Notes under the pieces: model-generated
Databases searched by the model: none
What the model saw: the letters and a program-made list of their open reading frames with translations, nothing else
What the model was told of the DNA's origin: nothing
Assembly (NCBI GenBank): GCA_023265135.1
Contig: JAHFUM010000002.1
Coordinates: 20,300 to 52,299 of the forward strand
DNA: 32,000 bases
Reading direction: 5' to 3'
Origin: Nitrosarchaeum sp.
GTDB taxonomy: Archaea > Thermoproteota > Nitrososphaeria > Nitrososphaerales > Nitrosopumilaceae
Program-made: the position numbers and the translations under genes
Shown here: positions 1 to 32,000 of the stretch, piece by piece
How positions within the stretch are numbered: position 1 is the stretch's first letter
Layout of the letters: the number at the start of each line of letters is the position of its first letter

Positions 1-2169
1 ACTTTATCTCATGCATTGACAGACAAAAAACATACCCTTGAATCAGCATGCTATGCCTTTAAGACAAATTTCAAAAAATACAAATCTCAAAGACATGGCA
101 AAATCACTAAAGATTACATTGATTATTGCATCAATGATGTAAAGTCAACTTACTCATTATATCTAAATGCAAAAAAAGAACTTGACACATACCAATTAGA
201 CATTCCGGTCACTAGGGTATATTCTCCAGCATCAATTGGAAAAGAATTTCTAAAAAAGATTGGAATAAAACCCTTCTTTGATAAAAATCCTAAATTTTCA
301 TTTGAAATGGTTGGAAAAATCATGGTTTGCTATTACGGAGGAAGGACTGAATGCAAGATACGAAAAACTCCAGTGCTGGTAGATGTTTTGGATTTTCTTT
401 CAATGTATCCAACCGTATGCACGTTGATGGATTTGTGGAGATTTGTCATTACTGATAAAATAATTCATCAAGATGTAACCCAAGAAATTCAAAATTTAAT
501 TAACAATTTTACCGTAGAGGACATTCAAGACAAATCACTATGGGAGAAACTTCCCTGCATAGTCCAGTTAGTTCCAGATGAGGATGTTTTACCAATCAGG
601 GTAAAATTTGGCCAAAAGCATGCGTGGAATATCGGAATTTGTAATGTTTCAGGCTCTGAGCCAACATGGTATGGCTTGGCTGATGTTTTGGCATCAAAGA
701 TGCACACAGGAAAATCTCCTAGAATAATTCAGGCAATCAAGTTTGTGCCACAGGGAGTACAAAAAAATCTAAAAGAAATAGAAATTCAAGGAGTCAAGAT
801 AAATCCATACTCTGATGATTTATTTAAAAAACTAATTGAGCACAGAGAAGAACTAAAAAATACTCGAGACTCTTTTGAGAAAGACAGTCAAGATTATCAA
901 TACTATGACAGACAACAAAAAATTATCAAAATCATAACAAATGCAATAAGTTACGGAATATTTGTAGAAATAAACACCTTTGATGAATCGGGTAAAATCC
1001 CAATCGATGTTTATGGGTTGACTCACTTTGAAGATCAAAAAACAAAATCAGAAAAAGTAGGTTACATGTTTAACCCAATCATTGCAGTATCCATTACCTC
1101 ATCAGCTAGATTATTGCTTGCAACAACTGAAGTCTTGTTGAATAAACACAATGCAACTCATGCATACTGTGACACTGATTCCATGGTGATTCCACCAAAA
1201 CACACAAAAGAGATTCAGGAATTTTTCCAACAGTTAAACCCATACAACTTTGATGCTGATATTTTCAAGCTAGAACATCATGAAAAGTGGTTTTATGGAA
1301 TATCATCAAAGAGATATGGTCTTTACACCATTAATAATAAAACAGATGAAATCAAAATTGATGATGAGAAATATTCTGCACATGGACTGGGACATTTACT
1401 TGATCCATTCAAGAATGATCCAGATGATGAATCAATATGGCATAAAGAACTATGGAAAGATATTATTGATTTACATTATGAGAAAATCTCACGAGAAGAA
1501 TTAATTGAAAAATATGGCAACAAGTATGCTATACAGCAATTATCCGTCTCCACTCCAAACATAATTAACAGATTCAAAAAAATTAATCTTGGAAAAGACT
1601 ATCAACATCAGGTAAAACCTTCAAACTTTGCCATTTTGGGATTCTCAAATCGTAAATCCGAGGCTACAGATGAGCCTATCAAGCCATTTGCTCCATATCA
1701 GAATCCTGCAAAACATGCAGTGTATTCCGAATTTGTGGACTATAATGATCCAAATCTGCAAAAGTATCAGGGAAAAGAGTATTGGAAATCAATTTGGGAT
1801 ACAATTGAGGAGTATCTTAGACATCCAGAGTCAAAATTTGATGGGGATGTTGGAGTTTTACAGAGAAAACATGTACGGATATCTTCTATTGTCCACATTG
1901 GTAAAGAGAGCAACGGATTAGACGAATCAGAGTTGTTTGGTTTGGATGATTCCAGTTATGAAATCTATCATGATGATTCAGAGATCGATGAGAAATTCAA
2001 GGCAATTGCTTCAAGAATATTGGAATTAAAACCAAAGGATGTAAAGAAATTTGGAATTTCAAAGCAAACATTATGTAATGTAAAAAAGAATATTGAAACC
2101 AATTGTTTTAATCGAATATCCGTAAGAATTAAAATTCAAATTATCGAATCATATGCTATAATTCAATAA
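1..2169 (+). CDS. Family B DNA polymerase, phi29-like/protein-primed type (pPolB), 5'-truncated by the window edge
   Basis: Frame 1 is open from nt 1, so the TTG at 16 is only an ORF-caller start. Motifs appear in canonical order: ExoIII-like YCINDVKSTYSLY, motif A DFLSMYPT (nt 391-411), motif B KIITNAISYG, motif C YCDTDS (nt 1165-1182, identical to the phi29 motif C string), and KxY as SKRYGLY. ExoI/II must lie upstream of the window. About 280 aa follow KxY. Confidence 0.85.
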   Translation, partial: TLSHALTDKKHTLESACYAFKTNFKKYKSQRHGKITKDYIDYCINDVKSTYSLYLNAKKELDTYQLDIPVTRVYSPASIGKEFLKKIGIKPFFDKNPKFSFEMVGKIMVCYYGGRTECKIRKTPVLVDVLDFLSMYPTVCTLMDLWRFVITDKIIHQDVTQEIQNLINNFTVEDIQDKSLWEKLPCIVQLVPDEDVLPIRVKFGQKHAWNIGICNVSGSEPTWYGLADVLASKMHTGKSPRIIQAIKFVPQGVQKNLKEIEIQGVKINPYSDDLFKKLIEHREELKNTRDSFEKDSQDYQYYDRQQKIIKIITNAISYGIFVEINTFDESGKIPIDVYGLTHFEDQKTKSEKVGYMFNPIIAVSITSSARLLLATTEVLLNKHNATHAYCDTDSMVIPPKHTKEIQEFFQQLNPYNFDADIFKLEHHEKWFYGISSKRYGLYTINNKTDEIKIDDEKYSAHGLGHLLDPFKNDPDDESIWHKELWKDIIDLHYEKISREELIEKYGNKYAIQQLSVSTPNIINRFKKINLGKDYQHQVKPSNFAILGFSNRKSEATDEPIKPFAPYQNPAKHAVYSEFVDYNDPNLQKYQGKEYWKSIWDTIEEYLRHPESKFDGDVGVLQRKHVRISSIVHIGKESNGLDESELFGLDDSSYEIYHDDSEIDEKFKAIASRILELKPKDVKKFGISKQTLCNVKKNIETNCFNRISVRIKIQIIESYAIIQ

Positions 2170-5007
2170 TCAATTATCATATTCTTTAGCATATATCGAT
2201 TTCAAATCATTATTCAATCGTTCATAAACCCAAGATAATACAGGGCAATCATCAAATAGTTCACTTGTGTATGAATGAAAAAGTGAATCTAGTACTGTGT
2301 TGGAATATGATGAAGTATGTTTTAATCCATCGTTAGTTCCAATTAAAAATCCCCAATCATCACTATCTTCATTTACTGTAAATGATTCCGCAGATGAACT
2401 TCTGACTTCAACTACATCTTTTTTCTCATTATTTGTACATATTGCATACCATAATCCACTAATTTCATTATGTCCTTCACTTTTTTCCAATTGAGCTGCA
2501 ATGTAAAAAGAATTACAATATTGTAGTAATTGATTTTTTATACTGGGAAAGTTTGTTTCTACTAGAATTCTGTATTCTTTGATAAAATTATCAAAAAACT
2601 GTTTAACGTACTCAATTAATCTATCTTCAGAATAGTCCTCAGATCTATTGATATGGTACCACCCTTGATGTTTAGGTTTATCACCAAGAGGTAAAAGAGT
2701 TGAACTAATCTCAGTTCCTACCAAAGATAATGTTTTTAGAATTTGATTTATTTCCTTAACAGAAATTGAATTACGATATCCATGTTTTAATCTAACGGAA
2801 GCTTCTTCAGGATTGGAAAAAAATTGCATCATACTTTTGCGTACCTCATTAATTTTTATCGGTAAAACCCAATCTAGAAATCTTTTCTTATATTCTGTCA
2901 ATCCAAACAGAAATGTACAATCTGGAAGTATGCTGAAAAATTTTTCTTTTGCTAATCCCACATTATTTGTTTCATCTAAATTGCGTTTTTTTATCAAATC
3001 TTTAGTTAAATGAAAAATTTTCTTATATGCAGCAGATTCAGTAGACGTGTTTGTAAAATTTTTTGATGATGAAGATAATTGTCTTACTCCATGTTTCCTC
3101 ATCAATTCAAAGTCTCTATCTTTAACCTCAAACCAATCTTTTTTATCATACCAAATTATTGGGTCTTCTCCATTTTCATAAAGTCGAAATCCTTCCCTTG
3201 CTACTACGTTGTATTCTTCATTGTAAAGGATTAACAAACCTAATGATCTTTTATCTGGTACTAATTTTTTAATTATGAAAGGAAATTCCTTTGTTGCTAT
3301 TTCGATAAACTTTTCAAGATATTCATTAGATCTTCTTCTATCATCGGTTTCAAATATTGGAATAAGTATTTCTTTATGTTTTTCATTTTGACATGTTTTT
3401 TTATAAAATTCTAAAATTTCTCTACCCATAGATGTACTGATATGTTTTGATGCAAATTCTTGAATTAATTGTGGACTTAAATTGTCTAATGTTTCCTGAT
3501 GATATGTTATTAGATAATTTCTTAATCCATCTGAACCAAATCTTATTTTTGTTCTTCCTTTTTCATCCTTTTGCGATATTATTATGCCATAATCTTTAAC
3601 AAATGAATGAGCATCAAAATCACTAATTTGAATTTCTGATTCAAAAATTTCATCTTTTTGAAGTTCAAGAAGTATTTTTGTTATGCCTAAAAGATGTGAT
3701 TTAATTCGTTCCTTGTCGATTATGGATTTAGTAAGAATGTTTTCCAAATAATTTTGGAAAATTTTTATTGAATCTAATGTTGATGGTACACCTTTATCTC
3801 TAAAGGTTTCAGCTACAATACGAAGAATAGAGGGATTTTTGCATTCTTGTAAAGTTTGTCCGTGTATTGCATTTTTTAATGAAAAATATTCTTCATATTT
3901 TCTAGTTGCTTCTTGTAATTCTTGTTGGGAAAATTCGTTTAGAGTTAATGAAATTGTATTTTTTTCCTTATCTGTTACAAACAAATTATCTGCTAAACTT
4001 GATGGTATGCCTCTATTTTCTAAAAATTTTTCTAGTTTAGATGTTTTACATGATAAAATAATTTTAAATCTTTTATCTTTAATTCGTCTAAAAAAATTAC
4101 TTAGTTCTACTTCTGCAGTGCTTAAAAACCATTCATCTACTGCATCAATAAATATGAATAATTTTTTATCATGTATTTCTAGAATTTCATTTAATTGTTT
4201 AAAATATTGCTCTTGAAATTTATGTGTAGAAAATTCCCAATCAAAATCATCCGATATACAATCCTCAATTTTTTGAGTTAATTCTGATGCATTATAGAAA
4301 AAAGTAGGATTATTTTTTCGTGATTCTTTTACTAAATCACAAATAGCATTAGTTTTTCCATATCCAGAATTCCCATCTATTATGAGTCCAACATTTTCAC
4401 TATCTACAAATTTGTAAAATGTTGATGTAATTTTACTTCTATTTACATAAACTTCTTGAATATATTTTCGTAAATCATCTTTATTTTGAGTTTCTAATTT
4501 TTTTAAAGTCTCATTATTTTGAAGATTACAAAATATTTCAAGATTTTCATAATTTAATGTAATTAATTTTGAAAGCGCTCTTGATCTAATTTCTGAATTT
4601 ATATCTATTTTATAATTATTCTTTACAAATTTTGATTCAGATAGTTTATCCGACGTTAATTCACTTTCATCAATTGAATCAAAAATTCGTGTAGTTTTTC
4701 CATTAGTAACAATTGCATATGGTGCTTGTGGTTTAACAAGTGAAGCGTAACAAACTGCTTGAGATATGTCTTCTGCTGAAATATCATGTTCCTCCTCTTT
4801 AATTTCAAGGATAAACAAATTCGTTCCATTAACATTAACTAAGATATCATAACGAGGTCGTTTTTCTATTACTTCCCATTTATTTTCATGTGTATATCTA
4901 CCAAGTTTGATTTTGAATGATCGTTCTAATGTTATGTTTTGATGATCTAACCCTAATGCTTCTAAAAAGGGAAGAATGTATTTTACTTTAATTTCTTCTT
5001 CAAGCAT
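2170..5007 (-). CDS. PD-(D/E)xK nuclease (HsdR-N/Mrr-like) fused to a NACHT/STAND-type P-loop NTPase and a large unassigned C-terminal domain; NLR/Avs-like candidate
   Basis: N-terminus: KYILPFLEALGL...RPRYD54ILV...LFILE68IK70...ISQAVCYA...YAIVTNGK matches the HsdR N-terminal restriction-endonuclease-like pattern (D...ExK). Walker A is DGNSGYGKT (aa 211-219, nt ~4351-4377) and Walker B is LFIFIDAVDE (aa 283-292). NACHT-like downstream signatures are KIILSCKT, LTLNEFSQQELQEATRKYEEYF and CKNPSILRIVAETF. Residues ~400-945 have no motif I recognise and no obvious TPR/WD40/LRR periodicity. Confidence 0.75.
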   Translation of the reverse strand: MLEEEIKVKYILPFLEALGLDHQNITLERSFKIKLGRYTHENKWEVIEKRPRYDILVNVNGTNLFILEIKEEEHDISAEDISQAVCYASLVKPQAPYAIVTNGKTTRIFDSIDESELTSDKLSESKFVKNNYKIDINSEIRSRALSKLITLNYENLEIFCNLQNNETLKKLETQNKDDLRKYIQEVYVNRSKITSTFYKFVDSENVGLIIDGNSGYGKTNAICDLVKESRKNNPTFFYNASELTQKIEDCISDDFDWEFSTHKFQEQYFKQLNEILEIHDKKLFIFIDAVDEWFLSTAEVELSNFFRRIKDKRFKIILSCKTSKLEKFLENRGIPSSLADNLFVTDKEKNTISLTLNEFSQQELQEATRKYEEYFSLKNAIHGQTLQECKNPSILRIVAETFRDKGVPSTLDSIKIFQNYLENILTKSIIDKERIKSHLLGITKILLELQKDEIFESEIQISDFDAHSFVKDYGIIISQKDEKGRTKIRFGSDGLRNYLITYHQETLDNLSPQLIQEFASKHISTSMGREILEFYKKTCQNEKHKEILIPIFETDDRRRSNEYLEKFIEIATKEFPFIIKKLVPDKRSLGLLILYNEEYNVVAREGFRLYENGEDPIIWYDKKDWFEVKDRDFELMRKHGVRQLSSSSKNFTNTSTESAAYKKIFHLTKDLIKKRNLDETNNVGLAKEKFFSILPDCTFLFGLTEYKKRFLDWVLPIKINEVRKSMMQFFSNPEEASVRLKHGYRNSISVKEINQILKTLSLVGTEISSTLLPLGDKPKHQGWYHINRSEDYSEDRLIEYVKQFFDNFIKEYRILVETNFPSIKNQLLQYCNSFYIAAQLEKSEGHNEISGLWYAICTNNEKKDVVEVRSSSAESFTVNEDSDDWGFLIGTNDGLKHTSSYSNTVLDSLFHSYTSELFDDCPVLSWVYERLNNDLKSIYAKEYDN

Positions 5008-5043
5008 TTAATTATACATAATCTAGGAGTGTACTAAATTTAT

Positions 5044-5400
5044 CTACATCATTTTGTTTGGATTGTAAAAGTCATCAATAACACGCAATGCTCTTTCTAA
5101 CACTTCTTGTATTGTATCTTCAGATATTCCAATAGACATACTGCCAATCCCTTTAATTTTAGATACGCTTGAGTCAGACCAAAGAAGTGTTGTAGAATAT
5201 CTGATTTTTTTACCATCCCAATCCTTATAGATCAAAAGTGGAATGTATTGATTTGAATAAGTTGTATACAAGTTCCAGTTTCCAACTAATTGACTCAGTC
5301 TATAGAATGTCGGGTGTTTATTCATTATATCTGTCAAATCTTCAACAGGTACTAAATTTTGAATTACTACTTTTTTATCGATGTCTAATATATCTGTCAT
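5044..5400 (-). CDS. Hypothetical 118-aa protein, first gene of the two-gene module with the nuclease-NTPase
   Basis: ATG-initiated ORF on the same strand, ending 36 nt upstream of the 945-aa gene start. It shares the same extreme AT-richness and has no recognisable motifs. Confidence 0.55.
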   Translation of the reverse strand: MTDILDIDKKVVIQNLVPVEDLTDIMNKHPTFYRLSQLVGNWNLYTTYSNQYIPLLIYKDWDGKKIRYSTTLLWSDSSVSKIKGIGSMSIGISEDTIQEVLERALRVIDDFYNPNKMM

Positions 5401-5514
5401 ATTACAGCATTCAATTCATTCTTGAAATATCTTGTGTTTGATTTAGTTTTGAGTGATATGAACATCTGTTTTATTTTGAATGTTTTTGTAATTTTTTACT
5501 CCAGAAAAAGGTCA

Positions 5515-5548
5515 AATGGCACCTCTCTGTCTTTACCCCCGCGCCATT
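5515..5548 (-). terminator. GC-rich stem-loop followed (minus strand) by a T5 tract; possible terminator of the padR/FMN-reductase transcript, or an element-end/att remnant
   Basis: AATGGC (5515-5520) pairs with GCCATT (5543-5548) around a pyrimidine-rich loop. It contains CCCCCGCGCC (5536-5545), highly atypical for this AT-rich DNA. On the minus strand the hairpin is followed by TTTTTC. Confidence 0.3.
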
Positions 5549-5656
5549 GATTTTTCATATTGTCGATTATTCAATTAATCTAATTATCTCCAATTCCCGA
5601 TTAATGGGAAATCTTTGTATGAATAAAGCAAAAAAGATATTTGTTCACTAGTTGAA

Positions 5657-6241
5657 TTATTTTCCATAATGTTTGGAAAATGAATTTGAAACATCACTTT
5701 TCAAATCCTGCAAAAATTGGTTTCTAATAATTTCTCCATATACAGTCAAATCTCGTGAAAGCATTGTCAATCTAGATTTTAATTGCAAATTTTTTATTTC
5801 TCCATTTTCAAAATCTTCTTCACCATTAATTGATACACCGTAAGGCATGCTCCATCCATAACACTGTCGTATTGCAGTTCTCATTTGATCCATTGCAGTT
5901 AATCCTTTTTCATGCGATGCACAAATGTAGCCAAATAATTTACCGGCAAATTCTGACCAATAGTAATCCAAAAAATTTTTCATGGAACCTGCCATCGAAC
6001 CATGATAATCTGGCGTTGCCAGAATAAATGCATCTGCCCACTTTACCATTTCTGTAGCCTTGCGAATATTCTCAGTTTTTTCAGTTGTGGAATAAAACAT
6101 CGGTAATGGAGTTTTCTGTAAATTCAAAAATTGAATCTCCGCTCCATTCTCTTTTGCATTATTCAAAGCAATTTCCAATCCTTTCGCACTAGAGGAAAAT
6201 TCTCGCATGCTTGAGCTAACTCCTAAAACTTTGATCGTCAT
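5657..6241 (-). CDS. NAD(P)H-dependent FMN reductase family oxidoreductase
   Basis: MTIKVLGVSSS...FILATPDYHGSMAGSMKNFLDY is the typical flavin-reductase pattern. I prefer the ATG at 6241 (MTIKVLGV) over the upstream ATG at 6268 that starts the supplied ORF; the 6241 start overlaps the padR stop by 4 nt. Confidence 0.8.
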   Translation of the reverse strand: MTIKVLGVSSSMREFSSSAKGLEIALNNAKENGAEIQFLNLQKTPLPMFYSTTEKTENIRKATEMVKWADAFILATPDYHGSMAGSMKNFLDYYWSEFAGKLFGYICASHEKGLTAMDQMRTAIRQCYGWSMPYGVSINGEEDFENGEIKNLQLKSRLTMLSRDLTVYGEIIRNQFLQDLKSDVSNSFSKHYGK

Positions 6242-6543
6242 GGAAAAACTCCTAAAAATATTTGACAAAATTTTCTTTTTGCAATGGTAAGAGCTTTTTT
6301 TCCGGATGGAGTAAGAGTATATGTGATTGTTTTCCCTTCTTTTTTTTCATCGAGAAAACCCGCCTCTCTTAAATTTTTTATAGATGGATAAAGAGTTCCT
6401 GGACTTGGTCTTTCTCCTTTTCTCTTTGTAATTTCTTCGGAAATTTCTTGCCCATGCATGGGTTTTTTTGATAATAAAAACAGAATTAGAAAACCAAGCA
6501 TCCCCCTCATATCACAACATTCTTCATCCATTTTTATATTCAT
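6238..6543 (-). CDS. padR: PadR-family winged-helix transcriptional regulator
   Basis: GFLILFLLSKKPMHGQEISEEI...SPGTLYPSIKNLREAGFL...KTITYTLTPSGKKAL is the canonical PadR N-terminal wHTH pattern. Translationally coupled to the reductase gene. Confidence 0.85.
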   Translation of the reverse strand: MNIKMDEECCDMRGMLGFLILFLLSKKPMHGQEISEEITKRKGERPSPGTLYPSIKNLREAGFLDEKKEGKTITYTLTPSGKKALTIAKRKFCQIFLGVFP

Positions 6544-6548
6544 TAAAT

Positions 6549-6607
6549 ATATCGTATAACCGATATATATAAATACAATTTATGAGTATGTATCGTATGT
6601 CCGATAT
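6549..6607. promoter_or_regulatory. Two copies of a TATCG-N6-CGATA palindrome in the divergent padR / small-ORF intergenic region (candidate PadR operators)
   Basis: ATATCGtataacCGATAT at 6549-6566 and TATCGtatgtcCGATA at 6591-6606. Both share TATCGTAT..CCGATAT. They sit 6-64 nt upstream of the padR start and 22-80 nt upstream of the ATG at 6629. Confidence 0.35.
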
Positions 6608-6628
6608 TGATGGAAAGGAGGTGATTGT

Positions 6629-6781
6629 ATGGGTAATGGATGTTGCGGGGTAAGATTGCAAAATGTAAGAAGCTTTCTTACTAAAGAAGAGAGAATAGGA
6701 ATGTTAAATGAATACAAAGAGTATCTTGAAAAAGAGGCTCAAGGAGTTTCTGAGAGGATAAAAGATCTTGAAGACGAGTAA
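6629..6781 (+). CDS. Small 50-aa protein (MGNGCCG... then a charged helix), DUF5320-like in style
   Basis: ATG preceded by an unusually strong SD-like GGAGGTGA (6617-6624). Translation: MGNGCCGVRLQNVRSFLTKEERIGMLNEYKEYLEKEAQGVSERIKDLEDE. Below the ORF-track length cut-off and divergent from padR. Confidence 0.45.
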   Translation: MGNGCCGVRLQNVRSFLTKEERIGMLNEYKEYLEKEAQGVSERIKDLEDE

Positions 6782-6791
6782 AACTCTCACC

Positions 6792-7059
6792 TCATTTTTT
6801 CTCACTAAAGGTCGTTATTTTTTCAAAATAATCTAATTTTTCATCTCTGCTTTCAAAACCATCAGTACATATCGTTCCAGACTCAAAAAACGTCATTTTC
6901 ATACAGACGTAGTTTTTTGTCATCTTTGCTTACAAGATTTTGATGATATCCAATTTCTTTTACTCTAAACAAACCACATTCACCATGAAGATGTTTTGAT
7001 AGTGGATCTTTTTGAATATGACACTCTGAGCATTGATTAATCTTGTAGCCCAAGAACAT
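6792..7059 (-). pseudogene. Small Cys/His-containing gene interrupted by a frameshift in an A6/T6 homopolymer
   Basis: ATG at 7059 gives MFLGYKINQCSECHIQKDPLSKHLHGECGLFRVKEIGYHQNLVSKDDKKLRLYENDVF, stopping at 6883. Skipping one T in the T6 run (A6 at 6885-6890 on the plus strand) continues as ESGTICTDGFESRDEKLDYFEKITTFSEKK to the stop at 6792. Confidence 0.35.
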
Positions 7060-7216
7060 CTTATCCTTATCTAAGGATCTGTTCTTCCGAATTCACCTTT
7101 ACAACATTTACTGCATCTCCTTTAATCCGTTTGTTTTAATCATTACGGCGTATCTCTCTGTAAATACAGTAAGAAACTGGTCTGAACATAACTAAAAGAA
7201 ATTGTAGAATCTATGA

Positions 7217-7238
7217 ACTGAGTCCCACATGTAGGATT
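7217..7238 (+). promoter_or_regulatory. Copy 1 of a shared 22-bp motif ACTGAGTCC-N8-GGATT, upstream of the ArsR-type operon
   Basis: ACTGAGTCCCACATGTAGGATT, flanked by 8-bp direct repeats CTATGAAC (7211-7218 and 7242-7249). It matches 8529-8550 at 17/22 positions. Confidence 0.35.
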
Positions 7239-7364
7239 AAGCTATGAACATATTAGTAATTAGATTGGCAATTTACCATACATGTACATTGGAGGAGAAC
7301 ACACACAGTATCATTCAAATGAATTTTCGCTAAGTTTTTGTTATATTACTAATAATGATAATCA

Positions 7365-7730
7365 TTGTCAGTTATTAACGACTCAAAATTCAAGAAATCA
7401 ATTTTATCTGCTCTTGCGGATGAGGATATGATTCAGATAATAAAACATGCAACAGATAATCCAATATCTGGTAACGATATAATAAAACTATGTAACATTC
7501 CCCATAGCACTGCATATAGAAAAATAAAATGGATGTTAGAAACTGAGTTGCTAACAATTAAAGAGATAAAATTTACAAATGATGGAAAAAAATATACCTT
7601 ATTTCAAAGCACAATACATTCAATCAATGTAAATATGGAAAAAGGTGGAAATATGATAGTTACAGCTACAAAAAATATTGGTGCAAAACAGTTTATTGCA
7701 AAGAGATTTCTCTCGATGGATATAGAATAA
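7365..7730 (+). CDS. ArsR/winged-HTH family transcriptional regulator
   Basis: SILSALADEDMIQIIKHATDNPISGNDIIKLCNIPHSTAYRKIKWMLETELL has a wHTH layout. TTG start as called; an alternative in-frame ATG lies at codon 22. Confidence 0.65.
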   Translation: MSVINDSKFKKSILSALADEDMIQIIKHATDNPISGNDIIKLCNIPHSTAYRKIKWMLETELLTIKEIKFTNDGKKYTLFQSTIHSINVNMEKGGNMIVTATKNIGAKQFIAKRFLSMDIE

Positions 7731-7731
7731 C

Positions 7732-8022
7732 ATGGAAGACACAAGTTTGAATATATTTAATGCAATTTTGATTTTATCAATAGGTGCAATACCTGCGTTT
7801 TTAGCTTTAAAGACAAGTGGAAATGTCAGAATTCTCTTAATCACCTTAACACTATTCACCATAATTCATGGCATCTATCACTTGTCCGATGCTATGGGCT
7901 TAGATGTCTTGGCAGACTCTGTTTTTCGACCTATTTCAGTTGGAATTTTGATAATATTTGGACTTATTGGATTTAAAATGGGAAGAAAAAATACTATGAA
8001 ACAAGGTACAATGAAACATTGA
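7732..8022 (+). CDS. Small integral membrane protein (about 3 TM segments, HGIYH motif)
   Basis: Hydrophobic segments ILILSIGAIPAFLAL, ILLITLTLFTIIHGIY and ISVGILIIFGLIGF. Starts 1 nt after the regulator's stop codon. Confidence 0.6.
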   Translation: MEDTSLNIFNAILILSIGAIPAFLALKTSGNVRILLITLTLFTIIHGIYHLSDAMGLDVLADSVFRPISVGILIIFGLIGFKMGRKNTMKQGTMKH

Positions 8023-8354
8023 CCTACAATGAATTATTTACACTATTGATTACAGATACAACATTACATTTGCTTGTAGTGGCACTAGGAATTTTTAGTA
8101 TATTAGCCATAAAATCCCATAATGTTCGGAGCTTTCAATTTCAATTATCAATTTTTATTATAATTTGGATAGTAGGTGAAATTTTACATGTTTTTGGCGA
8201 ATCAAACTTCTCACCATACCAAAACCTGGATCAATTATCTCCAATTATTCATACTATTTCCATGATTTCAATCAGTCTTGTCTTTTTGCTGCGATATATC
8301 TATGTCAAAAAGGATGAAAAAAAGTTCATAGCAAACATTGAGAACCAAGATTAA
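8019..8354 (+). CDS. Small integral membrane protein (about 3 TM segments)
   Basis: The TTG start overlaps the upstream stop (TTGA) and there is no in-frame ATG. Hydrophobic segments LHLLVVALGIFSILAI, LSIFIIIWIVGEILHVF and ISMISISLVFLL. Confidence 0.55.
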   Translation: MTYNELFTLLITDTTLHLLVVALGIFSILAIKSHNVRSFQFQLSIFIIIWIVGEILHVFGESNFSPYQNLDQLSPIIHTISMISISLVFLLRYIYVKKDEKKFIANIENQD

Positions 8355-8528
8355 TCAAGACTCATGAAAAATTTCCATAATGCAAAGATTATCCGATATC
8401 ATGAATAAGCTAATCAAATATTACATTTCTTATCAAATCAATTATGATAATTTGTTTTTAATTTTTTAACCTTTATCATATTTTTTCATTAAAATTATTT
8501 TGTATATGTAGATACACTGTATTTTCAT

Positions 8529-8550
8529 ACTGAGTCCATTTTGTGGGATT
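8529..8550 (+). promoter_or_regulatory. Copy 2 of the shared 22-bp motif, 45 nt upstream of the cupredoxin gene
   Basis: ACTGAGTCCATTTTGTGGGATT. Same ACTGAGTCC ... TGT.GGATT core as 7217-7238. Confidence 0.35.
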
Positions 8551-8595
8551 CGTCGTTTTACTTAATACCTTCATCTTGCTACAGATAAACAACTA

Positions 8596-9144
8596 ATGAA
8601 TCGCACTTCAAAAATAGCAATCATTTCAAGTATTGTAGCTGTTGTAATTATTTCGGCAGCATTAACTGTGCATTTCAGACTATCAGAAACGGAAAAATCT
8701 GAAATTACATCAGGATCTGAACAAAATGAAAAAGAAAGTGCAAGTCAAGTAGCAAATGAGATTGTAAATAGTCTTCAAAACAAGCCAGAGTCAAAAGAAA
8801 ATGAGAATACAGAACCAGGTGAAAGTATGGCAAATACAAATAGTCAAACTGAGATTTCTGTAAAAGAAATTGATGAAGTGTACCGATGGTCAAATTCCAC
8901 TGAAACCAATCCTGCTATAACACTTACAGCAAATATAGACAATGTCATTCAGTTTACAAATCCAACTGATGCAAAACATGCATTCATAATTGAAACTGGT
9001 GAAAAAGAATCTCTGGCAGATTTTGATATTGGCTCTAATTCTACCGGAAAACTAACATTAAAACCCACTAAAACAGGTATTTTTGAATATCATTGTGAAT
9101 ATCACCCAGATACAATGAAAGGAATTCTCAACATAATACCATAA
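8596..9144 (+). CDS. Membrane-anchored plastocyanin/cupredoxin-like blue copper protein
   Basis: N-terminal TM anchor IAIISSIVAVVIISAAL, a low-complexity acidic linker, then a type-1 Cu ligand pattern: AKHAF ... YHCEYHPDTMKG (H ... C-x2-H-x3-M). Confidence 0.8.
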   Translation: MNRTSKIAIISSIVAVVIISAALTVHFRLSETEKSEITSGSEQNEKESASQVANEIVNSLQNKPESKENENTEPGESMANTNSQTEISVKEIDEVYRWSNSTETNPAITLTANIDNVIQFTNPTDAKHAFIIETGEKESLADFDIGSNSTGKLTLKPTKTGIFEYHCEYHPDTMKGILNIIP

Positions 9145-9222
9145 AATAATTTTTTATACCACATGTTTTAGTTTAAGAATTTAATTTTTTACCAAGTTAG
9201 CTTGGGCAAAAAAATTTAGCTC

Positions 9223-10704
9223 GTGGAATCACAAAAGCATATAAGGCAAATCCAAAGTTTTGTTCCAAACATGCGACAAAAAAAGCAAAATTCTCAACCA
9301 AATCAAAAATTTCACGATGAGAAAATCAAAGTTGCAATCTATTCAATAGTTGCATCTGCCGCACTTACAATTCTAAAGTTATCTGTTGGATTTTCCATCA
9401 ATAGTCTTGGAGTCTTGTCTGAAGCATTCCATTCTGGATTGGATATTGTTGCAGCAGTCATGACATTTTATGCAATACGTATTGCAATGCGACCGCATGA
9501 TTTGAGGTACACATATGGTTATGCAAAACATGAAAGTCTTGCAAGTTTAGCTGAAATAATTTTGTTGTTTATTGTTGCAGGATGGGTGTTTTATGAAGGA
9601 ATACACAGAATATTTTACGAGTCGATCCAACCAGATGTGACAATTTTTTCAATAGGGATAATGGTTGTCTCAATTGTAGTGGACTTTGGAAGATCAAAGG
9701 CCCTATACCGCGTTGCAAAAAAATCTCAAAGTCAGGCATTAGAAGCAGACGCACTTCATTTCAAAGCAGACATGATTACTTCTGCTATAGTTATTGTGGG
9801 GCTCTTGGCTGTATTTCTATTACACATTCCTAATGCAGATGCATATGCTGCACTCATCGTTGCCGGCATGATTATCTATACATCACTTGGACTTGGTAGA
9901 AGAACATTGGATGTTCTTTTGGACAAGGCACCAAAAGGAGTTTACACAAAGATAATTGATTCAATTTCTGATCTTGAGGGGGTTGTACGAACACACGATA
10001 TTCGTGTAAGACAGGTAGGACCGCAAACCTTTGTAGATTTACATATTGAAGTTCCACGAACTTATACTCACTCCAGAGCTCATGATGTTGCTACATCTGT
10101 TGAAGAAAAAATAAGAAAAACTATTCCATCTTGTGATGTGTTAGTGCATGTAGATGCAATAAAGGGAAAAAATGAAACAATAATGGACAGAGTTAGACTT
10201 GTTGCAGGTGAAACTGAAGGCATAAGAAATGTCCATTCTACATATCTGTCTACAGTTGAAAAAAATGAATTAAAAAACAAAGACCTCCATCTCTACCTGG
10301 ATGTCCAGATGGACAATAATTTGGAGTTTAAAAAAGCTCATGATATTATAGATAAATTTGAAAACCAAGTCAAAAACAAAATACCTGAAATTAAAAACAT
10401 TACAACACACATTGAAACAGAAGTTGACGAAAATATCCCTGTTGGAACAGAAAAACCACCTGACAAATCTATTTTAGAAACGATACGAAATTTAGCTCTG
10501 TCGGTAGAGACAGTCAAAGAATGCAAAGATATTGGAATGATCTCTGTAAATGATGAACTACACATTACACTTACGATAAAAATTTTATCATCTGAAAAAA
10601 ATTTAACAGTAGAGGATGCACATAAAATTGCTACAGCTGTTCAAAACTTGATCATAAAAGACCTTGGAGCATCAAGAGTAATAGTACATACAGAGCCAAC
10701 ATGA
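9223..10704 (+). CDS. Cation diffusion facilitator (CDF) family metal efflux transporter with three tandem cytoplasmic-domain-like repeats
   Basis: Six-TM core with HSGLD (TM2) and HFKAD (TM5) metal-site motifs and YGYAKHESLASL. GTG start as called; an alternative ATG lies at 9271. The C-terminal tail is roughly twice the usual length. Confidence 0.9.
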   Translation: MESQKHIRQIQSFVPNMRQKKQNSQPNQKFHDEKIKVAIYSIVASAALTILKLSVGFSINSLGVLSEAFHSGLDIVAAVMTFYAIRIAMRPHDLRYTYGYAKHESLASLAEIILLFIVAGWVFYEGIHRIFYESIQPDVTIFSIGIMVVSIVVDFGRSKALYRVAKKSQSQALEADALHFKADMITSAIVIVGLLAVFLLHIPNADAYAALIVAGMIIYTSLGLGRRTLDVLLDKAPKGVYTKIIDSISDLEGVVRTHDIRVRQVGPQTFVDLHIEVPRTYTHSRAHDVATSVEEKIRKTIPSCDVLVHVDAIKGKNETIMDRVRLVAGETEGIRNVHSTYLSTVEKNELKNKDLHLYLDVQMDNNLEFKKAHDIIDKFENQVKNKIPEIKNITTHIETEVDENIPVGTEKPPDKSILETIRNLALSVETVKECKDIGMISVNDELHITLTIKILSSEKNLTVEDAHKIATAVQNLIIKDLGASRVIVHTEPT

Positions 10705-11060
10705 TACAAAAAAATTCGCAAGTTAACTAAATAATTTTAGCAAAAATCATAAAATTTAGATGTATTTTGATTCAAATCTATGTTAATTAATTTAACATCT
10801 TTTTCTGTAATCTTTTTGAATCTCTACTGGTAAATTATTTTATGTCGTCTATTTTCTAAAATTATTTTTTTAATTTATACACAATGCATATACAAGATTT
10901 ATCATTTTTGTATATGTGTTAATTTCATATCTGATTCCATTTAACACTTTTAATTTTAGAACAGGTAATGTGCAATTAAACCATGTTCAATAAATTTCAT
11001 TTTAGGAAATAACTTTCCAGTGATTAAGAGATAAAAAAAATTTGATTATTTAGAATAACA

Positions 11061-11303
11061 CTATTTGCCAGCTTGTTCTCTGACTTTTTTGGCAAGGTCT
11101 CCAAAAGGATCCTCATGCCATTTTTCTTTGTTTAATTGGGCACCTAAACCCGATGGTGATACAATTGGTCCTTGTACTGTCGCAGGTGCTGGAACCGCGT
11201 CCTTTGGGATATAGCTTTGCTGGTTTTGTGTTCCATAAGCTATTGCTCCTGCCATTGCTGCAACTCCAATTGCAATTCCTACGTATATCATATAATTTGC
11301 CAT
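11061..11303 (-). CDS. Small membrane-anchored hypothetical protein (80 aa)
   Basis: N-terminal TM segment MIYVGIAIGVAAMAGAIAYG and locally higher GC than the ORF-free flanks. The overlapping 11113..11310 ORF in another frame is less protein-like. Confidence 0.5.
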   Translation of the reverse strand: MANYMIYVGIAIGVAAMAGAIAYGTQNQQSYIPKDAVPAPATVQGPIVSPSGLGAQLNKEKWHEDPFGDLAKKVREQAGK

Positions 11304-11677
11304 TAGTCATTATTTGAAAAATATGTATTAATCAAGTAGGATTGCATTGCACTCATTTTTAAGAAATTACATGTTTTGATTGATTTTTTTAATATTATTA
11401 TATTGAAATATTTTGAAATCTAGCATAAGATATTTCAGAGATGGATAAAATGCTCTCTAGATAATACATGATTCATCTAACTATTCATTAGAAAGTATCC
11501 AAAATATAATTTGGTTAAACTATAATCAGTATAATTAACATCTGTTATTCAATTAATTCTTTTACTGATCGGATTTATCTTTAATTTACTTATAATTTTC
11601 GAGAATATGTTTTACAAAAGAATAAACATATCTATTATTTTAGATCTAGTTAAATTCAAGTTATTTTATTTAATATT

Positions 11678-12112
11678 GTGAGCAGTTCTGAATTATCAGT
11701 TCATAATACTGAGAATCATATTTCAATTTGTGATATAATGAAAGGAAACACATCAGCAATAATAAGAAAATTTGAATCTCAGATTCCAGCTGTAATACAA
11801 AATTATTCAAATTTGTACACCGCCTATCTTCACATGTATGATGATTTTTATGGTACTTGTTATATCCATGAAAAAGAGTTTTTTGACAAACTAAACATAG
11901 ATCAAACATTACTAAAACAACTCAAGGACAATTCTGAATTAATGAAGAATAGATATGTTGAAAATATAGAAACCACCGCAAAATTCTTTGATGAACAAGT
12001 TAAGATGCGAATATCTATATTGGAATCATTTGAAAACTTTACCCATATCATGATGGACTCTTATGCCAAAACTCTCTCACAATTTAATAAATTAATGAAC
12101 ATCTCAAAATAA
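11678..12112 (+). CDS. Hypothetical protein (144 aa), predicted helical
   Basis: ORF only (GTG start; alternative ATG at codon 21). No recognised motif. A TTCTAA-atg-TTAGAA hairpin lies just after the stop. Confidence 0.5.
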   Translation: MSSSELSVHNTENHISICDIMKGNTSAIIRKFESQIPAVIQNYSNLYTAYLHMYDDFYGTCYIHEKEFFDKLNIDQTLLKQLKDNSELMKNRYVENIETTAKFFDEQVKMRISILESFENFTHIMMDSYAKTLSQFNKLMNISK

Positions 12113-12306
12113 TTTTGTTCTAAATGTTAGAATCAGAGTTCTAAATCTGGTATTCTTACTCTGTTTTGTCTCTTTTTGCAATAATTTGAGATCTGGCTAC
12201 TAGAGTAATCAAATGATGATTCTAGTGAAAAACTCAAGCCACCAATCGATTTTCTACATATTATTAAAAAATTAAACTTAATAGACCGATTTTAGGTGTA
12301 AAATCT

Positions 12307-12468
12307 ATGGGACGTAGAAAAACACAGAAAATTATACGAACTGGTCCAAAAAACGCGACGACTGGAATGTGTCCCATATGCAAGACAATTGGCAAAGTCT
12401 TCCTTCTTGGTCCACCTGGTCAAGAAAGAGGCAAATGTGAGAAATGCCGTCAAGAATTTGAATTATAG
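12307..12468 (+). CDS. Elf1-like zinc-ribbon protein (53 aa)
   Basis: MGRRKTQKIIRTGPKNATTGMCPICKTIGKVFLLGPPGQERGKCEKCRQEFEL. A basic N-terminus followed by CPxC-x18-CxxC matches the layout of transcription elongation factor Elf1 homologues reported in TACK archaea. Below the ORF-track cut-off. Confidence 0.4.
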   Translation: MGRRKTQKIIRTGPKNATTGMCPICKTIGKVFLLGPPGQERGKCEKCRQEFEL

Positions 12469-12542
12469 TTCCAAAAAACTAACTAGCTGATCAAAATAAT
12501 TACCCATAACTTTTTAAGACAATTTTTTGAAGATTAATAATC

Positions 12543-12713
12543 ATGAGTTCAGAAGCTGAAACAATCTACGAAAGAGTAGCAAAACTCGAAGATGAGATTG
12601 CGTTAGTTAGAAGTGAAGTTGATATTCTTAAAAGAGCACTAAGAAACAGAATCGCACGACACGAGATATCAATGATCAAGAAAGGACAAGATATCGAATC
12701 TATTATTGATTAA
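12543..12713 (+). CDS. Small coiled-coil protein (56 aa)
   Basis: MSSEAETIYERVAKLEDEIALVRSEVDILKRALRNRIARHEISMIKKGQDIESIID has a heptad-like pattern. The 3' end overlaps the convergent gene by 11 nt. Confidence 0.35.
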   Translation: MSSEAETIYERVAKLEDEIALVRSEVDILKRALRNRIARHEISMIKKGQDIESIID

Positions 12714-13527
12714 TTTTTGTCTTTATACTTCTTATTAATTCTAAAATAAAATCTACGTCTTCTGCATTTGGATTGATTTCTAAATATTTATTCAAATATT
12801 CCAATGCTACATCTATATTTAATAATCTTTCTTCTAGTATTCCCTTATCTCGTATATCTTCTGGCGAATTTGGTTCTGTAGATAACACCATATTTGTACA
12901 TCTCAATGCTTTGTCGTAAACAAAAGATTGAACATAGGAATTTTTTAAATTTCTAGATAATCTGACAAGAATTTGTTCATGTCCTATATCATCAAGAAAC
13001 TCTGGTTTGAATTCTACTTCCCCTTCAAAATTCTCATCCAAAATTTCTTGAAGATCATCAACATCTAACAATCTTCCATCATTGAATGGATCTAAAATCA
13101 TCTCTTCGTTATATTTTACCAATATGTGACTTGGGAAACCAATTATTTTTAGATCCAATCCTATGAATTTTGCAATTTCAACATATAGTATTGAAATTGT
13201 TATTGGCAGTCCTGATTTTTTATCAATTACTTCATTTAAGAAATTATTTTTTGGATCATAGTAATCATCATTATCTCCACTGAAACCTAAATTATCAAAA
13301 AGATGCTCATTTAAAATTGAAATCAAATATGTAGGATTTTTCACATCGCTGATTGACTCTTTTAATGATTTTCCAATAGCGGTAATTTTCTGAATATATT
13401 TTTCAACATCTAGATCGGGATATTCTAAGATCTGAGCAAATTTAAGACACTTTTCAACTAGATTGAAGTTTGGGTTTTTCACAAATGAAAGCCATTCTGC
13501 AACTAGTGGGTCAAATTTTTCTGGCAA
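12703..13527 (-). CDS. Transglutaminase-like / TPR protein of the SirB1 (YchA) type
   Basis: KSGLPITISILYVEIAKFIGLDLKIIGFPSHILVKY plus a C-terminal helical-repeat region; the layout is typical of SirB1-family proteins. Confidence 0.65.
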   Translation of the reverse strand: MPEKFDPLVAEWLSFVKNPNFNLVEKCLKFAQILEYPDLDVEKYIQKITAIGKSLKESISDVKNPTYLISILNEHLFDNLGFSGDNDDYYDPKNNFLNEVIDKKSGLPITISILYVEIAKFIGLDLKIIGFPSHILVKYNEEMILDPFNDGRLLDVDDLQEILDENFEGEVEFKPEFLDDIGHEQILVRLSRNLKNSYVQSFVYDKALRCTNMVLSTEPNSPEDIRDKGILEERLLNIDVALEYLNKYLEINPNAEDVDFILELIRSIKTKINQ

Positions 13528-13530
13528 TTG

Positions 13531-14775
13531 TTATTGTTTAATCCTATTCAAGTATAATTGTGGCTCTTTTATCTCCCTTGTATTTGGCGGATTTTCGATT
13601 AGCTGTTTGAATGTGTTTTTCCCCAATTTTTCATAGATTTTTTTTGTAAAGTCTCTTCCCATACTCTTTCGAACCTGATATGTTGAGAAATCTGTGCCCA
13701 TAAACGTAGCAAGATAATTTTGAAAATCCCTGTCCTCTTTTAGGATGTTTTCTATGGCAAATCCTGCCATCCCCTCCATTATAGTAAAAGCTGCATGATG
13801 TTGTTGAATTGGATTTAACCATTTTTTGTAAATATCTAGCAATTGTGGAACCGCTTCTGAAATTTTAGGATCTATTTCTACATGTGTAAAAGTCATTACA
13901 TCTGGGCCAATCTGCTCAATTAAAAAATGATCCGGATTCAAGAAGAAAAACAGATTCGCTTTTTTTGCAAACGGAAAATCATCTGGAACAGCTTGAAGTT
14001 GCAAATATTCTGAAAGACTATTTACTGTTTGATTATCTAATTTTAGAATGATTGATGCAAGTTCTTCGTTAATCAAATTGACTTGCGTTGCGGCATTTTT
14101 GTTTAACTGTTGTAATCTTTCTTGTGCTGAATGAATCAGTTCTTCCAAAACCGTCATCTTCACAGCTCCCAAGTAACCGGAATTCACATTTACAAATCTT
14201 GACTCGTATGATTCTCCTTGTTTGTGTAAAATGATTTGAGGGTATCTTGAAAGTACAAACTTATTTAGGTAAATCACTGAATCCAAATAGTCTCCATAAG
14301 TAGTTGAAATTTTTGATATGTATTGGATGGCATATGTTGAATATACAAGATATTTTGCAGTATCTCTTTGCATTAATTCTGCAATCTTGTTTTGATCTTC
14401 GTTTGCAACTGCGTCAAATAACTCTCTTACATACTCTTTTGATTTTTCATCTGAGAATACTTTTTCACCTTTTAATTTTTTTAATTCTATGAGATCTGGA
14501 AATCTCATCTTCAAATCATCTGAAATTTTAACTCCTAAAAATTCTTCAACTTTCTTCTTTAGTATTGGGAATACTTCTTGTGTAATCTTCTCTAATTCTT
14601 CAAATTTCACTTTGAATGAAAGATCCTCCTTTGCCTTCTCAGCTAATTTTGAAATTTCTTTCTCTTCGTTGATTTCTACGGACAGCTGTCCAAATAACGC
14701 TTCTGCAAATTCTTCAAATTCTCCCAATTCGCATAAAATCGTCAAAATACTACATTTAACATTATTCCTCTCCAA
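13531..14775 (-). CDS. Hypothetical protein (414 aa), co-transcribed with the SirB1-like gene
   Basis: Long ORF ending 3 nt before the downstream gene start. No confident motif; LEELIHSAQ and QQHHAAF are noted but there is no HExxH. Confidence 0.65.
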   Translation of the reverse strand: MERNNVKCSILTILCELGEFEEFAEALFGQLSVEINEEKEISKLAEKAKEDLSFKVKFEELEKITQEVFPILKKKVEEFLGVKISDDLKMRFPDLIELKKLKGEKVFSDEKSKEYVRELFDAVANEDQNKIAELMQRDTAKYLVYSTYAIQYISKISTTYGDYLDSVIYLNKFVLSRYPQIILHKQGESYESRFVNVNSGYLGAVKMTVLEELIHSAQERLQQLNKNAATQVNLINEELASIILKLDNQTVNSLSEYLQLQAVPDDFPFAKKANLFFFLNPDHFLIEQIGPDVMTFTHVEIDPKISEAVPQLLDIYKKWLNPIQQHHAAFTIMEGMAGFAIENILKEDRDFQNYLATFMGTDFSTYQVRKSMGRDFTKKIYEKLGKNTFKQLIENPPNTREIKEPQLYLNRIKQ

Positions 14776-14824
14776 GATTTAAAAGAAATTATTAGTTCCA
14801 AATTGATTAATCTAATATACAAAA

Positions 14825-15697
14825 ATGCATGAATTTAGTCTAAATTTTATAAGGTGTATACGATGTGGCTCTAAATTAGAATTAGATGTCTTTAAAAAAG
14901 AGTCCGAGATTGAAGAAGGAATTTTGGAATGCAAGAGTTGCACTCTATGTTTTCCAATAATCAAAAAAATTCCAATTCTTTGGGATGATTTTTCAAAGTA
15001 CATCTCTGAGCGAATGATGCTAGGTGGAAAATTATACCACTCTGTATCGCATGATAAAATGAAAAAATTTCTTAAACATTCTCTTTCTAATTCTAAACGG
15101 GGTGTTGATGATAGAACAGCACTTGAAGAAAGATGGACAAAAATATATCAAAACAGCCAAAAATCAAAATTTTACTCTACAATTAAAAACGAATTAAACA
15201 CTTTGTCAAAATCAAAACTTGTTTTAGAATATGGTTGTTCTATTGGAATCATTACCAATTTTCTTGCAGACTCTAATCAAAATGTATTTGGAATTGATAG
15301 ATCATTTAGTGCAATCAGTCTTGCAAAAAAAACACAAAAAGACAATCTGGATTATTTTGTATCTGATTTACTGTTTGATGTTTTTGGAAAGACAAAATTT
15401 GATTTGATTCTAGCCCTGAATGTTTTAGAATTAGTAGAGCCGAAAGATTTGCTGAAGCATATTTCTCAACAAATTTCTAAAGGCACCATTTTACTATCTG
15501 ATCCTTATGATTTTGAAAGAGGCAAAAATTCGGTTAAAAAACCACTTGACGAATCAGTATTGAGAATAAGTTTGGAAGAATTTGGGTTTACCATTGCTGT
15601 AAAGACAAAAACACCTTCATTTCTGACCTGGAATCTGAAACTAAATCCACGCTCAACTTTAAACTATAAAGTAGATTTGATAATTGCAAAAAAATGA
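14825..15697 (+). CDS. Trm112-like zinc ribbon fused to a class I SAM-dependent methyltransferase
   Basis: The N-terminus CIRCGSKLE...LECKSCTLCFPIIKKIPIL has the Trm112/DUF343 pattern. Motif I is VLEYGCSIGIITNFL, with a post-I acidic residue in VFGIDRS. Confidence 0.75.
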   Translation: MHEFSLNFIRCIRCGSKLELDVFKKESEIEEGILECKSCTLCFPIIKKIPILWDDFSKYISERMMLGGKLYHSVSHDKMKKFLKHSLSNSKRGVDDRTALEERWTKIYQNSQKSKFYSTIKNELNTLSKSKLVLEYGCSIGIITNFLADSNQNVFGIDRSFSAISLAKKTQKDNLDYFVSDLLFDVFGKTKFDLILALNVLELVEPKDLLKHISQQISKGTILLSDPYDFERGKNSVKKPLDESVLRISLEEFGFTIAVKTKTPSFLTWNLKLNPRSTLNYKVDLIIAKK

Positions 15698-15879
15698 GTA
15701 AAGCAGTTATTCTTTGATATAACATGTGAATCTCTATAAGCAGAGTAGACGTAATTCAAGTACGTAGTGGTGTGAGTTCGCATATCCATTAGGAAGGACT
15801 GAATTAACTACTCAGCTACGTTTGAAAATTTATGACATAAGAATTCTTGGCTTATATCCAAGTAACAACCTAATTGTGT

Positions 15880-15990
15880 ATGTTAAAAAAACTATTTGCA
15901 AAATTGCAACGAAATCAAAAAAAGACATCTGATGATGTAAACGCCTTCAATGAATCTGAAAAAAAGAAACTAGAGAAGGTAGAAAAATAA
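15880..15990 (+). CDS. Possible 36-aa Lys-rich micro-ORF
   Basis: MLKKLFAKLQRNQKKTSDDVNAFNESEKKKLEKVEK. It ends 1 nt before the next ATG. Support is only its tight packing with the following ORFs. Confidence 0.2.
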   Translation: MLKKLFAKLQRNQKKTSDDVNAFNESEKKKLEKVEK

Positions 15991-15991
15991 A

Positions 15992-16096
15992 ATGAAGTAT
16001 AATTGTAAGGATTGTACCTATCATTGGGAAGGATGGATGGATACATTTGAAAGAGTACTTGTTCACGAAAAGACCCACTTGAAAAAGATTGAATGA
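15992..16096 (+). CDS. 34-aa C2H2-like zinc-finger micro-protein
   Basis: MKYNCKDCTYHWEGWMDTFERVLVHEKTHLKKIE has C-x2-C-x16-H-x3-H. Its stop overlaps the next start (ATGA). Confidence 0.3.
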   Translation: MKYNCKDCTYHWEGWMDTFERVLVHEKTHLKKIE

Positions 16097-16278
16097 TTGA
16101 CATGGCTGGTTTTCTAGGAGATAAGCAAACTACGCTTGTCCATCATTTAGGCAACATGAAAAAAGAATGTAATATTGTTGAGATCAAATTAAAAGACAGA
16201 CAATACTTCACCCCCGATTCTTTAGAAAATGCAAAGTCCATGAATTTTTCTTCATGCACATGGTGTATTGGAAATTAG
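16093..16278 (+). CDS. 61-aa Cys/His protein, Ada-type metal-binding-domain-like pattern
   Basis: LVHHLGNMKKECNIVEIKLKDRQYFTPDSLENAKSMNFSSCTWC has the H..C ... F....A...... C..C layout. Translationally coupled to the upstream micro-ORF. Confidence 0.45.
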   Translation: MIDMAGFLGDKQTTLVHHLGNMKKECNIVEIKLKDRQYFTPDSLENAKSMNFSSCTWCIGN

Positions 16279-16301
16279 TTTAGTACTAAATTTCTAAAAT
16301 G

Positions 16302-16353
16302 ATATTTTGTTAAATGATATTAAAATAATATTTTGTTAAGTGATATTAAAATA
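16302..16353. repeat. Perfectly adjacent tandem duplication of a 26-bp unit (1 mismatch) upstream of the etf/fix operon
   Basis: ATATTTTGTTAAATGATATTAAAATA (16302-16327) and ATATTTTGTTAAGTGATATTAAAATA (16328-16353). About 70 nt upstream of the etfB ORF start; a TATA-like TTTTATAAAT follows at 16377-16386. Confidence 0.9.
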
Positions 16354-16425
16354 ATTTGCAGATTCTGTTTGAAACATTTTATAAATCCGGAGAATTTCTA
16401 TTGGAAATTTTTTTAAAAATGAATT

Positions 16426-17379
16426 GTGATGATAAAAGGCATATCATTGTTCATTAACACTTATAAACTGAATTTTAAAAAAAATCGCATAGCCGAACTT
16501 AACTTAGCAGTAGTAGTTAAATTAGAACCGGATTTGTCAGCAGGTAGCATAAGCTATAATCCAGATGGAACACTAAACAGAAGTAAAACAAAGAATACAT
16601 TAGGTCCACACAGTAAAATCGCTACACAGGCAGCATTTTATGCAAAGGTGAAATATGGTGCAAAAATTTGTGTTGGTAGCATGAGTGGACATGCAGCTAA
16701 CAATGCCTTACAGATAGCTATGGAAACTTGTGATGCTGATGTTCTTCACTTGTATAATGATCCAAGCTTTGCAGGTGCAGATACTATCGGTACTGCCGAG
16801 GTTCTAAGAAAGGGCGTTGAAAAAATGGAAGGAACAATGGAGAAAAAAATGGATATTGTGTTTTCAGGACATCGCGCGACAGACGGAGAAACAGGTCAAA
16901 CGGGTCCACAAATCGCATGGAAATTGGGACTAACATTTCTTGGCAATGTTATCAGTTATGATGTTGATTTAGAAAAACGAACTGTAACTGCAAAACGTTT
17001 GTTGATTTTGCGAGGAGTTCCAGAAATTATTCAAGAAATAGAGGCACCTCTTCCAGTTTTTATCGCAATTGATCCTTCATACAAATATCATTTCAATACA
17101 GTTTCTCTAAGATTATCTGCTGAAAAATATAAAAAAGAAGCGTATGAAAAAGCACAGAATTATCAGCAATATATTCATACATTTAATCGTGAAGAACTAG
17201 GTGCTGAAAAAACACTCATAGGATTAGTAGGATCACCAACCATTGTATACAATGTACAGCGTGTACCAAAAGGAAAAGCTATTAGAAATGCCAAAGTACT
17301 CGATGGCTCCAACCCTGAACATATTCGTCAAACAGTTACGGCAATAAAAGAAGCACTTTCCGCAATGGTGATAAAATGA
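16426..17379 (+). CDS. etfB: Electron transfer flavoprotein beta subunit (EtfB/FixA-like)
   Basis: LAVVVKLEPD... and the N-terminal adenine-nucleotide-hydrolase-like region are typical of EtfB, and the gene sits before etfA with a 4-nt overlap. The ORF has a ~25-aa extension before the usual M-K-I-x-V-x-V-K start and no canonical start codon occurs closer in. GTG at 16426, ATG at 16429. Confidence 0.8.
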   Translation: MMIKGISLFINTYKLNFKKNRIAELNLAVVVKLEPDLSAGSISYNPDGTLNRSKTKNTLGPHSKIATQAAFYAKVKYGAKICVGSMSGHAANNALQIAMETCDADVLHLYNDPSFAGADTIGTAEVLRKGVEKMEGTMEKKMDIVFSGHRATDGETGQTGPQIAWKLGLTFLGNVISYDVDLEKRTVTAKRLLILRGVPEIIQEIEAPLPVFIAIDPSYKYHFNTVSLRLSAEKYKKEAYEKAQNYQQYIHTFNREELGAEKTLIGLVGSPTIVYNVQRVPKGKAIRNAKVLDGSNPEHIRQTVTAIKEALSAMVIK

Positions 17380-18566
17380 CAGAAGGAGACTATCGTCATG
17401 TATATGTTGTAATAGAGCATATTGATGGAAAATTACTTCCTGTGAGCCTTGAAATGTTAGGAGAAGCAAGAAGGTTATTTGATGACTTTAATACAAGATA
17501 CTCTTCAAAAGAAAAAGTTGTTGCAGTACTTTTAGGTCATAACATTAAAGACTTATCCCAAACATTGATTGAACATGGTGCTGATTCAGTAGTAATAGTA
17601 GACCGTCCGGAACTAGATGCACTAATAAACAAAATTCACACCAAGGTAATTTGTCAAATTTGTTTGGATGTAGAAACTTCCGCAAAAATTGAACCTGCTT
17701 ATGCTTTGGAATTTAAAAGACCACGATACATGTTTTTTGCAGCAGATGGCATTGGGCGACATTTGTCCTCTACAGTTTTAGCCGAACTAGATTCCGGTTT
17801 AGCATCCGATGTTAACCAACTTGTGATTTCTGATTTAGACATAAGTCATCCAATTAAAACTGGTGGAAAACACATAATTTACAAAAAAACATTGGAAATG
17901 TATAGAGTCGATTTTTCAGGATTTTTATGGACCACAATTCTCTGTCTTGATAATATCAATGAAAATCTTTCAATGAGAGAATATTCCCCTCAATCTTGTA
18001 ACATTATTCCGGGTGCCTTTATACCTAAAGAAAGAGATCCGCAAAGAAAAGGAAAGGTAATCGAGTTTCAACCTAAAATAGATGAGAATGATTTGAAAAT
18101 CAAAGTTTTGAGTCAAAAGTTTGTAGAAAACGAAATTGATTTTGATAACTACAAAACAGTTGTTAGTTTTGGGCGTGGAATTCAAGATGCACCAGAAAAA
18201 AACATCAAACTTATTGAGGAATTTGCCAAGCAACTTAATGCCCAAGTCGGCATATCTTTGCCTATTGCAAAAAATGTTTTTACAGCAAGTCCTGCCGTTA
18301 CTTCAAATTATATGATTCCCTCTCGAGTTATTGGAACTAGTGGTAGAAAAATCAGCCCTATGCTTTACATAGCATTTGGAATAAGCGGGGCAATGCAGCA
18401 TGTATCTGGAATGGAAGATTCACAGTTTGTTATTTCAGTTAATGCAGATGAAAATTCTCCTGTGAAGGATGTCTCTGATATTTTTCTTAAAGGTAGAATG
18501 GAGGATGTAATCCCTCTATTGATGGAGGAACTCAAAAATCAGCAAATTACTTTACAGGTAAAATAG
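17376..18566 (+). CDS. etfA: Electron transfer flavoprotein alpha subunit (EtfA/FixB-like)
   Basis: The C-terminal FAD-binding signature VIGTSGRKISPMLYIAFGISGAMQHVSGMEDSQFVISVNADENSPV matches the ETF-alpha consensus (QVGQTGK...LYIA.GISGAIQH..GM). Confidence 0.9.
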   Translation: MTEGDYRHVYVVIEHIDGKLLPVSLEMLGEARRLFDDFNTRYSSKEKVVAVLLGHNIKDLSQTLIEHGADSVVIVDRPELDALINKIHTKVICQICLDVETSAKIEPAYALEFKRPRYMFFAADGIGRHLSSTVLAELDSGLASDVNQLVISDLDISHPIKTGGKHIIYKKTLEMYRVDFSGFLWTTILCLDNINENLSMREYSPQSCNIIPGAFIPKERDPQRKGKVIEFQPKIDENDLKIKVLSQKFVENEIDFDNYKTVVSFGRGIQDAPEKNIKLIEEFAKQLNAQVGISLPIAKNVFTASPAVTSNYMIPSRVIGTSGRKISPMLYIAFGISGAMQHVSGMEDSQFVISVNADENSPVKDVSDIFLKGRMEDVIPLLMEELKNQQITLQVK

Positions 18567-18567
18567 A

Positions 18568-20409
18568 ATGGAAAAATACGATGTAGCAATTATTGGTGGG
18601 GGTTCTTCTGGTTTAGCTGCACTAAAACAATTATCTGCTCTTGGAAAACAGGCAATTCTATTAGAGGCAGGAAGCATAATAGGCTCAAAAAGTATATCCG
18701 GTGGAATTCTTTATTCAAAAAAATTAAAGAAAGGCAAAGTAACTAATGTTGAAGATCTATACGAAAATTTCTTAGATGATGCACCTTTTGAAAGAAAAAT
18801 TACCAAGTATATTCTTCATTCTACATCTAAAGATAAAATTTTTTCAATGGATCTTACTGCTGCACACGATTACCAGGCAAATTTTGGTTGTTCAGTACTA
18901 ATGAACAAACTTAATTCTTGGTTTGCAAAACAAGCCACTGAAACCTCACAGAAATTTGGCGGAGGAATAATTCCAGGTGTACATGTTAAATCAATTACCT
19001 GGAATGACAAAGGCAGAGCAATAATACATACGGATGAGATTGACGCCTTTGAAGTCAAAGCAATCATTGCAGCTGATGGAGTCAATTCAGAAGTTGCAGA
19101 GATGGTGGGAGCCAGATCAAAATTTACCTCTGAACAATTGTATCAAGGAGTTAAAGTATTAATCAAATTACCTGAAAAAATAATCAATGAGAGATTTGGC
19201 ATAACTTCTAGTGAAGGTGCTGCACATCTTTTTGCTGGAGATATAACATTAAATCATATTGGAGGAGGATTTCTATATACTAACCACGACACATTATCTA
19301 TAGGCGCTGTTTATCATTTTGATTCTCTATTAAAAAATCCCGTTGAACCATACACGTTGATTGATACTTTACTAAGAAATCCTATGGTAAGTGAATTAAT
19401 TAAAGATACAGTTCCAATCACAAAGATTCTTGATAAAACTTTATCACAAGAAGAACAACTTAAAACACGTTTTGATATTGCAAAATTAATTAAAGATTGG
19501 AATGATATCCGAGGAAAATATTTGACTTCTGCATGCGAAGATCCTGATAGTGTAAAAGCAAAATTGGACTCAATCGAGGAACAAATGACACAAAAATTCG
19601 GTATAACTTTTGGAATTAATCACGTTGAATCTGAATATGGAGCAAAATTAATTCCAGATGGTAAACGTTGTAGAATGGAAAAGCCATTTTTCAAGAATAT
19701 TTTATTTGTTGGAGATGCCGCAGGAAGGGGAATTTTTATTGGTCCTAGAATTGAGGGATTAAATGTAGGAATAGATGACGGAGCACGTGCTGCTATTGCA
19801 GTAGCACGAGCTCTTGATAAAGATGATTTTTCTGAAAGTTATCTTGGAGAATACTATTCCCAATTAATTGATGAAAGTCCGTACACAACTGATATGAAAC
19901 AAATCGACAAAGATTATCTGAAAATATTTCTTGACGCAGCAAAAGATGTTCCATCAGATATTATCGGTTCCGGTTACGGCCCAATTTTAAAATTGATGTC
20001 TAGTAATACCTTTAGAGGACTAGTGATAAAGTTTGCAAATATTCTTGGCTATGACAAACTTTTACCGCTAATTGAAACAGAAAACACATACGTTAAAGTT
20101 CCAATACAACTAGCAGAAAGACTAGGAAAAATTACATCTACATCATATCATCCAAAAGATACCTCTATCGGTGAACGTATTTCTAAATTAAGTTATAATG
20201 ATGATCATCTTTCTCACATTAAACTATTAGATACAAATAATGAATTTATGAAAAAAATTGTAGTTTTATGTCCTGCAAAATGTTATGCAGAAGAAGGTGA
20301 AAAAATAATTCTACAGCATGAAGGATGTCTGGACTGCGGTACCTGTTCACAGAAAACCGAATGGCGACATCCACGTGGTGAAAAAGGCATTCATTACAAA
20401 TATGGTTAA
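18568..20409 (+). CDS. FixC-like FAD-dependent ETF-quinone oxidoreductase fused to a FixX-like ferredoxin domain
   Basis: The N-terminus YDVAIIGGGSSGLAAL is a dinucleotide-binding fold, followed by AADGVNS and VGDAAG. The C-terminal ~55 aa CPAKCYAEEGEKIILQHEGCLDCGTCSQKTEWRHPRGEKGIHYKYG matches the FixX pattern (CPA.CY ... C.ECGTC ... W.yP.GG.G..Y..G). Confidence 0.85.
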   Translation: MEKYDVAIIGGGSSGLAALKQLSALGKQAILLEAGSIIGSKSISGGILYSKKLKKGKVTNVEDLYENFLDDAPFERKITKYILHSTSKDKIFSMDLTAAHDYQANFGCSVLMNKLNSWFAKQATETSQKFGGGIIPGVHVKSITWNDKGRAIIHTDEIDAFEVKAIIAADGVNSEVAEMVGARSKFTSEQLYQGVKVLIKLPEKIINERFGITSSEGAAHLFAGDITLNHIGGGFLYTNHDTLSIGAVYHFDSLLKNPVEPYTLIDTLLRNPMVSELIKDTVPITKILDKTLSQEEQLKTRFDIAKLIKDWNDIRGKYLTSACEDPDSVKAKLDSIEEQMTQKFGITFGINHVESEYGAKLIPDGKRCRMEKPFFKNILFVGDAAGRGIFIGPRIEGLNVGIDDGARAAIAVARALDKDDFSESYLGEYYSQLIDESPYTTDMKQIDKDYLKIFLDAAKDVPSDIIGSGYGPILKLMSSNTFRGLVIKFANILGYDKLLPLIETENTYVKVPIQLAERLGKITSTSYHPKDTSIGERISKLSYNDDHLSHIKLLDTNNEFMKKIVVLCPAKCYAEEGEKIILQHEGCLDCGTCSQKTEWRHPRGEKGIHYKYG

Positions 20410-20435
20410 TTTAGATTAATACTAAAAAATCAAGT

Positions 20436-20810
20436 TTAACTTAATTTTGGATTTTTGCGTATCAAGTTTTCAACTTGTTCAATCACTGTTTTATACTCTG
20501 TATCAGGCTCTATGCTAATTCGTAAATATTTTCCATCATTAAGCGAGAACGTCAAAAGTGTAGCCTTTTCATATTTTACCATAGCATACTTTGAATCGCC
20601 CAACTGTTTATGAAACATTTTGTAAGTTTCCCATCGTCGTATATCATAGCGGACTGAATTTTGCATTTCATCCATACTTAAATGAGGTATGGTGCCAGGC
20701 TGATAACCATCAACAATTTTTTCAAACTTGTCATCATACATGCCTGCGAATCTAATTGAACGATCATCCACCTTCAAAACCTCCATCAAAAATTCACAAT
20801 GTTCCACCAT
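20436..20810 (-). CDS. Hypothetical protein (124 aa)
   Basis: ATG-initiated ORF with normal composition. There is a faint Roadblock/LC7-like N-terminal pattern that I cannot substantiate. Confidence 0.5.
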   Translation of the reverse strand: MVEHCEFLMEVLKVDDRSIRFAGMYDDKFEKIVDGYQPGTIPHLSMDEMQNSVRYDIRRWETYKMFHKQLGDSKYAMVKYEKATLLTFSLNDGKYLRISIEPDTEYKTVIEQVENLIRKNPKLS

Positions 20811-20930
20811 TTTTCATAATTGGTATTATATTTTAATTATTTGCTAATTCGCACTTTTGCAAATCATGATCTTATAAAGTATGACTCTACTCTTTATGAG
20901 GCATTAAATGATATAAAGATCAAAATAAAG

Positions 20931-21827
20931 TTAAAAATCGATTTTCCCCATCTTTCCACTATTATAATCAGTAATTGCCTGTTGTAATTCCTCTTCAGTA
21001 TTCATGACAAATGGTCCATATCGCTTGACTGGTTCATTGAGGGGAATACCTGCAAACAAGATCACATCAACTGGTGAAGTGGTATCTTTGTTAGAGGCTA
21101 TACTTATTTCATCGCCATCTCTTTCAAAAAACACTGCTTGTTCTTTACTGACAATTTTTTGTTCAGATCCAAACAGAGCTTCTCCTTTTGCAACATATGC
21201 AAATGCGTTGTAATTTTGTGGAACAATTTGGATTACCTTGCCATTTGGTTGTATTGTAAAATGAAGATAGATGATTGGTGTTTTTGTGTCAATTACTGCA
21301 TGTTTTCCCATTGATTCACCAGCAATCACTTTGACCTGAACTTTACCGTCATCGCTTTTTGCAATTGGGATATTTTTTGATGTCACATCTTGATAACGAG
21401 GTTGTATCATCTTGTCTTTTTTTGGTAAATTTACCCATAACTGAAATCCATGTAATCTCCCTCCCTTTTTGGCAAATTCTTTTTCAGGCATTTCTGAATG
21501 CACTACGCCGGAACCTGCAGTCATCCATTGAACATCACCTGAAAATAATTTTCCCGAATTACCTTGAGAATCTTTGTGTTCAAATGCACCATCTATCACA
21601 TATGTAACAGTTTCAAAGCCTCTATGTGGATGATCTGACGCCCCTTTTGCTTCACCTGCAGATAAATCAATAGGCCCCATCTCATCTAATAACAAAAAAG
21701 GATCAAAATCTCTAACACTATAATTTGGAAATGGTCTGTGTACAATGAATCCATCTCCTTCAGTAGTAGTTTTAGCAGTAACTATTTGAGATATTGTTCT
21801 TTCTTTTCTTATTTTGTCTTGTGACAT
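20931..21827 (-). CDS. Pirin-family bicupin protein
   Basis: HPHRGFETVTYVIDGAFEHKDSQGNSG...GDVQWMTAGSGVVHSEMP is the canonical pirin N-terminal cupin metal-site motif. Confidence 0.9.
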   Translation of the reverse strand: MSQDKIRKERTISQIVTAKTTTEGDGFIVHRPFPNYSVRDFDPFLLLDEMGPIDLSAGEAKGASDHPHRGFETVTYVIDGAFEHKDSQGNSGKLFSGDVQWMTAGSGVVHSEMPEKEFAKKGGRLHGFQLWVNLPKKDKMIQPRYQDVTSKNIPIAKSDDGKVQVKVIAGESMGKHAVIDTKTPIIYLHFTIQPNGKVIQIVPQNYNAFAYVAKGEALFGSEQKIVSKEQAVFFERDGDEISIASNKDTTSPVDVILFAGIPLNEPVKRYGPFVMNTEEELQQAITDYNSGKMGKIDF

Positions 21828-21855
21828 TGTATATTTCCTACTTTGATTCTTGCTA

Positions 21856-22254
21856 CTAACTTGGAGGCTTTTGATGAAAAACTTTTACAGGACGTATTTT
21901 TATTATTATTCTCTTTTCAGTTGGACTTCTAAATGGATATTTGTCTAATCCAAGATATCTTTTTGCCAATTTGTCAATGTGCATATCCGCATTTTCCTCA
22001 GTAATTTCATCTACAATTCCTCTAATTGTAACCATTTCATATGGGTTAGATTCGTTTGGGATTGACAATGCAATTCGTTTGTCATGTCTCACATTTTTTT
22101 CCTTTATTCTATCAGCAGCAGTATTAATCAACACATAGTGTCCATCATAGTCAATCCAAGTAGGAGCAACATGTGGTGACCCATCATTCATCAGGGTTGC
22201 AAAAGATGCAAAATTCTTCCCTAAGAGAAGCTTTTCGATTTCTGGTGTAATCAT
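21856..22254 (-). CDS. Pyridoxamine 5'-phosphate oxidase (PPOX) family flavin/F420-binding protein
   Basis: FASFATLMNDGSPHVAPTWIDYDGHYVLINTAADRIKEKNVRHDKRIALSI ... VTIRG is a split-barrel PPOX-class pattern. Confidence 0.75.
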   Translation of the reverse strand: MITPEIEKLLLGKNFASFATLMNDGSPHVAPTWIDYDGHYVLINTAADRIKEKNVRHDKRIALSIPNESNPYEMVTIRGIVDEITEENADMHIDKLAKRYLGLDKYPFRSPTEKRIIIKIRPVKVFHQKPPS

Positions 22255-22328
22255 TGAACTAATTTGGATATTCTCATTATTATTGATTTTATTCCTGTTT
22301 TATTCATCATGGGGATCTGAATCATGTG

Positions 22329-22443
22329 TGCCGGGGATGGGTTTCGAACCCACGACCTCCAGATTATGAGTATTGCCTTTTTTGGAAGAACCGGTAGAGT
22401 TTACCAATTAACTGGCACTCTAACCAGGCTGAGCTACCCCGGC
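22329..22443 (-). tRNA. tRNA with CAT anticodon (elongator Met, or Ile2 if C34 is modified) containing a ~40-nt intron at a non-canonical position (after nt 30)
   Basis: Hand-folded on the minus strand: acceptor GCCGGGG/CCCCGGC, D arm GCTC...GAGT, anticodon stem CCAG[intron]A / TCTGG, loop CTCATAA, T arm GTGGG-TTCGAAA-CCCAT, discriminator A. No encoded CCA. Mature length is 75 nt. Not initiator-like (G1-C72, anticodon stem lacks GGG/CCC). Confidence 0.9.
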
Positions 22444-22520
22444 ATATTGTATGGCAGATAGTTTGAGAAATTAAATGCTACGTATGTCTATTTAGACGAT
22501 TATCATTTTTAAGTGAATTC

Positions 22521-24188
22521 TTACTGTTTTGCTAATTCTGTCCAACTAACTTTTTCATTTTGTACCCAAAGGAATTTTTTCTGCAGTGCTGCAGTGTATA
22601 GTTTCTCCCATTCTACACCAACTTCATCAGTCCATGCTTTGAAAACACGAGGATCTATGTAATTTCGTAATGATGTTCCAAGGTTGTAATCTTTAGTTTT
22701 CTCAGACAAATCAATTTGTAACTGTAATTTCTCTGTTCTTTCTTTGTGTTTTTCCTTTTGTTTTTTGATCTGTTCGTTTAACACCTTTATTTTTTTTGCT
22801 TTGATATTTTTTTGTGCATCTGTTTTTTCTTCTAATCCATCTGCTTTTTTTAATAAATCTAAAGTTTTTTTCCACGGCTGTTCTTTATTGATATTTTTTA
22901 GAACATCTCTTTTCTTTTCAAGTGTCTCTTCGAATGTTTTTGGGATGGTTCTTTTATGATTGCACATTATTGCTGCCTCCAAATTTGCCAATTTTGCATG
23001 ATACAATTTCTCATTAGGTGTTTTTCCTTTCATACTGTCATGTTCTTTTAGATAATTTTTTACTACCGTAGTTGCAAGATATGTTCTGAATACTTTGGCA
23101 GTCAATCCGTTTACTATGCTGGAGTAATACGCATTTACGTGCCTTGAAGTAATGTCTTCAAAAATCTCGTCTTTTGGTTTTTTGTTTTGGATTAGTCTCT
23201 TGAGATTTTCTTGGAATTGCTTGTCGTTGCCTTCTGCCTTGACTGTTTCTTGCCATCTTACACTATCTTTTCCCAAGAAATCAAATTCTATCGCATCTTC
23301 TGTGATTTTGATGTGTTCTTTTCTCAATGTGGTTGCACCAACAGTATCTGCCTCATCAGGATCTTTTTCATCCCCCACTCTCATTGCAGTTCTATAAATC
23401 AAATAACATGCAGTGGAAATCCTGCTAATTTTTGGATCCTTGTTTTTCATATCTTTTACTATTCTATCTTTAATTTTCTCAATTTCTTTTGATAGCTTGA
23501 CTGCTTTTTCGTATTTTGCTTTGTCTCTGTCTTGTTTTATTCCTGCAGTATCTGCAAGCCAAACGTACTTTCTTTTCCCAGTAAGATAATCTGTCCAGCC
23601 CGCAAGCCACATGGAATCACTTTCATGGACAATTTTACCCCAGTTCCCCTCCGGGACTTTGGCCTCTTTTCCCAGATTTAATGTAACATCTTTTTCCGTG
23701 ACACGAGGTTTCCATCTTCCTCTAAGCGGATGATCTCCTCTTCCGATAAAAATTCCTGGAGGCTCTGCCATGTAATTTGCAACATCGACTTCTTTTCCAT
23801 CCATGATGGCTTTGCCGTATTTCTGAACTAGTTTTTCTCGTAATTCCTTTCTCTTAACTGCCAATGCTTTTCTTTCTTCCTTTGTCATCATCTCTCTGAG
23901 ATCTTTTTCTTTGTCAACTATTTTGTAAGCATACGAAAAATCAATATCCTGATATGATATATTTTTAAATTTTGATGGCAATGTTTTGGCAAAATCTTCT
24001 GTAAAATTTTTCTGAAAAACTTTGTCTTGGGAATATGAGGTATCTTTCTTTTTTGCCCATTGGTATGTCATCTCCTCTTGATTCAGATCAAGGTCTACGT
24101 TATCTCCTTTGATCTTTATCTTGATTCCATGCGCTTCGTAATCAGGCGGAAACAAGATTCCATTATGTTGCAGTGTTTTCCATTTCAT
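22521..24188 (-). CDS. Eukaryote-type DNA topoisomerase IB
   Basis: The N-terminus MKWKTLQHNGILFPPDYEAHG and the C-terminal catalytic-tyrosine motif LGTSLRNYIDPRVFKAW (compare human LGTSKLNYLDPRITVAW). Confidence 0.95.
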   Translation of the reverse strand: MKWKTLQHNGILFPPDYEAHGIKIKIKGDNVDLDLNQEEMTYQWAKKKDTSYSQDKVFQKNFTEDFAKTLPSKFKNISYQDIDFSYAYKIVDKEKDLREMMTKEERKALAVKRKELREKLVQKYGKAIMDGKEVDVANYMAEPPGIFIGRGDHPLRGRWKPRVTEKDVTLNLGKEAKVPEGNWGKIVHESDSMWLAGWTDYLTGKRKYVWLADTAGIKQDRDKAKYEKAVKLSKEIEKIKDRIVKDMKNKDPKISRISTACYLIYRTAMRVGDEKDPDEADTVGATTLRKEHIKITEDAIEFDFLGKDSVRWQETVKAEGNDKQFQENLKRLIQNKKPKDEIFEDITSRHVNAYYSSIVNGLTAKVFRTYLATTVVKNYLKEHDSMKGKTPNEKLYHAKLANLEAAIMCNHKRTIPKTFEETLEKKRDVLKNINKEQPWKKTLDLLKKADGLEEKTDAQKNIKAKKIKVLNEQIKKQKEKHKERTEKLQLQIDLSEKTKDYNLGTSLRNYIDPRVFKAWTDEVGVEWEKLYTAALQKKFLWVQNEKVSWTELAKQ

Positions 24189-24263
24189 TTTTCATCATCT
24201 AAAATTGCGGACTTTGACAAAAACTCTGTTCTATGTGTATATCAATTTAACGTAGTTCTATTT

Positions 24264-25109
24264 TTAACTTGAAAATAGTTCTTTTTTAAGATAATTTTCA
24301 AACTCTACATCTGTTTTTGCCTTTTTTGCTTCTAAAAACATCTGTGCATCATTTCCTACGATGTATCTAGGTCTGGGATTTTCTTCTTTAATTGCATTCA
24401 AAATTGTAGCGGCTACTTCTGATGGATGAGTTCCCAACTCTGCCATCATTTTTACCCCCATGATCACCTTTTCGGTAATTTCTTTGTATGGCGAATTTGG
24501 TTTTGGTTCTGCAATCTTCATAGATGAGAAAAAGTTTGTCTTGATAACTCCTGGCTCTATGATTATGATTTTTACTCCAAGATGCCCTAATTCGTATCTT
24601 AATGACTCAGATAATCCCTCCAGTGCAAATTTTGAGCTAATGTATGCAGGTGATCCTGGAAAACCAATTCTTCCGGCAACTGAGCTGATGTTTACAATTA
24701 CCCCTGAACCTTGTTTTCTCATAATTGGTGCAACTTTTTGAATAATGCTGATTATCCCAAAGAAATTTGTTTCAAACTGTGCTCTGAAATCTTTTAACGA
24801 CACATCTTCAACACTGCCAAACAAACCCCAACCAGCATTATTTACTAAAACATCAATGCGTTGTTTTTTTGAAATAATTTTTTCAATAGCGGCACTAATT
24901 GACTTTTCATCATCTACATCTAGTTCGATAATCTCTATGCTTAGTTTTTCTTTTTTTGCAACTTGCAATATCTTCTCTGCCTTTTTTGTGTTTCTAACTG
25001 TGGCAAATGTATAAAATCCATCTCTTGCAAGTGCCAATGCAGTTTCATATCCTATTCCTGATGAAGTTCCTGTTACGATGGCAATTTTTTCCATATACTT
25101 TATAGACAT
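24264..25109 (-). CDS. Short-chain dehydrogenase/reductase (classical SDR)
   Basis: TGTSSGIG cofactor motif, NNAG, and the catalytic S...YISSK. Confidence 0.9.
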   Translation of the reverse strand: MSIKYMEKIAIVTGTSSGIGYETALALARDGFYTFATVRNTKKAEKILQVAKKEKLSIEIIELDVDDEKSISAAIEKIISKKQRIDVLVNNAGWGLFGSVEDVSLKDFRAQFETNFFGIISIIQKVAPIMRKQGSGVIVNISSVAGRIGFPGSPAYISSKFALEGLSESLRYELGHLGVKIIIIEPGVIKTNFFSSMKIAEPKPNSPYKEITEKVIMGVKMMAELGTHPSEVAATILNAIKEENPRPRYIVGNDAQMFLEAKKAKTDVEFENYLKKELFSS

Positions 25110-25134
25110 TTGTTATATTTATTCAATTTTGATT

Positions 25135-27648
25135 TTACACTAGAGGTCTGTCACTCTCTGTGGGCTTGACCAACTTTGTTTCTTCACCGCTGTTGATTCT
25201 TTGAAGAATTTCTAATGCAGAGTATTTGTGTAAGAATTCATTATTGTTTCCGCATCTATATGAAAATGTACAACGTGGGCAACCTGCCTCATTTTGACAT
25301 GGGCATTCTTTTACTATGGACATGCTTCGCTCAAGCGCACTCTCAAATCTATCAAATAGCGCCTTACTTGCTCCATTTCCTCCTATAGCTCCATCATAAA
25401 TGAATATCAGCCCAGATGTTCCAAGCGATATTCCACCTAAATCTTGAGATACTCCTCCAGTAATCATGTTGCTGCCTTCAATTACAACGTGTTCTGTGGC
25501 ATGGTACCCGCTTGCCTCTGTGTAGTCTTCATCTTCTGATTTTTTGATCTCTTTGATTGGTCTTGGGGCATGAAATACAATTCCCTTTGTGATAAAGTCA
25601 TACTCTAATGGAGTGTCAAGTAAAACTTTTTGTCCTTGTGTAATCTCTTGTCCTAATTCGATGTTGACATAGCCATAGACTTTTTTTTGTATATGTAGTT
25701 TACAAAATGCAACTTCTACTCCGTATGCTTTTCTCTTCTCAAATACTGTTTCAATTGTCGGCCATTCTTCCGTTAATGCCTTTGTGTAATACGGATAGTC
25801 TCTTGAAATTCTCTCAAGTTTTGCAAAATTTCTTTGAGGATACCCACATTCTTTTACTCTATACCTTGTCCCTGCAAGAAAGTATATTGCATCTTTATGA
25901 AGTTCTTCTAAAGCAATTGGAAGAACTCTGTCTCCGACCTTCTTTTCATTTAAGAAAATATCTACTGATTTTCCAATTCCTCTTATGCTATACTCATTTA
26001 GCAAAGAAGTAATTTTATCGCGATTTGGTATTATTCTGTTATTGTCAAGTAACAGATTTCCTTGTTTGAGGTGCTCTTCTATCACTTCATCATGCTCATT
26101 TAACTCATGTCTGGAAATTGGTTTATCACAAGCCATTGCCATTACTTGAAATTCTTCTACAAACGGATTCTTTGGATCAATGTATGTTTTTTCAACATCT
26201 TCAAAATAATCTTCAGGATGATTCTTGTAGTATTGCGAAATCGGATCATTTCCAAGTGCCAAAAATGCATATCCTCGTTGTCCTTTTCTTGCTGCCCTGC
26301 CAATTCTTTGAATCAATCTATTCACTGGAATGGTAGATGAAATAACACAATCCACATTTCCCACATCTATCCCAAGCTCAAGCGTAGGAGTGCATGAAAT
26401 TGCCTGCAATCTATCATCTTTGAATTCCTGCTCCACCGCTTTTCTATAATTCGCCATCAGGCCGGCTCTGTGAACTTTGATGTTGACTTTTTGTTTCTTT
26501 GCCTGTATTGCTAAAAGCTCCGAATTTAGATGTGAGTTGTTGAACACCATTGTTTTGTGATTTTTTTCAGTCATTCTCTTTGTCAAATCAACCATTAATG
26601 CGCGTTGAGTTCTCAGCGAGGGAAATACCATGACAAAGTCTGTCTGTCCTTTTTTGCCAGAACCCCGAATGATCTTCATTTTTACTCCAAATAATTGCTC
26701 ACAAAAGTTTTTGGCATCGTCTAAAGTTGCTGATGCTGCAACAAATTGTATTTTGTTGTTACACATTCGCTTCAATCTTTTTATTATATAATGAACATTA
26801 GAACCAAAAATTCCTGAATACACATGTGCCTCATCTACTACCAAAACTTTCATTGTTCCAAGCAACGATGAAAATTTTGTTTGGTGCCAGAGATGATAAT
26901 GTAAAACATCAAAATTTGTAATCAGTATGTGTGGAGGATTCTCTAAAATTTCTCTTCTGTCCACCTGATTTGTATCTCCATCAAATACCTGTACATCTAT
27001 TCCAATTTTTTCTGCAAACTTTAGGATTTTTGGATGTTGGTCTCGTGACAAAGCTTTAGTTGGATAAACAAATACCGCAAATACTCCTTTGGCATCACTT
27101 GATTCTTTTTTTATCTTTTGAATTACTGGAATTAAAAATGCCTCTGTTTTTCCTGATGCTGTAGGTGCTTCAATTACTACGTTTTCTCCAAATGACACAT
27201 CTTCAATTGACTCTTCTTGAAATTTGTAAAACTGTTTAATTCCAATTTCTTTCAAGTGATCGCTTATTGATTCATCCAATCCTAGATCTTCTACACTACC
27301 TCCCATTTCAGGGTCAGGATTTTTCAGAACTTTGTATTGAGAAATATAGTCTTTTTTTGAGAAAAGAATTAATTCTGTGATTTTATCCGGATTATTTCTT
27401 CCAATCATCATTTTAATTTCTTTTTCGTCTCTGATTATTCCTTCATCTTTTAGACCTTGAGAAATTCCTTTTTCTGAAACTAATCCCTCATCAAATCTTG
27501 AAAGAAACTCCAAAAACACCTCGTCAATATTTTTTGAAAATTCTAGTAGATCCTCAATACCGCAGTTATTGCATAATATGTGCGTCTTTTTGTTGAATGT
27601 TTTTTGTATCTCTAATTTAGATTTACATTTTGGACATGAAAATTTCAA
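25135..27648 (-). CDS. Superfamily-2 DEAH helicase of the COG1205/YprA(MrfA)-like family, with an N-terminal zinc ribbon and a C-terminal DUF1998-type Cys cluster
   Basis: Zinc ribbon CPKC...CNNC. Helicase motifs I APTASGKT, Ia YPTKALSRDQ, II VVDEAH, III SATL and VI QRIGRAARKG. C-terminal CPCQNEAGCPRCTFSYRCGNNNEFL. Only a TTG start (27646-27648, directly after an in-frame stop) retains the zinc ribbon. Confidence 0.9.
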   Translation of the reverse strand: MKFSCPKCKSKLEIQKTFNKKTHILCNNCGIEDLLEFSKNIDEVFLEFLSRFDEGLVSEKGISQGLKDEGIIRDEKEIKMMIGRNNPDKITELILFSKKDYISQYKVLKNPDPEMGGSVEDLGLDESISDHLKEIGIKQFYKFQEESIEDVSFGENVVIEAPTASGKTEAFLIPVIQKIKKESSDAKGVFAVFVYPTKALSRDQHPKILKFAEKIGIDVQVFDGDTNQVDRREILENPPHILITNFDVLHYHLWHQTKFSSLLGTMKVLVVDEAHVYSGIFGSNVHYIIKRLKRMCNNKIQFVAASATLDDAKNFCEQLFGVKMKIIRGSGKKGQTDFVMVFPSLRTQRALMVDLTKRMTEKNHKTMVFNNSHLNSELLAIQAKKQKVNIKVHRAGLMANYRKAVEQEFKDDRLQAISCTPTLELGIDVGNVDCVISSTIPVNRLIQRIGRAARKGQRGYAFLALGNDPISQYYKNHPEDYFEDVEKTYIDPKNPFVEEFQVMAMACDKPISRHELNEHDEVIEEHLKQGNLLLDNNRIIPNRDKITSLLNEYSIRGIGKSVDIFLNEKKVGDRVLPIALEELHKDAIYFLAGTRYRVKECGYPQRNFAKLERISRDYPYYTKALTEEWPTIETVFEKRKAYGVEVAFCKLHIQKKVYGYVNIELGQEITQGQKVLLDTPLEYDFITKGIVFHAPRPIKEIKKSEDEDYTEASGYHATEHVVIEGSNMITGGVSQDLGGISLGTSGLIFIYDGAIGGNGASKALFDRFESALERSMSIVKECPCQNEAGCPRCTFSYRCGNNNEFLHKYSALEILQRINSGEETKLVKPTESDRPLV

Positions 27649-27743
27649 TTATGATCTACTTGAACATATTCTAGATTTATTGGTTGACTGTAAATTTTAT
27701 CAAAAAATACCATTTCACGACATTATTAAACGAGGAAATAGTC

Positions 27744-28532
27744 ATGATTTTAAAAATGAAAAAAATCGAATTTAACAAAATTTACAATATGAGTTGTATT
27801 GATGGTATGAAATTAATCCCCAAAAACAAAATTGATTTGATAATTACTGATCCTCCATTTGCTATTAATTTCAAGGCTACCAAGGCGAATTATAATCGAA
27901 TTTCTTCCAGAGTGATGCAAGGATATAACGAAATCAAAGTTGCAGATTACTATGATTTTACATTTGATTGGATGAAAGAAGCATTTCGTCTTCTCAAAGA
28001 CTCTGGAAGCATGTATGTTTTTTCAGGTTGGAATAATCTCAAAGACATTCTAAAAGCACTAGATGATGTTGGATTTACTACAATAAATCACATAATATGG
28101 AAATATCAATTCGGTGTTGTAACAAAAAGGAAATTTGTCACCTCTCACTACCATTGCCTTTATGTTTGTAAAAATGACAAACAAAGAAAATTTTTCCCAT
28201 TCTCCAGATTTGAAAAAAGTTCAAAAACAAACGAAGGTCGTAGTTTACATTATAAAGACAAAGAAGATGTCTGGGAAATCAAACGTGAATATTGGACTGG
28301 CGATGAAAAAACTCCCACAAAACTTCCCGCTGAATTAATTGAAAAATTATTACATTATTCAAGCGAAAAACAGGATGTTATTTTAGACCCTTTTCTAGGA
28401 TCCGGACAAGTAGCTGTTGTAAGCAAGTCTATGAATAGAAAATTTTTGGGATTTGAAATAGTGCCTGATTATTATAAATTTGCAAAAAAAAGACTGGATA
28501 AAAATCTCTACAGAATAAAAAAATCAGAATAA
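27744..28532 (+). CDS. Beta-class (motif IV before motif I) N6-adenine/N4-cytosine DNA methyltransferase
   Basis: Motif IV is LIITDPPFAI. The C-terminal motif I region is TKLPAELIEKLLHYSSEKQDVILDPFLGSGQVAVVSKSMNRKFLGFEI (the PF01555-type pattern). I prefer the ATG at 27744 (GAGGA lies 8 nt upstream) over the TTG at 27684. Confidence 0.85.
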   Translation: MILKMKKIEFNKIYNMSCIDGMKLIPKNKIDLIITDPPFAINFKATKANYNRISSRVMQGYNEIKVADYYDFTFDWMKEAFRLLKDSGSMYVFSGWNNLKDILKALDDVGFTTINHIIWKYQFGVVTKRKFVTSHYHCLYVCKNDKQRKFFPFSRFEKSSKTNEGRSLHYKDKEDVWEIKREYWTGDEKTPTKLPAELIEKLLHYSSEKQDVILDPFLGSGQVAVVSKSMNRKFLGFEIVPDYYKFAKKRLDKNLYRIKKSE

Positions 28533-28535
28533 TAT

Positions 28536-28880
28536 CTATAGATTGTTTTCTGATTTGTCTGAATTTTGTCCCATCTTTCCTGCAATTATTTTTTGAAGTT
28601 CTTCATCTGATTTTCCTGTAACATCTACTCCCAGTGATTTTGCAATCATTTCCAGTTTTTGTCTCTCGGTTTCTAGAGGTCCCGATACGTCCAATTTAGT
28701 ATCCGAGATACCTTTCATCTGATTCTGAACCTCGTTTTTTGCTTTGTTGAATTCGTTTACTATCATTCCTAATTTCTTTGCAGCACTTGGAAGTTGATTA
28801 GTCCCTAAAATCAACACTAATGCAACAAAAACTATGATTATCCATTCATTTCCTAGTATGTCCAATGAATAATCAAACAT
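28536..28880 (-). CDS. tatA: TatA/E-like twin-arginine translocase subunit
   Basis: An N-terminal single TM segment followed by an amphipathic helix: EWIIIVFVALVLILGTNQLPSAAKKLGMIVNEFNKAKNE (compare the consensus FGxxKLPxxxxxLGkaixeFKka). Confidence 0.7.
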   Translation of the reverse strand: MFDYSLDILGNEWIIIVFVALVLILGTNQLPSAAKKLGMIVNEFNKAKNEVQNQMKGISDTKLDVSGPLETERQKLEMIAKSLGVDVTGKSDEELQKIIAGKMGQNSDKSENNL

Positions 28881-28927
28881 AGAGTATAATCCATTTATTT
28901 GAAATTAAACGTAATGCTTTTAGAATT

Positions 28928-30076
28928 TTACACTCTCTTAGGTTCCAACTTTTTTCTGCATTTTATTGCCAAGATCATAACAGCAATTCCTATGATGAAA
29001 AATACAAGATACGGTGTTTGTTTTCCAAACGATTGTGCTATTGGTCCTCCTAATGTTGGTCCTATTGCCCAACCAACTCCAAAAACTGTTTCATATGCTC
29101 CTATGATTTTTCCTGATATTGCTTTACTTGTTCTACTCAAAATTATTTCAAGAGTCAAGGGGAAAAATATGCTAAATCCAAATCCCATACACACCATTGC
29201 TATTGCAAACATGATAATTGAACTAGAAATTGCTGAAATTGCTAGTCCGATTGAAATGGCTCCCGTAGCCACAATCAATGTCTGGCTTGTCTTTCTTGAG
29301 AATCTGCCTGCTAACGCAAGTGATATCACCCTTGAAATTCCAAAAGCAAAATACACTAACAAAATATCTCTATCTGTCATTCCATGATCATCTAAGAATG
29401 CAGGATAAATCGAAATGATTATCCCAAAAGATGATGTGCAAAAAATTAGCAATATTATTACCTCTGGAAATTTTTTCAATTCTTTAATTGACGAAAGTGA
29501 GAATCTTTCTTGATGATTAGTAATACTTTTCCTCGAAATCAAAAGAGCAAAAATTATGGCACTAGCCAAAATAAAGCCAGTTATTTGAAATAGAATTCTA
29601 TAAGTGATATCAAGACCTTCCAAAAATACAGTTCCTAATAGGGGACCAATCATAAATCCCATTACAAAAAACATTGTAAACCACGAAATGTTTCTGACTC
29701 TTGTCTGTTCATTACTTTGATTAGAAATGATTGCTTGACATGGTGGCCAGAAAAACGCATGAGCTATCCCAGTCATTATCCTAAAACCCATTATCTCTGG
29801 AACAGACTGTGCTATCGAAAGAAGATAGATTGATACTGAATTGATTGTTGCACCTATAGCTAGAAGATATCCATTATTGAATTTGTCAAGAAGAATTCCT
29901 ACAAATATTGGAATGAACATGTAGGGAATAAAATTCGCTAGTCCGATAAAACCAAGTTCAGAATATGATGCTCCGATTATGTTTTTTGCAAATATTGGTA
30001 GAATTGGACCGTGAAGTCCGTAAGAAATACCTATGATTAAACCGATGATGTTTACAAGAACCAGTACTTTGTTCAT
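28928..30076 (-). CDS. Major facilitator superfamily (MFS) transporter
   Basis: About 12 hydrophobic segments over 382 aa with an MFS-like loop motif (GRFSRK). The start overlaps the ubiE-like gene stop by 4 nt. Confidence 0.85.
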   Translation of the reverse strand: MNKVLVLVNIIGLIIGISYGLHGPILPIFAKNIIGASYSELGFIGLANFIPYMFIPIFVGILLDKFNNGYLLAIGATINSVSIYLLSIAQSVPEIMGFRIMTGIAHAFFWPPCQAIISNQSNEQTRVRNISWFTMFFVMGFMIGPLLGTVFLEGLDITYRILFQITGFILASAIIFALLISRKSITNHQERFSLSSIKELKKFPEVIILLIFCTSSFGIIISIYPAFLDDHGMTDRDILLVYFAFGISRVISLALAGRFSRKTSQTLIVATGAISIGLAISAISSSIIMFAIAMVCMGFGFSIFFPLTLEIILSRTSKAISGKIIGAYETVFGVGWAIGPTLGGPIAQSFGKQTPYLVFFIIGIAVMILAIKCRKKLEPKRV

Positions 30077-30762
30077 TTGTACGCGGCAACCATTATTGCT
30101 CCGCCCATAAGATCTTTCTCAAACTCCACTCTGGAAAACTTTTCCAGCAATAATTTTTCCAACTTTTTATTCTGTGGCCATCTTTTGTATGTGCCATAAA
30201 GAGTGCCAAATTTCAAACCTAGTCTTCCCCCTGCAATTAATGCCAGTATTGGCAGAATAAACCTGAGATAAAATGATACGCCCAATCTAATTATTGCCTC
30301 ATCTGGTTTTCCTAAATCGATAATTACAAATCTTCCATTGTTTTTTAATACTCTGTGAATTTCTGAAATTGCAATTCTCAAATTAATGGCATCTCTAAGG
30401 GAATATCCACACAAAACAGCATCAAATTCTCCATCCTTAAACGGAATGTGTTCAAAAACACCATTTATCAAATCAGGAGTTTTTTCAAAATGGGTACCTG
30501 TATTTTTCAACATTGGCACAAGAGGATCATAAAGTGTAACTGAAATATTTCCATCACATAACTTTAAAGCCATTTTAGACATGTTTCCAAAACCGGATCC
30601 TGCATCAAGAATCTTATTTCCTGGAAACACCCTTCCCGATATTCCTCGGTTTCTATGTTCTACGTCCTTTCCAAGTGAGATGTATGAATTTACTTTGTCA
30701 TAAATCGGTATGATTTCACGAAGTACTTCTATGACTTCTCCCCAGTAACTTCCCAATCCCAT
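30073..30762 (-). CDS. ubiE: UbiE/MenG-family SAM-dependent (demethylmenaquinone-type) methyltransferase
   Basis: YDKVNSYISLGKDVEHRN (compare YD.mN..iS.G.H..WR), motif I ILDAGSGFGNMS, and GYSLRD. Confidence 0.75.
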   Translation of the reverse strand: MGLGSYWGEVIEVLREIIPIYDKVNSYISLGKDVEHRNRGISGRVFPGNKILDAGSGFGNMSKMALKLCDGNISVTLYDPLVPMLKNTGTHFEKTPDLINGVFEHIPFKDGEFDAVLCGYSLRDAINLRIAISEIHRVLKNNGRFVIIDLGKPDEAIIRLGVSFYLRFILPILALIAGGRLGLKFGTLYGTYKRWPQNKKLEKLLLEKFSRVEFEKDLMGGAIMVAAYK

Positions 30763-30814
30763 ATTTATCGTCTTTATGGACTAGTTTGAATAGTTTTCAA
30801 ATCTAAATTTCAAC

Positions 30815-31537
30815 TTAGGCTGTAAATTTAGATGCATTTTTAGAATAATTTTGTAAATCTGATTCTGATACTTTTTCAAATATTTTTTTCTCAGTAGTGA
30901 CTTTGGCCATTTTAATGTGATTCAGTCCTTCCTTTTGTTCTGCTTTTAGATTAATAGAAGCAATGGCAAGTGCTGCAGCATCACTCAAACTCATATTGGG
31001 ATTGTAATGTTTTTCCAAAAATGCATTTACTTCGTCAGAACCTGCACCTATTGCAATTGCTGCATATTGGACATAAGTTCCACTTGGATCTGTAACATAG
31101 ATTGATTCTCCCTTTTGATCAACTCCTGCAATTATCAGCGCCACTCCGTTAGGACGAACTCCTGAATATTGTGTAAATTGGTGAGATTGATCTGCTAAAT
31201 GTTTGGCAACAGTTGCAACCTCTACTGATTCATCATAAGTCATTTTATTTCCCTGTGAGAAAAATCTGGCACTATCTACCTGAACACGAGCATCTGGGAT
31301 ATATCCTGCAGCTGCAACTCCAATGTGATAATCCACTTGGAAAATTTTCTGTGTTACATTTGAAGTTTGTAATGCTCTTGGTTTTTCTTCAACAGCCATG
31401 ATAACTCCTTCTTTGCTACGAACACCTATGGCTAGTGTGCCTCTTTTTACTGTCTCAATAGCGTATTCAACTTGATAGATTCTACCATCTGGCGAATACA
31501 TTGTAGGCGTCATATCGTACCCGCGTGATGCCATCAT
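30815..31537 (-). CDS. psmA: 20S proteasome alpha subunit
   Basis: YDMTPTMYSPDGRIYQVEYAIETVKRGTLAIGVRSKEGVIMA is the canonical alpha-subunit N-terminus. Confidence 0.95.
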   Translation of the reverse strand: MMASRGYDMTPTMYSPDGRIYQVEYAIETVKRGTLAIGVRSKEGVIMAVEEKPRALQTSNVTQKIFQVDYHIGVAAAGYIPDARVQVDSARFFSQGNKMTYDESVEVATVAKHLADQSHQFTQYSGVRPNGVALIIAGVDQKGESIYVTDPSGTYVQYAAIAIGAGSDEVNAFLEKHYNPNMSLSDAAALAIASINLKAEQKEGLNHIKMAKVTTEKKIFEKVSESDLQNYSKNASKFTA

Positions 31538-31661
31538 AATATAACGAGTTCTTGTTCAGTCAATTTAAGGGTAATTGTCCTTCATTGATCTGTAACAGAT
31601 GTGGAAAAGATCTGGAAATACTGTTTTAAGCAAATTTTTCTCATTATCTACAAGAAAAAAA

Positions 31662-32000
31662 ATGACTCAAGCCAAACTCGTAGAATTCAAGGAAATTTTA
31701 AGATCTAAATCAGAACATAGAAAACCAGACAAACAGGCCAGCAAATTACTATTTTATTTGTTTACCAGCACAAGAGGAGGTTATACAAGATTGCGAATAA
31801 TCATGCTCTTACTTGAACAATCATACAATACACACCAATTAGCGCAGAAACTTGAATTAGATTACAAGGCCATTCAACATCACATGAAAGTACTGGAGAA
31901 AAACAACATGATACTCAAAACCGGTGAAAAGTATGGTGCTGTATTTTATTTATCTACATTTTTAGAAGTTAACATTGGCGCGCTTGACATGGCAATTGAT
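31662..32000 (+). CDS. ArsR-type winged-HTH regulator, 3'-truncated by the window edge
   Basis: ATG at 31662, open to the window end (113 codons, not in the ORF track). TRLRIIMLLLEQSYNTHQLAQKLELDYKAIQHHMKVLEKNNMI is a typical ArsR/wHTH recognition region. Confidence 0.6.
   Translation, partial: MTQAKLVEFKEILRSKSEHRKPDKQASKLLFYLFTSTRGGYTRLRIIMLLLEQSYNTHQLAQKLELDYKAIQHHMKVLEKNNMILKTGEKYGAVFYLSTFLEVNIGALDMAID

Follow-up and report, generated by a model that had tools for sequence, protein, structure and literature searches.

The polymerase gene that enters the window (the whole 32,000-nucleotide stretch of Nitrosarchaeum sp. DNA that was analysed) across its left edge is very probably part of an intact 13,749-bp family-2 casposon, a self-replicating transposon with a Cas1 integrase, lying just behind a tRNA-Ser(GCT) gene. 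Extension of the contig to the left revealed a complete mobile element spanning G000:C15:12090-25838, which corresponds to window -8209 to 5539. This result bore out the main proposal of an earlier sequence-only reading, which had taken the polymerase as the mark of an integrated self-replicating element, had named a casposon as one of the options and had regarded window positions 1 to about 5500 as the right arm of that element: the element ends at 5539, and a Cas1 gene upstream of polB, terminal inverted repeats (TIRs) and a target-site duplication (TSD) are all present. The element belongs to an established type, so that it extends the known picture and does not change it. The features of the element and its borders are as follows.

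C15:12075-12088: left TSD copy, overlapping the final 8 nt of tRNA-Ser(GCT)
C15:12090-12124: left TIR, partner of the right TIR
1.8 kb upstream of polB, minus strand: Cas1-HTH casposase, 404 aa, PF01867
Window 1..2169 (full gene G000:C15:19736-22468), plus strand: casposon PolB, with the last 722 of its 910 codons in the window
Window 2170..5007, minus strand: nuclease-STAND gene, 945 aa, with a PD-(D/E)xK (HSDR_N/Mrr-like) domain, a STAND/NACHT P-loop NTPase and about 450 aa of C-terminal sequence to which no domain was assigned
Window 5044..5400, minus strand: 118-aa ORF, upstream of and in the same orientation as the 945-aa gene, its conserved partner
Window 5505..5539, no strand assigned: right TIR, 35 nt, pairing at 32 of 35 positions with the left TIR
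Window 5539..5552, plus strand: right TSD copy, 14 nt, CCGCGCCATTGATT, sequence read directly

The two TIRs, with 32 of their 35 positions complementary, formed the top-scoring inverted repeat in 20 kb. The TIR sequence is confined to the two ends of the element; the terminal 18 nt are identical between the left and right copies, with 3 of 35 positions differing overall, and this 18-mer occurs in exactly two copies in the 1.8-Mb genome. The TSD is a perfect 14-nt repeat that abuts both element ends, with a TSD/TIR boundary ambiguous by 1-3 nt, and only two copies of it were found within C15:5000-45000. Its overlap with tRNA-Ser(GCT) comprises the last 8 nt of the gene, or 5 nt if CCA is left out. 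The right end of the element as a whole occupies window 5505-5552, inside the interval of 5401-5656 to which it had been assigned from the sequence. Furthermore, the insertion point follows the T-arm-coding segment TTCAAAT at a distance of 23 nt. Two further insertions beside tRNA genes, both with related TIRs, keep this spacing, one at tRNA-Ser in a related element (L040) and one at a different tRNA on contig C25. The GC content of the element is 30.3% compared with 33.2% for the genome (3.5th percentile). Direct- and tandem-repeat scans of the locus detected no CRISPR-like array, and a similar site at C15:147295 showed neither a tRNA nor an Rfam match.

The core of the element consists of five genes, encoding Cas1-HTH (404 aa), a wHTH protein (236 aa), an HTH protein (166 aa), an HNH nuclease (112 aa) and PolB (910 aa), all of which are full-length open frames with catalytic residues kept. 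Cas1 matched Pfam PF01867 with an E value of 8.5e-55. Its best PDB match was the M. mazei casposase 6OPM (E 8.6e-74, vs. 2e-29 for the best CRISPR Cas1), and the alignment with 6OPM covers residues 2-390 of 404, including the C-terminal HTH segment. The catalytic motifs SHE(165), GFLH(239)E and YD(251)LQE(254) are retained, i.e. E165, H239 and D251/E254. The 112-aa ORF gave PHROG HNH matches (best E 2.4e-5) and contains a CxxC..HH..CxxCH motif. The 166-aa ORF showed weak HTH_7/TnsD matches and the 236-aa ORF weak wHTH matches; the C-terminal HEAT-repeat domain that is described for one HTH protein of family 2 was detected in neither of these two HTH proteins, and the 236-aa protein had no detectable sequence match among the other casposons compared.

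The element was assigned to family 2, as defined by Krupovic 2014 (PMC4046053), because it combines a Cas1-HTH, two HTH proteins, an HNH nuclease and a PolB with an HTH with a target at a tRNA 3' end and a 14-nt TSD. The Cas1 HTH, the core genes, the tRNA target and the length of the TSD do not support the 'phi29-type protein-primed' and family-1 label implied by the sequence-only reading. The family-1 label had also been considered in the present analysis and was dropped after the alignment with 6OPM and that with the 2014 supplement showed a family-2 casposase. Named members of family 2 are AciBoo-C1 of Aciduliprofundum boonei, the Methanosarcina mazei casposons and NitNCS1-C1 of Ca. Nitrosotalea okcheonensis (PMC4046053; PMC6563490). 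By the published descriptions of AciBoo-C1 and NitNCS1-C1, the tRNA-Ser element resembles family-2 casposons in that its Cas1 ends in an HTH, its PolB carries a similar C-terminal HTH and the CDTDS motif C, and genes for an HNH nuclease and two HTH proteins accompany them. It is bounded by TIRs and inserted behind a tRNA gene with overlap of the last nucleotides, its TSD agrees with the family-2 length of about 14-15 nt, and its size is within 6-16 kb. In addition, the T-arm segment, described as a leader in a review (PMC9939771), lies directly upstream of the duplicated segment. The element differs from known family-2 casposons in its host, a Nitrosopumilus-type ammonia oxidiser, and in its target, which is tRNA-Ser(GCT) and not tRNA-Pro or tRNA-Leu. 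Moreover, its PolB is intact, whereas that of the sole thaumarchaeal family-2 element in a 2019 survey is fragmented (PMC6563490).

Two genuine family-1 casposons, clearly distinct from the tRNA-Ser element, are present on contig C2 of the same genome. With family-1 casposons (NitAR1-C1, NitSJ-C1, NitNF5-C1/C2) the element shares the host group, the Cas1 and PolB of a self-synthesising transposon, TIR and TSD, and a variable cargo of nuclease and defence-like genes. In contrast to it, family-1 casposons encode a compact Cas1 that lacks an HTH, and their pPolB, about 600 aa long, is sister to His1/His2. Their TIRs differ as well, and they target ef-2 or other protein genes. A NitAR1-like N-terminal motif was found in both family-1 Cas1 proteins of contig C2 and is absent from the Cas1 of the tRNA-Ser element.

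The core order Cas1(-)/HTH/small HNH-like ORF/PolB(+) is repeated in L040 (a Nitrosopumilus MAG; core identities of 86/73/78/73%), in L041 (Nitrosotalea sinensis) and in L073 (Methanococcoides sp.; 36/30/31/42%). The L040 element represents an independent second case: it too occupies a tRNA-Ser(GCT) site, where it is inversely oriented and flanked by a 14-nt TSD of its own (CGCGCCATTAAAAC). Homologues of PolB numbered 1,363 at E <= 0.001. In a comparison with related genomes, proposed earlier as a check, the element was lacking in the two closest relatives, whose flanks are about 80% identical. No empty site sharing the right flank (window 5553-11648) came to light, and none of the other 30 genomes in the genus contains that flank. 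The joined-flank 29-mer likewise gave no exact match in metagenome contigs. Because no empty site was found, the evidence for recent mobility consists of the perfect TSD and the intact genes. A truncated copy is present on contig C25 of the same genome and a PolB remnant in a relative, so decay of such elements occurs.

The polB gene starts 564 nt left of the window, and the full-length protein contains the ExoIII, A, B, C and KxY motifs that had been recognised in the cut gene. In full-length numbering, ExoI (DTET) is at 40, ExoII at N120/D124, ExoIII at Y230/D234, motif A (DFLSMYP) at 319, motif B at K498..N502..S505-Y506-G507, motif C (YCDTDS) at 577 and KRY (KxY) at 625, and the exonuclease and polymerase motifs are invariant in all 27 homologues aligned. 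The spacing from ExoIII to motif A, 85-89 aa, agrees with the earlier estimate. The gap between motifs A and B is 179 aa, compared with 134-137 aa in phi29/His1 and 86-115 aa in two chromosomal PolBs, and that between motifs B and C is 81 aa, compared with 73 aa in phi29 and 52-61 aa in the chromosomal PolBs. About 283 aa extend beyond KxY, with an HTH-like segment at the end; this C-terminal segment (..KKFGISKQTLCNVKKN..) resembles the C-terminal HTH of Cas1 (..KKLGINKSTFWYMKKN..), matching at 13 of 25 positions. An AlphaFold2 model of PolB (pLDDT 88) matched family B polymerases with E values of 1e-12 to 1e-15, and a phmmer search against the PDB returned nothing useful.

In the phylogenetic tree, PolB and a casposon PolB from Methanococcoides made up a clade (100/100) separate from both the chromosomal and the true protein-primed PolBs. 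By its motif, its casposon context and its 42%-identical Methanococcoides homologue, it appears to fit the published PolB_CDTDS cluster, which Kazlauskas et al. 2020 place between rPolB and pPolB (PMC7544198). The features in common are the CDTDS motif C, the encoding by a casposon and the likeness to both the primer-dependent main and the protein-primed groups. A reading of PolB as an rPolB, suggested by short motif-B profile matches to archaeal and eukaryotic PolBs in the PDB and by PF00136, was undone by the mixed PF03175 signal; because of this signal, neither the rPolB nor the pPolB label fits.

The polymerase does have traits of protein-primed enzymes, which would suit a family-1 thaumarchaeal casposon with a phi29-type PolB and a terminal protein encoded just upstream. 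The position of ExoI at residue 40 indicates that an N-terminal domain is absent, as in phi29/His1, the intervals from A to B and from B to C are long and compatible with TPR1 and TPR2 insertions, and phi29 has exactly the same YCDTDS motif. The best viral structural match was the His1 pPolB (E 2.3e-15), PF03175 scored 45.6 bits over the ExoIII-motif A part and matched 16 of 27 homologues, and hhalign gave probabilities of 82% and 51% to the C2 pPolBs compared with 15% and 4% to the chromosomal PolBs. However, the C2 family-1 pPolBs are 610-625 aa long, score 73-88 bits with PF03175 and group with His1 (100/99), and the 910-aa PolB falls outside them and outside the His1-related pPolB clade (arCOG15271). 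The hhalign probability to phi29 was 7%, and in a Foldseek search against the PDB the model was no closer to phi29 than to the primer-dependent Pol alpha and zeta. Moreover, Cas1 shares 27-28% identity with the Cas1 proteins of both family-1 casposons on contig C2 and carries the family-2 HTH, the TIR sequence and target are unlike those of NitAR1, NitAR2 and NitSJ, and the upstream neighbour of polB is the HNH nuclease gene; Pfam and PHROG searches recognised no terminal protein among the ORFs upstream of polB, which are HTH and HNH proteins. A family-1 casposon is accordingly quite improbable. The His1 match, together with TIRs compatible with a linear replicon, could also point to a provirus of a spindle-shaped or other linear-genome archaeal virus with a protein-primed PolB, the alternative raised alongside the casposon by the sequence-only reading. 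This suggestion found no backing, as none of the 12 element ORFs matched capsid, packaging or other viral families (PHROGs, Pfam), a tblastn search of PolB against 50,697 phage and archaeal-virus records gave no match, and the integrase is a Cas1, with a 14-nt TSD; we consider a provirus extremely unlikely.

An ordinary chromosomal replicative or repair PolB paralogue, not mobile, would agree with the GC content of the gene, which at 32.7% is not distinguishable from that of the genome, and with a weak PF00136 match of 25 bits, yet there is hardly any room for it: the real chromosomal PolBs on contigs C18 and C17 score 177 and 112 bits and form their own clade (99/99), and the gene in question lies between TIRs and beside Cas1 and belongs to a type that just 5 of the 30 other species in the genus carry in their genomes. 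The earlier statement that this PolB is not the chromosomal replicase stands. A more serious rival, although an unlikely one, is a casposon relic, that is, a past casposase integration, now immobile, whose genes persist or have been co-opted by the host. The mismatches at 3 of 35 TIR positions are in its favour, as is the decay of the C25 copy and of the relative's PolB, and neither an empty site nor an excision product was shown. Against it stand the five full-length core genes with intact catalytic residues, the perfect TSD and the identity of the terminal 18 nt of the TIRs. An intact family-2 casposon is the preferred explanation.

Cargo specific to this casposon lies on both arms: the tRNA side has five genes, and the PolB side has the 118-aa and 945-aa pair. 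Because this pair is inside the TIRs, it is cargo, as had been supposed for the nuclease-NTPase module. Compared with known family-2 casposons, this pair and the surface-protein-like genes are element-specific. The 945-aa protein matched Pfam HSDR_N_2 (E 1.2e-8) and, weakly, NACHT; just 10 homologues were found, some with nSTAND Pfam matches, and fold matches included NLRC4, NLRP and Avs4 8dgf. Its Walker A lysine is K218. Its gene has a GC content of 27.1%, at the 0.3rd percentile of genome windows. These matches suggest an Avs-like candidate defence protein. The order of PD-(D/E)xK nuclease, STAND NTPase and large C-terminal domain is compatible with that of Avs4 with its N-terminal Mrr-like nuclease, and the alignment with Avs4 8dgf extends over about 950-1000 columns, but with low TM-scores (0.27-0.28). 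It differs from Avs in that no PADLOC model, Avs included, matched the STAND protein and in the conserved 118-aa partner gene beside it. The 118-aa ORF had no family match in Pfam, PHROGs or PADLOC, and PADLOC and PHROGs searches were empty for the cargo genes. The pair was found again beside a different casposon on metagenome contig L042 (86% and 78% identity), suggesting that it may have moved between two casposons with cores only 39-50% identical. Furthermore, the slot immediately after polB varies among the elements examined, each having its own nuclease-type candidate defence gene there: L040 has an OLD-like ATPase, L041 an ApeA-HEPN and the present element the nuclease-STAND pair.

If the casposases of A. 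boonei and M. mazei are a guide, the enzyme of this element would bind the conserved TIR termini (GGGGTA[A/T]AGA..) and may use the part of the tRNA gene that encodes the T-arm as a leader-like motif. It would then make staggered joins 14 bp apart, repair of which would produce the duplication and leave the tRNA intact. The element may be copied by its own PolB, and the STAND-nuclease pair would probably serve as an antiviral sensor-effector, to the benefit of both host and element.

The CRISPR adaptation machinery is presumed to descend from casposons, of which, to our knowledge, few intact examples have been documented in ammonia-oxidising archaea. The assignment made here places a complete family-2 casposon in a Nitrosopumilus-type genome, alongside two family-1 casposons, and makes tRNA-Ser(GCT) a casposon target. 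The 23-nt T-arm spacing fits the leader-plus-repeat logic common to CRISPR integration, such elements carry candidate immune genes, and an intact protein set is available for work on the priming of CDTDS-type polymerases. We tentatively speculated, with rather more doubt than conviction, that family-2 casposons are common in Nitrosopumilaceae, in view of the 1,363 PolB homologues, and act as vehicles of immune genes. A second possibility included in this speculation is that the CDTDS PolB, which has no N-terminal domain and carries TPR-sized insertions, might start synthesis independently of an RNA primer, either protein-primed or de novo. If true, this would run against the original family-2 assignment of an RNA-primed PolB3.

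A search of public collections with the TIR 18-mer gave 28 matches, three of which are true relatives (L047, L053 and L063); ARAGORN detected no tRNA adjoining these three. Their shared 'GGTTCAAAT-N23' flank may be a recognition motif also used at non-tRNA sites, which is an unproven lead. The sequence GTGTAGATAGTTGGGGCAT, located behind tRNA-Ser in relatives, was considered as another TIR and is more likely the native downstream flank; it is duplicated in genome G007 as the long att repeat of a different 5.6-kb element.

The element entering the window from the left is an intact family-2 casposon. A 35-nt inverted pair, complementary at 32 of 35 positions, was found at L003:1791-1825 and 15505-15539 (the extended locus, numbered as window coordinate + 10000) and was the top inverted repeat within 20 kb. 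The terminal 18-mer of this terminal inverted repeat (TIR) has exactly two copies in the 1.8-Mb genome, and these are the two element ends. Moreover, a 14-nt target-site duplication (TSD), CCGCGCCATTGATT, abuts the outside of both TIR arms, its left copy overlapping the final 8 nt of a tRNA-Ser(GCT) gene. Therefore, the TIR pair and the TSD flanking both arms define an element of 13,749 bp at G000:C15:12090-25838, with its right end at window 5539. The sequence-only reading, which proposed the right arm of a casposon or spindle virus ending in window 5401-5656, was thus right about the kind of element, its end and its cargo, but not about the casposon family.

Features of the C15 casposon, in order from the tRNA side
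L003:1697-1783: tRNA-Ser(GCT); the left TIR arm begins 7 nt beyond it
233, 86, 372, 299 and 276 aa: five element-specific cargo ORFs
22 nt x 6.6: tandem repeat, after these ORFs and before Cas1
404 aa, minus strand: Cas1 (PF01867, E 8.5e-55), 1.8 kb upstream of PolB on the opposite strand
236 aa, minus strand: wHTH protein, next after Cas1
166 aa, plus strand: HTH protein, following the wHTH gene
112 aa, plus strand: HNH nuclease, between the HTH gene and PolB
910 aa, plus strand: PolB, following the HNH gene
945 aa, minus strand: nuclease-STAND NTPase, beyond PolB
118 aa, minus strand: partner ORF of the 945-aa gene, last in order

The five tRNA-side ORFs gave no viral or defence matches, and two of them have chromosomal paralogues. 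The tandem repeat (unit TGGAATCATAATGAAATCATTC, 99% identity; G000:C15:16401-16545, L003:6102-6246) lies between the cas1 3' end and the start of the 276-aa gene. At the equivalent position, the casposon of a Nitrosopumilus MAG (L040) has a related motif, AATCATAAT[G/A]AAAT, alongside tandem repeats of other kinds. Such repeats between cas1 and a cargo gene may be protein-binding sites.

The family was assigned from Cas1, the core genes and their order. Cas1 matched the M. mazei casposase 6OPM with E 8.6e-74, the alignment running through the C-terminal HTH, whereas the best CRISPR Cas1 match reached just 2e-29. In the published alignment, its N-terminus goes with AciBoo-C1 and MetArv-C1 rather than with NitAR1 or NitSJ. 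As defined by Krupovic et al. (2014, PMC4046053), family 2 encodes an HNH nuclease and two HTH proteins besides a Cas1-HTH and a PolB whose C-terminus bears a similar HTH; several of its members lie behind tRNA genes. All these features were found here, and the Cas1 and PolB C-terminal segments match at 13 of 25 positions. In addition, the same core gene order with detectable homology was found in L040, Nitrosotalea sinensis (L041), a metagenome contig (L042) and Methanococcoides sp. (L073). The family-1 label was ruled out by the Cas1 alignment, the core genes, the conserved order and the genuine family-1 elements on contig C2 of the same genome, whose Cas1 genes show just 27-28% identity to that of C15. 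A 2019 survey of thaumarchaeal mobile elements reported a single family-2 element, located at tRNA-Pro and encoding a fragmented PolB (PMC6563490). No later census was found in the literature, so the C15 casposon is not claimed as the first.

Outside the window, G000:C2:94176-112379 holds two family-1 casposons back to back, recognised by their Cas1 and pPolB genes.

Family-1 genes on contig C2
G000:C2:94176-96050, plus strand: protein-primed PolB (pPolB), 625 aa, groups with His1
G000:C2:101281-102462, minus strand: Cas1, N-terminus matching the published NitAR1-C1 row
G000:C2:103447-104550, plus strand: Cas1, N-terminus matching the published NitAR1-C1 row
G000:C2:110550-112379, plus strand: pPolB, 610 aa, groups with His1

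The window corresponds to G000:C15:20300-52299. The open frame at window 1-2169 (+) crosses its left edge, and the whole polymerase gene encodes 910 aa once the contig is extended leftwards. All motifs named from the sequence were present and invariant among 27 homologues, and the ExoIII-motif A distance was 85-89 aa, confirming the earlier observation of motifs and spacing.

PolB motifs (full-length numbering)
ExoI: DTET at 40
ExoIII: Y230/D234
Motif A: DFLSMYP at 319
Motif B: K498-G507
Motif C: YCDTDS at 577
KxY: 625

Motif spacing (position of ExoI; A-B; B-C)
Casposon PolB: residue 40; 179 aa; 81 aa
phi29: residue 9; 134 aa; 73 aa
His1: residue 35; 137 aa; not found
Chromosomal PolB, C18: residue 228; 86 aa; 52 aa
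Chromosomal PolB, C17: residue 124; 115 aa; 61 aa

The affinity of this PolB was mixed in both sequence and structure. PF03175 scored 45.6 bits over the ExoIII-motif A region (73-88 bits for the C2 pPolBs, 15.5 bits for the C18 chromosomal PolB), and PF00136 scored 25 bits over the motif B region only (177 and 112 bits for the chromosomal PolBs). With the family profile, hhalign gave probabilities of 82% and 51% for the C2 pPolBs, 38% for His1, 15% and 4% for the chromosomal PolBs and 7% for phi29. The AlphaFold2 model (27-sequence alignment, pLDDT 88) matched family B polymerases; Foldseek placed Pol zeta, Pol alpha, Pyrobaculum PolB and phi29 inside one order of magnitude in the PDB and His1 PolB at the top of the viral models (E 2.3e-15). 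In an IQ-TREE phylogeny of 15 sequences, the casposon PolB and its homologues, including that of Methanococcoides, formed one clade (100/100), His1 and the two C2 pPolBs another (100/99) and the two chromosomal PolBs a third (99/99), with long branches and support of just 69/63 among the three. The polymerase therefore did not group with chromosomal replicative PolBs; nor was the proposed phi29-type protein-primed label established. These affinities agree with the description of the PolB_CDTDS cluster, which has ties to the main as well as the protein-primed groups and counts the polymerase of the A. boonei casposon among its members (Kazlauskas et al. 2020, PMC7544198). Primer-independent or protein-primed initiation is a possible mode, because the N-terminal domain is absent and TPR-sized insertions are present.

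The nuclease-NTPase module proposed as cargo indeed lies within the element ends. An HSDR_N/Mrr-type nuclease domain (E 1.2e-8) and a weak NACHT match were detected in the 945-aa protein, for which only ten homologues were found, some with nSTAND Pfam matches; its model, of moderate confidence (pLDDT 74), matched NLRC4, NLRP proteins and Avs4 in fold. PADLOC returned no model for the 945-aa or 118-aa protein, and a defence role is predicted. Both proteins recur in L042 (86% and 78% identity), within a few kb of the Cas1 gene of a casposon that shares just 39-50% identity in its core proteins. The pair appears to move as a module. The position after polB is occupied by an OLD-like ATPase in L040 and an ApeA-HEPN protein in L041.

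The casposon has a GC content of 30.3% against 33.2% for the genome (3.5th percentile among equal-sized windows), a difference driven by the NTPase gene, whose GC content is 27.1% (0.3rd percentile). PolB itself, at 32.7%, cannot be told apart from the genome, so composition, suggested as a mark of foreign origin, was only partly informative.

Within the genus, 5 of the 30 other species genomes carry this PolB type, some as fragments, and the closest relatives, G007 and G001 (left flank ~80% identity), lack the casposon. The padR and FMN reductase genes expected as a normal operon to its right are present but sit in strain-specific DNA, since this flank is absent from 30/30 congeners. For that reason a clean empty site could not be shown; joined flanks had no exact match in metagenome contigs. 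In G001, G003, G014 and G021, tRNA-Ser is followed directly by the conserved native flank, representing unoccupied sites. G007 carries at this tRNA-Ser an unrelated 5.6-kb insert (G007:C10, L034:12955-18584) bounded by ~36-nt direct repeats, which suggests an integrase-type att site; thus, within the genus the tRNA-Ser(GCT) 3' end is a hotspot at which integration recurs. The L040 casposon is inserted the other way round at the same tRNA-Ser and is flanked by a 14-nt TSD of its own, and the TIR begins 23 nt after the T-loop TTCAAAT in all three cases (C15, L040 and contig C25), the latter two insertions independently supporting tRNA targeting. The same arrangement is known from A. boonei, where integration is directed by the segment coding for the T-arm, which lies upstream of the duplicated one (PMC9939771).

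Collinearity with G007 picks up again only at window 11648. The stretch 5553-11648 (padR, FMN reductase, ArsR-type operon, cupredoxin, CDF transporter) has no counterpart in any of the 30 other genomes of the genus, and G007 also lacks a second block at 16299-22317; each of the two may be another island.

On the 8.8-kb contig C25, a truncated Cas1 at G000:C25:4670-5463 (L007) spans only residues 196-401, with 65% identity to C15 Cas1, and is accompanied by a TIR-like end (GGGGTATAGACAAGG..) 23 nt past the T-loop of a different tRNA gene; this is probably a second family-2 casposon that has decayed. The TIR terminus (18/18, similarity out to ~35 nt) also occurs in other Nitrosopumilaceae: L047 (Ca. 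Nitrosotenuis MAG) and the metagenome contigs L053 and L063. In L053 the CCCCGCGCCATTGATT flank is present but the tRNA body is not; the flank of L047 and L063 is 'GGTTCAAAT-N23', which ARAGORN does not call a tRNA, and a similar site lies at G000:C15:147295. Either remnants of tRNAs or a motif for recognition could explain these flanks. Finally, G024:C1:413814-414116, in a complete-genome congener, retains only the last ~100 PolB-type codons (69% identity, in-frame TGA) and is a casposon remnant.

What the first reader, a model, noticed from the sequence alone, without database searches (positions are those of the whole stretch)
2170..5400. Candidate archaeal NLR/Avs-like immune module: 118-aa orphan plus PD-(D/E)xK nuclease - NACHT/STAND NTPase - unassigned ~550-aa C-terminal domain
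Seen in sequence: the 945-aa protein has an N-terminal restriction-endonuclease-like core (D54 ... E68-x-K70, then QAVCYA and YAIVTNGK, the HsdR-N/Mrr style). It is followed by Walker A GNSGYGKT, Walker B LFIFIDAVDE and NACHT-like post-Walker signatures (ILSCKT; NEFSQQELQEATRKYEEYF; NPSILRIVAETF). After that come ~550 aa with no motif or repeat periodicity I can recognise. Established knowledge: effector-nuclease + STAND NTPase + C-terminal sensor is the architecture of bacterial Avs/AVAST and bNACHT antiphage proteins. Inference: this is an NLR-like sensor/effector whose C-terminal domain is a new ligand-recognition module, and the co-oriented 118-aa gene 36 nt upstream may be a partner or modulator. 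Context supports an accessory role: the block is visibly more AT-rich than its neighbours and sits against a pPolB gene of a mobile element. Defence systems in ammonia-oxidising archaea are poorly characterised.
Basis: partly seen in the sequence, partly recalled or inferred. Interest (0 to 1): 0.85.

Follow-up and report, generated by a model that had tools for sequence, protein, structure and literature searches.

The report
Nuclease-NACHT defence-like gene cassette in archaeon
A thaumarchaeon carries a mobile two-gene cassette whose large protein is built like a bacterial NLR-type antiviral sensor (DNA-cutting head, NACHT-like switch, tail of an unrecognised fold); the design is a known kind, but the tail and the small partner gene are uncharacterised.

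Summary
The 945-aa ORF (2170-5007, minus strand) and the 118-aa ORF 36 nt upstream are real genes under purifying selection. They lie in the lowest-GC stretch of the window and abut a casposon pPolB gene.

The large protein has three parts. First is an HsdR-N-type PD-(D/E)xK nuclease (Pfam above threshold; D54, E68, K70, Q83 and Y87 invariant). Second is a STAND NTPase with the NACHT Walker-B signature DAVDE; its best structural matches are NLRC4, NOD2, NLRP3 and Avs3/4. Third is a roughly 360-aa alpha/beta C-terminal domain. It is modelled confidently but has no significant match in Pfam, PDB sequences, PDB folds or viral folds, and it occurs only in this family.

The family is rare and patchy. 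It is mostly found in Bacteroidota, where it stands alone and sometimes sits beside DRT, Gabija or restriction-modification genes.

In thaumarchaea the two genes move as a discrete 3.3-kb cassette, seen in four unrelated contexts. The only distant relative of the small protein sits behind a ThsB-like TIR gene.

Best reading: an NLR-like abortive-infection nuclease acquired by horizontal transfer. It is not a member of Avs1-5 or of the bNACHT25 clade. Defence function, the trigger and the role of the partner remain inference.

The parts
5401..5452 (-). Conserved ~50-nt upstream region of the cassette; the putative promoter. It contains a conserved A/T-rich 'TATTTCAAGAAT' block about 25-35 nt before the ATG.
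   Evidence: DNA homology between cassette copies in unrelated contexts starts here (L001 9556 corresponds to window 5452). Sequences are compared. Promoter function is inferred.
5044..5400 (-). 118-aa gene of unknown fold and function. It lies upstream of and in the same orientation as the large gene, and is linked to it only in the thaumarchaeal clade.
   Evidence: ORF. Eight orthologues, all 118 aa and 75-100% identical. dN/dS 0.08-0.15. No significant Pfam, NCBIfam, PADLOC, PHROG or PDB match. One distant homologue, P0101, lies next to a TIR gene.
5008..5043 (-). 36-nt spacer between the two genes; probably co-transcribed.
   Evidence: The called gap is 36 nt in L002 and L085 and 18 nt in L003.
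2170..5007 (-). 945-aa nuclease-NACHT-like STAND protein (whole gene, stop codon included).
4654..5007 (-). aa 1-118: HsdR-N/RecB-type PD-(D/E)xK nuclease domain (D54, E68-x-K70, Q83xxxY87); the predicted effector.
   Evidence: HSDR_N_2 35.5 bits (cutoff 25) and HSDR_N 26.7 bits (cutoff 25.1). 27 of 27 family members match. D54, E68, K70, Q83, Y87, N102 and G103 are invariant. The model shows an alpha-beta-beta-beta-beta-alpha-beta order. This is the most conserved domain, with 51% median identity to distant members.
4441..4653 (-). aa 119-189: helical linker.
   Evidence: Secondary structure of the AlphaFold model.
3883..4440 (-). aa 190-375: P-loop nucleotide-binding domain. Walker A is G212-T219. 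Walker B is D288-A-V-D-E292, which fits the NACHT D[GAS]hDE signature. 'SCKT' 319-322 sits at the sensor-1 position.
   Evidence: The signature definition is quoted from Kibby et al..
3496..3882 (-). aa 376-504: helical domain 1 plus a winged-helix domain of the STAND module.
   Evidence: Model elements H383-449, H464-472, E476-480, E486-490 and H493-504. Foldseek alignments of about 390-510 columns to NLRC4, NOD2 and NLRP3.
3253..3495 (-). aa 505-585: helical domain 2. The boundary is approximate.
2173..3252 (-). aa 586-945: family-specific alpha/beta C-terminal domain of unrecognised fold; the predicted sensor.
   Evidence: The model of aa 505-945 has pLDDT 88 and pTM 0.86. No Foldseek hit at E<=1e-3 in PDB or BFVD. 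No PDB sequence hit with the profile. No Pfam hit in any of 27 members. phmmer against 1.84 billion representatives gave 51 hits, all in the same position or fragments. No internal repeats.
16..2169 (+). Context: the 3' part of the pPolB gene of a family-1 casposon. It is convergent with the large gene with 0 nt between the stop codons.
   Evidence: The pPolB is 39% identical, the Cas1 46% and two upstream genes 32-34% identical to the casposon in L002. Family-1 casposon gene order is described in PMC6563490.

Best explanation
The 945-aa protein is a single-chain NLR-like (STAND/NACHT-type) defence protein.

Proposed mechanism:
1. In the resting state the C-terminal alpha/beta domain and the winged-helix and helical domains hold the NTPase closed.
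2. Binding of a trigger to the C-terminal domain opens the NTPase. The trigger could be a viral or mobile-element protein, or a host factor altered by infection.
3. Nucleotide-dependent oligomerisation brings the N-terminal HsdR-type PD-(D/E)xK nuclease domains together.
4. The assembled nucleases cut DNA indiscriminately, stopping the invader or killing the infected cell.

The gene travels by horizontal transfer. In thaumarchaea it moves as a 3.3-kb cassette with a 118-aa gene. That protein most likely modulates the large protein, either as an inhibitor or guard partner or as an adaptor.

Shown: the domain architecture, intact catalytic and NTP-binding residues, purifying selection, cassette mobility, patchy distribution, and defence genes next to some bacterial members.

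Inferred: the defence function, the sensor role of the C-terminus, activation by oligomerisation, DNA as substrate, and any interaction with the 118-aa protein.
For: Architecture:
- HSDR_N_2 is above the Pfam cutoff in 27 of 27 members.
- D54, E68, K70, Q83, Y87, G212, G215, G217, K218, D288, D291 and E292 are invariant.
- The NACHT-defining D[GAS]hDE signature is present as DAVDE.
- The full-length model has pLDDT 80.6. Its best Foldseek hits are NLRC4 (2e-8), NLRP14, NOD2, NLRP3, Avs4, Avs3, MalT and SAMD9.
- The conservation gradient runs from 51% identity in the effector to 19% in the C-terminus.
- Invariant C-terminal residues are mostly hydrophobic, aromatic or proline, with no catalytic-looking set.

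Accessory and mobile character:
- DNA homology among L001, L002 and L003 is confined to the two genes plus about 50 nt upstream.
- The cassette has four different neighbourhoods. Two include casposons that are only 33-46% identical to each other, against 78% for the cassette protein.
- It is the lowest-GC stretch of the window.
- 73 loci were found among 185,579 species genomes, mostly Bacteroidota and none in Nitrososphaeria representatives.
- No partner gene is conserved in bacteria.

Defence context:
- Among 140 immediate neighbours in 35 bacterial loci there are 3 DRT reverse transcriptases, 2 type IIG restriction-modification genes, 2 GajB plus 2 OLD-type ATPases, PLD, Mrr and helicase genes, and 3 integrases.
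- The only distant homologue of the 118-aa protein lies in an integrase-bounded island behind a ThsB-like TIR gene and AbiV-like genes.

Precedent:
- REase-NACHT proteins such as bNACHT25 protect against phage, and their toxicity depends on the nuclease.
- Nuclease-STAND Avs proteins are activated by oligomerisation when they bind a phage protein.
Against: - No experiment exists on any member of the family.
- Pfam NACHT is below its gathering score.
- No PADLOC defence model matches beyond a weak nuclease-domain hit.
- The family profile finds no PDB sequence.
- Comparison with bNACHT25 gives only a weak NTPase match.
- The family was not found in phage records or IMG/VR contigs and barely in plasmids.
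- The sensor-1 position carries an invariant Lys where I recall an Arg in canonical NACHT. That recollection is not a tool result.
- Domain-averaged dN/dS in the C-terminus is as low as elsewhere, so there is no sign of the diversifying selection often seen in immune sensors.
- Many bacterial neighbours are ordinary housekeeping genes. The neighbour survey has no matched background control.
- The 118-aa protein could not be modelled or co-folded.
Confidence: 0.6

Rival explanations
1. A selfish addiction (toxin-antitoxin-like) cassette. The nuclease-NTPase is a toxin kept in check by the 118-aa protein. The pair stabilises the mobile elements or genomic islands it rides on rather than sensing viruses.
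For: The small gene lies upstream, co-oriented and tightly spaced. It is more conserved than the large gene (75-92% against 71-78% identity). The pair is always inherited together in the thaumarchaeal clade and sits next to casposons and other island genes. A MazE/AbrB-like gene lies in the adjacent casposon.
Against: All bacterial family members lack the small gene yet keep intact catalytic residues, so the large protein does not need it as an antidote. The small protein has no similarity to known antitoxins or DNA-binding folds. Its distant homologue sits downstream of a TIR gene, not upstream of a toxin. TA-like behaviour and abortive-infection defence are not mutually exclusive.
Confidence: 0.12
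2. A non-immune STAND regulator or DNA-maintenance enzyme, for example a repair or recombination nuclease switched by an NTPase. The mobile context would be incidental.
For: STAND clades switch repeatedly between defence and non-defence roles (PMC13581612). Several bacterial loci show only housekeeping neighbours. Purifying selection is uniform. No defence HMM matches.
Against: The distribution is very patchy and rare, and the family is absent from species representatives of the window's own lineage. The cassette moves between unrelated contexts. There are defence and integrase neighbours in a sizeable minority of loci. An intact nuclease fused to an NLR-type switch is the architecture used by validated defence proteins.
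Confidence: 0.1
3. A function of the mobile element itself: a nuclease plus AAA+-like ATPase used by casposons or related elements for integration, target choice or replication, by analogy with TnsA/TnsC.
For: The gene abuts the casposon pPolB with 0 nt between stop codons. A second cassette copy lies 3.8 kb from another casposon. Per Kibby et al., STAND ATPases share the winged-helix extension with Cdc6/Orc and transposase ATPases.
Against: Two of the four cassette contexts show no Cas1 or pPolB. The casposon lies in opposite orientation and at a different distance in the two loci that have one. No casposon or transposase gene is a conserved neighbour among the 66 loci clustered, 62 of them from the genome scan. 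Described family-1 casposons do not list such a gene as core. No terminal inverted repeats enclosing the cassette were found.
Confidence: 0.04

Closest known systems
Bacterial REase-NACHT proteins (Kibby et al. 2023): bNACHT25 and bNACHT32 (clade 6, REase + NACHT/nSTAND4 + NCH1) and the clade 2 REase/Mrr_cat + NACHT proteins
   Same: An N-terminal restriction-endonuclease-fold effector is followed by a NACHT-type STAND NTPase with the D[GAS]hDE Walker B, then a non-repeat C-terminal domain. They are single-gene systems. For bNACHT25, toxicity depends on the nuclease.
   Different: The nuclease is of the HsdR-N/RecB type (HSDR_N_2), not Mrr-like. The C-terminus is a ~360-aa alpha/beta domain rather than the helical NCH1, which scores 132 bits in bNACHT25 and does not match here at E<=1. 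Profile comparison aligns only the NTPase (probability 3%, E 0.015, 18% identity). Pfam NACHT scores 20 bits here against 37 bits in bNACHT25. In thaumarchaea there is an extra 118-aa partner gene.
Avs / AVAST antiviral STAND proteins (Avs1-4, Gao et al. 2022; Avs7-21, Lee et al. 2026, PMC13581612)
   Same: They have a tripartite effector - STAND NTPase - C-terminal sensor layout, often with PD-(D/E)xK (Cap4 or Mrr-like) nucleases. Avs3 and Avs4 are among the structural matches. Their activation by trigger-induced oligomerisation is the mechanistic template used here.
   Different: No PADLOC Avs model matches. The sensor is not TPR-like, has no repeats, and is far shorter than typical Avs sensors. 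The NTPase carries the NACHT signature. The supplementary tables of that survey were not available, so I could not check whether this family is one of its 589 clades.
Animal NLRs (NLRC4, NOD2, NLRP3)
   Same: They are the best structural matches to the NBD-HD1-WHD-HD2 module (E 2e-8 to 3e-7). They share the Walker B signature.
   Different: There are no LRRs, and the effector is a nuclease instead of CARD or PYD. Sequence identity is 9-14%. The sensor-1 position carries Lys instead of Arg; the canonical Arg is from my own recollection.
N-terminal nuclease domain of type I restriction enzyme HsdR
   Same: Pfam HSDR_N_2 and HSDR_N are above threshold. The D...ExK triad and the QxxxY motif are present. 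That QxxxY is a RecB/HsdR nuclease motif is from my own knowledge.
   Different: There is no SF2 helicase motor and no HsdM or HsdS partners. The domain is fused to a STAND switch instead.

Membership tests
PD-(D/E)xK nuclease, HsdR-N type (PF13588/PF04313) | Profile match above the curated threshold | tested here: met
   HSDR_N_2 scores 35.5 bits (cutoff 25) and HSDR_N 26.7 bits (cutoff 25.1). 27 of 27 and 25 of 27 family members match.
PD-(D/E)xK nuclease, HsdR-N type (PF13588/PF04313) | Catalytic D...(D/E)xK triad, plus the QxxxY motif, conserved | tested here: met
   D54, E68, K70, Q83 and Y87 are invariant in 27 sequences spanning archaea and bacteria.
PD-(D/E)xK nuclease, HsdR-N type (PF13588/PF04313) | Alpha-beta-beta-beta-alpha-beta restriction-endonuclease fold | tested here: inconclusive
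   The order of secondary-structure elements in the model fits, with D54 on strand 52-59 and E68/K70 on strand 62-70. This domain has pLDDT of only about 60-80, and no fold search of the domain alone was possible.
STAND NTPase | P-loop NTPase followed by a helical domain and a winged-helix domain | tested here: met
   The model shows NBD 190-375, helices 383-449 and a winged helix 464-504. There are 115 Foldseek PDB hits at E<=1e-3, led by NLRs, Avs3/4, MalT, SAMD9 and ORC/Cdc6.
NACHT clade of STAND | Walker B signature D[GAS]hDE, as defined in Kibby et al. | tested here: met
   D288-A-V-D-E292. D288, D291 and E292 are invariant and A289 is at least 90% conserved.
NACHT clade of STAND | Pfam NACHT (PF05729) at or above the gathering score | tested here: not met
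   20.0 bits against 26.7. Only 6 of 27 members match at E<=0.01. The related NPHP3_N matches in 24 of 27, and nSTAND5, nSTAND3 and nSTAND1 also appear.
NACHT clade of STAND | Closest structures are NACHT proteins | tested here: met
   NLRC4, NLRP14, NOD2 and NLRP3 rank at the top, although ORC/Cdc6 and Avs score similarly.
Avs1-5 / AVAST and PADLOC NLR-like (bNACHT01/09) systems | Match to the system's HMM | tested here: not met
   PADLOC returns only a weak MTase_II hit on the nuclease domain.
Avs families | Large TPR-like (or other repeat) C-terminal sensor | tested here: not met
   The C-terminus is alpha/beta, has no self-similarity, and matches no TPR Pfam model.
bNACHT25/32 clade | Mrr-like REase + NACHT + NCH1 helical C-terminal domain, with detectable homology | tested here: not met
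   hhalign of the family profile against bNACHT25 gives probability 3% and covers the NTPase only. NCH1 and Mrr_cat are found in bNACHT25 but not in the window protein.
Anti-virus / anti-MGE defence system (functional class) | Protection against infection that depends on the effector and on NTP binding | not testable with these tools
   Requires genetics in a host and a virus panel.
Anti-virus / anti-MGE defence system (functional class) | Accessory distribution and association with defence islands or mobile elements | tested here: inconclusive
   The distribution is patchy and the cassette is mobile. Casposon, integrase, DRT, Gabija and restriction-modification neighbours occur in a minority of loci. 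There is no matched background control, and many neighbours are housekeeping genes.

The most novel reading that the evidence does not exclude
The ~360-aa C-terminal domain is a new sensor fold that recognises a component of thaumarchaeal viruses or casposons. The 118-aa protein is a portable adaptor or guard factor that plugs into unrelated effectors: the nuclease-NACHT protein here and a ThsB-like TIR protein in L084. It would couple both to the same trigger. Casposons would then be either the vehicles or the targets of this immunity.
Probability: 0.12. Interest if true: 0.75.

Novelty: new variant of a known kind. Interest (0 to 1): 0.5.

Why it matters
Nuclease-NACHT/STAND sensors are an established class of bacterial immunity, but almost nothing is known about innate immunity in ammonia-oxidising archaea.

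- This locus offers a concrete candidate with intact catalytic residues, apparently gained by horizontal transfer and moving as a small cassette beside casposons.
- Its C-terminal domain is modelled confidently, yet it matches nothing in Pfam, PDB or the viral structure set. It could define a new trigger-recognition module.
- Bacterial relatives in tractable Flavobacterium strains make the family experimentally accessible.
- The small partner protein, shared with a TIR-containing island, is a testable lead for an accessory factor that works with different effectors.

Tried and rejected
- **Casposon terminal repeats.** I looked for terminal inverted repeats or target duplications that would place the cassette inside or outside the casposon. 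Only short chance-level matches in AT-rich DNA turned up. The other casposon end is off the window and off contig L001.
- **Possible pPolB truncation.** The blastn overlap of 39 nt past the stop codon suggested the cassette had truncated pPolB. I rejected this because the pPolB aligns end to end with its L002 homologue.
- **Published catalogues.** No family accession was found in the Kibby et al. supplement. The supplements of the 2026 STAND survey are not held.
- **Kibby's NCAB1 alpha/beta domain.** This is a ~135-aa cyanobacterial domain. I had no sequence to compare, and it is too short to account for the 360-aa domain here.
- **Neighbours of the distant 118-aa homologue.** I tested whether the 283-aa or TIR proteins resemble domains of the 945-aa protein. 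They do not.
- **More 118-aa relatives and viral copies.** The search in JGI metagenomes found nothing, and the family was not found in IMG/VR.
- **A conserved partner gene in bacteria.** None was found. The only recurrent 'neighbours' were spurious antisense ORFs inside the gene itself.

Full report
**1. What is there**

The window carries a 945-aa ORF at 2170-5007 on the minus strand and a 118-aa ORF at 5044-5400 on the same strand. They are separated by 36 nt. The two genes occupy the lowest-GC 3.2-kb stretch of the 32-kb window, at GC 0.275 against 0.330 elsewhere.

The left neighbour (16-2169, plus strand) is the 3' part of a 910-aa protein-primed family-B polymerase gene. Its stop codon directly abuts the stop codon of the 945-aa gene.

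The host is a thaumarchaeon. The window encodes a eukaryote-type topoisomerase IB at 22521-24188. That this enzyme is a hallmark of the phylum among archaea is established knowledge, not a result obtained here.

Both ORFs are real genes:
- dN/dS between cassette copies is 0.04-0.29 for each domain of the large gene.
- dN/dS is 0.08-0.15 for the small gene.

**2. Anatomy of the 945-aa protein**

*N-terminus (aa 1-118).*
- Pfam HSDR_N_2 scores 35.5 bits against a gathering score of 25, and HSDR_N scores 26.7 against 25.1.
- All 27 aligned homologues match HSDR_N_2.
- D54, E68, K70, Q83 and Y87 are invariant. They form the D...ExK triad and a QxxxY motif. From my own knowledge, QxxxY is the RecB/HsdR nuclease motif.
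- The AlphaFold model places these residues on the expected strands and helix. This domain is the least confident part of the model, and it could not be fold-searched on its own.

*Middle (aa 190-585).*
- Walker A is G212-T219 and Walker B is D288-A-V-D-E292. All key residues are invariant.
- DAVDE fits the D[GAS]hDE signature that Kibby et al. use to separate NACHT from other STAND NTPases.
- The full-length model has mean pLDDT 80.6. It shows a nucleotide-binding domain, a helical domain, a winged helix (464-504) and a second helical domain.
- Foldseek against the PDB gives 115 hits at E<=1e-3. They are led by NLRC4 (2e-8), NLRP14, NOD2, NLRP3, Avs4, Avs3, MalT and SAMD9, together with ORC/Cdc6.
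- By sequence the module is divergent. Pfam NACHT scores only 20 bits against a cutoff of 26.7. Family members variously hit NPHP3_N (24 of 27), AAA_22, nSTAND5, NACHT (6 of 27) and nSTAND3.
- A profile of the family finds nothing significant among PDB sequences.
- The sensor-1 position reads S-C-K-T with invariant C320 and K321. I recall T-S-R in canonical NACHT; this is recollection, not a test.

*C-terminus (aa 586-945).*
- A separate model of aa 505-945 is confident, with pLDDT 88.1 and pTM 0.86. It shows an alpha/beta domain.
- It has no Foldseek hit at E<=1e-3 in the PDB, where the best TM-scores are about 0.1, or in the viral structure set.
- It has no PDB sequence hit with the profile and no Pfam hit in any of 27 members.
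- It has no internal repeats.
- phmmer of aa 505-945 against 1.84 billion representative proteins found only 51 proteins at E<=1e-3. Essentially all are of similar length with the match at the same C-terminal position, or are fragments.
- The domain is therefore specific to this family. Its invariant residues are mostly hydrophobic, aromatic or proline, with only E688 and K824 polar. This argues for a binding or structural role rather than an enzymatic one; that is inference.

**3. The family and its distribution**

- Close relatives at 71-78% identity come from four other metagenomic contigs. Two more are at 44-46% identity.
- About 25 full-length bacterial proteins of 980-1000 aa align end to end at about 26% identity.
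- Some are named 'NTPase (NACHT family)' or 'type I restriction enzyme HsdR N-terminal domain-containing protein', for example in Solitalea canadensis (WP_014679572.1) and Pedobacter lusitanus.
- A scan of 185,579 species-representative genomes found 73 loci. Most are Bacteroidota, with scattered hits in Nitrospirota, Bacillota, Myxococcota, Methanoperedens and a Heimdallarchaeote. None is in a Nitrososphaeria representative.
- The family was not found in phage records or IMG/VR, and only as two partial matches in plasmids.
- The nuclease domain is strikingly conserved, with 51% median identity between the archaeal protein and distant members. The C-terminus is least conserved at 19%.

**4. 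Genomic context**

DNA similarity between the window's contig (L001) and two other cassette-bearing contigs is confined to the two genes plus about 50 nt upstream (L001 9556-12877 against L002, and 9570-12810 against L003). Everything beyond is unrelated. The 3.3-kb pair behaves as a discrete cassette. It sits in four different neighbourhoods:
- **Window.** PadR and FMN-reductase genes lie on one side and a casposon on the other.
- **L002.** Unknown genes, a PIN-like gene and another casposon 3.8 kb away in the opposite orientation.
- **L003.** A thermosome gene on one side, and ParB-N and HNH genes on the other.
- **L085.** HATPase_c_3 and DUF2130 genes.

The two casposons share Cas1 (46% identity), pPolB (39%) and two upstream genes (32-34%). 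They are therefore much more diverged from each other than the cassette copies are (78% at protein level). Their gene order matches the family-1 casposons of Thaumarchaeota, which are known to carry element-specific nucleases such as OLD, HEPN, NERD and Cas4 (PMC6563490).

I could not determine whether the cassette lies inside the casposon. No terminal repeats were found, and the far end is off the contig. The zero-nucleotide junction with pPolB leaves no room for a terminus between the two genes. That mildly favours a cargo arrangement or a degraded element end; this is inference.

In bacteria the gene stands alone. Clustering of flanking ORFs across 66 loci found no conserved partner. Among 140 immediate neighbours in 35 loci there were:
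- three DRT-type reverse transcriptases
- two type IIG restriction-modification enzymes
- two GajB plus two OLD-type ATPases
- PLD, Mrr and DEAD-helicase genes
- three integrases

Other loci show only housekeeping neighbours. This suggests an association with defence islands but does not demonstrate one, because I had no background control.

**5. The 118-aa protein**

- It has eight orthologues, all 118 aa and 75-100% identical. In the copies whose contigs I fetched (window, L002, L003/L004, L083 and L085) it lies directly upstream of a close relative of the large gene. For the other orthologues the pairing is inferred from matching contig lengths or was not examined.
- It is more conserved than the large gene.
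- It has no significant match in Pfam, NCBIfam, PADLOC, PHROGs or the PDB.
- It is absent from all bacterial loci and from the locus of the 46%-identical archaeal relative.
- A profile search found one distant homologue, P0101 (108 aa, 42% identity).
- P0101 is the last gene of a co-directional cluster in an integrase-bounded island. It follows a ThsB-like TIR protein (PADLOC PDC-S66 at 1e-51, ThsB at 1e-30) and a 283-aa unknown protein, and two AbiV/HEPN-like genes lie nearby.
- Those neighbours are unrelated to the domains of the 945-aa protein.
- The small protein therefore appears with two different defence-type effectors. With only two contexts, that is a lead and not a conclusion.

**6. 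Mechanism**

My best explanation, at confidence about 0.6, is an NLR-like abortive-infection or anti-invader nuclease. The C-terminal domain senses a trigger, the NACHT-like NTPase switches and oligomerises, and the clustered HsdR-type nuclease domains cut DNA. This copies the logic shown experimentally for bNACHT25 and for nuclease-bearing Avs proteins.

Rivals:
- a toxin-antitoxin-like addiction cassette with the small protein as inhibitor (0.12)
- a non-immune STAND enzyme (0.10)
- a casposon-related function (0.04)

**7. Comparison with known systems**

It works like REase-NACHT and Avs proteins, but it is not a member of the tested families:
- No PADLOC Avs or NLR model matches.
- The sensor is not repeat-based.
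- bNACHT25 was retrieved from an E. coli genome. It aligns with the family profile only over the NTPase, at 18% identity, probability 3% and E 0.015.
- bNACHT25 carries Mrr-like and NCH1 domains that are absent here.
- Membership of the NACHT clade is supported by the Walker B signature and by structure, but not by the Pfam threshold.
- I could not check whether the clade or its sensor is already listed in the 2026 survey of 589 STAND clades and 684 sensor clusters, because its tables are not held.

**8. Verdict**

The finding is less novel than claimed. It is an uncharacterised, rare and mostly bacterial branch of a well-known class, partly annotated already.

Three features are new:
- the C-terminal domain has no recognisable relatives
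- the gene occurs in thaumarchaea as a mobile two-gene cassette beside casposons
- the small partner protein also occurs next to a TIR system

I rate it a new variant of a known kind, with interest 0.5.

Noticed in passing
window 16-2169 (+), continuing off the window; L001 12839-17970: A family-1 casposon: a 910-aa pPolB preceded by three small genes (112, 166 and 58 aa), with a divergent 236-aa gene and Cas1. The pPolB stop codon touches the stop codon of the 945-aa gene. The casposon ends were not found.
   Followed up: partly
L084 6199-8362: The only distant homologue of the 118-aa protein (P0101, 42% identity) is the last gene of a cluster made of a ThsB-like TIR gene and a 283-aa unknown gene. 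The cluster lies in an integrase-bounded island that also has AbiV/HEPN-like genes. It may be an uncharacterised TIR-based system that shares an accessory protein.
   Followed up: partly
window 22521-24188 (-): A eukaryote-type DNA topoisomerase IB (Topoisom_I_N, Topoisom_I and Topo_C_assoc). It identifies the host as a thaumarchaeon.
   Followed up: no
window 25135-27648 (-): An 837-aa DEAD/DEAH helicase with a C-terminal MrfA Zn-binding (DUF1998-type) domain. This architecture is seen both in DNA repair and in some defence systems.
   Followed up: no
window 9223-10704 (+): A cation-efflux (CDF) transporter whose product shows three separate matches to the ZT_dimer dimerisation domain. This is an unusual tandem arrangement.
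   Followed up: no
L086 4088-5698 (E. coli pSTEC411_1, CP061244.1): An unannotated, apparently 5'-truncated ORF with an HSDR_N_2 nuclease remnant and a P-loop NTPase, lying between IS66 and IS3 elements. It is a remote relative of the same architecture.
   Followed up: partly
L002 14996-16285 and L078 8243-9538: A ~430-aa protein of unknown function (46% identical between the two loci) lies about 2 kb downstream of the nuclease-NACHT gene in two otherwise different archaeal loci.
   Followed up: no
L085 3692-6337: Next to one cassette copy lie a GHKL-type ATPase gene (HATPase_c_3, with a weak type II REase-like N-terminus), an 81-aa gene and a DUF2130 gene, all co-oriented. They may form another island-borne system.
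   Followed up: no
window protein aa 25-261 (window 4225-4935): PHROG family phrog_26510 (unknown function, 786-position profile) matches the nuclease plus the start of the NTPase at E 2e-9. Some phage or prophage proteins therefore share this N-terminal half, although no phage record or IMG/VR contig holds a full relative.
   Followed up: no
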